A stretch of DNA of 64,000 bases from Mobula hypostoma (taxonomy: Eukaryota). Below the pieces are notes generated by a model. The model was not told the origin of the DNA, made no database searches, and saw only the letters and a program-made list of their open reading frames with translations. The translations under genes and the position numbers were made by a program. Below, piece by piece: positions 1 to 64,000 of the stretch (position 1 is its first letter; every line of letters begins with the position of its first letter). Location: contig NC_086125.1 in the NCBI RefSeq assembly GCF_963921235.1, positions 10,540,001 through 10,604,000 of the forward strand, read 5' to 3'.

Positions 1-104
1 CATGACTGTTCTTGGCAGAGTCTTTTTTGTATAGAACTGGTTTGCCTTCGTCTGGGCAGTGTGTTTACAAGACCGGTGACCCCAGCCATTATCAATACAG
101 TTTT

Positions 105-335
105 TCACCCAGAGAGTGGTGGATATATGGAATGCTCTGCCCCAGAAGGCTGTGGAAGCCAAGTCTCTGGACGCTTTCAAGAAAGAGATGGATAGAGCTC
201 TTAAAGATAGCGGAATCAAAGATTATGGGGAGAAGGCAGGAACTGGATATTGATTGTGGATGACAGCCATGATCACAGTGAATGGCGGTGCTAGCTCGAA
301 GGGCTGAATGGCCTACTCCTGCACCTATTGTCTAC
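105..335 (+). mobile_element. CR1 LINE 3' end
   Basis: Closely similar to 58375-58590; tail GAATGGCCTACTCCTGCACCTATTGTCTA. Confidence 0.8.
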
Positions 336-869
336 TGCAGAGACTGTCTGCCTGGCATCAGTGGTCACATAACCAGGACTTGTGATACACACCAGCAGCT
401 GGTACGACTATCCAGCACCTGCTCTCATGGCTTCATGTGACCCTGATCGGGGGGCTACACAGGTGCTACACCTTGTCCAAGGGTGATCTACAGGCTAGCG
501 GAGGGAAGGAGTGCCTTACACCTCCTGTGGTAGAGATGTATCTCACCCACCACTCATCTTAAATAAGGGGGCTAATATCATGCAAGGTATTCCAGGTGTG
601 GCCTCACCAGTATCCTGTACTGTTGAAACAACACTTCCCTATCGGTAAGCTGCACCCCCGCTTTGCAATAATGCTAAGATGATATTTACCTTGCTCCATC
701 TGCCTGCCAACTGATTTTGAAATTTGTGCTCAATTATGGCTGCATCCCTGTGTATACTTCACTCACCCGCAAACTTCCTCCATTTAGCACACAGTCTTGT
801 TGGAGTCCATGAAGAAGTCAGTCACCGTGCTGACTGTGGTACCAAACGTCAATGAGCTGTGCCTCCACT

Positions 870-1535
870 CGAGCAGTTCCTGCCCACGTTGGGAGTCCGT
901 CTGCAAACAAGCAGGATTTCCCAGTGGCTATCCACTTTAATCCCAATCCCCATTCCCATTCCGACAGGTCATCCATTGCCTCCTCTACTAACACGACAAG
1001 GTCATCCATTGCCTCCTCTACTACCACGATGAGGTCATCCATTGCCTCCTCTACTACCACGACGAGGTCATCCATTGCCTCCTCTACTACCACGACGAGG
1101 TCACTCTGAAGGTGGAGGAGAAACACCTCATATTCCATTCAGGTAGCCTCCAACCTGATGGGATGAATATCAATTTCTCCGGTAATTTCTTCCCCTCCCC
1201 ATTCTCTCTTTTTCTATTCCAGCCCCCCCCAACTCTTTCTCTTCTTCTCACCTGCCTTTCATCTTCCCTGATGCCCCCCTCCTTCCCTTTCTCCAATGGT
1301 CCACTATGCTCTCCTATCAGATTCCTCCTTCTTCAACCTTTTGCGTTTTCCACCTATCACCTCCCAGCTTCTCACTTTCCCCCCTCCCCCACCTACCTGG
1401 CTTCCCCCTTCCCCTGGTCCCCCCCCCACCTTATTCCAGCTTCCTTTCTGGTCCTGGTGAAGACCCTCAGCTCGAAACATCCTTTCCACAGATGCTGCCT
1501 GACCTGCTGAGTTCCTCCAGCATTTTGTTTGTGTT
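870..1535 (+). mobile_element. Penelope-like element 3' fragment (GIY-YIG C-terminus and tail)
   Basis: PVAIHFN...EEKHLIFHSGSLQPDGMNINFS; degenerate hammerhead core near 1451-1480. Confidence 0.8.
966..1103 (+). repeat. 33 bp tandem repeat, about 4 copies, inside the Penelope fragment
   Basis: Unit GAGGTCATCCATTGCCTCCTCTACTACCACGAC. Confidence 0.9.
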
Positions 1536-1834
1536 ACGGCTGATCATGGGAAGATGCGCAGGCACGTTCCAGTCACTAGAAGCAGGACTAATCCACTTCT
1601 GGCTAACCATCTCTGAACAAAACTTGCTTTCAAAGTAATGGAAGGCGTCAAATGGTACTTGCTCGCCGGTGCCCAGCTTGGATTTTGGGAGGAAGATCTG
1701 GTTGCAGACCTCATCACAACCTCTGTCTACAACGAACTTGAGTCCAGAGGTGAGGTGAGAGTGACTGTCTCTGACATTGCGACAGCACTGACTGAGAGTA
1801 GCATCACACTGCCCTAACAAAAATGAAGTCTATT

Positions 1835-2117
1835 TATTTATTGATTGAGATACAGCACGGAATTGGCTAATTTCTGCCCTTCATGCCACGCCACTGGTAA
1901 TCCTCCAACTTAATCCTAGACTAATCACGGGACAATTTACAATAACTAATTTACCTACCAACCAGTATATACTTTGGACTGTGGGAGGAAACTGGAGCAC
2001 CCGGAGGAAACCCACACGGTCACGGGGAGAACGTACAGACCCCTTACAGGCAGTGGGTGGGAATTGAACCCCGTTCGCCTGTACTGTAAAGCGTTGTGCT
2101 AACCACTACGCCGTCCC
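1835..2117 (-). mobile_element. tRNA-derived SINE (V-SINE/HE1-like); further copies near 15940-16290, 25520-25790, 37825-38107, 45870-46110, 46255-46500 and 58675-59010
   Basis: A/B-box-like head on the minus strand and conserved core TGTGGGAGGAAACCGGAGCACCCGGAGGAAACCCAC. Confidence 0.8.
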
Positions 2118-3497
2118 AAGTCAAAGGCCACCCAATGGTTGGAATCAAACCTCGCCCAAAGGGGACGTGAATGGACGTAATTCCAGCCCCGGGGAACAGC
2201 AGCAGTGCGCCGAACCTTTTTTATCAATGACCCTTCTTCCATCGCCGTGTCAGCAGTGTGCCACTGATGGTGGCACTATGGCCAAGCCCCTCAGCAAATG
2301 AAGCAATGATTACCTCCAACCAGAGAAGACGTAACCACCGCCCCCCTGACAATGACCATCTCCAGCAGGACAGGACCTCACCACCTACCCTTGACGTTCA
2401 CTGGCCTTGCACTGCTGGGTCTCTCCATCAATACCCTGTGAGTCAGCATTGAAGAGGAGCTCACACGGGCCAGCAGGTCAGGGGTTAGGTGTCCCGTGGA
2501 GTGATTCACCTAGCGACATGTCAAGGCACTTGACGGGACACTCTTCTTATCTGTTTGATTATGGAGGCAACATCTCTCAACAAGCATGACACTATTCACT
2601 TCAAAGCACCTCATCCACGACCGAAATTGTTGTTCCCTCCACCACCAGTGCACAGTGACTGCAGTATGTACCAATTAGAAAATGCCCGGGCCACTTTGTC
2701 AACACTTTCCCAAATCCACTTCTCTCAACAAGAGAACATGGGGCACACCATCACCTGCAGGTTCTATCCTAAGCTGCACACCACCCTGTCTTGGAAATAC
2801 ATGGCCAAACCTCTATCACCTCTGGGTCTGTCACACCTCTATCACCTCCTGGAACTGTCCACCCCACCTTCACCAGCACTACCGCAGCGGGTCAAGAGGT
2901 GCCTCCCTCCCACCTCCTCAACGGCACTCAGGCATGGGCAATGGAGTAGAAGTCAAATCTGATTGTCATATGCACTGTCACACTTAACTCGCAGCGGGGC
3001 CATGGCCACATGGAATCATTTGTGACCGGGTTTTGGTCACCCGGCCAAAAAAGTTGGAAAGCGTGCAGAGCAGGTTTAACATATGGGTTTCTTCCGGGTG
3101 CTCGTTTTTTTTCCCTCACACATTCAAAGGACGTTGGGGTTAGTAGGTTAATTTGTCATATGGGTGTGACTGGGTCGCGTCGACCTGTGACTCAGATCCA
3201 GCAGGTGAGCGTGTCCATACATGGGGATTTATCGCCTTCATCCCATCAACTTCTTCAATGTTGCGACAAAATCTGCTGCTAGTTCCCTCCAGTTCCCCCA
3301 TAGACTGTGTTTTCCAGTATTTCTGTGACCTTTAACGTGGACACAGTCACAAGTTGTTTATCTTTCCCCCACCGTTTCCCATTTCCCAGTGCAGTTCCTC
3401 CTGCACCAGCCTGAGTGCCTGCAAGGTAGATTTCGCACCCCCAGGCAGGGACCAGAGGCTCGCCCCCACGCCACCATTAACTTTGATCATACACTTC

Positions 3498-3950
3498 ACT
3501 TACACTGACTTATGACGAGTCCCCACACATGCTCAGTGCCGCCTCCACATCCTCATCAGGGTGACTCTCCCCCCGGAAATTCTGACGCTCATTTCCGGAC
3601 TCCTCCGCACTTGCCGATGCGTCACTGCAGTTCTGCGGAGGCACCGGCAGGGGGCAGGACAGCGGGGCAGGGGGGAGGCGCTGCGCTGCCAGAACCCGGG
3701 TCCACCCGAGTCCTCCCCACCGGCGGAGGCGCGGTGGAGCAGAAGCCACGTCATCAGACGGGGAGAGGGGGGGTAAGAACGGCCACCCGCGAGTCGATGA
3801 CAGTTTAACCACAGGTGGCGCTGTGGAGGGAGACGCGTCATCAGCCAGCGAAGGGCTGCACCAGCGGCAAGCCACCAGCAGGGGGAGCAGCGGAGAGACC
3901 CTGAGTTGTCAAATAACAGCCAATCACCTGCAGCGGCTGCGATGGGCGAA
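3498..3950. promoter_or_regulatory. CpG-rich promoter-like island with ETS, CRE half-site and CTCF-like motifs
   Basis: Inverted CCGGAAAT/ATTTCCGG pair near 3573-3598; several TGACG/CGTCA; CCAGCAGGGGGAGC at 3875-3888; minus-strand donor GTAAGT at 3503-3498. Confidence 0.5.
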
Positions 3951-4082
3951 AAGTCAAATGTGATTGTCATATGCAATGTCGAACTTATTTGCAGTGGGGT
4001 CACGGCCACATGGAATCATTTGCGACCAGTTTTGGTCACCCTCCCAAAATATGGAAAGAGGGCAGAGCAGATTTAACCAATG

Positions 4083-4604
4083 ATGAAGCCACACTCAGGT
4101 TGGAGGAACAACACCTTATATTCCGTCTGGGTAGCCTCCAACCTGATGGCATGAACATCGACTTCTCTAACTTCCGCTAATGCCCCACCTCCCCCTCGTA
4201 CCCCATCTGTTACTTATTTTTATACACACATTCTTTCTCTCACTCTCCTTTTTCTCCCTCTGTCCCTCTGAATATACCCCTTGCCCATCCTCTGGGTTCC
4301 CCCCCCCCGCTTGTCTTTCTCCCTGGACCTCCTCTCCCATGATCCTCTCGTATCCCTTTTGCCTATCACCTGTCCAGCTCTTGGCTCCATCTCTCCCCCT
4401 CCTGTCTTCTCCTAACATTTTGGATCTCCCCCTCCCACTCTCAAATCCCTTACTCACTCTTCCTTCAGTTAGTCCTGACGAAGGGTCTCGGCCTGAGACG
4501 TCGACTGCACCTCTTCCTAGAGATGCTGCCTGGCCTGCTGCGTTCACTAGCAACTTTAATGTGTGTTGCTTGAATTTCCAGCATCTGCAGAATTCCTGTT
4601 GTTT
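4083..4604 (+). mobile_element. Young Penelope-like 3' fragment with 16 bp TSD
   Basis: EATLRLEEQHLIFRLGSLQPDGMNIDFSNF; GCAGATTTAACCAATG at 4067-4082 and 4605-4620; hammerhead at 4470-4507 with GAAA changed to GAGA. Confidence 0.9.
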
Positions 4605-5129
4605 GCAGATTTAACCAATGTGGGTTTCTTCCGGGTGCTCCGGTTTTCAAAAGACGTCCTGATTAGGAGTTTAATTGGTCGTATGGGTGTGATTGGGAGA
4701 TGTCGACTCGTTGGGTCTTATCTTTAAAAAATACTCGTAACAGTGAGAAACAATTTAGTACAGGTGGTAGAGGAGGTGGGCGGAACAAAGGGAATTTGTT
4801 GAGTCAGAATTCAGATTATTGTCATAAACATCAGGGTGTAATGACATTCCTTGCTAGTATGAATGGCACAGAGTAAATAGTACACCCTGGAATGGGTCAA
4901 AGTCTCGTATTTCCAACTGAATTAGTGACAATAAGGGAAGAGGTAGAATTGAAGATCTGAGAATGTGTCAGCACCATGGGAAGAAATGTGAAATTACTGT
5001 GTTTCAGAAATTTACATGCAGTGGAGACAAAGCTGATCCCGAGTCTGGACGAGGGTTTTGAACCTCTTGTATCTTTCCTAGAAGGTAGAAGAATGAGCCC
5101 ATGTTTGGCCATCGCTGGAACAGATTTGA

Positions 5130-6140
5130 TGCGGCAGAACTGAGGTGGGCCAGAGCCGAGGCAGTGGAGACCAGGCCTGGGCCTGAGAGCAAGGAAAAGC
5201 CTGAGGCTTGATCGGTTCAAGCGCCAGTTCAAATTGGAAGGGTCAGGTATGGGCCAAATTGAGGTGGTGGGGCCCGGGCCTGAAGGCGTATTGAAACAAC
5301 AGGGGCTAGGCCTGAGGGCATATTGAAATGACAGGGCCCGGGCCTGAGGGCGTATTGAAATGACAGGGCCCAGGCCTGAGAGCATATTGAAACGACAGGG
5401 CCCGGGTCTGAGGCTGTACTGAAATGACAGGGCCCGGGCCTGAGAGCATATTGAAACGACAGGGCCCCGGTTTGAGAGTGTATTGGAACGACAGGGCCCG
5501 GGCCTGAGAGCATATTGAAATGACAGGGCCCCGGTTTGAGAGTGTATTGGAACGACAAGGCCCAGGCCTGAGAGCATATTGAAACGACAGGGCCCCGGTT
5601 TGAGAGTGTATTGGAACGACAGGGCCCGGGCCTGAGAGCATATTGAAATGACAGGGCCCCGGTTTGAGAGTGTATTGGAACGACAAGGCCCGGGCCTGAG
5701 AGCATATTGAAACGACAGGGCCCAGGGTTGAGCGCGTATTGAAACGACAGGGCCCGGGCCTGAGAGTGAGGAATGGAGGATTTAACTCGAGGTTTGGACG
5801 ATTTAAGCACCGGGCCAGATTGAAAAGATCAGGATGTCGGGGCTAGAGGTGAGGGACAGGCTGATTCAGCTCGCTGTTCGGTGAGCCTTACTGTCTCTCA
5901 CTGAACTGAGGCTGTGGCCTGCAATAGATAGGCTCCTGAATCGCTGCAGTGATACCTGGCTTTGTTGCTATGGACTCACAGTTCTGAATGTCATTTCTTA
6001 CTTTTATTGTTTGCATGATTTTTTTTCCCCAGCACATTGGGTATTAGACCATCTTTTTTTAAAATGGGTCCTATTAGGTTTCTTTGTTTCGTGGCCGCCC
6101 GTAAAGGTTGCATATAATATACATGCTTTGAACTTTGAAA
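5130..6140 (+). mobile_element. Non-autonomous retroposon-like repeat, copy 1 (hosts the 32-mer array)
   Basis: 3' part is homologous to 11490-11932; ends TTTGAACTTTGAA. The 5' boundary is approximate. Confidence 0.6.
5277..5768 (+). repeat. 32 bp minisatellite, about 15 copies, partly alternating A/B variants
   Basis: Unit GGCCTGAGAGCATATTGAAACGACAGGGCCCG; starts at 5341, 5373, 5405, 5437, 5469, 5501, 5533, 5565. Confidence 0.95.
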
Positions 6141-6528
6141 AGAGAATGGCCAGGCCAGCAGGCATCCTCAGTAATATTGTTAACCTTCCTGGTGCAAAGC
6201 TGGTGCAGTGGCTGGAAGAAGGTTGTAGACTTGTGATAGACTGGGCAGCGTTTATCACTCTCTGCAGGTTCCAGCAGTCCAGAGAAGAGTAGGTGCTGCG
6301 TTAGGCTGAGCTGCAACCCACCAGGACACTTTCAGAAGTTTGAAACAATCCTTGTGAACAAGTCAAATCTTCTCGGATGCTTAACAAAATGCATACAATA
6401 TGGAGATCAAGGGCAATTAAGATCTGATTTTTTTTTCTTTGTGTGTAAAGTGCTACTGGTAAGACCGAACACAGGAAAGTAAGAACAGGAGTAGGCCACT
6501 CGGCCTCTCGAACCATTTAATATCATTA

Positions 6529-7090
6529 CAGACATTCCACCTCTCCCGGAAGTTCCGGGAGTCTTCCGTAAATTAATAGTGGCTCCCTGATGCCCGCAAA
6601 TTATATACAATGTCCTGGAAATTGATTTTTTTTGAGACCGAGCGTGAGAGAGCACGCGAGAGAGAGCGACCACGAGCGAGAGAGCGCGCGATAGAGCGAG
6701 AGCAAGAGCAAGAGCGAGAGAGTTCCAAAAAAAGTCAGAATGGCAGAGTGTTCCAAAAAAAGAAAATATAAAACGTACGTCAGCCCAGACTACACTAAAG
6801 TGTACCCCTGCTAACAGGGGTCAAACTAATGACAGTGTTGCTCGCTGCGCTGTTTGCAACAGAGACTTTTCTATTGCCCATGGTGGGTTAAGACCGTAAA
6901 AGACATGTTGAGGTGAGTTTAACAGGTGTCATTCGTTCATTAGCATAGCTAACGTTATTTAAACTAGCTGGCTAGCTGCTAAGGAGCTACTCTATTGCAG
7001 ACATCCCACCTCTCCCGGAAGTTCTGGGAGTCTCCTGCAAATTGATGGTGCTACCTCCCTGAAATGAGTTTTTGCAGAGTGGGATGTCTG
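6529..7090. mobile_element. Non-autonomous DNA transposon (MITE-like), superfamily uncertain
   Basis: 12 bp TIR CAGACAT(T/C)CCAC...GTGGGATGTCTG; imperfect 6 bp flanks TCATTA/TCATCA; internal second copy of the left end at 6998. Confidence 0.7.
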
Positions 7091-8609
7091 TCATCATGAA
7101 CAATCTGTGGTGGCGATGAAGGCTGGTACATCAGGGCTATTTAAGAGAATCCTAGATAGACACATGGAGAAAGAAATATGGAGTATGTGGGCTATGTAGG
7201 AGGGAAGGGTTACATCGATTGTAGAGTAGGTTTAAAAAGTCAGCACAACGTCGTGGGACGAAGGGCCTCTACTGTTCTGTGTTCAAAAATGACCAGTTAT
7301 TACCAAGAGAAAGAAAGGGAAAGTGAGTTGTTTAAAGTAGAAAATTCAATACCAAGTTCTTCAAGCTGTAAAGTGCCCAGTCAGATGTTCTCAAGCTTGT
7401 ATGCCGCCTCATTGTAACAGGGCAGATGGCCGCAGACAGGAAGTGCGGATTGGGAGGCAGGCCAGTGGAAGCTCAGGGTGACTTTTGCAAAGGACGTACC
7501 GTTCAGCAAAGCGATGATTGTGTGCAGAGTGTGTGCTAGCCGCCAAGTTACCAGCAGAGGGAGCTGCTGTGGTCAACCCGAGTTACCTGCAGTGAATCGG
7601 ATGAATCAGAAGTTTGGGAGGGTGGTATTAATAATCACAAGCAGGAAGTGGTCTGCATCAGTGTCCCGATGCAGGGTCTTGGCCCGAAATGTCAACTGTT
7701 CACTCTTTTCCATAGATGTTGCCTGGCCTGCTGAGTTCCTCCAGCGTTTTGTGTGTGTTGTTTTGGATCTCCAGCATCTGCAGATTTTCTCATCTTAGTG
7801 GTCTGCACCAGCTGGTGGCGCCTTGCATTAACTTCTCCCTAAGTTACCAACAGGACCGAGGCAGTAACCTCAAGCCTCCAGCAAGGGTGCAATGTAATAA
7901 CTCCAGTAAGAGCTAGGGAAAAGGCTGCTGGCTTTACACACCCCTGCCCAGGGAAAACACCAACTCCCTCTCGTGTAGTGCAATTAAGTTTCAATAAGCT
8001 TACCTGCGCATCTTGTAAACTCATTCTCCTCAGAAGAATCCTCCCCCGCCTCAGCCCAGGAATTAATTTGGTGATCTTTCTTTGTGCTCTGTCTATCACA
8101 AATACAGTAGATCCTTCCCTAGTTAGGGCGATCAGACCTATCCACAACATCCCTTTCTAGACCACTCTGTGTATCCAGTAAAAGTAGCTTTATCCTCGGA
8201 CTCAATTCTCCTATCCTAAAGGCCAACGCGTTCTTTTCCTTCCTGATTCTTGCCCTGCCTGCACATTGACGCATCCTTACTACCCCAAATCCCACACGTT
8301 CTAATTGTGTTTAATAATCTCTTAACAGCACCTTGTTGAAGGCCTCTGTAAATACGAATAAATACCATCCACTTGTCCACTATCGATTCTGCTAGTTACA
8401 ATCTCAAAAATTAACAGATTTGTAAAACATAATTTCCAATTTATAAATGCACATTGAAATTGTCCATCTGAACTTCTGGTGTAAGATGACAGAACAGAGG
8501 ATGAGCAACAACTTGCTCATGGTTTTCAACGCAAGGAATGCAACTAAATGCGCTATTAATAACACTTTTTCCTGTGGAAAGTCACGGTAAATGATCACCA
8601 GAAATAATG

Positions 8610-11600
8610 AAGAGGTGAGTGAAGACGAGTCTGACCTGGGGGGTGCGAGGCAGAATCGGAGCGAGGTCGAGGCATGTTTGAGACGGAGTCGGGGCGAGGT
8701 CGAGGCCTGTTTGAGTCGGGGCGAGGTCGAGGCATGTTTGAGTCGGGGCGAGGTCGAGGCCTGTTCGAGTCGGAGTCGGGGCGAGGTCGAGGCCTGTTCG
8801 AGTCGGGGCGAGGTCGAGGCATGTTTGAGACGGGGCGAGGTCGAGGCATGTTTGAGTCGGGGCGAGGTCGAGGCATGTTTGAGACGGAGTCGGGGCGAGG
8901 TCGAGGCCTGTTCGAGTCGGGGCGAGGTCGAGGCCTGTTCGAGTCGGGGCGAGGTCGAGGCATGTTCGAGATGGAGTTGGAGCGAGGTCGAGGCCTGTTC
9001 GAGTCGGGGCGAGGTCGAGGCCTGTTCGAGTCGGGGCGAGGTCGAGGCATGTTCGAGTCGGAGCGAGGTCGAGGCATGTTCGAGATGGGGTCGGGGCGAG
9101 GTCGAGGCATGTTTGAGTCGGGGCGAGGTCGAGGCCTGTTCGAGTCGGAGCGAGGTCGAGGCCTGTTCGAGTCGGGGCGAGGTCGAGGCCTGTTCGAGTC
9201 GGGGCGAGGTCGAGGCCTGTTCGAGTCGGAGCGAGGTCGAGGCCTGTTCGAGTCGGGGCGAGGTCGAGGCATGTTCGAGGCCTGTTCGAGTTGGAGCGAG
9301 GTCGAGGCCTGTTCGAGTCGGGGCGAGGTCGAGGCATGTTCGAGTCGGGGCGAGGTCGAGGCCTGTTCGAGTCGGGGCGAGGTCGAGGCATGTTCGAGTC
9401 GGGGCGAGGTCGAGGCATGTTCGAGTCGGGGCGAGGTCGAGGCATGTTCGAGTCGGGGCGAGGTCGAGGCATGTTCGAGTCGGGGCGAGGTCGAGGCATG
9501 TTCGAGTCGGAGCGAGGTCGAGGCCTGTTCGAGTCGGGGCGAGGTCGAGGCATGTTCGAGTCGGAGCGAGGTCGAGGCCTGTTCGAGATGGGGTCGGGGC
9601 GAGGTCGAGGCATGTTCGAGTCGGAGCGAGGTCGAGGCCTGTTCGAGTCGGAGCGAGGTCGAGGCCTGTTCGAGTCGGGGCGAGGTCGAGGCATGTTCGA
9701 GTCGGGGCGAGGTCGAGGCCTGTTCGAGTCGGGGCGAGGTCGAGGCCTGTTCGAGTCGGGGCGAGGTCGAGGCCTGTTCGAGTCGGGGCGAGGTCGAGGC
9801 CTGTTCGAGTCGGGGCGAGGTCGAGGCCTGTTCGAGTCGGAGCGAGGTCGAGGCCTGTTCGAGTCGGAGCGAGGTCGAGGCCTGTTCGAGTCGGAGCGAG
9901 GTCGAGGCATGTTCGAGTCGGAGCGAGGTCGAGGCCTGTTCGAGTCGGGGCGAGGTCGAGGCCTGTTCGAGTCGGAGCGAGGTCGAGGCCTGTTCGAGTC
10001 GGAGCGAGGTCGAGGCCTGTTCGAGTCGGGGCGAGGTCGAGGCCTGTTCGAGTCGGGGCGAGGTCGAGGCATGTTCGAGTCGGGGCGAGGTCGAGGCCTG
10101 TTCGAGTCGGAGCGAGGTCGAGGCCTGTTCGAGTCGGAGCGAGGTCGAGGCCTGTTCGAGTCGGGGCGAGGTCGAGGCCTGTTCGAGTCGGGGCGAGGTC
10201 GAGGCCTGTTCGAGTCGGAGCGAGGTCGAGGCCTGTTCGAGTCGGAGCGAGGTCCAGGCATGTTCGAGATGGAGTTGGAGCGAGGTCGAGGCCTGTTCGA
10301 GTTGGAGCGAGGTCGAGGCCTGTTCGAGTTGGAGCGAGGTCCAGGCATGTTCGAGATGGAGTCGGAGCGAGGTCGAGGCCTGTTCGAGTCGGAGCGAGGT
10401 CGAGGCATGTTTGAGACGGAGTCGGGGCGAGGTCGAGGCATGTTCGAGTCGGGGCGAGGTCGAGGCATGTTCGAGTCGGAGCGAGGTCGAGGCCTGTTCG
10501 AGTCGGGGCGAGGTCGAGGCCTGTTCGAGTCGGAGCGAGGTCCAGGCATGTTCGAGATGGAGTTGGAGCGAGGTCGAGGCCTGTTCGAGTTGGAGCGAGG
10601 TCGAGGCCTGTTCGAGTCGGGGCGAGGTCGAGGCATGTTTGAGACGGAGTCGGGGCGAGGTCGAGGCATGTTCGAGTCGGGGCGAGGTCGAGGCATGTTC
10701 GAGTCGGGGCGAGGTCGAGGCCTGTTCGAGTCGGAGCGAGGTCGAGGCCTGTTCGAGTCGGAGCGAGGTCGAGGCATGTTCGAGATGGAGTTGGAGCGAG
10801 GTCGAGGCCTGTTCGAGTTGGAGCGAGGTCGAGGCCTGTTCGAGTCGGAGCGAGGTCCAGGCATGTTCGAGATGGAGTCGGAGCGAGGTCGAGGCCTGTT
10901 CGAGTTGGAGCGAGGTCGAGGCATGTTCGAGATGGAGTTGGAGCGAGGTCGAGGCCTGTTCGAGTTGGAGCGAGGTCGAGGCCTGTTCGAGTCGGAGCGA
11001 GGTCGAGGCCTGTTCGAGTCGGGGCGAGGTCGAGGCCTGTTCGAGTCGGAGCGAGGTCGAGGCCTGTTCGAGTCGGGGCGAGGTCGAGGCATGTTCGAGT
11101 CGGAGCGAGGTCGAGGCCTGTTCGAGTCGGGGCGAGGTCGAGGCCTGTTCGAGTCGGAGCGAGGTCCAGGCATGTTCGAGATGGAGTTGGAGCGAGGTCG
11201 AGGCCTGTTCGAGTTGGAGCGAGGTCGAGGCATGTTCGAGATGGAGTTGGAGCGAGGTCGAGGCCTGTTCGAGTCGGAGCGAGGTCGAGGCATGTTTGAG
11301 ACGGAGACGGAGCGAGGTCCAAGCATGTTTGAGTTGGAGTGAGGTCGAGCCTGTTCGAGGCGGAGTCAGGGTTGTTTCAGAGCCAGTGCATCGAAGTGCC
11401 CGGCTAATTTAGAAAGGTTGAGTATGGGCCAGAGTGCGGGCCAGGCCCAGAGCGTGTCGCAGTGACTGGGTCCGAGTGTGGGGGACGACCTGGTGTTTGG
11501 GCAATTTAAACGCCGGGCCAGATGCCCTGACAAGGCAGGGTGAGGGGACTGAAGGTGGGGGGTCGGGCCAATTCTGCTCCACAACTTTTACTCTGCTCTT

Positions 11601-11932
11601 CTCGGTGCCGAGGCAGTGCCCTGCTCTGGGTTCTGTGGCCCCAGTGTCTGCGAGATTCACGATGATTTGCTCTGCCCTGTGATGAACAGAGACCGAAGCT
11701 ACGCACCTGCTCGGGCTGCTCCTGGCTTCGAGTTTATGGACTCAGTTTTGTTCTGAACGCTCATGTTTGTAAGATTGTTTGCATGATTTGTTTTCTTTCC
11801 CCTCTGCGTATTGGGTGTTGGTTTTCAAACTGGTCTCTTTCGGGTTTCTTATTTTGTTGCTGCTGGAAACAATGTGAACTCCAGGTTCTATAATTTATCC
11901 TTTGGTAATAAATGTACTTTCAACTTTGAACA
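8610..11932 (+). mobile_element. Non-autonomous retroposon-like repeat, copy 2 (hosts the 27-mer array)
   Basis: Shares ATTTAA..CCGGGCCAGAT, TATGGACTCA, GTTCTGAA, ATTGTTTGCATGATTT and the AACTTTGAA end with copy 1. The 5' boundary is approximate. Confidence 0.6.
8656..11362 (+). repeat. 27 bp CpG-rich minisatellite with 33 bp variants, roughly 95-100 units
   Basis: Unit GAGGTCGAGGC(C/A)TGTTCGAGTCGG(G/A)GC, 4 CpG per unit. Confidence 0.97.
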
Positions 11933-12199
11933 TTGCTGTGATATCACTTATGAATAGATCTACTACTGATGTCAGCCTTTCAGGTTCTTTTCTTTCTCCT
12001 CCACCTTTCCCAAACAGTATTGCATTTGTACCTTCCAGTTCCATGGCGCGGTTCCAGAATCCATGGAATGAGAGGCAGCTATTTTAAAAAACTTAAACAC
12101 GAGAAAGTATGCAGACACTGGAAATCTTAAGCAACGCACACAAAATGCTGGGAGAAACTCAGCAGGTCTCGACTGAGAAGGGTCTTGGCCCGAAACATC

Positions 12200-13308
12200 A
12201 GAATTGGGCCATTTGGCCCATTGAGTCTGCTTGCCATTCAGTCAAGGATCAGCCATGATTGAATGATGGAGCAGACTCGATGGGCCAAATGACATAATTC
12301 TGCTCCTATGTCTTATGGCTGCTCCTTTATTCCCCTCCTCAGCCCTACTCCCTGGCCTTCTCCTCATTGGACCTTTGATGTCGTGTCCAATCAAGAACTA
12401 TCAAGCTCTGCCTTAAAGACACCCAACAACCTGGCCTCCACAGCCAGCTGTGGCAATAAATTCCACAAATTCACCACCCTCTGGCTAAAGAAATTTCTCT
12501 GCATCTCTGCTCTAAATGGCTGCCCCTCTATCCTGAGGCTCTGCCCTCTTGTCCTAGACTTTCCCACCATGGGAAACATCCTTTCCACGTCTACTTTGTC
12601 CAGGCCTTCCAACATTCAAAAGGTTTCAGTGAGATCCCCCTCATGCTTCTAAATTCCAGTGAGTACAGACTGAGAGCTATCAAACATTCCTCCTTTGATA
12701 ACCTTTCATTCCTAGAATCATCCTTGTGAACCTCCTCTGGACCCTCTCCAATGCCAGCACATCTTTTCTTAGGTGAGGAGCCCAAAACTGTTCACAATAC
12801 TCAAGGTGAGGCCTCACCAGTGCCTTATAAAGCCTCAGCATCACATCCTTGCTCTTGTATTCTAGACCTCTTGAAATGAATGCTAACATTGCATTTGCCT
12901 TCCTCACCACTGACTCAACCTGCAAGTTAACCTGCAGGGTGTTCTGCACAAGGACTCCCAAGTTGCCTTGCATTTCAGATTTTTGGATTTTCTTCCCATC
13001 TGGAAAATAGTCTGCACATTTACTTCTACTACCAAAGAGCACGACCATACATTTTCCAACATTGTATTTCATTTGCCACTCTCTTGCCCATTCTCCTAAT
13101 CTGTCTAAGTCCTTCTGCAGCTTACCCGTTTCCTCAACACGACCTGCGCCTCCACCAATTTTTGATTCATCTGCAAACCTGACAATAAAGCCATCTATTC
13201 CATCATCTAAATCATTGATATACAGCATAAAAAGAAGTGGTCCCAACACCGACCCCTGCGGAACACCACTAGTCACTGGCAGCCAACCAGACAAGGATGC
13301 TTTTATTC
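12200..13308 (-). mobile_element. CR1 LINE 3' fragment (RT)
   Basis: GVPQGSVLGPLLF, YINDLD, LYKALVRPHLEYC, LERVQRRFTRMI. Confidence 0.93.
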
Positions 13309-13789
13309 CAAGCGTTTTGTGTGTGTCGCTATTTTTAAAATCTGCTATTTTTTTTTAAAGGCATATTTTTTTCAAAGCTTTGGCCGACACAATGTAAGAA
13401 TCAGAACCTTTATCTATTTTTACTTTTAATTTTAACAATCCAGCTCGGATAGGCCTGCTGGCTCTTCGAGTTATGCCACTCCAGTAACCCCTGCTGAGTT
13501 CTTCCAGCATTTTGTGTGTGTATTGCTGTTTTCGAAGACATTTTTTTGAAACTTTGGCCGACACAATGTAAGAATTTGAACACCTATCTATTTTTGTTTA
13601 TTTTATTTAGTGATACAGTGTGGAGTTGGCCCTTCGAGCCTCGTTGTCTCAGCAACCCATGACAAACACGATTAACCCGAACCTAATCATGGGACAATTT
13701 ACAATGACCAACCAATCTGCTCTGGCTTTCCCCCCCACAGTCCTTGTGTCATCTGCAAGTTCACTAATCAGCCTGACTAATCAGAGGGA

Positions 13790-14442
13790 GGAGATGATGG
13801 CGGTGCGACGCAGCGCGTGCGGACATTCTGAATGATATCATACCTGTGAAGTAGGATGCCGTGCACAATCCTGATTTGACAGAGACAGACGTGAAGAAGC
13901 ACGGAGGAACATCTGGAGAAACTTCTGAAATGCCCGCTTCGCTGCCGTTGCTACTGTGCGATCGAGAATCTCCGAAGGGGAAGGCCCCAAATCCTCGGCT
14001 TTGCCTATTGCCTGTTGCCGGGGCTGGGGTCGAAGCGCTCGGCAGAGATAGTGCTCGGTGTCGAAGAGGTGGGTCGGAGGCTCGGAGTTTTCAGACGGAC
14101 TTGGAGTGGGACTGTGGTTGGATGCTTCCAGGATGCTGCATCGGCAAGTTTGCAGCGCTGGAGGTTCACCGTCTGCGTGAGATGATGGGACTTTCGAGAG
14201 ACTTTGAGACTTTTATACCGTGCCCATGGTCTGTTCTTATCAAATTACGGTATTGCTTTGCACTGTTGTAACTATATGTTATAATTATGCGGTTTTTGTC
14301 AGTTTTTCAGTCTTGGTTTGTCATGTGTTTCTGTGATATCATTCTGGAAAAACATTGTATCATTTCTTAATGCATACATTACTAAATGACAATAAAAGAG
14401 GACTGCGTGTCCTCATAATCTAATCTAATCTAATAATCTAAT
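13790..14442 (+). mobile_element. Non-coding retroposon-like repeat with (TAATC)n tail
   Basis: CpG-rich 5' end, AT-rich 3' end, AATAAA followed by TAATCTAATCTAATC. Confidence 0.55.
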
Positions 14443-15009
14443 ATGAGTGAGTGAGGCCTCTGTCAGTCAGGGTTGACCGCGGATGTTGTATCTTACCTGT
14501 CTATATACACTAGCCTGGGCAGTTCGATATGGAGAGCGAGCAGCTGCCCATGTAGCTGGCTCCCCCTCTCCACGCAGCTGATGAAGTGAAAGGAATGGCA
14601 GAGACCGATACAGTTTGGTGCCAGCCGTGTTGCGGGAGTGTCTGGTCACTGTTGAACTCAACATACGACTGCCTTAGGGATACCAGCTCCAGATTTTTCC
14701 CTCGGGGTTTACTCCCAAAGCCTTTCCCACGTGCGGGTAGAGCTGCAAGGCAGCGGAGGTTTGAGATCAGAGTCTTCCTTCTGCTAGATGAGCTGCCGAC
14801 CACAGCTGATGAGCCCCATCTGTCCGAAGCGACTGGTTTTAAAGCACCAGTAACCTGCCTTTTCCCCTTCTACTATCAGTGGAAATGGTTCCGCGGGGCT
14901 TAGTAGCTAAGCTACATGTGAAGGCCAACAGTTGGACTTAGTTGTCAAAGAGTATTTGAGGTACTTGTCCCCTTTACCATGCCCAGCCATACCAACTTTA
15001 AGGAACCAA

Positions 15010-15800
15010 ATCATTGGTATATACATCACAAATAACAGTGGTCCATCACTGATCCTGACGGAACACCACTGATACATAACAGATATCTAACTGGACTAAC
15101 ACCTCTCTCTCTCCTGTAGCTGTCAGTTTTGAATCCAGTCTACCTTGGACTCCATGTGCCTTAACCTTCTGGATCAGCCTCCCATGATGGACCACATCAA
15201 CGGCTTTCCTAAAGGCTGTGTATACGACATCCACTGCCCTCCCCTCATTGATCATCATTGTCACCTCCTCAAAAACTCAACCGTTTGTAAGACATGACCT
15301 CCTCTACAGAAGGCAATGAAAACTGTCCCTAATACGTCTGTACTTTCCTCGGTGTAAGTATACCCTATTCCAAGGAATCTCTTCCCATAATTTCGCTACC
15401 TCTAATGTGAGGCTCCCATTCCTCCTTTGTCTCTTTTGGCTTTCATGAACAGAGGACCAACCTTCGATTCTACGATCCTCAGGGACCATACCTATAGCTA
15501 AAGAGGGTACAAAGACCTCTGTCAAGGGCCCAGTAACCTCTTCCCTTGCCTTCTTCAGTCACCTGGCATAGATCCCTTTAGTCTATGGTGACTATCTATA
15601 TTAATGTTCTTCAAGAAACCCAACGCCTTCATGACATCAACATGCTCTGGAATAGGAGTAAACCCCTGCCTGATGTCACTATCCTCCATGTCCTTCTCCA
15701 TGGACAATACTGATGTGAAGTACATTTCGTACCTCAGCCCCTTCCTCTGGCTGCAGGTGCAAGTTCTCTTTCTTTTTGTCCTTGAGTGGTCCTACACACT
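15010..15800 (-). mobile_element. Degraded CR1 LINE RT fragment
   Basis: GRAVDVVYTAFRKAVDVVHHGRLIQKV; GMVPEDRR. Confidence 0.75.
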
Positions 15801-16109
15801 TCCTTGTTACCCACTTTCCTTTAGCATGCCATGGGATTGTGTTAATCCTAACAGGACATTAAATGGCCCTTATAGCCTTCCCCCACCCCCCCAAATTCTT
15901 GTTTTCATTCTTCTCTGCTTCCTCTGCATGTATGTCTTTATAGAGTGGAGGGTTAGTCCCTCTGACCCTTCGAGCCACGCCATCCCACAACCCCGATTAA
16001 CCCTAACCCAATCACAGGACAATTTACAATGACCAACTAACCTACCCACTACATCTTTGGACTGTGGGAGGAAAGAGGAGGACCCGGAGGAAACCCACAC
16101 ATTCCATGG

Positions 16110-16146
16110 GGTCCTGACGAGGGGTCTCGGCCGGAAACGTCGACTG
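16110..16146 (+). ncRNA. Hammerhead ribozyme motif, core intact, stem II partly mutated
   Basis: GGTC-CTGACGA-GGGGTCTCGGCCG-GAAA-CGTC-GACTG. Confidence 0.6.
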
Positions 16147-16889
16147 TACCTCTTCCTAGAGATGCTGCCTGGCCTGCTGCGTTAACCAGCAACTTTGATG
16201 TGTGTTGCCATTCCACGGGGTCTCCCTACAGAATAGCGTTGGAATTCAACTCCAGAAAGCCCTGAGCTGTAATAGCGTTGGGCTAACCGTTGTGATTCCC
16301 ATACATTCATTAACTACTCTGTCCAGATGCGGCTTCCCAAACCTTGCATATATTTCCTTTCTGTTCTCTTTTACTAAATTTGCAACATCTCTTCTCATCT
16401 AAGGTTTCTCAACCATGCCATCCCCCTCCTTCTTCGTGGAGACACAGACCAGATGAAGATGTCTCGACCCAATATATCGGCTGTGCACTTCCCCCTCACA
16501 GATTTGTTTTCTTTGCTTGCCTTCCTAACAAGAACGTGTTGATCCTGAGTTCTGATCAGATGACCTTTAAACGACTCCCACATATCAGACGTGGACTCGC
16601 CCAACAACAGCGTTCCGGTGTATGCTTCCCAGCTCCTGTCTTACTAAACTTTTCCCAATTTAGCACTTTCTTCCTGAGATCTAGTCTTATCCTTATTATC
16701 TGAAAACTCAGTTGTGATCATTGTTCCCAAAATGCTCACCCATCCCCAGCTGAGATCTCTTTGTGGAGGGTCCTCCCACTTTACAGTGGGAACTTGAAGT
16801 GGGAAGTGTTGAACAGAGCAGTTTTGTGTAACATATCCTTGTCAGTTGCTTGTCATTTCTGTGGCCAGGAGGAGCTGATGTATCATGTT

Positions 16890-17418
16890 CATTACTGTGA
16901 AAAAGTCTTGGGCACCCTAGCCTATATGTGCCTAAAACTTTTGCACAGTACTATACTTGTCAATGTGTAGTGGAGAGGAAGTTGTAAATCTGGCGGGAGT
17001 GAAAGATGTTGGGAATGGTGAGGGTGGAGGCCACAGGAGTGGTGTGGGACAGGTGGCAGGGGGAGGGGTGCCAGGAGTAAGGGGTGGTGAGGGTGCAGAC
17101 ACACCCACTTCTGACACATCATACAAGGTCATTTGATTCTAAACAGTCAGTTTATTGATCATTGCAGAATGTCTCTCTGGTGCTTCCCAATTCCTCCCCT
17201 CTCCCTGCCATGACTCCCTTCTCCCTGTCGCCTTCCCACTCTCAGTCCACAAGAGAGACTCATATCAGAATCGGTTTATCACCACTTACATGTCATGAAA
17301 TCTGTTTTTGTTTTCTGCCAGCAGTACAGTGCATTACATAAAATTACTACAGTACTGTGCCAAGGTCTTAGGCATCCTGGCTATATAAATACAAGCCTAA
17401 GACATTTGCACAGTACTG
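16890..17418. mobile_element. Insertion bounded by two copies of a ~65 bp Tc1-like palindrome
   Basis: Consensus CAGTACTGTGCAAAAGTCTTAGGCA...TGCCTAAGACTTTTGCACAGTACTG hairpins at 16890-16952 and 17350-17418; interrupts an L1/Tx1-like CHFCGQEE...HV/YMECERLQPL fragment. Confidence 0.65.
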
Positions 17419-17777
17419 TTTATATGGAGTGTGAGAGGTTGCAGCCTCTGTCTCAGTAACTGAAGAGCCTACTCCTCAGGTTAGATTTTCTGAGATGATC
17501 AACACCCAGGAACTTGAAGCTCCAGATACTTTCCACTTCTGATCCCTCATGAGGACTTGCGTGTGCTCTCCCGACTTCCCCTTCAAGACCACAGTCAATT
17601 CCTTGGTCTGGTTGACTTTGAGTGTGAGGTTGTTGTTCTAACAACACTCAACCAGCCAATCTGTCACCCAATACAACTACCCTGTTTTATTTCTTTCCAA
17701 AATTTGTTTCTCTTTCTCTGCTGGCTATTGGTAGACCCATGGTATAGCACAATCATAATGACTGCATCTTTCTTATA

Positions 17778-19381
17778 CAAACCCCATCTCCAGAAAAGTT
17801 GGGATATTTACCAAAATGCAATAAAAACAAAAATCTGTGATATGTTAATTCACGTGAACCTTTATTTAACTGACAAAAGTACAAAGAAAAGATTTTCAAC
17901 AGTTTTACTGACCAATTTAATTGTATTTTGTAAACATACACAAATTTAGAATTTGATGGCTGCAACACACTCAACAGAAGTTGGGACAGAGGCATGTTTA
18001 CGATTGTGTTACATCACCTTTTCTTTTAATAACACTTTTTAATCATCTTGGAACTGAGGATACTAATTGCAGTAGATTTGCAATTGGAAATTTTGTCCAT
18101 TCTTGTTTGATATAAGACTTCAGCTGCTCGACAGTCCGTGGTCTCCGTTGTGTGATTCTCCTCTTCATGATGCGCCATACATTTTCAATAGGAGATAGAT
18201 CTGGACTGGCAGCAGTCCAGTCAAACACATGCACTCTGTGTCTACAAAGCCACGCTGTTGTAGCCCGTGCAGAATGTGGTCTGGCATTGTCCTGCTGAAA
18301 TAAGCATGGACGTCCCGGGAAGAGACGTCGCCTTGATGGCAACATATGTCTCTCTAAAATCCTAATATACGCCTCAGAGTCAATGGTACCTTCAGATACA
18401 TGCAACTCACCCATGCCATGGGCACTGATGTACCCCCATACCATCACAGATGCTGGCTTTTGCACCTTTCGCTGATAACAATCTGGATGGTCGTTTTCAT
18501 CTTTGGCACGGGGAACTCAATGCCCGTTTTTTCCGAAAACTAACTGAAATGTGGACTCATCTGACCACTGCACATGGTTCCACAGTCTTTTGGTCCATCT
18601 GAGATGAGCTCGGGCCCAGAGAACTCGCCGGCGTTTCTTCATAGAGTTGATGTATGGCTTCCTCCTTGCGTAATACAGTTTCAAGTTGCATTTCTGGATG
18701 CAGCGACGGACTGTGTTGAGTGACAATGGTTTTCTGAAATACTCCCGAGCCCAGGTGGTTATAATTGTCACAGTAGCATGACGGTTTCTTAGGCAGTGCA
18801 GCCTGAGGGCTCGAAGATCACGCGCATTCAACAGTGGTTTCTGACCTTGCCCGTTACGCACTGAGATGTCTCTGAATTCTCTGAATCTTTTCACAATATT
18901 ATGTACTGTAGATGTTGAAAGACCTAAATTCTCTGCAATCTTGCATTGAGAAATATTCCTTTTGAACTGACTAACAATTCTCGCACGAATTTTGGCACAA
19001 AGGGGTGAGCCACGGCCCATCCTTGCTTGCAAGGACTGAGCCTTTGATGGACACTACTTTTATACCCAGTCATGATACCTCACCTGCTACCAATTAACCT
19101 GCTTAATGTGGAGTCTTCCAAACCGGTGTTACTTGAATATTCTGTACACTTTTCAATCTTATTTTAACTCTGTCCCAACTTTTGTTGAGTGTGTTGCAGC
19201 CATCAAATTCTAAATTTGTGTATGTTTACAAAATACAGTTAAGTTGGTCAGTAAGACTATTGAAAATCTTTTCTTTGTACTTTTGTCAGTTAAATAAAGG
19301 TTCACCTGAATTAACATGTCGCAGATTTTTGTTTTTATTGCATTTTGGAAAATATCCCAACTTTTCTGGAAATGGGGTTTG
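17778..19381 (-). mobile_element. Tc1/mariner DNA transposon (DD34E) with long terminal inverted repeats
   Basis: TIRs of about 214 bp at 17778-17991 and 19168-19381, TA on both flanks, transposase inside. Confidence 0.97.
17998..19020 (-). pseudogene. Tc1 transposase, 340 codons, two in-frame TGA stops, no frameshift
   Basis: MGRGSPLC..., WSDES, FQQDNARPH, SPDLSPIE with 34 residues between D and E; stops at 18519-18517 and 18045-18043; terminal TAA at 18000-17998. Confidence 0.93.
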
Positions 19382-20279
19382 TACATGAGCTCACCCTCTA
19401 TTGTCTCATTGGACGAACCCTTTAGGATGGCCCATCTAATTGCTGCTATGATATTCTCCCTGATCAGTAGTGCAAACTCCCCACCCAACTGTCTTGGAGT
19501 CATTGTCTTGGCGTTAAAAGATGTGGATTTGGGAGGTGCTGTCAGAATAGCCTGAGCAACTAAGTGGAATGCATTTCATAAACGGTACACGCTTTAGCCT
19601 CTTTGCCCTGACAGCGGGGAGAATGAATGTTCGGGATGCCAATCACATTATCCGTGTCACATTAACTGTGTCTAATTCTTCACCGTTGTTCCACTAACCT
19701 GGATGAGTCGAAGGTATTCCATCATGTCCCTGACCTGCTTGTAGATGGCGGAAGGCTTTAAAGTGTCACTACAAGATACCCAGCTTGGACTAGCTTTATA
19801 GCAATGGCATTATGTAGCTGGTGCAGTTGAGTTTCAGATCACTGGTGGGAGATGGCATAGTTATGCTACTGAACGTCAAAAAGTTTATAACCCAACTTTA
19901 TGTTGGGGATGGTCCTTGTCTGACTCTCCTGAGAACTGAAGGTTACGGGCCAGTTATCGGTCTTCATCTGAAAGTTGCCTGGCTCTTGATACATGCAGGC
20001 ATGGACTATTTCAGAGAAACCACAAATGGAATTGAAGATTGTGCAATTATCAGTGATCCTGCAATGGAAAGCCATTAATGAAGTGCGTCTCACAAGATGT
20101 CCCACGAACTCCTGCAGTGATACCCTTGGCCTCAGATGATTTATCTCCATCAGTCACAACTATCTTCCTTTACGTGAGAAATGATGCAAATCATTGGAGA
20201 CTTTCCCCTTGGTACCCATTAACTTCAGATTCACCAGGGCTCCCTAATGCTGTACACTATCAACTGCAGCCTTGATGTT

Positions 20280-20808
20280 TCTGGACCCCAATTTTGGGCC
20301 CCGTATCTAAGAAAGGATGTGCTGGCATTGGAAAGTATCCAAAGGAAGTTTATAAGAATTATCCCAGGAATGAAAGGGTATGAGGAACATGTGATGGCTC
20401 TAGGCCTGAACTAACTGGAGTTTATAAGAATGAGGGGGAATCTCATTAAAACCTACAAAACATTGAAAGGCCTAGAAAAAGTGGACGTGGAGAGGATGTT
20501 TCCTACAGTGGGAGAGGCTAGAACCAGAGGGTACAGCTTCAGAATAGAAAGATGTCCCTTTACGACAGAGATGAGATATTTGCTTGGCCACTGGGTGATG
20601 AATTTGAGGAAGTCATTGCCTCAAGCAGCTGGGGAGGTCGAGTCATTTGGTGTGTTTAAAGTAGAAGTTGACAGGTTCTTGGTTAGTAAGGGCATCAAAG
20701 GTTATGGGGGGAAAGCAGGGGAATGGAGTTGAGGGAGAGGGAAAATAAATCAGCCAATGGCAGAGCAGACTTGATGGGACAATTAGCCTAATTTTGCTTC
20801 TATGTACT
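20280..20808 (+). mobile_element. CR1 LINE 3' fragment
   Basis: MRGNLIKTYK.LKGLEKVDVERMFP...GIKGYG. Confidence 0.85.
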
Positions 20809-21696
20809 ATAGAATTCAGCTCTTTGGTCCCGATTTGGACCAAGGCTCCAATGAAGTTTAGAGCCTCATACTCCCAGCGAAACGCACAATAAGGTTTGGT
20901 GTGCAGGTTATCGGTGAGTAAATACTTTTACACAGCATCCTCAACAGCACTTTACTGATGAGTGACTTGGCTGGTAATTAGACTGGATTTGACCTGGACT
21001 TACTGGGGCGACTTTCCACATTGCCAGGTCGGTGTCAGTACTGCTTTATGCTGGACTAGTCTGGCTAGTGGCACATTATCATTCGAGATGACTTCTACCA
21101 CATACTTACTGATGGTTTCTGTTGCTACCTTTCATCCTGTTGGGGATGTCCCTGCATCTAAGGAAGTTGAAAATGTCCCTGAACTTAAGGAAGTTGGCAA
21201 TATCATGACTTATGAATCCAATATATATGCAGCCATGTCTTTTGGAATCATTTGAAGTCTTAGCCAAACCCGCCCATAACCTTCCTTCCACCAAACCCAA
21301 TGGTCACCATCAGGGAATGCTTCCTTTGTGCATCTGTGGTTTGGTCAAATTCAATGAATTTCAAGATGCATTTTATTCTATTCATATTAGTTTAATCCAA
21401 ACATACACCACATTGTGCTTCTTTTCAATCATCAGAGTATTTCAACATTTAATGAAAATTCACATTCTGCACAGGGCAGGCAGCTTATCAGTCACTGAAC
21501 TCCCAAAAGGATTAGTTAATTGCTGAGGAGCACCTTGGATTGATCCTTGTCTTAATGTTTCTGGGAGCTCTGTTCCATTCATCCTCACGTCTGCTTGATG
21601 CTGCTACTGGCAACGGCACTAACAGCTAAGCAGAGTGGTGAGAACACAATGCTATCATCCACAAGCCATGCCTGGGCTACTCGCCCACCTGTGACA

Positions 21697-22275
21697 ACAC
21701 AGGCGAGATGCTGGAGGAACTCGGTGGGCCGGGTGGGGGTGCACAGTCCATAGAAATTAGAGAATTTGATGTTGATGCCAACAAGTTGGGATACGAGGTG
21801 TTGTTCCATGGCATCAACACGGCAGTAAAGGAGGCCATGGACAGGCCTGTTAGTGTGGAAATAGGAAGTGATAACCACTTCCCAATGTCCCCCATGTTGT
21901 TTCCCATTATTCCTGTGGCCCCCTTACCATTGTTCTTTCCGCTTCCTCACCTTCACTTTCCTCCCTCTGGTTCCTCACCTCCTTTGTGTTATTCCATGGT
22001 CTCCTGTCCTCTCCAACCAGATTTTTTCTTTTCCGGTCCTTTGCCTCTATTGTATGTCATACCCTAGCTTCTCACATTATTTTCTCCCTCCCCCAGTCAC
22101 CACCCTTTCACCTGCCAGATTGTGCACCTTTCCCCCCAACCCTTCCCCTTTTATTGTGGCTTCTGCCCTCTTCCTTTCCAGTCTTGATGAAGGGCCTCGG
22201 CCCAAAACATTGACTGTTCTCTCCCTCCGTAGATGCTGCTCGACCTGCTGAGTTCCACCAGATTTCCAGCATCTG
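21697..22275. mobile_element. Penelope-like remnant with inverted arms
   Basis: ATGCTGGAGGAACTC at left; HGLLYCR...EQHL-like text on the minus strand; degenerate hammerhead 22179-22216 and tail at right. Confidence 0.65.
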
Positions 22276-23627
22276 AAGATGCATCTGAAGATTCATCCAG
22301 CTGCAAGAGCTCTGCCTTTTTGTAGCTCCAAGGTTCCTTTCCTTCTGGCAAATACTTCTCTATTACAAAGACAGCATGACAGATAATTCTGAAGTGGCTC
22401 CTTCTGATGCAGCTGTGTATTTATATTACACTACATCCCTGCATCCCTAAAGTGCAGGAAGAGGCAAAATCCCTGCAAGTTATTACCCGAGATCTTCTTC
22501 CAGGGCTGGTGCACAGAAGGTCCAGGATTCTCACCTCCTATCAGCAGCGCGTCCTTATCTAGACCAGCCATTTGGACCACCCGTGCCAAGAGAGGGAAGC
22601 CTGTGATATTCCGTTGGAAAGCTATGATACTGATATCTGGCAATTTCCACTGCATGTTCAAACTATCCCCACTCTTGTCCTTGTTGGTGTCCACCAAATG
22701 TTAAGAAGGTGAACAGACAACCTACATCTGATGTACAGTTTGAAGCTACCCTTTCCAAATTTCTAGATATCATTCAGACAGTCCATGCACAAAGTCTCTC
22801 CCCAGTGTTTATTTAATTTCTAGTCATCCCCATCTATTGTTCTACTGACCCCAAAATAATAATCCTATCTAAGCTCCAGACAGTTTACATCCAAAGTCCA
22901 CACAGTCTTCATTAAGTTCATCCAGATATACCATCCCCACCCAATGTCAACAGATAATCTTGTCTTTAATGTCAATCTGATTCCCAGCCAATATCCCCAC
23001 CCGATGTCTAGAGAATCTCCCCCCTCGATGTCCAACGTATGTGACTGTACCAGAGAGCCAGCCAGTCCTCACCGAATGTCCAGCCAGTAGCCACCAATGT
23101 CCAGATGATCTCGCACATTCCCCATCCATTATCCAGATGATGTCTACCCCAGCTCCCCCTTGATCTTGTGAGGGTATCTTTGCTTATTCCTATAGTCAGA
23201 TGATGAGTGAAATGACATTGTGGAATTCCAGCGATAATGAAGGTCAGAGCCCATCTGTTGGAAGGCCCTGGCCTGGGAAAGTATGGAAAAGTCACCCCTA
23301 ATCCACTTAGTAAACCAGCAGCAGAGAGACACTCCCCCCACCCACCCCAGACCAGTCACAAACAGCCTCGATAACAAACCATGGCTCCAAGCAGAAGTGG
23401 GGGCAGCTGTAACAGCAGCAACACTTACAGGGGATCTCGTACCTGTTCCTAAGGATGGTGTTTGCCAACAGAGAGGATTGGTGCTCCACTCAAAAGGATT
23501 GAGAAGAACAGAAACAAAAGGTGATACCACAGGGAAATGTTCCTACAAATCTGACAATCACTAGACTCTACATGAGTGAGACTGCAGTTCATGCAAAGCT
23601 GTACACGCACTGGGCTCCGTCTGGAAT

Positions 23628-23730
23628 TCAGACTTCACTCATCACCGACCGAGTGGCAATCAACACATCCGGCGTCGAGGGGAAGAAGCAGGATCGTTCA
23701 TGTTCCTTCTGAGAATTCAGCTGAACAATT
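23628..23730 (-). CDS. PLPPR2: PLPPR2 terminal exon: frame A NCSAEFSEGT* (stop 23700-23698) or frame B IVQLNSQ...RSVMSEV* (stop 23630-23628)
   Basis: Strong acceptor ctctttcccttccag| at 23730. Frame A resembles the PLPPR1-type 10-residue tail (recalled NHSASMTEVT). A candidate polyA signal AATAAA lies on the minus strand at 22813-22808. Confidence 0.7.
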
Positions 23731-26700
23731 CTGGAAGGGAAAGAGTTCACTCTGAAACTGCACTCACATCCGTACAGATCTCACAATAAATGGAACGACT
23801 GGAGGTCTCCTACTTTGGTACACGTAGAAGAGCGGAGTACTAGTGAATATGTAGGAGAATGGCTGGTATAGATCTGCAAAGGGACCGTGACGTACTTGTT
23901 AACAAGTCACCAATAGGTGGTGCAGTCACCAATTAGAAGGGCAAATGTAATGTTAACCTTAATTATGAGAGGGTTTGATAATACTTCTAAAATAGTCTTA
24001 TTGCAATTCTATCTATACTCGCTGTGTTGTGTACAGGTACTACATCTTCCACCCATGAAGAGATGTACTTGCCATTGAAAGAATGCAGACAGATTTACTG
24101 GATGAGTTCCAGGGGTGCTGGGTTTGTTCGATGAGGAGAGATTTCCTGCCAGTGTTAGGCCTTAGAAGAATGAGGGATCTCATCCAAACATACAATCCTT
24201 TGAAGGTTTGTCAAGTCAGGCGCCAAGAGAATGCCTTCTGCAATTTGGGAAGTCTAGCACAAGAGGGACAATTTGTGAATAAGGGGCAGATCACTAAGAC
24301 TGAGGTGAAAAGTTTCTTCATTTGGGGGTTAATGGACCCTTGGTATTCTCAGATTCCAGAGCTGGGGAGGCTTAGTCATTGTGTTAATTCAGAGCAGACA
24401 GCGACTTTGAGGAGTATGGGAATAGTAGAGGAAAATGGTACCGAGGAAGATTGGCCACGATCTTGACGAACAAGTGCAGCAGGCTCGAGGGGCCAGAAGG
24501 CCAGCTCCTGCTCCTGTTCCAAGACAACAAAAATTACCCAGTGTTGCTCAGGTCCAGCAACATCATCCAGGACTAGGTACCTAATTACTCACAGGTCGTG
24601 GTAATTGTTTATTAAAGTTCTGAGTTACTCCAGGGAACAGCAGTCATTCTCACCTCAGAGACTTTGACACTGCCTGACAAGGGTGGACATAAACTGAAGG
24701 ACGATCTGTAGGAAGGATTAGATAGGAGCTGAGGGTCAAGAGGTTAGGCCAGGCCTTGCATTAGATAATGGGCTCTATCTTGATGTCTAAATTGTTGTCC
24801 CTGATCTCACAACTTAACTAACAGTGCAGAGAAGTCAGTGAGAACAACATACTCTACAAGAACAAAATATAAAAAAAAAATACTCTGTTGGAAGTTGGGA
24901 ATGGGTGGCACAATTGGAGATAAATCCTATTTAGTTCCAATTTACAGTCCCGATCCTGAAGAGATCTAGGATCAGTTAAGTGGATTGTCCACATGTTCTT
25001 CTTCCACATCAGAGCTGAATTAAGGTGGACCATCCTTGGCCAGCAACCTGCCAAGTTCCATTGTGGTGTCGACCTCTTACCTGAACAACACTTAACTTTT
25101 CTAGTGGACTTTCCACACAGGGGAGGGCGAGCATCACACGGACTGGTTTCGAGACGTTCCCCACCTTCTTACAGACAGGGTCTGACCCTCTAAACCTGTG
25201 CACGACGCAGCAGACCTGTCGGAAGTCATTGAAGAGTCTTAGAGCTCATTCTTCGATTTCTGCGAACTATCAGAGCAGCCTATCGGGGGCATTCTGGAGT
25301 CACAAGGCGCCAAAGCGACTAACAATCTGCTGGAGGAACTCAGCAGGTCGAGCCACCCCTGAGGAAGGCAGGGAATTGTTGACATTTCGGGTTGAAACTC
25401 TGCACCCTGCTAAAGGGCTTTGAGTCCAAACGCTGACAATTCTCCCCTCCTTGCGCCCCCCCCCCCACACACACACACACACACACACACACAGCAGATT
25501 GTTTGCTGAAAGTCACAATCTGCCGGAAACAGCACGGAGTAGGCCCTTTGAGCCACCCTACAACCCTGGTTAACCCCAACCTAATCACAGGACAAATTCC
25601 GATGACCAGTTAGCCTTCCCGGTACGTCTTTGGACTGTGGAAGGAAACTGGAGCTCCCCGGGGAAACCTATGCATTCACAGGGAGGACGTACAGAATCCT
25701 TACCGATGATGCTGGAATTGAACTCTGAACTCCGACGCCCCGAGCTGCCATAGCGTTGCACTAACCCCTCAGCTGCCGTGGTGCCCAACTGAGTACCAAC
25801 TCTGTATATTTAGACTGAATGCGCATCGCTCCCCTTGGTAAATGGGAAGTGGCCACAACTGGCATTGCAACACCAAAGCCGGAACTGAATGAGAGATTGA
25901 GCTTGGAGATAACAGTTGGATTGAATTCAGGCTGAAATTTGAGTAATTTGCCTTATGATAAATGGATCAATCTGAGGGCCTTTCCTGGCTCAAACCTGCA
26001 GTGTATGCCTGGGACAAGCGTGGCCGAGACTAACCCCCCACCTCCCCGGCTGATTCCCAGACCAGTGGCTGGTCTCATTCTCTGCCCCGGCACCCAATCG
26101 CTTGGACGACCTGCGAGATTCCCGGCACTCACCAGAAACACCGCAACGGCAGCTCCGGTCACGAATCCCACCAGCACATCGGACCAGTGGTTCCGATACT
26201 CAGACACCCGCACCACCCCGGTGAGGAAGGTCAGGCACAGGAGAGTGAGGCACACCGCGGGCTTGGTCAGCCGCGTCCCCTTCGCCTGGAACATGATTGT
26301 GACGTACATCTGTGAACAGGAAGAAGCCGCACTCACACAGCGGTCTCTGTGGGACTAACCAGACATGAAAGGCTTTCAAGTTCTTAACATCAGTTCCAAC
26401 ATATTGTATCTTACACCAACTGATCTCCATTGCCATGGTCAGGTGGTTGAACTTCCTCCACCTTGCTGACTTACACAGTTGCAAGGAGTAGCGGGTGGAG
26501 ACTGATAAGAGAAATACCATACAATGTGGAAGCAGGACACTTTGGTCCATCGGTTTTATGCTAACTCACAGAACAATAGCGCTCCCCAATAACCTTCCCT
26601 GGAAACGCTCTCCTCACATTCCCTCAAGGTCCAAGTTTCCACCCGTGCAAGTCCTTTGCAAAGAGAGTAGTGGCTGTGTGGAGTGTGCCACTGAGCTGGT

Positions 26701-29700
26701 GGAAGAGGCAGGTACGTTAGGAGTGTTCAGGAAGCTCTCAGATTGGCTCATAGATGATAGGAAAAATAGAGGGCTATGTAGGAGGGAAGAGCTAGATTGA
26801 TTTTAGAGAAGGTTAAAAGGTCAGCACAACACTATAGACGGAGGGTCTGTACCCTATGTTCTACATACCTCTTCTCTACACGCCAGGGGTACTGTACCCT
26901 GCCGTAGTGCTCCAAGTTCTACATACCTCTTCTCTACACACCAGAGGTACTGACAGTGGGCAATTAACCTAGCAACTGTAAGCATTTCTCCGCACTCTTT
27001 CAACCTTGGGAAAGATGGAAATAAGGTTGAAGGAGTACAGGGAAAATTTACAGGGATGTGGCAGGGTCTGAATGACCTGAGATATAAGGAAAGATGGAAT
27101 AGGTTAGCACTTTATTCCTTGCAGTGTAGAAGACTGAGGGGAGATTTGACAGAAGTTTAGAAAATCATGAGGGGTATAGACAGGGTAAATGATGGGGGAG
27201 TCTAGTACGAGAGGGCATGACTTAAGGATTGAAGGGCGCCCATTCAGAACAGAAATGCGAAGAAATTTTTTTAGTCAGAGGGTGGTGAATCTATGGAATT
27301 TGTTGCCACGGGCAGCAGTGGAGGCCAAGTCATTGGGTGTATTTAAGGCAGAGATTGATAGGTATCTGAGTAGCCAGGGCATCAAAAGTTATGGCGAGAA
27401 GGCGGGGGAGTGGGACTAAATGGGAGAATGGATCAGCTCATGATAAAATGGCAGAGCAGACTCGATGGGCCGAATGGCCGACTTCTGCTCCTTTGTCTTG
27501 TGGTCTTGTGGTCTAAATGCAAGCAGGCTGTTTCCACTGAGGTTGGATGGGATTGCAACTAGAGGTCATAGGTTAAGGGTGAAAGGTAAAAAGTTCAGGG
27601 GGAACATGAGGGAAAACTTCTTCACTCAGAGGGTTATGAGAGTGTGGAACGAGCTGCCAGCACAATTGGTGCACGCGAGCCCGATTTCAACGTTTAAGTT
27701 GGATAGGTACATGGATGGTAGGGGCATGGGGAACTATGGTTCCAGTGCATGTTGATGGGAGTTCAAAAATTCAGCATGGATTAGATTGGCCAAAGGGCCT
27801 GTTTTTTTTGCTGTACTTTTCTATGGCTGTATTTGGGACGTGGAGGAAACCAGAGCACCTGGGGAAACCCACACAGTGAAAGGGAGGACGTGCAAACTCC
27901 ACATGGACAGCACCCAAGGTCAGGCCTGGATCCGGGTTACTGGAGTTGTGATGTAGTGTCTCTGCCAGCCGATAGTGACCACCACATTGTCTGCGTGGCT
28001 TGGATGTGCAGCTGGAATTCTAGATCACTGATCCAGAGACAAGATTAAATCCCACCTATACAACTGGGGTTCTTCAACAGAAGTAATTAAATCAATTTTT
28101 AATTTAAGTAGTAACGGTAACCATGAAGTGATTAGCTTTATTGAACCTGTTATGTTTTGTAATTTCAAAACATTAAACTAATTCAAATAAAGACATGGGG
28201 AGTCTGAAACGTGGAAATAACTTCACCTTTAGTTTAAGCAAGGTATGTACACATCACGTGGTAGCGTGATGACGTTTGCAATTACCGTAATTTTACTTAT
28301 AACCTGTGTTAATTCTTTAAATCATATGTCCCGGGGAGGAAATCTGCTGTCCTTGCCTGGTTTGCGCTCTGTATGTGACTCCAGACACACTAACGTGGTT
28401 AAATTCTTATCTGCCTCTTAGTTCAGGGTCAATTCAGGATGGCTACTGTGTTTAACGGGAGATGTATTAAAAATAAAAATTCTATCAGGCCCATCAAATT
28501 GAACAAAGCCTGATTTTATCGTGGTCCAAATCGCACATCAGGTGCTTTGATCATACACACACACACACAAGAGATTCTGCAGATGCTGGAAATCCAGAGC
28601 AACACACACAGAACGCTGGAGGAACTCAGCAGGCCAGGGAGCATCAGTGGAGGGGAATAAACAGTTGACTTTTCGGGCCCAAAACACTGACACTTTATTC
28701 ACCTCCATAGGCGCTGCCTGACCTGCTGAGTTCCCCCAGCACTTTGTGATAACCCACATGCACTTCATCTCCCAGCACCACTGTTTGAACTGTGCGCACG
28801 TACAACTCTGACTCCTCGTCACAGACACCGCTGTGGTGAGTATTTCAGAAGCCTGCTTCTTGACTCATTTTGCTTTTGCCCCTCTGTTTCTGCTTAGTTA
28901 CTCTGATTGGGTGGCTGTTTGCCCTCAGTTTTGCACAGAACATGGGAGAGTACAGCACAAGAACAGGCCATTCTACCCACAATGTTTTGCCGGACCAGCT
29001 AAAGAGCGAATCAAAAACACGAAAACACTCATCCCTTTGACCAACACAAATGTCCATATCCCTCCGTCTTCCTCATATTCATGTGCCTATCCAAACATCT
29101 CTTAAAAGCCTCTAATGTGTTTGGCTCTACCACCATACCAGGCAGCACATTCCAGCCATCCACCACTCTCCGTAAAAATCTTACCCCTCACATTCCCCTT
29201 TGAACCTACCCCCTCTCATCTTCAATGCATGCTCTCTGGTACTAGACATTTCTATCCCTGTCTACGCTATCTATGCCTCTCATAATCTTATAAACCTCTA
29301 TCAGATCTCCCCTCTGCCTCTGGCGCTCCAGACAAAACAACCCAAGTTCATCCAGCTTCTTGTGATAGCACTCGCCTTCTAACAGTCAGCATCTTGGTGA
29401 AGCTCCTCTGCACCCTCTTCAATACCCCAACATCCTTCCTACAACTGGGTGACCAGAACTGTTTCATTCCATCACCTTCCACCAGAAATCTGGATAAATT
29501 GTAGGCCGTATCTCGGGTAATGATGAGTTTGAGTACAGAGAGGAAATTAAGAACCTGGTGGCATGGTGCGAAGACAATAACCTATCCCTCAACGTCAGCA
29601 AGACGAAGGAATTGGTTGTTGACTTCAGAAGGAGTAGCGGACCGCACGACCGAATTTACATCGGTGGTGCGCAAGTGAAACAGGTCAAAAGCTTTAAGTT

Positions 29701-32700
29701 CCTTGGGGTCAATATCACAAATGACCTGACTTGGTCCAACCAAGGAGAGTTCACTGCCAAGAAGGCCCACCAGCGCCTTTACTTCCTGAGAAAACTAAAG
29801 AAGTTTGGCCTATCCCCTAAAACCCTCATTAACTTTTATAGATGCACCTAGAAAGCATTCTTCGAGGGTGCATCACAATCTGGTATAAAAGTTGTCCTGT
29901 CCAAGACCGGAAGAAGCTGCAGAAGATCGTGAACACGGCGCAGCACATCACACAAACCAATCTTCCGTCTTTGGACTCACTTTACACCACACGCTGTCGG
30001 AGCAGTGCTGCCCGGATAATCAAGGACACGACCCACCCAGCCAACACACTTTTCGTCCCTCTTCCCTCCGGGAGAAGGCTCAGGAGCTTGAAGACTCGTA
30101 CGGCCAGATTTGGGAACAGCTTCTTTCCAACTGTGATAAGACTGCTGAATGGATCCTGACCCGGATCTGGGCCGTACCCTCCAAATATCCGGACCTGCCT
30201 CTTGTTTTTTTTTGCACTACCTTACTTCCTATTTTTCTATTTTCTATTTATGATTTATAATTTAAATTTTTAATATTTACTAATTTAAACTATTTTTAAT
30301 ATCTTTAATATTTAATATTTGTAATCCTGGGAGTGTGAAGCGCAGAATCAAATATCGCTGTGATGATTGTACGTTCTAGTACCAATTGTTTGGCGACAAT
30401 GAAGTATAAAGTATAAAGTATAAGTGACTACCTTCCCCACCGTCCTGTTACTGCCCATTTATACCAAGCCTGTAGGTAGCTGAGCTAGGTTCATACTGGA
30501 CTGATGATGACACATTTTATACCTGTCCCATCTCTTGTCCCAAATAAACATCATGAGACAGAAGCACGATTAGGCAATTTAGTCCATCGAGTCTGCACCA
30601 CCATTCAATCATAGTTGCTTTTTTTCCCCTCTCAACACCGTTCTCCTGCCTTCTCCCTGGAACCTTTACTAATCAATAACTTATTAATCTCTGTTTTAAA
30701 TATATCCAATGACTTGGTCTACACAGCCATCTGTGGCAATGAATTCCCCAGATTCACTACCCTCTGGCTAAAGAAATTCCTCCTCATCTCTGTTCTAAAG
30801 GGACGTCCTTTGCCCTGTGGTCCTAGACTCCCCCACTCTAGGAAACATCCTCTGTATGCCCACTCTATCCCAATGTTCAATAGGTTTTAATGAGATCCCC
30901 TCCCCAACCCGCAATTCTTCTAACCTCCAGCGAGAACAGGCCCAGACCCATCAGGGCTATTCGATATCTGGAGTGGTCCACACATGTGTAGACAGTGGCC
31001 ATCCAAAAGAACATCTTCTGAAGGGCAGTCAGGGATGAGTGATAAATGCTGGATTTGTCATCTGCTTACCCATTCAGTGAATACACTATGGCTCTCTCAC
31101 TCTCACACACATATACATGACTGCCTAAACTTACACTCATCCAAACACATCCTGCGGCAACGAAGGTCCTCTGTCTGTCTGACCATACCATTGCATGCAG
31201 ATAAAGAAGGATTCCTCCTTGCTGATTCTGTAACAGTTTGTTTTTTGACCAATCAGGTTGTTAGCCCTGAGCTGAACCCCTGAAGCTGGACCACTCTTCG
31301 TCTGACCTCTACCCTTTGACCTGTCTGGTATGGGTGGCCCCACCAAGAGCCAAAACACAAGGTTCTGACTTTAGCTAACATCTCTCTCTGGATCATGCAA
31401 GCCTCCAAACCCTACGACAAGGTTGTGGTCCTCGTGAAGGAAAAAGACATCATATCATACTTCTATAAACTTATGACATCCGTTCAGACATCTTGAGTGG
31501 AGATCCTCACTTTGTTTCATTCCCCCCTGACATAATCTCTCATCCTGTGCTCACCCACCTGATTCTTCCTGACATCTGTTGGCGGGCAGCATGTGATTCA
31601 GTCTCCCTCAAATGTTTCAGCTGCTTTCTCCTCATTTCCTGGCCATGCCCTCAGTGTCTTGCAGGCCACCAGCCCTGTGAATAACTTGCTGCTCCTTCAC
31701 CGCTCACCTGAACCCTGTCCATCAGCCTCCCGTCCTCAGCTCTCTCCCCCGGCAGAAAGTTCTGCTCCCCGGATGTACCCGTGGCCTGCTGCCCGCAATC
31801 AGAGCCTGGTAAATGGCCACTGATTGAAGTCAGAATAATCCTCTCAGGACTGAACACGTAGGGGTCTGTGGCTGTCACTGACAGCCCTAATGTGGGCCTG
31901 CTCATGGATCCAATAAAACTTTCTGGCAGAGATGGTATTGCTATATTCCTGTGAAAAGTGCATCATAATTTTTGTTGTGTGCGTGATCATTTGGGCCACG
32001 TGCCTGACTCACCACTGTATAGACGGCAGCGTACATGCTCAGCGCTGCATCCTTGCAAGGGAAAGCTCGCCTGGCACTGGACACCAGTCTCGGGCTTCCG
32101 GTGCAGGCATCTGGGGAGATGATGAACTGGGAAGGCTGGTTGCAGCCCAGAGCCGTGTAGTTGGGTTGACAGACGGTGAGGAAATGTGGCGTGGGGCTTC
32201 CCATCACCACCTGCCCCGCGTTCACAAATATATCGGTGGCAAACAGGCCAAATGCGTAAACCCCTGGAAGAGAAGCGAAGGTTAGGAGGACCAGTAAAGA
32301 ACTCGTGTCATCTATTCATTGCCCACCCTTGACCTGTGGCTCCATTTGTTGCTCATTCCCCTTTCTAACCTCCTCAGCACACTCATGTATGGCATGACCT
32401 GTCTGGATGGTGCGCAGAAAAGCTTTTCGTGGTAACTCGGTACATGTGACAATAATAAAACAGTACCACACATCCCAAATCCCAGATTGAGGATCTCGTC
32501 CCAGACTGAACCGATAATGTTCCAGGGTAACATTCACGGATTCCATTTTATTGAGTCCTTTGGGTTGGGAACGTAAAACTTCCCCAAAGTTCTTCCTGGC
32601 AAAAGATTTTTTTTTGTAGATCTGAACGGATGTTTCCAATTAGACCGGCAATTTTATTCTGGGTGTCAAGGTGGAGGTGCGACTCCACCAAAGGAGATGT

Positions 32701-35700
32701 AAGGTGCTCCTTCCCTCCACTATCCTGCAGGTCACCCTTGGACAAGGCGTAGCACCTTCTTAGCCCCACAGCCCCCCCCCAACCCCAATCAGGGTCACGT
32801 GAAGTCATGGGAGCATTTGGCGGATGGTGCATATCACAAGTCCTGGTTACGTGACTATTAACGCAAGGCAGCCAATCTTTCAATCTCTGAAGAGTATTGA
32901 AAATGGCTGGGTGGGGTGGGGTGGGGGGGGGTGGTGATACCCGTCTTGTGAAGAGACTGCCCAGAAGGCGGCAATGGCATAGAACTTCTGTAGAAGAAAT
33001 TGCCAAGAACAGTAATGGTCATGGATAGATCCTGATTGCCCATGTCATTTGAAATGCATTTAACGAATGTGCAAATTTAATTAAAAATCAGTACCCCACC
33101 ACCAACACTGGTCTACAAACCCATGACCGAGGAATCTGTACCAGGTATACAATTAACGCTGGGTTTGGGTAGCCGGGATCCAGAGGGAGGGCTTGGGCTT
33201 TGCTCTGGGCACCGCCCTTGGGATGTCTGGGCTGCTCTCCTCGTCTCTTTGCCTTGCTCATGGCTGCCTCCCAGCCTCAGTGATACTGTGTTCTGATCCA
33301 CTCACTGCGCTTGCCCTTACCCTCAACAAGAGCACGTGTGTTGCCACCCAGTGGTTGGGGAAATTCCAGGGGTTATAAGCAGCTGTGACGTACGGGTTTG
33401 GATGTGTTTGCTACTCCGGCCAATTCTAGAGCAGAGGGCGGCCTTGGGGTAAGAACAGGAGGAAGGTGGTTCAGCCTTAATCCTGTTGTAGAAGTAGTAC
33501 AGGAGATCATTCAGCCCCTCAAGCCTTTTCTACCCATAGCTGGCCAACTATACAGCCTGTGTATACTACAGCCCCTCAAACCTTCATCCTTTAGAGAAGG
33601 TAAGAGCATTAGAAATCAGCATCCAAAATGCAAGTGTCACGCCGAGGGGTTGGGGTGTGAGGGAGGCCGTTCCTTTCCTCAGCTTTGATCTGATTTGCGC
33701 TCCTGGGGTTCTGAGATCTCACCTCGTCGAGGCACCACTGAGATGGAGGGCTGAGGCTGATACATCCCTACTCTCTCTTTGCCCTCGCTACCTCACACAC
33801 ATTGTGGCCTGACCCCACACCGAGGGCACCCCTACCGCCCCCCCCCAGCTTACTCCGATGGTATCTCTACCCACTGCGAGATGGGTGTCTCCGTCTTCAC
33901 CCACCCACTCCCCCCATCCGTGGAAGTAGATCGTGTCTACCTCCCTGAACCCAGAGTGAATGAAGGAAGCTACAATATGAGGAGGCGTCTCAGCGAATTT
34001 CCCTTCCCTTGCTATACCCACTACTTGTAACGAGTGGACTACAGTGAACCAACGGAGAGGAACGGAAACCAAACAGACCCAAGAACCTGATGACCCTGCG
34101 GACCAGAGGGTTCAGGGTGCAGCAATCCGCTGTCACGATGGTGCGCTCGCGGCGGATAAATTCTGACCGAAAGGTGAACGTGGCCAACTCGCCCAGAACT
34201 ATCTGCAAGAGAAAGGCGGAGAAATTTGCTGCTTCGTTGAAAAAAAAAACACTTCAAGACGAGTATAAAACCTTTCCGTATACAACTGGTTGTGGGTAAT
34301 GGTGGGGGCTGAACCGGTGATGGGACGAGTGGGGTGGGGGTGGGGTGGAGAGGAAGGGTGTTCTGGGACTGCTTGGCAATATGACATTCCCATTAGTCTG
34401 AACAGCTCCGGGTAAAGTCAATAAAACATCACACTCAGGGCCACCAACTACATGAGCATCAGCAGCAAAAAACTTTGTTCAGTGGAGAATACTTTAGACT
34501 TCAGTTGGCAAGATCAAGTCGTCAGTGACAGGACTGGGACGCCTTGCAACACCACAACTCTGCTCCCAGGAATAGCCCCCGCTCCATCAGTGCCAGTGGA
34601 TATGCAACCACACCCTCCCCCCCCACCCTGTGCCACCGGTGCCAGTGACTAGAATGTTAGAATTCTGAGCTTTCTGTGTGTGGGGGGGGGGGAGGGAAGA
34701 TACTGCAGAGGATCGAAAGAAGCTACAGGGAGTTGTAAAATTAGCTCCATCTTGGGTACCAAACTCCATAGTATCCAAGACATCTTCAAGGAGCAGTGCC
34801 TCAGAAAGGTGGCATCCATCATTAAGGACCCCCACCACCCAGGTCATGCCCTGTTCTCATTGCTACCATCAGGGAGGAGGTACAGAAGCCTGAAGGCACA
34901 CACCCAGTGATTCAGGAACAGCTTCCTCCCCTCTGCCATCCGATTTTTAAACGGGCATTGAACCCATGAACAATACCTCAGTTTTTAAAATTATTTCTGC
35001 TTTTGCATTATTTTTAATTTAACTATTTTATATACATTTACTGTAATTCATTTATTTATTTTTTTCTCTATATTTATAATGTATTGCATTGTACTGGTGC
35101 TGCAAAGTTAACAAATTTCACAATATATGCCGGTGATATTAAACCTGATCCTGGTAAAACGAGTATTTCCCCCAGAGTGTAGCACTGTATATGAACATCA
35201 AATGGTTCTTACTGTTGCCATGGGAATGGCTGACGCTAACGACTGGAGCAGGACTGGTGGAAGAACGCTCATCTCCTCCGGCCCTGGGTATGGCTTCATG
35301 TAGGCACTGTCATAGCAGAAGAAACCCTGCCAGTGCACGGTGAATGTGTCCGTGTACTCAAAGTAGTACGTGAGCAAGACCATCCCAACCATAATCAGTA
35401 GCTGGAACACAATGCAACGTTAGTGAGAGGGTGGCAGAGAAAGATTATGGGAGGGAGAGATTGAGGGAGAAAGAGAACGGGGGTATAAGAGGGAGAGACA
35501 AAGGAATGGGCAAGGGGGTAGAGGAACAGAGGGAAAGGGAAAGAAAGAGTGAGAGATGGAGTGAAAATGGGATGGGAGAGGGCAGGGAAGAGAGTGAGGC
35601 AGAGGGAGAGAGGAAAATGGGAGAAGGGGGCAGAGTGGAGAGAGAGTTACGCAGAGGATTATGGAATGAAACTGAAAGTTTGAAACACAGCATTGGAGAA

Positions 35701-38700
35701 ACGTGAAGCGAAGTGGATTGAAGGAAAAGAGAAATTAAAGAAGAGAGCACAAATCAAAGGGAGTGGGGAGAAACAGGCAAAAAATACTTGAGCCGGAAAA
35801 AGCTCAGTAAGTGGGTGGGGGTGGGAGGAAGGGAGATAGGAAGATAATTTCAGTGAGAGGAGAGAAATAAACAGAGTAAAACAGAGTGATATAAAAACAA
35901 ACAAAACAGTATAAAGATTAATTATACACAGACAATGAAATAAAGAGAGAGATATTCAAATGGGGCAGTGGGGAATCCATAAATGGGCACTGTGACAGAG
36001 AATACATATCTTGAAAGACTGCAGTGTAAATTGTAATCACCAAGGGAGTTTGGAGATTCAAATATTTACAATCCAGTACTGATTTAACTAAGAGTACAGA
36101 GTTCTAGGTCATTAATCCAAAGAGAGTGTGTTGAAATCTCACCATGGACCATGAGAAACTTAAAAATAAATATGACATTTTGGAAAAGAAAAAATATGGC
36201 TTGTCTGAAACCCATCTGGTCCACCATGGTAAAGAGATTCCAGTAAAGATTTGCAGTCTTACATAGTTAACTCATTTGTCACTTCAAACCCATCTGTGTA
36301 TTTTGGCCTATTTATTCAGTTCTGGAACAACTAGAACGTGACAATAAATGTAATGTCTACATCAATGTAGATTAAATATTAGTAAATAATTAGGACCATT
36401 TCTCCGTGGAAGAGGTTTTTGCTCCTGCATGTACTGGTGCTTTAGTCAATTATTTTGATTTCATGTCCCCGTTTATTGACCCTCCCTATCAAATGGGAAG
36501 TCTCTCTCGATCTACTCTTTATGATCTGGGAGCCCTCCTTTGGTATCTCCCCAGCTTCTTCATGATTTGAAACTTGTCCTTCCGCATCTCCCCAGTTTCT
36601 CCATATGGCTCCTTCATCCCTAGAAGAATTCAAGTAAATCTCATCTATGCCAACTGTTGAATAAGTTAATCAGGAATAAATTAAGAAAAAGAGCTATAAA
36701 ACAGAATTGCACAAGTGTTAAATTCTGAAAGCAGCATACAATGAACCCCCGACTAAGGGATGAGATCAGAGCTACTTGGTGCTGTCACCCTACTGTGAAA
36801 CCTGGTGAGCCTTCAAGGGGACGAGGAGGCTTTAAGAGCATCCTGATCTCCAAGATGATTATGCCCAGCGTGAGTGCCAGGCAACTCGGTGACTGACACT
36901 CAGTTTGAAATTCTGTCAGGAGCTCTCTGCCCTAGAACTCATCGCGGCCTTGGTCCAAACCTGGACCTCAGGGCTGGATCAGGATGTGAAGAGGGAAGGG
37001 CTGCCTGTGACACCAACACAATGACGGTGATGACTGGCTAGTCGTCTGAGCCCCAGGGCAGTGTGTGAGGTCGAACACTCCTCAGCAGCTCCCAACAATC
37101 TTGCGGCCACGTAGTATCAGAAGATTCACAACTCCTCAAATAACCGGCAGTATCTGTACACTGAGATTTCAGTCTGGAAAACAGAACACCTTCTGAGACT
37201 GAGCAAAGCTATACATGACACCTATAACAGTTTTGACCTACAGATCAGCTCCAGTCCCAGTGTTTACTGTTACAGTTTCGTGTTTCCACCTCTACAGTCT
37301 TACCAACTGCACCTCTACCCCAGGTCAGCTGTGAAGGTGGAGGGAGAGAGGGAAAGCATGATATGGTGGTTCAGGAGCTGGGGGGTGGTTGTTTGTTGGG
37401 AGAGAGAGAATGGTACTGATTCCCAGAATGAGAAGTGTTGTAAGATAAACATTTGGAAATAGGAACACAAGGGATTCTGCAGATGCTGGAGATCCAAAGC
37501 AACACACAGGAAATGCTGGAGGAACTCAGCAGGCCGGGCAGCATCTATGGAGGAGTTAAAAAAAAACAGTTGATGTTTTGGACCCAAAATGTCAATTCTT
37601 TATTCCTCTCTGTAGAATCCGCCCAACCCGCTGAGCTCTGCCAGCATTGTGTGTGTGTTACATCAGAAATTAAGCCACGAGTAGGCCACTCGGCCCCTCA
37701 GACCTGCACCTTCATTTGATATGATCATGGCTGATTTGTCCTTAGGCCTCATCTCTTTTTCTGCCAATTCCATGCAGCCCTCACTTCCCCATATTTCAAA
37801 AAAAAAAAAAATCCCCCCCCACCTTTATTTATGAGATACAGCATGGAACAGGACCTTCCTGTCCTTCGAGCCACACTGCCCAGCAAACCCCCGATTAAAT
37901 CCTAGCTTAACCACAGGACAATTTACAACCATCAATTAACCTGCCAGCTGGTACATCTTCGGACTGTGGGAGGAAACCGGAGCACCCAGAAGAAACCTAC
38001 ATGATCATGGGGAGAACGTACAAACTCCTTATACGTAGCAGTGGGAAATGAACCCAGGTCATCAGCTGTGTAAAGCGTTGTGCTAACCACTACGTTATTG
38101 TGCCGCCTTCTTTAAATATAACCAATAATTTGGCCTCCGCAATCGTTTGGGATAGAGAATTCCAGTAACTCAGCACCCTCTGTGAGAAGATGTTCCTGGA
38201 ATCCAGAGGTTTGAATGACCGTGGCCTAACTTTGTAACTCTGTACCCCTTGTTAGACATTCTCCCAGCAATAGAAACATCTCTATATCTACCCTGTCAAA
38301 TTCCCTCAGTGATTTATATATTTCAATAAGATGTACAGCGAAGCTCTTCAAATACAAATCTCATTTCTTTAGCTGCTGGGGATAGGACAGCCCAATTTTC
38401 CATTTTACGCCACCCTTGCCAGTATATCTTTTACATAACAGGACCAAAAGTGTGCACTTTATGTGGCTCCACAGATACCCTGTATGCTTGTAACATCAGA
38501 GCTTGTAAGAAAGAGAGGTGATTTCGTTAAAATGTTTAAAATTATAAAAGAAGATACTGATTTTTTTTTCCCAGCTAGAATCTACGTTTCGGAAACATTG
38601 TCTCAGGGTGTTTGAGCACTCAAGAGTGAAATTCTGTTCTTAACGGAGTGTGAATCCCTGGAGTCTCTAACCTCACTCTTGTGTTCCTCAAGGCATAATC

Positions 38701-39600
38701 CACAGGTCTTTGGGTTCTAAAGGAATCAAAGGATAAAGCTAAGGCTTTATAAAGCTCTAGTGAGGAGTTTTGGGCCCCTCATCTCAGAAAGGATGTGTTG
38801 ACATTGGAGAGGGCTCAAAGGAGGTTCACAAAAATGATTCCGGGATTGAAGGGCTTGTCATATGAGGAGTGTTTGATGGCTCTGGGACTGTACTCACTGG
38901 AATTCAGAAGAATGACGGGGAACCTCTTTGAAACCTATCGAATGTTGACAGTCCTCGATACAGTGGATGTGGAGAGGATGTTTCTGGTGCTGGGGGGAGT
39001 CTGACCAGAGGACACACCCTCAAAATTAGAGGGATGTCCTTTTAGAACGGAGATGAGAATCTCTTCAACCAGAGAGTGGTGAACCTGTGGAATTCGTTGT
39101 CACAGGCGGTTGTGGAGGCCAACTCATTGGGTATATTTTAGGCAGAGATTGATGGATTCTTGATTGGTCAGGGAATGAAGGGATACGGGGAGAAGGCAAG
39201 AGAGAAAATGGATCAGACATGATGAAATGGCGGAGCAGACTCAATGGGCCAAATGGCCTAATTCTGCTCGTATATCTTATGGTCTTATAAGAGGATTAAG
39301 TGAACCATGTATAGATTTCCCATGACTCTTACTGAATGGTGGAGCAGGACCAGGCTGCAGAGGGTGAAATGCCAACGCTTGCTTCTACCTTGTATGTTGA
39401 GGGAAGGAACTTGGGAGGAAGTGAACGGGGGAGTGGGTTGGTTTGGGGGTGTGGTCAGGAAACTGAAAGAGAATTTGAGTCTGACAGGCTTTCACAACCA
39501 TGAGGGAAGTACGGCATTCTTTTCTCAAACGCACCTCGATTGTTAGGAAGCATGGGATGATGGAATCGCTCCTATGGATGTCTTTCTCCTCACGAGCCAT
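23698..39600 (-). CDS. PLPPR2: Phospholipid phosphatase-related protein type 2 (PLPPR2/LPPR2/PRG4), spliced gene, 7 coding exons, about 324 aa
   Basis: Exons 39535-39600, 35213-35401, 34079-34202, 32013-32263, 26133-26309, 25081-25215 and 23698-23730 all have GT/AG boundaries and compatible phases (0,0,1,0,0,0). The protein contains SIIPCF, TDTF..QGFFCYDS..KPYPGPE, NAGQVV.G.PTPHFL.VC.PNYTALGC, ARRAFPCKDAAL, RVSEYRNHWSDV and ESPLEKLSV. AFPCKDAAL and PTPHFL match PLPPR2 rather than PLPPR1/3/4/5 (recalled sequences). Confidence 0.92.
25081..25215 (-). CDS. PLPPR2: PLPPR2 coding exon 6 (VCCVVHRF...ESPLEKLSVVQ)
   Basis: cgacag| acceptor, CAG|GTAAGA donor, 135 nt; internal alternative donor AA|GTTAAG after 25097. 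Confidence 0.9.
26133..26309 (-). CDS. PLPPR2: PLPPR2 coding exon 5 (MYVTIMF...AVAVFL)
   Basis: ttcacag| acceptor, |GTGAGT donor, 177 nt, C3 motif RVSEYRNHWSD. Confidence 0.95.
27020..27830 (+). mobile_element. Nested CR1 3' fragments: a younger copy (27192-27513) inside an older one
   Basis: TAAATG duplicated at 27186-27191 and 27514-27519; inner copy ends in a TCTTGTGG repeat. Confidence 0.8.
28570..28748. repeat. Fold-back of Penelope tail
   Basis: Inverted arms GCTGGAGGAACTCAGCAGG / CCTGCTGAGTTCCCCCAGC with apex GGGCCC at 28675-28680. Confidence 0.75.
28950..29460 (-). mobile_element. CR1 LINE 3' fragment
   Basis: Reverse complement of the CR1 C-terminal region and tail. Confidence 0.7.
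29505..30424 (+). mobile_element. Rex1/Babar LINE 3' fragment
   Basis: WCEDNNLSLNVSKTKELVVDFRR, FKFLGVNI, QRLYFLRKLKKF, LPSGRRLRS; (AAGTATA)n tail. Confidence 0.88.
32013..32263 (-). CDS. PLPPR2: PLPPR2 coding exon 4 (VYAFGLFATDIFVNAGQ...MYAAVYTV)
   Basis: cttccag| acceptor, |GTGAGT donor, 251 nt, carries the degenerate C1 and C2 phosphatase motifs. Confidence 0.95.
32670..33050 (-). mobile_element. Unclassified interspersed repeat (copies at 1-100 and 338-550 plus, 46775-47135 minus)
   Basis: Shared AAGGTGCTCCTTCCCTCC.CTAGCCTGCAGGTCACCCTTGG..AAGGTGTAGCACC-like text. Confidence 0.65.
34079..34202 (-). CDS. PLPPR2: PLPPR2 coding exon 3 (IVLGELA...NPLVRRVIRFLG)
   Basis: ttgcag| acceptor, |GTCTGT donor, 124 nt, phase-1 end matches the next exon. 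Confidence 0.93.
34690..35152 (+). mobile_element. Rex1/Babar LINE 3' fragment
   Basis: SIIKDPHHPGHALFSLLPSGRRYRSLK. Confidence 0.8.
35213..35401 (-). CDS. PLPPR2: PLPPR2 coding exon 2 (LLIMVGMVLL...AIPMAT)
   Basis: ttccag| acceptor, |GTAAGA donor, 189 nt, TDTFTVHWQGFFCYD motif. Confidence 0.95.
37470..37658. repeat. Fold-back of Penelope tail
   Basis: Same arms as 28570-28748 with apex TTTTGGACCCAAAA near 37576-37589. Confidence 0.7.
38740..39290 (+). mobile_element. CR1 LINE 3' fragment
   Basis: LERAQRRFTKMIPGLKGLSYEE. Confidence 0.85.
39535..39600 (-). CDS. PLPPR2: PLPPR2 coding exon 1 (MAREEKDIHRSDSIIPCFLTIE)
   Basis: ATG at 39600-39598; donor GAG|GTGCGT. An upstream acceptor (ctccttcag|) at 39626 implies a further 5' non-coding exon. 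Confidence 0.88.
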
Positions 39601-40469
39601 CTTTGTCACCACAGGCTTCTCCGGACCTGAAGGAGATTTCAGCTGTGTTCAGCAATTAACGTACAATGTCCGGAAAAGAGCAGCCAGAAAGATCAGATTA
39701 TAAAAGAAGAATTATCTAATCGGGCATGTTCTCGGCACAGGAGGAAAGATTGAGAGGTGGCCGAATCTATAAGATTTGATCTCAGTTCAAATGAGTGCTC
39801 CAGCGGACACAGCGAGAGTCAAAGAAGAAAAATGCAAAACTTGTTCAAAGAATCAAGGCCTGGAATTTTAACCTTGCTTGGGATTAACTGGATAGTTGTA
39901 TGAGGGTAATAAATATCTCCTCAGACCAGCTTGCCTCCACTGCCCCCTTGCTTCAACTCTCCTCTCCCCTCCGTTATCACTCCATTTTAGCCTTGAAAAT
40001 CACTCCTACACTCCTTATTGCCTTTTTGACCACGCTAACTTCCCCAAGTCTCTGTTCGACTTTCTTGGCTCAAGAATACTTTCAACTCCTCAGTTTCCAT
40101 CTCACCTCTCACTCTTCTTGGCCACTCATCCTCTCTCTTTCCTCCTAATACTCATGCACAGTTTTGAGCAGTGATGTAGCTGGTGATCCTCACGCTCTGT
40201 TCCCTTGTTCGACTGGGGTGCGACCAGCGCCAGATCTACTTCAGCTGGATGTCTGAATGGGGTTTTGATGCTGGGGGAGATAGAGCTTCATTGGAGCCAC
40301 ACAAGGGTCCATGAAGCGTTCATACTGTGAGTTCTTCTTCAGTCCATGCTCTCAGATAACCGTCCACAGCTCTGACCCTCTCCCAGTACTGTCCTTTAGT
40401 ACAATATTCCCCTGGTACTGTCCGTCAGTATAGTGCTCTCTCAGAATTATACTCTTCACAGCTCTATTC

Positions 40470-41520
40470 CTCAGTGCAACACTGTCCAACGTATTAACCC
40501 CCGGTCTGACACTCTCCAAGGTATTAACCCTCAGTGTGACACTCTCCAAGGTATTAACCCGCAGTGTGACACTCTCCAAGGTATTAACCCTCAGTGTGAC
40601 TCTCCAAGGGATTAACCCTCAGTGTGACACTCTACAAGGTATCAACCCTCAGTGTGACACTCTACAAGGTATTAACCCTTGGTGTGACTCTCCAAGGGAT
40701 TAACCCTCAGTGTGACACTCTCCAAGGCATTAACCCTTAGTGTGACACTCTACAAGGTATTAATCCTCAGTGTGACTCTCCAAGGGATTAACCCTCAGTG
40801 TGACTCTCCGGGTTATTAACCCCCGGTGTGACACTCTCTGAGGTATTAACCCTCAGTGTGACACTCTCCAAGGTATTAACCCTTGATGTGACACTCTCCA
40901 AGGTACTAACCTTCAGTGTGACACTCTCCACGGTATTAACCCTCGGTGTGACTCTCCAAGGTATTAACCCTCAATGTGACTCTCCAAGGTATTAACCCTC
41001 AGTGTGACATTCTCCAAGGTATTAACCCTCGGTGTGACACTCCCCAAGGTATTGACCCTCAATGTCACACTCTCCAAGGTATCAACCCGTAGTGTGACAC
41101 TCTCCAAGGTATCAACCCTCAGTGTGACACTCTCCAAGGTATCAACCCTCACTGTGACTCTCTACAAGGTATCAACTCTCGGTGTGACACTCTCCAAGGT
41201 ATCAACCCTCGGTGTGACACTCTCCAAGGTATCAACCTTCAGTGTGACACTCTCCAAGGTATTAACCCTCACTGTGACTCTCTACAAGGTATCAACCCTC
41301 AGTGTGACACTCTCCAAGGTATCAACCCTCGGTGTGACACTCTCCAAGGTGTCAACCCTCGATGTGACTCTCCAAGGTATCAACCCTCAGTGTGACACTC
41401 TCCAAGGTATCAACCCTCACTGTGACTCTCTCCAAGGTATTAACCCTGAGTGTGACCCTCTCCAAGGTACTGACCCTCAGTGTGACTCTCTACAAGGTAT
41501 TACCCCTCAGTGTGACTCTC
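40470..41520 (+). repeat. 30/28 bp minisatellite, about 35 copies
   Basis: Unit CCAAGGTATTAACCCTCAGTGTGACACTCT. Confidence 0.95.
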
Positions 41521-41869
41521 TCCCACATTTGCCCCTGCAGCAGTGGGATACACCCTCACTGCTGTCCATCCTGTAACGCACCTGTGACCAGGGCTATGCA
41601 TCTAGTGCAGGTCTTCCACACCATTGAATGTTATTTCTTAAAGGCCCAATAGACTTTTAATTGACTTTGCTTGAGATGTCACACAGGCCCTGTGAAGTTT
41701 AAAGGGAGCGTGAGAGCCAGGGCTCGGGTGCGTAGAAGGGAGCACAGTATATATTCCCAGGCGAGTCAGAGGCCCGACAGCAGGCACTTATCGGGAGAGG
41801 GATTATTGTTCCACCCCCCCACCCCCAGCTGTAAAGAACACTACCCTTCAAAGACATTTTCAGTACCCG

Positions 41870-43130
41870 CCCCTCAGCGGCGTTCCCTCACTGCTGCCCT
41901 TTTGACAGTACGACACTTCATCACTACTGCCCCTTCGGCAATGCGGCGCTCCCTCACTACTGGTCTCCTGGCAGCGCGGTGCTCCCTCACTACTGGTCTC
42001 CTGGCAGCTCGGCGCTCCCTCACTGCTGCCCTGTTGACAGTACGACACTCCATCACTACTGCCCCTTCGGCAACGCGGCGCTCCCTCACTACTGGTCTCC
42101 TGGCAGCGCGGTGCTCCCTCACTACTGGTCTCCTGGCAGCGCGGCGCTCCCTCACTGCTGCCCTGTTGACAGTACGACACTCCATCACTACTGCCCCTTC
42201 GGCAACGCGGCGCTCCCTCACTACTCGTCTCCTGGCAGCGCGGCGCTCCCTCACTGCTGGGCCTCCGGCAGCACGACGCTCCCTCACTGTCGCCACCTCC
42301 CCCCCGCAAACAGCGTGGCGCTCCCTCAGCGGCCGAACCGGATTCAGTCTGCAGGCCAGCAACAGGCTGTAATACCCGAGCTGGAGGTCTCCGGGAGCCG
42401 CACCCGCTCCCTCCGTATCTCGGGGTTTGCCCTCGCAGCTCGTTCCCGGGGAGGAGGAGGGTGCTGGCGGGTGAACCGTGGGTCCAACTGGTGGGCCGAG
42501 GCAACCCACCCGCGCCAACCTGCCGTTCCCGTGGTGAAGAGGAGCAATCTCCCCCAGCCCCAGCCCGAGCCCTCGCCGCTTCGGAGAGGCTGCATCCTAC
42601 CCGGGTGGGTCAGGTCACCCCGGCATGGTGGAGCTTGGGGCAACAGCTCCGTGCATCAATGGCCCAGCCCAGCTCTTTGTTTCAGAACCGGAGCCGGGGA
42701 TACAGGGACCCGGGGATGGGGAGAGCGCCCAAGCACCAGCTCACCTTCAGTAGACGCACATTCTCCCGCAGGATACCCCTCTTCCAGCCAGCCCCCAAAC
42801 CCGGTCACATATCCGACCCCGAGCGAGGGGAGCGGCGCATCGGCAGTCCGAGCACGTCCCGACCCGGACCCAGACGGAGCGTCGGCCAGCACGATCGCTC
42901 CCACCCCGCCGCCAGGTGCAACCGGCGGGCGCAAACACAACCCGAGCCCGGTGGCGGCAACCGCCCGAACTAGCGCCCCATCAAATCTCACCGGGAATGG
43001 CAGGGACAATGAAACGCGAGCGGGGCGAGGAGGTTCCCACAACATCCCCATCCCCGACCGTGGCACAGCCCACCACGTGAGTACAGTACTGTACTAGAGC
43101 GGAGATACAACAGCCACGGCCATGTTCAAC
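41870..43130 (-). promoter_or_regulatory. CpG island, probable PLPPR2 promoter and non-coding first exon
   Basis: High GC and CpG density 2.3-3.5 kb upstream of the ATG exon, which itself has a splice acceptor. Confidence 0.6.
41875..42330 (+). repeat. 33 bp minisatellite organised as a 132 bp higher-order repeat, about 3 copies
   Basis: Unit like GCGGCGCTCCCTCACTACTGGTCTCCTGGCAGC; 44 aa periodicity in the ORF track. Confidence 0.9.
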
Positions 43131-43154
43131 AGAAGCTGAATGAGAAACCCTCAT

Positions 43155-45090
43155 CGCTCCATCTTCTTTCCCTCTCCCTCCATTATCTTTCTCCNNNNNN
43201 NNNNNNNNNNNNNNNNNNNNNNNNNNNNNNNNNNNNNNNNNNNNNNNNNNNNNNNNNNNNNNNNNNNNNNNNNNNNNNNNNNNNNNNNNNNNNNNNNNNN
43301 NNNNNNNNNNNNNNNNNNNNNNNNNNNNNNNNNNNNNNNNNNNNNNNNNNNNNNNNNNNNNNNNNNNNNNNNNNNNNNNNNNNNNNNNNNNNNNNNNNNN
43401 NNNNNNNNNNNNNNNNNNNNNNNNNNNNNNNNNNNNNNNNNNNNNNNNNNNNNNNNNNNNNNNNNNNNNNNNNNNNNNNNNNNNNNNNNNNNNNNNNNNN
43501 NNNNNNNNNNNNNNNNNNNNNNNNNNNNNNNNNNNNNNNNNNNNNNNNNNNNNNNNNNNNNNNNNNNNNNNNNNNNNNNNNNNNNNNNNNNNNNNNNNNN
43601 NNNNNNNNNNNNNNNNNNNNNNNNNNNNNNNNNNNNNNNNNNNNNNNNNNNNNNNNNNNNNNNNNNNNNNNNNNNNNNNNNNNNNNNNNNNNNNNNNNNN
43701 NNNNNNNNNNNNNNNNNNNNNNNNNNNNNNNNNNNNNNNNNNNNNNNNNNNNNNNNNNNNNNNNNNNNNNNNNNNNNCCTCTCTCCATCTTCTCCCCCTC
43801 CCTCCCTCTCTCCATCTTCTCCCCCTCCCTCCCTCTCTCCATCTTCTCCCCTCCCTCCATCTTCCCTCCCTCCCTCCCTCCATCTTCTCCCCTTCCCTCC
43901 CTCCTTCTCCCCTTCCCTCCCTCCTTCTCCCCCCTCCCTCTCTCCATCTTCTCCCCCCCTCCCTCTCTCCATCTTCTCCCCCCCTCCCTCTCTCCATCTT
44001 CTCCCCTCCCTCCCTCCCTCCATCTTCTCCCTCTCCCTCCCTCCATCTTCTCCCTCTCCCTCCCTCCATCTTCTCCCCCTCCCTCCCTCTCTTTCCATCT
44101 TCTTTCTCCCTCCCTCCATCCCTCCCCTTCCCCNNNNNNNNNNNNNNNNNNNNNNNNNNNNNNNNNNNNNNNNNNNNNNNNNNNNNNNNNNNNNNNNNNN
44201 NNNNNNNNNNNNNNNNNNNNNNNNNNNNNNNNNNNNNNNNNNNNNNNNNNNNNNNNNNNNNNNNNNNNNNNNNNNNNNNNNNNNNNNNNNNNNNNNNNNN
44301 NNNNNNNNNNNNNNNNNNNNNNNNNNNNNNNNNNNNNNNNNNNNNNNNNNNNNNNNNNNNNNNNNNNNNNNNNNNNNNNNNNNNNNNNNNNNNNNNNNNN
44401 NNNNNNNNNNNNNNNNNNNNNNNNNNNNNNNNNNNNNNNNNNNNNNNNNNNNNNNNNNNNNNNNNNNNNNNNNNCCTCTCCCTCCTCCTCCCACTCCTCC
44501 CCCTCCCTCCCCCTCTTCCTCTCCCTCCCCCTCTTCCTCTCCCTCCCCCTCTTCCTCTCCCTCCCCCTCTTCCTTTCCCCTCCCACTCTCCCTTTTCCCC
44601 CTCCCTCCTTCCCCACTCCCCTCTCCACCCTTCCCCCTCCATCCTCTCCACCCTCCCGTTCCATCTCTCCCCATCCCCTCTCCCCCTCCTGCCTCCCCCT
44701 CCTGTCTCCCCATCCCCTCACCCCTCCCTCCATCCATTTTCTTTCCCCTTCACCTCTTTCCCCTTCCCTCCTCCCTCCTACCCACTTCCTTCTCTCCACC
44801 TACCCTCTCTACACACTCTCCAACCTCTCCCCCTCCCCTCTCCCCGACCACCCTCCACCCTCCACAACCCCTTCCACAACCCTCTCTCCACTCCCCTCTT
44901 TGCTCCCCTTCCCTTCTCCCTCCACCCTCCTCTCTCCTCCATCCCCCTCCCCTCACCCTCCACAGCCCCCTCCCCTCAACTCCCTCCCCTCTGCCCCAAC
45001 CCCCTGCACTCTGCCCCCTCCCCCTTCCCTCTTCCCCCTCACCCCTCCCTTCTTCCCCTCCACCTCTTTCCCCACTCCCTTCCACCATTA
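43155..45090. repeat. Polypyrimidine/polypurine low-complexity tract containing two assembly gaps
   Basis: Almost pure C/T on the plus strand; N runs at 43195-43778 and 44134-44474. Confidence 0.95.
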
Positions 45091-47794
45091 GCTTCTGAGT
45101 CCTTGCAATTTCAGGAGTGAGCTTTCAGTTTGAGTCAGCGCTGGTGACAGAGGGGAACGGAGCTGACGCTGTCATTGAACTATAATGAGAGTCTGGCGGT
45201 GCTGAAAGCCCAGAAGTGAATGATTACAAACCTGGTTGATGAAGCCTATTTATAGAATTGAAAAATAATGTTTGTGGACACTGGATATAGTGAATGCCAT
45301 GGGTCCTGACAACATCCTTGCTGGAGGAATTCAGTGGGTCAGGCAGCATCTGTCACACCCTTCATCTGGGTGTCCCAATTTCCTGGGTGTCATCTGAGTT
45401 TAGATGAAGGGTCTTGACCCAAAACGTCAACTGTCCATTTCCCTCCACTGATGCTGCCTGACCTGCTGAGTTCCTCCACCGGTTTGTCACAGTTTTTGCA
45501 GTCCCTGGTGTCAACATCCTTGCTGTTGCTCACTTCAGAACTATCTACACATCCAGCCGAGCTGGTCCAGGACAGTTACAAGACTGTCTATCAGTCTATC
45601 GTCAGTCATTAGCAGAGTGCTGGCAGAGTGATGCAGCAGATAGAGCCTCTGCCTCACCGTGCCTGAGAACTCGGGTGCTGCCTGTGAGCAGTCTGTGAGA
45701 GCCATGGGTCTCCTCACACCCCCCAAGTCCTAAGGCACGTGGGTTGGTTGGTTAATTGGCCACTAATTTGCTCCTGGTGTCTGGGTGAGTGGAGGAATCT
45801 GGGGGGCGTTGGACAATCTGGGGAGAATGAAATGGGAATAGAGTGGGTGTTTGACTATTTTTTAATTTACTTAGTGACACAGCGTGGAGTAGCCCCTTCC
45901 GAGCCACCCCACAACCCAATCACGGGACAATATACAATGAGCAGTTGTCCTACCTGTCACGTCTTTGGACTGTGGGAGGAAACCAGAGCACCCGGGGAAA
46001 CCCACGCTCCCCGTGGGAAGGATGCACAGAGAATCCTTACAGAACGGCGCCGGAATTGAATTCTGAGTTCCGGGCCACCTCAAGCTGTAAATATATCACT
46101 TCCAGCGCTATGCTGCTGTGGCCCCCCACGTGGACTCAAACAGAGTCACAGAGCGCAGACGCCGGCCCTCCTGCCTAACTGCACCACGCTGGCCAAGGTT
46201 TCCGGCTAAGTTTCTACCATTTGCCCACACTCATTTTATTTAGTTTTAAGTTTTATTCAGAAATACAGCACGATAACAGGCCCTTCTGGCACAATGAGCC
46301 CGCGCCGCCCAATGACCAATTTACCCACTGATCTGTAGGCCTTTGCGATGTGGGAAGAAACGGCGAGGGTTTCAGAGGAAACCCACGCGGTCACAGGGAG
46401 AACATCCAAACACCTTGCAGGCACTGGCAGGAATCGAACCCTGATCACTCATCACTGGTGCTGTTAAAGCATTGCGCTAACCACTACACTAACGTGCTGC
46501 CTATGTGCCCTGTACCCCTCTAAACCAGAGGTTCCCAACTTTTTTTAATGCCTTCAACCCCTGCTAAGGGGTCTGCGGACTTCGGGTTGGGAACCCTGCT
46601 CTAAGTTTTTCCTACCCAATTACCTGTTTAATGTTGTTAATGTACCTGCCTCAGCCACTTCCTCTGGCTGCTCGTTCCATATACTGGGTGAAAAAGTTGT
46701 CCCTCAGATTCCTTTTAAATCTTTCTCCTCTCACCTTGAACTTGTGCCTCCTAATTATTGCTTTGGCAATCTTGGCTTGCGGGGTGGAGATACATCTCTA
46801 CCAAAGGAGATGTAAGATGCTCCTTCCCTCCTCCGCTAGCCTGCAGGTCTCCCTGGGCAAGGTGTAGCACCTGCTTAGCCCCCCGATCAGGGTCACGTGA
46901 AGCAAGTGGTGGATGGTTGTACGAGCAGCTATTGCATATCACAAGTTCTGGTTATGTGATCACTTACGCCAGGTAGACAATCTTTGATGAGTATTGATCC
47001 TGGCTGGGGCCACCCCTCTTGGAAAGACACTGCCCAGAAAGATCCAGTGACAAACCACTTCTGTAGAGAAATTTGCCAAGAACAATCATGGTCATAGACT
47101 ATGATCGCCCATGTCATACAACATGGCACATAATAATGGTGAGAAACAGACTGTGCACATTCACCCCATCTATCCCTTTCATAAATTTATAGATCTCTAT
47201 AAGATCACCCCTCGTTCTCCTGTGCTTTCTGGTAAAAGTCAGAGCCTGCTCAACCTCTCTCCATAACTGAGTCCCTCGACTCAGTGGACTGAAGGGCCGT
47301 TTCTGTACTGTGAGGCTTTATGACGCTATGATCGAAGGTGTGGCCAACTGCATTACCAAGTACACTTTAACCAACAACTTGCTCGTGATAGTTTCTTGAG
47401 AGTTTCATGTTGCAGTCTTCATCCAAACAGGAATGTGTGAAAGAGGTAGTTGAGGTGAGAAGGAAGGAGAGTGGAGTCTGTAGGGAAGGGTGGGAGAATG
47501 AGGAGAGTGAATGTCAGAGAATTGGAGAGTAGGACAGAGGGGAGTGAAATAGGGAGAGGCTGAGAAGAGAGAGCATGATGGAAAAGAGAAGAGTGATACA
47601 GAATGTGTGTACAGGAGAAGGTGAAACAGTGCCTATATTTCATTGAGTTTGAGGAGATTTGGTATGTCACCAAAGACATTCATAAATTTCTGTAGATGTA
47701 CCATGGACAGAATTCTAACTGGCTGCATCTCTGTCTGGTATGGGGTGCTGGGGGGAGGGGGCTACTGCACAGGATCAGAATAAGATGATACAAC

Positions 47795-49300
47795 CATAAG
47801 ATATAGGAGCAGAATTAGGCCATTTGGCACATCAAGTCTGCTCTGCTCTTTCATCTTGTTTGATCTCTCAGCCCCAATCTCCTGCCTTCCCCTCTGTATT
47901 CCTTCATTCCCTGACCGATTAAGAATCTACCAACTCTGCCTTAAATAGACATAAAAACTTGGCCTCCACATTTGCTTGTGGCAATGAATTGCACAGATTC
48001 ACCACTCTCTGGCTAAAGAAATTCCTCCTCATCTCTGTTCTAAAAGAACACCCTTCTATTCTGAGCTTAGCTTCTCCCACCACAGAAAACATCCTCTCCA
48101 CACCCACTCTATCAAGGCCTTTCAGCATTCGATAGGTTTAAGTCAGGTCACCCCTCGTTTTTCTGAATTCGAGTGAATACAGGCCCAGAACCATCAAACA
48201 CTCTTCACATGACAAGCCTTTCAATCTTGGAATCCAGCATCATCCTGGTTTTCCCAATCTACCTGCATATTGATTTCCTCCTGACTATTGTAACAATGCC
48301 CTCTTGGCATGCATTTTTGATCTTCCATTGTAATTTGTAGACCAAATCCTTACTGCTGTTTTGGGGTCTGTATACAACTCCCATCAGGGTCTTTTTCTCC
48401 TTGCTGTTCCTTAGCTCTGTCCACAATGATTCAACACCTTCAAAGCCTCCGTCACCTTTCTAATGATTGGATTTGATTTTTTTTCCCCAACAGAGCCACA
48501 CCACCTTCTCTGCCTTCCTGCCTGTCTTTTCGATCCAATGTGTACCCTTGGACATTAAGCTCCCAGCTATCATCTTCTTTCAGTCACGATTCAGTGATGC
48601 CTACAACGTGGCAATTTGTAACTATGCTACAAATTAATCAACTTTACTCTGTATACTGTGCGCATTCAAATATAACAACTTCAGTCATTCTAATTTTGTC
48701 CACTTTTTACACTGCAACTCATCCTGTTGACTGCAATTTTGCCCTATCACCAACCTCTCCTCACTACACATTGCCTGTTTGTAAACCAACTACCTTATCC
48801 TCAGCACTATCACGCCGGTTCCCAACCCCTTGCCAAATTAGTTTAAACTCTCTTGGACAAATCTAGCCAACCTGCCTGCAAGGGTATTGGAGCCCCTCAG
48901 GTTCAGGTGTAAACCTCACTCTTCCTTCAGTTAGTCCTGACGAAGGGTCTCGGCCTGAAACGTCGACTGCGCCTCTTCCTATAGATGCTGCTTGGCCTGC
49001 TACGTTCACCAGCAACTTTGATGTATGTTGTCAGGTGTAAACCATTCCTTTTGTACAGGTTGTACCTCCCGTAGAAGAGATCCCAATGATCCAGAAATCT
49101 GAACCCCACCTCCTCCCATATGAGTCGCAGGTCATCGAGCTGCAGCTCCAGTTCCTTAATACATTCTCTCAGGAGCTGCAGCTAGGTACAACTGTTGCAG
49201 ATAATTTTATCTAGGAGACTGGAGGTCTCCCAGACTTCCCACATCCCACAACAGTACGAAATACTGCCCCTGATGCCATTCTCATAAATCTACCATGCCC
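47795..49300 (-). mobile_element. CR1 LINE fragments (3' end plus ORF1/5' region)
   Basis: FRTEMRRNFFSQRVVNL; GFRFLDHWDLFYGR..LYKRNGLHL (esterase-type ORF1). Confidence 0.75.
48932..48969 (+). ncRNA. Minimal type I hammerhead ribozyme motif (Penelope-associated)
   Basis: TAGTC-CTGACGA-A-GGGT(CTCG)GCCT-GAAA-C-GTC^GACTG; all core nucleotides present and stems I and II pair. Confidence 0.75.
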
Positions 49301-50399
49301 TAACAGATGAGGAATGAACAAATAAGAACAGAAAGACAGAAACTTATGAAGTACTTAACCTCACCCAAGCATGATGAGCCAAAGCCACTCTAAACACTGG
49401 TACACTCCAAAGAATGCCGCTCCTTTTGCCCCTGCATTATTTTTATTGGCCCTTTGTAATGAATCGCTCCTGCTGATTGGTTGCTCCTCAAATCAGAGAA
49501 ACTGCTGTAAAGCTCTGCCTTTAAAATCTTGATCGCCGTGCTGATAATGAAAGCTAACTCTTTTTACACACCGCTGATGTTGATTATCCAAGCTGCAGAA
49601 GGTTGTAAACTTAGTCAGCTCCCTCATGGGCACTAGCCTCCAGGACATCTTCAAGGACTGATGCCTCAAGAAGGTGGCATCCATCATTAAGGACCTCCAT
49701 CACCCAGGTCATACCTTGTTCTCAGGGGGTAATACAGGAGCCTGAAGGCACACTCTTCCACTTAGCCATATGATTTCTGAATGGGCATTGAACTTATGAG
49801 CGCTACCTCACTACTTTTTGAATTTTTTAAATTTTTACACGACTTATTTAATTAACTGTATAATATATACTCACATTTTTCCTATTGCTTTGCATTACAT
49901 TGTACTGCTGCCATAAAGTTAACAAATTTCACGATATATGCAGATGATATTAAACCTGATTCTGAAGAATGGAGAGAAAAGGAATAAAAAAGGGGAGTGA
50001 AGGATAAATAACATGAGTGAAAGGGGGAGAAGGGATAAGGAAGGAGAGGGACAGGGAGGAAAAGGAAGAAGAGGTTTGAAAGAGAGATGGAAGAAATGGA
50101 GAGGGAAGAGAAGGAAAATGGAAATAGAGGAGTAAAGGGAAATAAAGAGTGAGGAAGAGAATGAGATAACAACAGGAGAGAGGAGGGATTAGGAGGGGAG
50201 AGGGAGGTGAAGGAGAAAGGAGCGAGACTGAGTGAGCACAGCTTGTTTACTTTGTCTCTCTGTTCTACTGCCTGTAAACTGAGCCCAGAAATGGTGGTGA
50301 ATTATTTACCTGAAAATGATTGTGTTTCAGTCATCAGGCCAGCATTCCGTCAGACTCTTTCTCAAGTAGGACCAGTTGGTCTGGGCATCAGTCCATGCT

Positions 50400-50604
50400 C
50401 CTGGTATGTGTCGAGCTGCAGAAAGTCCCTGTGAGAGGCCGTCGGCACTTTAAACTGGAGATGAGAGGAGAACCACGGGGAAGGACTCGCCCGCCCTGGG
50501 AAATGGGTGAAGAGTGATTTGCCTCGCTCGCCCTGCTCTGCGGTTATACCCTCTCACCTTGCTCCTCCTGACGTCAGGCTTCTGCTCACTGTCTGGAGGT
50601 AAGA
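50400..50604 (+). promoter_or_regulatory. Candidate paralemmin promoter or non-coding first exon with a CRE palindrome
   Basis: Non-repetitive, mildly CpG-rich; CCTGACGTCAGG at 50567-50578; donor GAG|GTAAGA after 50598. Confidence 0.4.
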
Positions 50605-50903
50605 CTAGAATACTTATCGGATTGTCTCCGAACCTTGATTTAGCCCAGCCTGTGAGTGAAGACCGAGATGGGACAGTGTGGCTGTGGGGCCTCCCCAGGG
50701 TGGAGAAGAGTGGCAGGCGCATCATGTTTTAAATGTTCCAGGCAGCGAGCATTTGTGTAAGTGACGATGGAAAACCAGTGGGAAGGATAAGATTGGAGGT
50801 TCATTCATCTGATAATTTATCTTAATTGTGTTTTTATACTAGCAACACACATAAAAATTGCTGGTGAATGCAGCAGGCCAGGCAGCATCTCTAGGAAGAC
50901 GTG

Positions 50904-50941
50904 CAGTCGACGTTTCAGGCCGAGACCCTTCGTCAGGACTA
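50904..50941 (-). ncRNA. Minimal type I hammerhead ribozyme motif (Penelope-associated)
   Basis: Reverse complement is identical to the 48932-48969 motif. Confidence 0.75.
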
Positions 50942-51184
50942 ACTCCAGGAATTGAACAGGAGAAGCAGAGGGCAGCCTTTTCTGTGTCAGAACTGACTGT
51001 GTCTGCTGTAAGTCATTCATCTGTAATATTGCCTCAGTTTTGCTCTCAACCTGACCCCCAGGTTATGTCCTACATCCCTGCTTTCCACAAGTTTTCCTGC
51101 CCTACTGTTTACATTCTCACTAACTGGTCTCACTTCAGCTTTTGTGCTCTATTCCTGTCGCTAACTATCCCAATTAAATTGTCT

Positions 51185-52138
51185 AAGTTCAAGGTAAATT
51201 TGTTATCAAAGTACATATCTGTCTCCATATACACCCATGAGATTCGTTTTCTTCAGGGCATACACAGTAAATCCAAGAAACACAGCAGAATTAAGAAAGA
51301 CCGCACCATATAGTTGGGACAAACAACCGATATGAGAAGGGCAACAAACCACGAAAATGTGAAAATACAAAATGAGAGAAAAGTACAGTGATAAATAAAT
51401 AAGCAAGACATATATAGAACATGAGACGGAGAGTCCTTGAAGGTGAGTCCATAGGTTGTGGCAAGTGAGTGAAGTTATCCCCACAATTCCAAGAGCCTGA
51501 TGGTTGAGGGGTAATGACTGCTCCTGAACCTGGCGGTGTGAGTCCTGAGGCTCCTGTACCTTCCTTCTGATGGTGGCAGCAAGAGGAGAGCAAGTCCTGG
51601 GTGATGGGGTCCCTGTTGATGGATGCTCCATGTAGATGTGTTCAATGGTGGGGAGGGCTTTACCTGTGATGGACTAGGCTGTATCCACTACTTCTTAGAG
51701 GATTTTTCATTTAAGGATATTGGTGTTTCCATACCAGGTTGTGATGCAGCCAATCAATATACTTGAGCCTTGGGACTCGTACCACCAGGTTCAGGAAAAG
51801 TTATTACCCTTCAACCATTAGGTTCTTGAACCAAAGGGAATAATTTCACTCAACTTCACTTGCCCCATCATTGAAATGTTCCCATAATCAGCGGACTCAC
51901 TTTCAAGGACTCTTCATCTCATGTTGTCGATATTTATTGTTATTGTTTCTTCTTTTTATATTTGCACAGTTTCTTGCCTTCTGCACTTTGCTTGAAATTT
52001 CTAGTTGGTATGATCTTTCATTGATTCTGTTATGATTGTTATTCTGTAGATTTGCTGAATATGCCCACAAGGAAATGAATCTCAGGCTTGTATATGGTGA
52101 CATAGATGTACTTTAATAAGTGTACTTAGAACTTTGAA
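51185..52138. mobile_element. Inverted pair of Rex1/Babar-type 3' ends
   Basis: Minus copy 51185-51760 and plus copy 51765-52138 share LPLNHQAL-type text and an AACTT-repeat tail. Confidence 0.65.
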
Positions 52139-52364
52139 ATCTATCAGAGATATTTCCCCTTACACAACCCTTCCATTGTTCTCTCTATAACTTAAAACTA
52201 TTGTTAATCTCTTTTTCCTAGTTCTAAAGAAAGATCTCCAACCTGAGACATTAACTCTGTATTTCTTTCTGCAGATGCTGTCTGACCTGCCGGTTGTTTC
52301 CAGTATTTACTGTTTTTATTTCAGATTTGCCGCATCTGTAGCTTTGTTAATGTTTGCTCCTGCA

Positions 52365-53140
52365 GTCATAGTCGTAGTCATACTTTACTGATCCCGGGGG
52401 AAATTGGTTTTCGTTACAGTTGCACCATAAATAATTATGTAGTAATAAAACCATAAATAATTAAATAGTAATATGTGAATTATGCCAGGAAATAAGTCCA
52501 GGACCAGCCTATTGGCTCAGGGTGTCTGACCCTCCAAGGGAGGAGTTGTAAAGTTTGATGGCCACAGGCAGGAATGACTTCCTATGACACTCTGTGTTGC
52601 ATCTCGGTGGAATGAGTCTCTGGCTGAATGTACTCCTGTGCCCAACCAGTACATTATGTAGTGGATGGGAAACATTGTCCAAGATGGCATGCAACTTGGA
52701 CAGCATCCTCTTTTCAGACACCACCGTCAGAGAGCCCAGTTCCATCCCCACAACATCACTGGCCTTATGAATGAGTTTGTTGATTCTGTTGGTGTCTGCT
52801 ACCCTCAGCCTGCTGCCCCAGCACACAACAGCAAACATGATCGCACTGGCCACCACAGACTCGTAGAACATCCTCAGCATCGTCCGGCAGATGTTAAAGG
52901 ACCTCAGTCTCCTCAGGAAATAGAGACGGCTCTGACCCTTCTTGTAGACAGCCTCAGTGTTCTTTGACCAGTCCAGTTTATTGTCAATTCGTATCCCCCG
53001 GTATTTGTAATCCTCCACCATGTCCACACTGACCCCCTGGATGGAAACAGGGGTCACCAGTACCTTAGCTCTCCTCAGGTCTACTACCAGCTCCTTAGTC
53101 TTTTTCACATTAAGCTGCAAATAATTCTGTTCACACCATG
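52365..53140 (-). mobile_element. Rex1/Babar LINE 3' fragment
   Basis: WCEQNYLQLNVKKTKELVVDLRR, GQSRLYFLRRLRSF, SFLPVAIKLYN. Confidence 0.9.
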
Positions 53141-53780
53141 TGACAATGTTTCCTACTGTGTGAGGTAAAGTGTCCATTCTTACCTGGGATGAAGTGCTGA
53201 TGTGATTCTGAGGTGTTCCTCACGTAGGATGTGGAGGGCCTTAATTTCTGGAGACCCTTGTTAACAGGTGCCCACCTCTGCTGGCACAGCCCAGTCAGCC
53301 ATTCAGGGCCATTGCAGGCCTTTCCCATTACTCAAATCAGGACATACTCAATCTGCCCCACTGGCTGAAGAGACACCCTCACCTGGTGTTTTGTACAGCA
53401 AAGTTTGGGTTTCTCATAGAAATCTGCAACTTTAATTTGATCAGAATCAGGGTTAATATTACTGGCTTATGTTGTGAAATTTCATGCAGAAATGCATCCA
53501 GTCAGACCAAAATTCATAGGGCCAGACACATAAATATTGTACAATGACTGCTTTGGAATACTTGTCTCACTCTGCCTTGTGAGAAACCAGCCTGAGTCTC
53601 TATATGGCATCTTTGCATGATCATAACTCATTTTTACAAAGTGGCTTGCTACTTTTCATGAAGAGGCAACCTCCGCCAAGTCTCATTGGCACAGCGGGCA
53701 AGAACGGTGGGTGAAGAACTTCACTGCAATCTGAAAAACAACCAAGCATCTTTAACCATTGCTTACTACATTTGTTTTAG

Positions 53781-53832
53781 GGTCACAATGACAGACACGG
53801 AGCTACTGAAACAAAAAATTCAGGCGATAACG
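53781..53832 (+). CDS. PALM3: Paralemmin exon (52 nt; ATG at 53788)
   Basis: tttgttttag| acceptor, ACG|GTGAGT donor; encodes ELLKQKIQAIT, like paralemmin EL.K.RLQAI. Confidence 0.82.
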
Positions 53833-56800
53833 GTGAGTGGCGAAGAGGAATGTAGTAGTGTTAGACTAGAAAATGATTGCATAGCAAAGATGTTTCTGTA
53901 ACAGTCGAAAATATGATTGAAGAGGACTGGTTTTACTGAGTAAATGATGCTTACTGGGTACCCACAGGAGCCCTCTGAATGAGTCCATTGTCTGTGTGGG
54001 GTCATGCTCTCTACTGGGATTGCTGTGTAACCTGTACTCACTGTCTTCCCCTGGGGCTGGGTCATTGTATTTACACTGGTGTCAAGCTTTATACTGAAGT
54101 CTGGATTTACACAGAGTGCAAGGTTTGTGCTGGATGCAGAATTTACTCTGGGTTCAGGGTTTACACTGGGGGTGGGGTTTACACTGGAGTCAGAATTTAT
54201 ACTGGGGTCAAGGTTTACACTGGGTTCGGAGCTTACATTGGGGTCGGGGTTTACTCTGGGGTCGGGGTTTACACTGGGCTCGGAGCTTACACTGGGTTCA
54301 GAGTTTACACTGGGGTCACGGTTTACACTGGAGCCAGCATGTCCATTGATGCCCACATGACATCTGTGTTACAAGCCATTGGGTAATGGAAGTTTGTACT
54401 TTTAGAAATTATAAATCACTACCGTAGCAAAAAATTTGGGCAGCACACTCAAAATGTTGGAGGAACTCAGCAGGTCAGGTAGCATCTATGACGAGGAATA
54501 AACAGTCAACATTTTGGGCTGGGACCCTTCATCGGGACTGGATAGGAAGAGGGAAGAAGCCAGATTGTGGGGGAGGATAATGAGTACAAGGTGGTAGGTG
54601 ATGGGTGAAACCAAATGAGGGGCAAAGAGGGAGCAGCCAGAGTGTGGGTGGAGGAGGGTGCTGGGAGGTGATAGTACCTCTGCCTGCTCACGCCCCAGTG
54701 AACACCTGTCTGTATACCTTGTTCACTTTTCCCCCTCACCCTTGGTTCAGTCCCTTTCCAGCTAGATCCGTGGTGACACTTGACACACTCTCAATCACTT
54801 CAGTGAGTTTCCTAGCTTTGATCATCCATTCTCTATGTACTTATATCCCCCATTGGAAAGGCCTTAAAGCTCTCCACTTCTTTCTGTGCAACAGATCTAA
54901 CCAGTTCCCCTCCAACACCACCCGCTTCCATCTGGCAGAAATAGTCCTCACCCTCACCAATTTCTCTTTCGGATCCTCTCATTTTCTTCAACTTCAATGT
55001 GTAGTGGGTCCCAGCTACGCCTGCCTTTTGTCAGCTCTGTGGAACAGTCCATGTTCCAACTCTTTCTACACTACATTGGTGTTGCTTCTTGCACCCATAC
55101 TGAGATCATCAATTCCATCATCTTTGCTTCCAATTTTTGCCCTGCCCTCAAATTTACTCGGTCTATCTCTGGAGACAGATACTTACTGATATCTTTTATA
55201 AACTTACTGACTCTCACTGCAATCTTGACTATAGCTCTTCCCATCCTGTCACTTGTAAAACTGTCTTCCCTTTTCTCAGTTCCTCTGTCTCTGCCACATC
55301 TCTTCTCAGAATGAGGCTTTTCGTTCTCTAACATTGGAGATGTCTTCCTTCTTTATAGAACAGGATTTCCTCCCATTGCCGTTAATGCTGCCCTCACCCA
55401 TGACTCCTCCATTTTGTGGACATCTGCTCTCACCTCATTTTTTACGCTGCTACAACAGGGATAGTGTCTTCCTTGTCCTTATCTACCACCCCACAAGCCT
55501 TCAAATCCAACACGTAATACTCCATAACTTCCACCATCTTCAACATGCTTCAGAAAATTGTAATAAGACCTGTTTTGCAGGAACATAACCCCCCCCCCAA
55601 CCCCCGGTAACTCTAGAGTTGCCTTTATCAGGGATCGCTTTGGGGTCAAAACTTACAATGGCGTCACAGTTTGTCATAATTAATCCCGGGGGAAATTGGT
55701 TTTCGTTAAAACCAATTTGCACCGGTGTTTCTGATTAAACGCACTGCGGGTGAATGTCTTGCACCTCCTTTCTCTTTCCTGTTTCTCCAGCTTTGTTGCA
55801 ATATGGGACAAGTTCAAACGTTATTCCTTGATACTGGAAAAGGGCCCTCCAAGAGGACCACAACCTTGGGTTTGGAGGCTTGCGTGCCTCAGTGACCCGG
55901 AGAGCTATGATTGCTGAAGTCAAGGCTTTATGCTTTGCCTCGTGGGTGGGTCACCCATGCCAAACAGGTCAAAGGGTAGAGGCCAGACCAAGGGTAGTCC
56001 ACCGGTCCTCCACGTTTTGGGGGTTCATCTCAGGACTTACAACCCTGACCGGTAAGATCAAACAATGAAGAACCCTTTTAAATCTGAGTGCGACGGTATT
56101 CCTGAGTGTCCACCCAGAACTTGCATGACTGACAGTAGTGAAAACTGAGAGGAAGCTACCAACATGGTGAAGGAAGCCCTGAACACGGCCAGTGATGGAG
56201 GGCCTTCATCGCTGCCCTAAATGCCAGTGGTGTAGCGGGCAGTAAGAAGAAGGCTGGAAAGGGATTTGAAAGTGCATTTTGGTTAAAGCAATGGCTTTAA
56301 AGGAAAGGGCAATCTAGTGACAGGAATAATGGTTTCTAGTTGCCCACAGCCATTGCATCTTCAATCTAGCTTTCTTCTGACTGAAATGTCTCTCTGTATA
56401 GAATGGTAACTCAAGATGCAGGAAACAAAATCGAAATGCAACGGTTGTGATTTTCATCTTGCAGTCTGCACCATCACTGGCCCTCTCCAGCTTTTACTTT
56501 CCTTTAATCTGACCTATTGATTTAAATGCCTAGCTTCTTAGGAGATACTGGCTAATTATTAACTGGTCAAAGGCTTTCTTCCAAAATGTCTACTTAATTT
56601 TGCCCTGGTGTGCTTCTGAGTCATCGAGTACCTTCGGTCTGTCTGCCCCAAAAAGCGGGATTCCCAGTGGCCACCCGTTCCAATTCTCCTTCCCATTCCC
56701 CTTCCCATTCCCATTCTGACATGTCAGTCCCTTGGCTTACTCTACTGCCACGATAAGGCCACACTCAGGTTGGAGGAGCAACACCTTGTATTCCATCTGG

Positions 56801-59800
56801 GTAGCCTCCAACCTGATGACATGAACATCGATTTCTCAAAGTTCTGGTAATTACCTCCTCTCCTTCATCATTCCCCATCCCCTTTTCTCTCTCTCATCTT
56901 GTCTCCTTGCCTGCCCATCAGCTCCCTTTAGTGCTCCTCCTCTTTCTGCCATGATCTTCTGTCCTCTATCAGATCCTCCTTCTCCAGCCCTTTATCTCTT
57001 TCACCAATCACTTTCCCAGATCTTTACTGCACCCCCTCTGCTTTTCCCGGTCTCACCCATCACCTGCCACCTTGTACCTCTTCCTCCCCCACCCCCCCAC
57101 CCACCTTTTTATTCTGGCATCTTCTCCATTTCTATTCAGTCCTGATGAAGGATCTCGGCCCGAAACGTCAACAGTTTACTCTTTTCCACATGTGCTGCCT
57201 GGCCTGTTGAGTTCCCCCAGAATTTTGCGTGTGTTGCCTTGGATTTCTAGCACCTGAAGATTTTCTCGTGTTTCTGCTTGGTTTAACATTTCATACGACC
57301 AAAAGCACAATGCGATAAACCCTTCAAATAAAAGTCTGCTTCAAAAAGTCTGACTTATTTTGTTCAGCAAGAAAGAAAGGTCCAGGAAAAGATTGAAGCC
57401 ATGAAGAGGGAGCTGGAAGTGGAGAGACTCCTGCTGAGGCAGATGAAGGTATGTATCACAAATAAAAGGGATTTGTTCAGCTGTCAGAAGGAATTGGTTC
57501 TCAATATCTAATCTATATTTCAGAGGCGATCGTTGCGGGAGAGATGGCTTCTGGAAGGATCAATGAGTTCTCCAACAGAATCAGAGATCCCTGAATGGTT
57601 TGATGTGAGCCGCAGGCTATCAGAGGCACTGACCCTGCAGCAGAGCATTAACAGGCAAGATTGTTTCAGCTTGTCTAGTGTTGCTTGTCTGCATCTAATG
57701 TCTCTGTGACAGAAATATCTGAAAACCTCTCCACCAAAACCTCTTCTCGCTCTTAACATGGCCCAGCTCTGAGCGCTTTCTAAAACTTGTCCTTAGCAGT
57801 TTAATGTGGATAAATGTGAGGTTATCCACTTTGGTGGCAAGAACAGGAAGGCAGATTACTATCTGAATGGTGTCAAGTTAGGAAAAGGGGAAGTATAATG
57901 AGATCTAGGTGTCCTTGTTCGTCAGTCACTGAAAGTAAGCATGCAGGTACAGCAGGCAGTGAAGAAAGCTAATGGCATGCTGGCCTTCATAACAAGGGTA
58001 ATTGAGTATAGGAGCAAAGAGGTCCTTCTGCAGCTGTACAGGGCCCTGGTGAGACCACACCTGGAATATTGTGTACAGTTTTGGTCTCCAAATTTGAGGA
58101 AGGACATTCTTGCTATTGAGGGAGAGCGTAGGTTCATGAGGTTAATTCCCAGGATGGCGAGACTGTCATATGTTGAAAGATTGGAGCAACTGGGGTTGTA
58201 TATTAGGAATTTAGAAGGATGAGAGGGGATCTGATTGAAACATATAAGATTATTAAGGGATTGGACACGCAAGAGGCAGGAAACATGTTCCCGATGTTGG
58301 GGGAGTCCAGAACCAGAGGCCACAGTTTAAGAATAAGGGGTAGACAATTTAGGACAGAGTTGAGGAAGAACTTTTTCACACAGAGGGTTGTGGTTCTGTG
58401 GAATGCTCTGCCTCAGAAGACAGTGGAGGCCAATTCTCTGGATTCTTTCAAAAAAGAGTTAGATAGAGCTCTTAAAGATATGGGGAGAAGGCAGGAAAAG
58501 GGTACTGATTGTGGATGATCAGCCATGATCACAGTGAATGGTGGTGCTGGCTCGAAGGGCTGAATGGCCTACTCCTGCACCTATTGTCTATTGTCTATTG
58601 TCTAATACACAACATCGTCGTATCCTATTGTCTAAGACAACCAATACAGACGAGCATATTCATCGGGAGTTGGGATACACAGTGGTGCAGCTCGTAGAGT
58701 CACTGCCTCACACCTACAGAGACACAGATCAATTCTGACTTCTGTGCAGAATTTGCATGTTCTCCTGGTAACTGTGTGAGCTCTCCTCTACCCCTCCTGG
58801 ATGCTCTAGTTTCTTTGCACATCCTGAAGATATTCAAGTCAATTGGCCACTGCACCGTGCCCCTGGTGTGTGAGTGACTGGTGAAGTGGAGAGGTGATAG
58901 AAGTGTGGGGAGAATTCAGTGGAGTTAATATATGATAATGTAAAATGGGTGCTTGATGGTCAGCACTAACCTGATGGGCTAAATGGCCTGTTTGCATGCT
59001 GTATGACTCAATGACTTATTTGAGGAATTCTTGGAGTTATAAAATTACACATTGCTTTGTCGGACATTCCATAAGGCCATAAAAACATAGAAGCAGAATT
59101 AGGCCATTCGGCCCGTCGAGTCTGCTCCACCTTTCCGTCATGGCTGATTTATTATCCCTCTCAACCCCATTCTCTTGCCTTCTCCCCATAACCTGTGATG
59201 CCTATCAACCTCCAGTTTAAATGATTTGGCCCCCACATTGTCCTGTGGCTATGAATTCCACAGATTCACTACCCTCTGGCTAAAGAAACTCTTCCTTATC
59301 TCCATTCTAAATGGACTTCATCTTGGATAAGGCTCAGAACTACTCACAGTACCCTGTGTGGTCTGACCAATGACTTATGGAGCCTCAGCATTACATCCTT
59401 GCCTTTATATTCGAGTCCTTGTGAATTGATTGCTAACATCGCATTTTCATTCCTCACTACCAACTCAACCTGCAAGCTACCCTTTAGGAAATCTTGCACG
59501 AGGGCCCCCAAGTCCCTTTGCAGCTCAGATTTTTAAGAACATAAGAACATAAGAAATAGGAGCAGGAGTAGGCCATCTGGCCCATCGAGCCTGCCCTGCC
59601 ATTCAATAAGGTTATGGTTGATCTGTCCGTAAACTCAGCTCCATTGACCTGCCTTTTCCCCATAACCCTTAATTCCCCTACTATGTAAAAACCTCTCTAA
59701 CTGTTTCTTAAATATATTTAGTGAGGAAGCCTCAACTGCTTCCCTGGGCAGAGAATTCCACAGATTCACCACTCCCTGGGAAAAACAGTTTCTCCTCATC

Positions 59801-62800
59801 TCCATCCTAAATCTTCTCCCCTGAATCTTGAGGCAATGTCCTCTAGTTCTAGTCTCACCTATGAATGGAAACAACTTTCCTACTTCTATCTTATATATCC
59901 CTTTCAAAACTTTGTATGTTTCCTTAAGATGCCCTCTCATTCTTCTGAACTTCGAAGAGTGTAGTCCCAGGTGACTCAACCGCTCCTCATAGGTTAACCC
60001 CTTCATCTCTGGAATCAACCTGGTGAACCTCCTCTGCACTGCCTCCAAAGCCAGTATATCCTTCCTCAAGTATGGAGACCAGAACTGCACACAGTACCCC
60101 AGGTGTGGCCTCACCAGTACCCTGTATAGTTGCAGCATGACCTCCCTGCTCTTGAATTCAATCCCTCCAGCAATGAAGGCCAACATTCCGTTTGCCTTCT
60201 TAATAACCTGTTGTACCTGCAAGCCAACTTTTTGTGATTCATGAACAAGCACTCCCAAGTCCCTCTGCACGACAGCATGCTGCAATCTTTCACCATTTAA
60301 ATAATAACTTGCTCTTCTATTATTCTTTCCAAAGTGGATGATCTCTCATTTACCAACGTGGTACTCCATCTGCCAGACCTTGGCCCACTCACTTAACCTA
60401 TCTATATCCCTCTGTAGACTCTCCACATCCTCTGTACAATTTGTTTTTCCACTCAGTTCAGTGTCGTCAGCAAATTTTGGTATGCTACACTCAGTCCCTT
60501 CTTCCAAATCATCGATGTAAATGGTAAACAGCTGTGGGCCCAGCACCGACCCCTGCAGCACCCCACTCACCACTGACTGCCAACCGGAGAAACACCCATT
60601 TATACCAACTCTCTGCCTTCTATCCGTTAACCAATTCACTATCGATGCCAATACACTTCCTCCGACTCCATGAATCTGTATCTTATTTATAGGTCTCTTT
60701 TCCAAACTTTTTATTAATTTTCAAGATTATAAACATAACAACAGTATTAATGAACTGAGATTGGGATTACATTATTAATAATTGACATTGCAAATATAGT
60801 CTCTTGTGCGGCACCTTATCGAATGCCTTCTGGAAATCCAAGTTTATGACATCCACCTGTTCCCCTCTAGCCACTGCACCCATGTCCTCAAAGAACTCCA
60901 GTAAGTTTGTCAAAGAGGACCTGCCTTTCTGAATCCATGCTGCGTCTGTCTAACGGAACCAGTCCTTTCAAAATGTTTCGCTATTTCTTCCTTAATGACA
61001 GCTTCAAGCATTTTCCTGACTACAGATGTTCAGTTAACTGGCCCATAGTTGTCCGTCTTTTGCCGTCATCCTTTTTAAAAAAGTGTCGTGACACTTGCTG
61101 TCTTCCAATCCGCCGGGACCTGCCTGGAGTTTTCTTCCTGTTAGAAAATAATCTACACCTCTATTCCTTCAACCAAAGTGCAGGACCATACACCTCTCTA
61201 GACTATATTCCACCTGCCACTTCTTTGCCCATTCTCCCAATCCATCTCAGTCCTTCTGCAGTCTCCCTGCTCCCTCAACATCACCTGCCCTTCAGCCTAT
61301 TTTTGCATCAGTCCTGTATCCACCAGCTACCAGCTATGCGTTTGACTCTGGATGACGTTCTGATCATAGGAAGAGGCTACACTTAATACCTGACCCTTTC
61401 CCTTAGGCAAATACTCCTCAGCTACTGTGGCAGGTCTCAATGTATTCCATCACAAATCAACTTTTGCTCATCAAATGACCTAAAATGCTGACCCAGGAAA
61501 CTGCTTGGATGAGGAGCAAAAGAAAAAGCAGCTTGTTTTTTTCCCCCCACTCTAAATTGCACAAAGGACTGTGAGAGTGGCTGAGAGGATCATAGGGGTC
61601 TCCCTACCATTTACTGGGGACCTGTATCAGGAGCACTGCATATGCAGGTCCCTTAGTATTATCAAGGATCCCACCCTTCCATCCAGCATCCTCTTTGGCT
61701 TTCTACCATCCAGCAGGAGACTATGAAACATAAAGACAAGATCGGTCAGGATGGGAAATAATTTCTTCCCCCAGGCTTCTGAACTCTTTGCTGCATCGCA
61801 TTTGAAGTGTCACTGGTTAGTCTGTTCCGAACCCCACAATATTTAATTTATCCGCTTTATTTATGTGTAGTTCATCTGTAGATTTAATTCTTACTCCTAA
61901 ATTATTGCATGTTATATGTGTGTTATGTGTACTACTGTGCTTTGCACCCTGGTTGTCTCGTTTGACGGTATACGTGTATATAGTTAAATGTCAATAAACT
62001 TTTCTGCCTGTCCGTTCTGGGCGCAGGAGGAGTCAGTGTACTATGTGGGAGGTCGCAGCCCCTCTTTGAGTTTCTCAAGGGGCTGCTACCGAGGTTGTGA
62101 CTGAACTTTAATCCTGCGCTCCTCATGTACGGGCACCCAGTTCAGAACGGGGCGGGGCGTGAGGAGGATCTCCTGGTGGGCTTGCTCCTGGGCCTGGCCA
62201 AGATCGCCACTCACGGGTCTAGGCAGGGGATGGTGGCGGGCACTGCCGGGGCTGACTGCCTGCCCCTTTTCCGAGGATACATTCGTGTCCGGCTGTCCTT
62301 GGAGAGGGAGCATGTGGTCACAATGGGTACACTGGGGAACTTCCGGGAGTGGTGGGCCCCCCTTGGGGTACTGACTGTTTCATAGACGGTAGCAACCATA
62401 TTTTAATCTGAGTATACTTACTGTCTTGTAAATATTGAATGTCTGTACCTTGTGTATATGTGATGTAAATAAACTTCTATAGTTTTGTAAAAAAATAAAC
62501 TTGCCTTGTTTACCCTGAGAAAGTAGAGAAACCCACCTTTTAGTTAATGTTCCATTTAATGCTAAGTAGGACTGTTTACTTGCACAGCGAAGGAGAGAGT
62601 GACAGGTTTCAAGAGGAGACAAAGCCAGTAAAATGGGCAAAGATGAGAACAGAAGGAATTCAGTGAAGAAAAATGTGGGCTAGAACATATTGATAGAAAA
62701 GAGGCAAGATAATGTTCAAACTAAATATGCGACACTTTTAAATGCCGGCTAAAACCTATTTATTTAACTTTGCTTTTAACTCACACCTTTTTAACTTCTA

Positions 62801-63429
62801 TCGTTTTGTCTTTTATTTTCACGTTTGCACTTTATCCCATGGGAAAGCGTTTTGAACTACTTTATATGAAAAGTGCTTTATAAATAAATTATTGTTATTA
62901 TTATTCCCCAAGCTGAAGCCACCCTCAGGGTGGAAGAGCAACACCTTATATAGGTCATAGGTTAAAGGGGTGAAATATTTAAGGGGAACTTTTTAACTCG
63001 GAGAGGGTGGAGAAAGTGTGGAACGAGCTTCTGGCGGATGCAGGTTTGATTTCAACATTGATGAGAAATTTGGGTAATTGCATGAGGATGAGTATGGGGT
63101 GCAGGTTGATGGGACTAGGCAAAATAACAGTTCAGCATGGACTAGATGGGCCGAAGGGCCTGTTTCTGTGCTGTAGCGACAGGGTTAGTGCTCAATAGGT
63201 ACAGGGTAAACAGGGTTTCTCTCAATCTTCCATCAAGTTTAAGGAAATTAATTGGGGGAAGCTCAAACGAGATCTCCGGTGATAGGAAAGGGAAAGAACG
63301 TTTTCATATCGTGCTTCTGACTCTCAGCATTTTCACAGACGTCAGCTGGAAATTGAACGCTTGGAGCTGACCGCTCAGCCGAGCACCGCACCGGAACCCT
63401 CAGCCTCACTCCCAGGGGATGAAGTTCAG
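53788..63429 (+). CDS. PALM3: Paralemmin family gene, probably paralemmin-3; 5' part only (4 coding exons, continues beyond window)
   Basis: The spliced product MTDTELLKQKIQAIT|QERKVQEKIEAMKRELEVERLLLRQMK|RRSLRERWLLEG...QQSINR|RQLEIERLE... matches the paralemmin N-terminal coiled coil and (K/R)(A/S)LRE(R/K)WLL(E/D)G motif. The PALM3 paralog is inferred from R.SLRERWL and linkage to PLPPR2. Confidence 0.8.
54070..54335 (+). repeat. 18 bp minisatellite, about 14 copies, in a paralemmin intron
   Basis: Unit TTTACACTGGGGTCGGGG-like; translates as GFTLGS repeats. Confidence 0.9.
54443..57270 (+). mobile_element. Degraded Penelope-like retroelement with inverted 5' terminal repeat, interrupted by other sequence
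   Basis: Inverted tail 54443-54660; RT-like SLCTYIPHWKGLKALHFFL...AEIVLTLTNFSF...GPSYACL at 54780-55540; GIY-YIG end and tail at 56620-57270. Confidence 0.75.
57137..57175 (+). ncRNA. Hammerhead ribozyme motif, core intact, stems degenerate
   Basis: CAGTC-CTGATGA-A-GGATCTCGGCCC-GAAA-CGTC-AACAG at the 3' end of a Penelope remnant. Confidence 0.5.
57368..57448 (+). CDS. PALM3: Paralemmin exon (81 nt, coiled coil)
   Basis: ttttgttcag| acceptor, AAG|GTATGT donor, phase 0-0. Confidence 0.88.
57524..57654 (+). CDS. PALM3: Paralemmin exon (131 nt, RRSLRERWLLEG motif) ending at a GC donor
   Basis: atttcag| acceptor after a 75 nt intron; phase-2 donor AG|GCAAGA keeps the frame into 63339. Confidence 0.85.
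57797..58605 (+). mobile_element. CR1 LINE 3' fragment
   Basis: LYRALVRPHLEYCVQFWSP; (CTATTGT)n tail. Confidence 0.92.
59075..61125 (-). mobile_element. CR1 LINE fragments (two adjacent copies, RT region)
   Basis: SGVLQGSVLGPQLFTIYIDDL, FADDT, LYRVLVRPHLGYCVQFWSP; AAGAACAT repeat tail at about 59535. Confidence 0.9.
62005..62500 (+). mobile_element. L1/Tx1-like LINE 3' end
   Basis: CPF..AGGVS.. zinc-knuckle-like start, LLLGLAKIA, FREWWAP, AATAAA-rich end. Confidence 0.55.
63339..63429 (+). CDS. PALM3: Paralemmin exon (91 nt, RQLEIERLELTAQPSTAPEPSASLPGDEVQ)
   Basis: ttttcacag| acceptor, CAG|GTAAAT donor; similar to paralemmin LEKEIE.LE. Confidence 0.75.
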
Positions 63430-63477
63430 GTAAATGATTCCGTTTGTTATTCAAGTTGTGAATGTTAGGGCATCAAG

Positions 63478-64000
63478 CTCCTCCAAGAGGACCACAAACC
63501 TGTCGTAGGGTCGGAGGCTTGTGTGCCTCAATGACCTGAAGGGTTATGTTGGCTGGAGGTAGGTACAAAGCCCTACCAAGAGCTTCGTACTCTTGGTAGG
63601 GTCACCCATGCCAAACAGGTCAAAGGGGAGAGGTCAGACTAAGATTGGTCCACTGGTCCTCCAGGTTCAGGGGTTTAGCTCAGGGCTAACAACCCTGATT
63701 GATCAAAAAATCTGTTACAGAAGCAGCAATGAAGAAGCCTTTTATATCTGTGTGTGATGGTATTGCTGAGTCTCCAACCGGGATTTGACCATTGAAAACC
63801 AAGCCGATGCTACTGGCACGATGAATGAAGCCCTGAACACCGCCAAGACCAGGCCACGATCATCATGAGGAAATGTTGGAGGTGGACTGGCACGTGATGA
63901 GGAGAGAGGCCAACTCCGTCATCAAGGCTGCACTTCACTGGACCCCTGAGGGGCAGAGGAAACATGGGAGACCAAAGGCAACTTAGTGCCGTAGAGAAGA
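63478..64000 (+). mobile_element. RTE-like repeat (related copies at 55850-56250 plus and 31130-31440 minus)
   Basis: Shared GGTCACCCATGCCAAACAGGTCAAAGGG; WTPEG.RK.GRPK-like text near 63940. Confidence 0.55.

Follow-up and report, generated by a model that had tools for sequence, protein, structure and literature searches.

Can a single last exon give a membrane protein two different cytosolic ends, and for how long has such a choice been kept? The question is raised by the 3' end of a PLPPR2 gene in the window, a 64,000-nucleotide stretch of DNA from the ray Mobula hypostoma. PLPPR2 is a six-pass membrane protein, presumably without catalytic activity, and belongs to the lipid phosphate phosphatase-related family, which has roles in neurite growth and synaptic lipid signalling; of the family's members it has received the least study. 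The main review of the family presents it as an oddity with a short tail and makes no mention of PDZ domains, splicing or isoforms of PLPPRs (PMC9520309), and the literature that we searched yielded no published description of a tail switch in PLPPR2 (PRG4, LPPR2).

We consider it very probable that two splice donors and one acceptor equip this gene with two PLPPR2 tails. The spliceosome would cut exon 6 either at an atypical upstream site, AAA/GUUAAGU (slash, point of cleavage), or at a consensus downstream site, CAG/GUAAGA, and would join both to the same acceptor. Cleavage at the downstream donor would add LSVVQ and a 10-residue tail ending in FSEGT, whereas cleavage at the upstream donor would add a 33-residue tail that ends FPSTPDVLIATRSVMSEV and finishes in S-x-V. 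The choice between the donors may be regulated.

Gene model and tandem donors of exon 6

The PLPPR2 orthologue lies on the minus strand and has seven coding exons in our splicing model of the window. Exon 1 (39535..39600) opens with the ATG at 39600, reads MAREEKDIHRSDSIIPCFLTIE, is followed by a GTGCGT donor and is identical to Mobula hypostoma PLPPR2a isoform X3. Exons 2 (35213..35401) and 3 (34079..34202, ending in phase 1) lead to exons 4 (32013..32263) and 5 (26133..26309), which encode the first and second halves of the PAP2 core. Exon 5 carries this domain, with a score of 35.3 bits for Pfam PF01569 (E=1e-8) against a cut-off of 27.2; exon 4 alone scores 22.4 bits (E=1e-4), under the cut-off, and a sawfish protein that is 93% identical scores 65 bits. 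Loose contig ends in RNA runs X1 and X16 coincide with the end of exon 5, confirming the exon 5/exon 6 junction. The part of exon 6 common to both isoforms (25097..25215) is covered by contigs of runs X1, X16 and X4 and ends in ...CVESPLE plus the AA of a Lys codon. In a midpoint-rooted maximum-likelihood tree of 35 proteins, with PLPPR1, PLPPR3 and PLPPR4 not knowingly among them, the window protein falls inside a chondrichthyan clade (support 100/99) that is sister to bony-vertebrate PLPPR2, mammals included (84/73), and the fork from the PLPPR5 clade has support of 95/93. By this protein phylogeny, the gene groups with PLPPR2 and not with PLPPR5.

On the minus strand, exon 6 ends ...GAAAA/GTTAAGTGTTGTTCAG/GTAAGA. 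The two GT donors are 16 nt apart, the short exon ending at 25097 and the long exon at 25081, and they share a single acceptor (...ttcccttccag/AATTGTTCAG) at the start of exon 7, position 23730. The alternative 16-nt segment (25081..25096) is exonic with the 25081 donor and intronic with the 25097 donor; it opens with the upstream donor, the 7-nt GTTAAGT, and when exonic it supplies the G that completes the Lys codon, followed by LSVVQ. The downstream consensus donor GTAAGA (25075..25080) has CAG on its exon side, and the remainder of the last intron (23731..25074) has a polypyrimidine tract and, at its 3' end, the acceptor ...ctctttcccttccag.

An offset of 16 nt is not divisible by 3, and the last exon therefore begins with 33 nt (23698..23730) that are read in two frames, the same bases giving NCSAEFSEGT and a TGA in one and (K)IVQLNSQKEHE in the other. 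The 25081 donor yields a 324-aa product, ...SPLEK-LSVVQ-NCSAEFSEGT, with its stop at 23700-23698, and the 25097 donor yields a 342-aa product, ...SPLEK-IVQLNSQKEHERSCFFPSTPDVLIATRSVMSEV, which ends in SEV with its stop at 23630-23628. What follows in exon 7 (23628..23697) codes in the SEV frame only, through ...RSCFFPSTPDVLIATRSVMSEV and the TGA, and is 3'UTR for the FSEGT form; the 3'UTR proper, about 2.2 kb (21415..23627), has an ATTAAA signal at 21448-21453, with contig ends at 21415-21431. In the window, both frames stay open up to a stop inside the last exon, and nonsense-mediated decay is therefore not expected to act on either mRNA. Both products that the original prediction had read from a dual-frame last exon and two donors 16 nt apart were reproduced exactly by the seven-exon model.

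That prediction had also offered acceptors internal to exon 7 as another path into the SEV frame. Its arithmetic is right, as the 25081 donor joined at 23720 or 23708 does re-enter that frame, but no such junction occurs among the contigs of four runs, and the TTCTCAG in question is accounted for by the F-S-E codons.

Conservation of the donors and of both frames

Two GT dinucleotides at a distance of 16 nt are trivial by chance. The arrangement at this locus is more than chance, because both junctions occur in RNA contigs and because six other genomes have conserved the two donors, the distance between them and both frames. As expected from the original prediction, alignment of exons 6 and 7 in DNA from elasmobranchs (skate, sawfish, zebra shark), a holostean (bowfin), a teleost and a lizard found both donors, the acceptor and two open frames kept. 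Across the seven genomes the pattern is AAA/GTT[AG]AGT, 16 nt, CA[GA]/GTAAG with invariant 16-nt spacing, followed by a frame of 10-11 codons with its stop in place and an SEV frame of 33-35 codons. Both frames are kept at the protein level in coelacanth, lungfish, amphibians and turtles; many gnathostomes have orthologue proteins with one or the other tail, and many species have numbered RefSeq isoforms. For Callorhinchus, the sole protein found is a fragment that lacks the tail, and the DNA comparison took in no holocephalan.

Selection on the longer frame can be read from its codons. Over the final 18 SEV-frame codons in the seven genomes, variable columns at codon positions 1, 2 and 3 number 6, 2 and 16, which indicates purifying selection on this frame. 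Coding exon 7 is also more similar between genomes than its flanks are: between the window and zebra shark, for instance, identity is 0.80 in coding exon 7 versus 0.53 and 0.49 in the flanking UTR and intron. The end of the SEV form is conserved from sharks to lizards. Inside the 33-nt overlap, conservation of the short frame is partly forced by the SEV frame.

Could it be, then, that only the SEV isoform matters, the FSEGT product being a tolerated by-product whose frame is kept by SEV coding and by splice signals? The whole of the 10-codon frame falls within the 33 nt that code twice, which confounds both its conservation and any selection test on it. Its sequence also drifts more (NCSAEFSEGT, NRSVAFSEGT, NHGVVFSEVT and TQRAAFSEIT among the short tails), and the 25097 junction is found in two of the three runs with an assembled junction, the deepest contig included. 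Nevertheless, six of the seven genomes have the short-frame stop at one and the same codon, and the teleost, after an in-frame insertion, has it one codon later; the motif at the end of the tail, [FY]-[ST]-E-x-T, matches the FAEVT C-terminus of PLPPR5; most lineages retain the downstream donor, a strong consensus site; and the 25081 junction is the assembled path in run X4. We therefore think it unlikely that the SEV isoform alone is functional. Both frames appear to be conserved beyond neutral expectation, the 10-codon frame on the strength of its fixed stop and its PLPPR5-like tail motif. By these comparisons, two alternative cytosolic ends have been retained for >400 million years in non-mammalian jawed vertebrates.

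RNA junctions and predicted recognition of the upstream donor

The RNA evidence consists of assembled contigs rather than reads, from which isoform ratios are not obtainable, and the tissues are coded. The 23730/25097 junction is present in two contigs: one of 2024 nt in run X1, differing from the window at 0-1 positions, and one of 2204 nt in run X16, from a relative about 1.6% diverged. The 23730/25081 junction is present in an 1875-nt contig of run X4, from a second relative about 1.7% diverged and not from the window's own species. The contigs that hold these junctions have GT..AG intron ends and continue into exon 5 and through the 2.2-kb 3'UTR, ending about 20-35 nt past the ATTAAA signal, and the last intron (23731..25074) has no contig depth bar one low-depth fragment. 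Sampled words of exon 7 and the UTR are present in the runs at 0.6-0.99 (for the stretch 22600-23735, 0.99 in run X3 and 0.97 in run X1), and a 3-kb stretch that includes introns is held at 0.16-0.22 in X1, X3 and X4, with X16 not listed; the low intron share indicates that the runs are RNA. Thus, both of the junctions that the original prediction had singled out, 25097>23730 and 25081>23730, do occur in RNA contigs, but never in the same run among the four.

This distribution is what would be seen if donor use were fixed by species, the two junctions reflecting differences between closely related rays and not alternatives in a single animal: the 25097>23730 junction comes from organisms A and G, the 25081>23730 junction from organism B. 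Moreover, the X4 contig has one difference from the window at an unlisted place in 25081-25216, which could disable the upstream donor there if it fell in GTTAAGT. By contrast, neither donor of the window is damaged, and both have the same sequence as in sawfish. The RefSeq isoform X3 of Mobula hypostoma, which is identical to the window at all 324 shared residues, uses the 25081 donor, whereas the 25097 donor is the one used in run X1, which is identical to the window. Run X3 derives from the same organism as run X1, and one of its contigs breaks off precisely at 23730, the acceptor, as would happen where an assembly branches. Numbered RefSeq isoforms with either tail exist in many species, and both frames are conserved also in genomes with a single annotated isoform. 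Species-fixed donor use is, in our judgement, improbable, and slightly more so than a functionless FSEGT product. Although the RNA nature of the runs is only guessed and the records are contigs, it is extremely improbable that the junctions are assembly chimeras or genomic DNA of a processed pseudogene, because both lie exactly at GT..AG boundaries in contigs that run from exon 5 through the whole 3'UTR to a site shortly past the ATTAAA signal, the intron is nearly devoid of contigs, three independent studies supplied the junctions and independent RefSeq models of other species have the same boundaries.

In ViennaRNA predictions, which are thermodynamic and use unmodified U1, the best U1 duplex at the atypical upstream donor, AAA/GUUAAGU, pairs the +1 G with C9 and positions +3 to +9 with A7 to A1. 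Its predicted energy is -5.9 kcal/mol for the ray and -6.6 kcal/mol for the lizard, whose variant GUUGAGU retains the shifted pairing; the downstream donor forms a canonical duplex at -11.1 kcal/mol. These duplexes suggest that U1 may recognise the upstream donor in a +1 shifted register. Roca and Krainer reportedly found in 2009 that some atypical 5' splice sites are read by U1 in this way. A later study defines the +1 shifted register and uses a test site, /GUCAAGUAU, whose GU-N-AAGU pattern the ray /GUUAAGU fits (Tan et al. 2016, PMC4856993).

What the longer tail might do is suggested by its end. The 342-aa form finishes ...MSEV on a free C-terminus, within the class I pattern [S/T]-x-[V/I/L]. 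The S-x-V match named in the original prediction is borne out in the window and in orthologue tails: of 51 proteins with the PDV motif, 50 end in S-x-V (SEV 41, SAV 6, SQV 2, SDV 1). As the C-terminus of PLPPRs is cytosolic (PMC9520309), the SEV end could be a putative class I PDZ ligand that changes the partners or trafficking of the tail. The PDZ reading is based on a match of three residues, and the conserved block is about 18 residues long (FP.TPDVLI..RS..SEV), much longer than a PDZ ligand.

Mammalian PLPPR2, PLPPR5 and other dual-coding regions

Mammalian PLPPR2 is orthologous, and its isoforms split after SPLEK at the same exon boundary as those of the ray. As with LSVVQ in the ray, an LSVAQ segment of five codons plus 1 nt is in or out, and two frames of the last exon are in use. 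The human isoform pair named in the original prediction has real mammalian counterparts: SPLEK-NPRSAG...AVAT proteins occur in orang-utan and raccoon dog, and SPLEK-LSVAQ-EPETC... proteins in deer mouse and other mammals. Compared as proteins, however, the mammalian tails end in neither FSE.T nor S-x-V, and the frame of the long donor continues for >100 further residues in place of the 10-residue tail of the ray. Mammalian tails aligned locally with those of lizard, coelacanth, newt and lungfish, and judged against 500 shuffles per alignment, showed no significant similarity to the ancestral SEV tail (p 0.05 to above 0.9). The idea that the mammalian long-donor tail (...GHLIPSCVSS...) is the old SEV frame after an indel was rejected on the same alignments (deer mouse, p 0.05-0.23; echidna, p >0.6). 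Mammals thus appear to keep both donors yet to be without either ancestral tail, which implies that the roles of these tails are dispensable or replaced there. Of the switch originally proposed for all jawed vertebrates, the donors and two frames hold from elasmobranchs to lizard and a two-isoform pair holds in mammals, but the SEV toggle is absent from mammals. Separately, a mouse long-read study names Plppr2, without details, among genes with sex-dependent isoform usage in cortex.

It is possible, although we are doubtful, that the SEV isoform was an ancestral membrane- or synapse-targeted PLPPR2 whose PDZ-ended block recruits scaffolds, with the amount set by the shifted-register U1 donor, and that this form was lost in mammals. 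If so, the mammalian loss would explain two statements of the family review: that the mouse PLPPR2 tail is 'extensively mutated' in comparison with its paralogues, and that mammalian PLPPR2, when overexpressed, remains in intracellular compartments (PMC9520309). More broadly, the two tails offer a testable handle on PLPPR2 function, through isoform-specific partners and localisation, and point to a mammal-specific loss.

The paralogue PLPPR5 offers a second comparison. Its isoforms, SPLEK-NHITAFAEVT and SPLEK-V[TAP]SVQ-NHITAFAEVT, also have a five-residue segment in or out at the homologous boundary, and its 10-residue tail is of the same type as the FSEGT tail of the ray. In contrast to PLPPR2, and as judged from proteins only, the PLPPR5 difference amounts to 15 nt (five codons) and keeps the frame, with neither dual coding nor an SEV-type tail. 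Because PLPPR5 shares the FSEGT-type motif, this motif would predate the gene that hosts the SEV frame, and the FSEGT end is best read as the tail type ancestral to the family (compare NHITAFAEVT).

Both PLPPR2 isoforms are already in the RefSeq models of many species, the splice event is of an ordinary kind, and by its sequence the switch belongs to a known class, the conserved alternatively spliced dual-coding regions. A recent preprint (2026.05.28) counts 90 such regions, short ones with a mean of about 17 codons, that are preserved across jawed vertebrates and are enriched in genes of neuron projections and synapses. Neither this preprint nor a second one on such regions names PLPPR2 in its main text. 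Since the ancestral frame pair was lost in mammals, a human-anchored survey would probably date this region as young or miss it. Like the known dual-coding regions, the ray PLPPR2 region combines frame-shifting alternative splicing, a short stretch of a terminal exon, unrelated C-termini and an ancient origin in a gene of the nervous system.

Gene model, its surroundings and orthology

Seven coding exons of PLPPR2, built from open frames and splice signals, lie on the minus strand of the window: exon 1 at 39600-39535, exon 2 at 35401-35213, exon 3 at 34202-34079, exon 4 at 32263-32013, exon 5 at 26309-26133, exon 6 at 25215-25081 or 25215-25097 according to which of two donors is used, and exon 7 from a shared acceptor at 23730. 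Exons 4 and 5 match Pfam PAP2. The minus strand reads ...CCACTAGAAAA/GTTAAGTGTTGTTCAG/GTAAGAGG near 25100 and ...ctctttcccttccag/AATTGTTCAGCTGAATTCTCAGAAGGAACATGA... at the acceptor. Joining either donor to this one acceptor shifts the frame through their 16-nt offset, and both stops fall within the terminal exon. Splicing the model from the downstream donor (after 25081) gives 324 residues ending SPLEK-LSVVQ-NCSAEFSEGT, and from the upstream donor (after 25097) 342 residues ending SPLEK-IVQLNSQKEHERSCFFPSTPDVLIATRSVMSEV, exactly the lengths originally predicted.

All residues that the 324-residue product shares with RefSeq 'phospholipid phosphatase-related protein type 2a isoform X3' of Mobula hypostoma are identical; the RefSeq protein extends further at its N-terminus and gains 15 residues through an exon 5 acceptor lying upstream. 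The 45 nt directly upstream of exon 5 (minus strand, 26310-26354; SHRDRCVSAASSCSQ) are open in frame and present in isoform X3, and this alternative acceptor may add 15 residues to the PAP2 core. The residue-for-residue match places the window in this ray or a very near relative; the protein of the stingray Hemitrygon already differs from the window product at several positions. Upstream of exon 1, a GC-rich stretch that may hold the promoter or a 5' exon of the N-terminally extended RefSeq isoform adjoins a G-rich simple-repeat region of GGA/GAG type (41800-45100). This region includes two stretches of N, masked sequence or gaps, at 43195-43777 and 44134-44474. Long minus-strand open frames on either side of PLPPR2 (59638-60720, 52512-53219 and 18046-19053) resemble reverse-transcriptase fragments (...YIDDL... 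type) and Tc1/mariner-like transposase and are, by these likenesses, transposon remnants.

A profile seeded from the window's exons recovered hundreds of PLPPR proteins, of which 35 were used for a maximum-likelihood tree. The window groups with sawfish and skate in a chondrichthyan clade (support 100/99) whose sister group is the PLPPR2 of bony vertebrates, mammals among them (84/73), and a fork with support 95/93 divides this grouping from PLPPR5. Teleost proteins with S-x-V tails, labelled 'type 5-like' by NCBI, fall within the PLPPR2 clade and are therefore probably plppr2b. At the skate locus (L001, 1-1541), a paralemmin-family gene adjoins PLPPR2a on the opposite strand; a paper on paralemmin evolution (PMC3405040) names PRG4 too, which may bear on conserved synteny.

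Both donor joints in RNA-derived contigs

In runs found by two run searches, 0.6-0.99 of sampled words from exon 7 and the UTR were present, versus only 0.16-0.22 for a 3-kb stretch with introns in X1, X3 and X4 (X16 being unlisted for that stretch), the pattern expected of RNA. Contigs of these four runs, from three studies, were placed on 20500-25300. They span exons 6 and 7 together with a 3'UTR of ~2.2 kb, ending at 21415-21431, ~20-35 nt beyond an ATTAAA signal; depth in the last intron is zero bar one low-depth fragment. The upstream-donor joint, 23730/25097 (skip 1366; CT..AC, or GT..AG on the minus strand), occurs in a 2024-nt contig of X1 (organism A; 0-1 differences from the window) and again in a 2204-nt contig of X16 (organism G, ~1.6% diverged). 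The downstream-donor joint, 23730/25081 (skip 1350), occurs in a 1875-nt contig of X4 (organism B, ~1.7% diverged), with one difference at an unlisted position within exon 6. Loose ends of the X1 and X16 contigs past 25216 are the reverse complement of the exon 5 end, which confirms the reading frame entering exon 6. One contig of X3 (organism A) ends exactly at 23730, which fits a branch in the assembly graph and is only suggestive.

Thus the predicted use of two donors 16 nt apart with one acceptor is borne out in RNA-derived contigs, though from different runs and organisms; among the four runs none contained both joints, and contigs give no ratios. An internal acceptor, proposed as another route to the SEV frame, found no support in the contigs of these four runs. 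The dual-frame last exon is confirmed as an observation and its interpretation as a splice switch is supported; within one animal, donor choice may be regulated. Separately, summed contig depth leaps to hundreds or thousands, with many loose ends in all four runs, at 22110-22270 and 20661-20821, probably interspersed repeats found in many transcripts, one of them within the PLPPR2 3'UTR.

Conservation of the donors and tails

We compared the window with six genomic loci (skate, sawfish, zebra shark, common lizard, bowfin and butterflyfish). The upstream donor AAA/GTTAAGT (GTTGAGT in lizard) and the exact 16-nt spacing are present in all seven, as are the downstream donor CAG/GTAAG (CAA/GTAAGC in skate), the single acceptor, a 10-codon frame (11 in the butterflyfish) whose stop is kept in position, and a 33-35-codon frame with the SEV end. 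Variable alignment columns within the last 18 SEV codons fall on 6 first, 2 second and 16 third codon positions, indicating purifying selection on this frame from elasmobranchs to tetrapods. Identity is higher in the coding part of exon 7 than on either side of it: between window and zebra shark it is 0.80 there, compared with 0.53 over the following 300 nt of UTR and 0.49 in the intron upstream. Overlap with the SEV frame confounds the codon-position test for the 10-codon frame, whose apparent conservation is supported by its fixed stop position and a motif common with PLPPR5.

Among ~150 proteins compared after SPLEK, two tail types recur across non-mammalian gnathostomes. The long-donor tail has five residues (LS..Q) and then 10-11 ending [FY]-[ST]-E-x-T, as in Mobula (NCSAEFSEGT), Heptranchias (NRPGAFSEGT), caecilian (NHRAAFADVT), wall lizard (NHGVVFSEVT) and teleosts (APGLPYSEIT, TPRGSPFSEIT); because it resembles the PLPPR5 C-terminus (NHITAFAEVT), we interpret it as the tail ancestral to the family. 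The short-donor tail, 33-35 residues ending FP[AST]TPDVLI..[RQ]S..SEV, occurs in elasmobranchs (sawfish, skate, stingray, bullhead shark, catshark, zebra shark), sarcopterygians and tetrapods (coelacanth, lungfish, newt, caecilian, lizards, geckos, snakes, turtle) and ray-finned fishes (bichir, sturgeon, bowfin, teleost plppr2a); teleost plppr2b-like proteins end ...PPDVLLPSRRCLTS[AS]V. The last three residues of PDV-motif proteins in hand are SEV in 41, SAV in 6, SQV in 2, SDV in 1 and other in 1. In the less conserved middle of this tail (exon 7, 23680-23690 region), the window and Hemitrygon have ERS-CFF versus ERSSCFF in sawfish and skate, an in-frame 3-nt difference of one Ser codon. Lizards, geckos, snakes and turtle also have long-donor (LS.AQ) isoforms with ~46 extra residues (...VRD.PEEQ.FSTLL.R.LERQLARSL...PYE) before exon 7 in the SEV frame (P0262, P0274, P0276, P0280, P0281). 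This points to a cassette exon in the 10-kb last intron (between 26769 and 36778 of the Zootoca locus L004, a lizard), by which the SEV tail is reached in a third way.

In mammals, the human-type isoform pair proved real: orang-utan and raccoon dog have SPLEK-NPR[SP]AGRIRHRHGSPHPSRRT.PAVAT, and in deer mouse, voles, raccoon dog X1 and echidna a long proline-rich tail comes after SPLEK-LSVAQ. At the protein level this pair fits tandem donors with the same 16-nt offset. Local alignments, tested against 500 shuffles, detected no likeness of these tails to the SEV tail (best p ~0.05, most > 0.2), and neither ends in FSE.T or S-x-V. Of the proposed jawed-vertebrate-wide switch, then, the donor pair is gnathostome-wide, judged on the mammalian side from proteins, but mammals lack the SEV toggle; in them the ancestral tail pair appears to have been remodelled.

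Donor recognition, the PDZ end and related systems

The downstream donor is near consensus (predicted U1 duplex -11.1 kcal/mol). Read in the normal register, the upstream donor is a poor fit to the consensus. The best duplex predicted between it and the 5' end of U1 places +1G opposite C9 and positions +3 to +9 opposite A7 to A1, so that U1 would read it in the '+1 shifted register', a pairing predicted to be retained in lizard GUUGAGU. A published shifted-register test site is /GUCAAGUAU, as given in Tan et al. 2016 (PMC4856993), which cites Roca and Krainer 2009. The strictly conserved GTT[AG]AGT and spacing would fit competition of an atypical with a canonical site, and nonsense-mediated decay, by established rules, should spare both mRNAs. 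The PLPPR tail is cytosolic in the family's known topology (PMC9520309), and S-E-V at a free C-terminus fits a candidate class I PDZ ligand; the conserved block at this end is far longer than such a ligand requires.

RefSeq models of many species already carry both isoforms, which are therefore not new in themselves. No description of the PLPPR2 tail switch, of its conservation or of a PDZ motif turned up in full-text searches; 'splice', 'isoform' and 'PDZ' do not occur in the 2022 family review (PMC9520309), and the main text of a jawed-vertebrate dual-coding preprint and of a second preprint on human dual-coding regions does not name PLPPR2. For mouse cortex, a long-read study includes Plppr2 in its list of genes whose isoform usage depends on sex.

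Conserved dual-coding regions are, as a kind of phenomenon, already well described. Within the family, PLPPR5 isoforms of mammals, birds and a caecilian (P0277, P0289 and P0040 versus P0275, P0295 and P0044) read SPLEK-NHITAFAEVT or SPLEK-V.SVQ-NHITAFAEVT, and other PLPPR5 isoforms end in a different last exon (...SFKDCLARLFSWI...HLQLRQ). The first two forms imply that PLPPR5 has tandem donor sites at the corresponding exon end, spaced 15 nt apart and so in frame; the arrangement therefore may predate the PLPPR2/PLPPR5 duplication.
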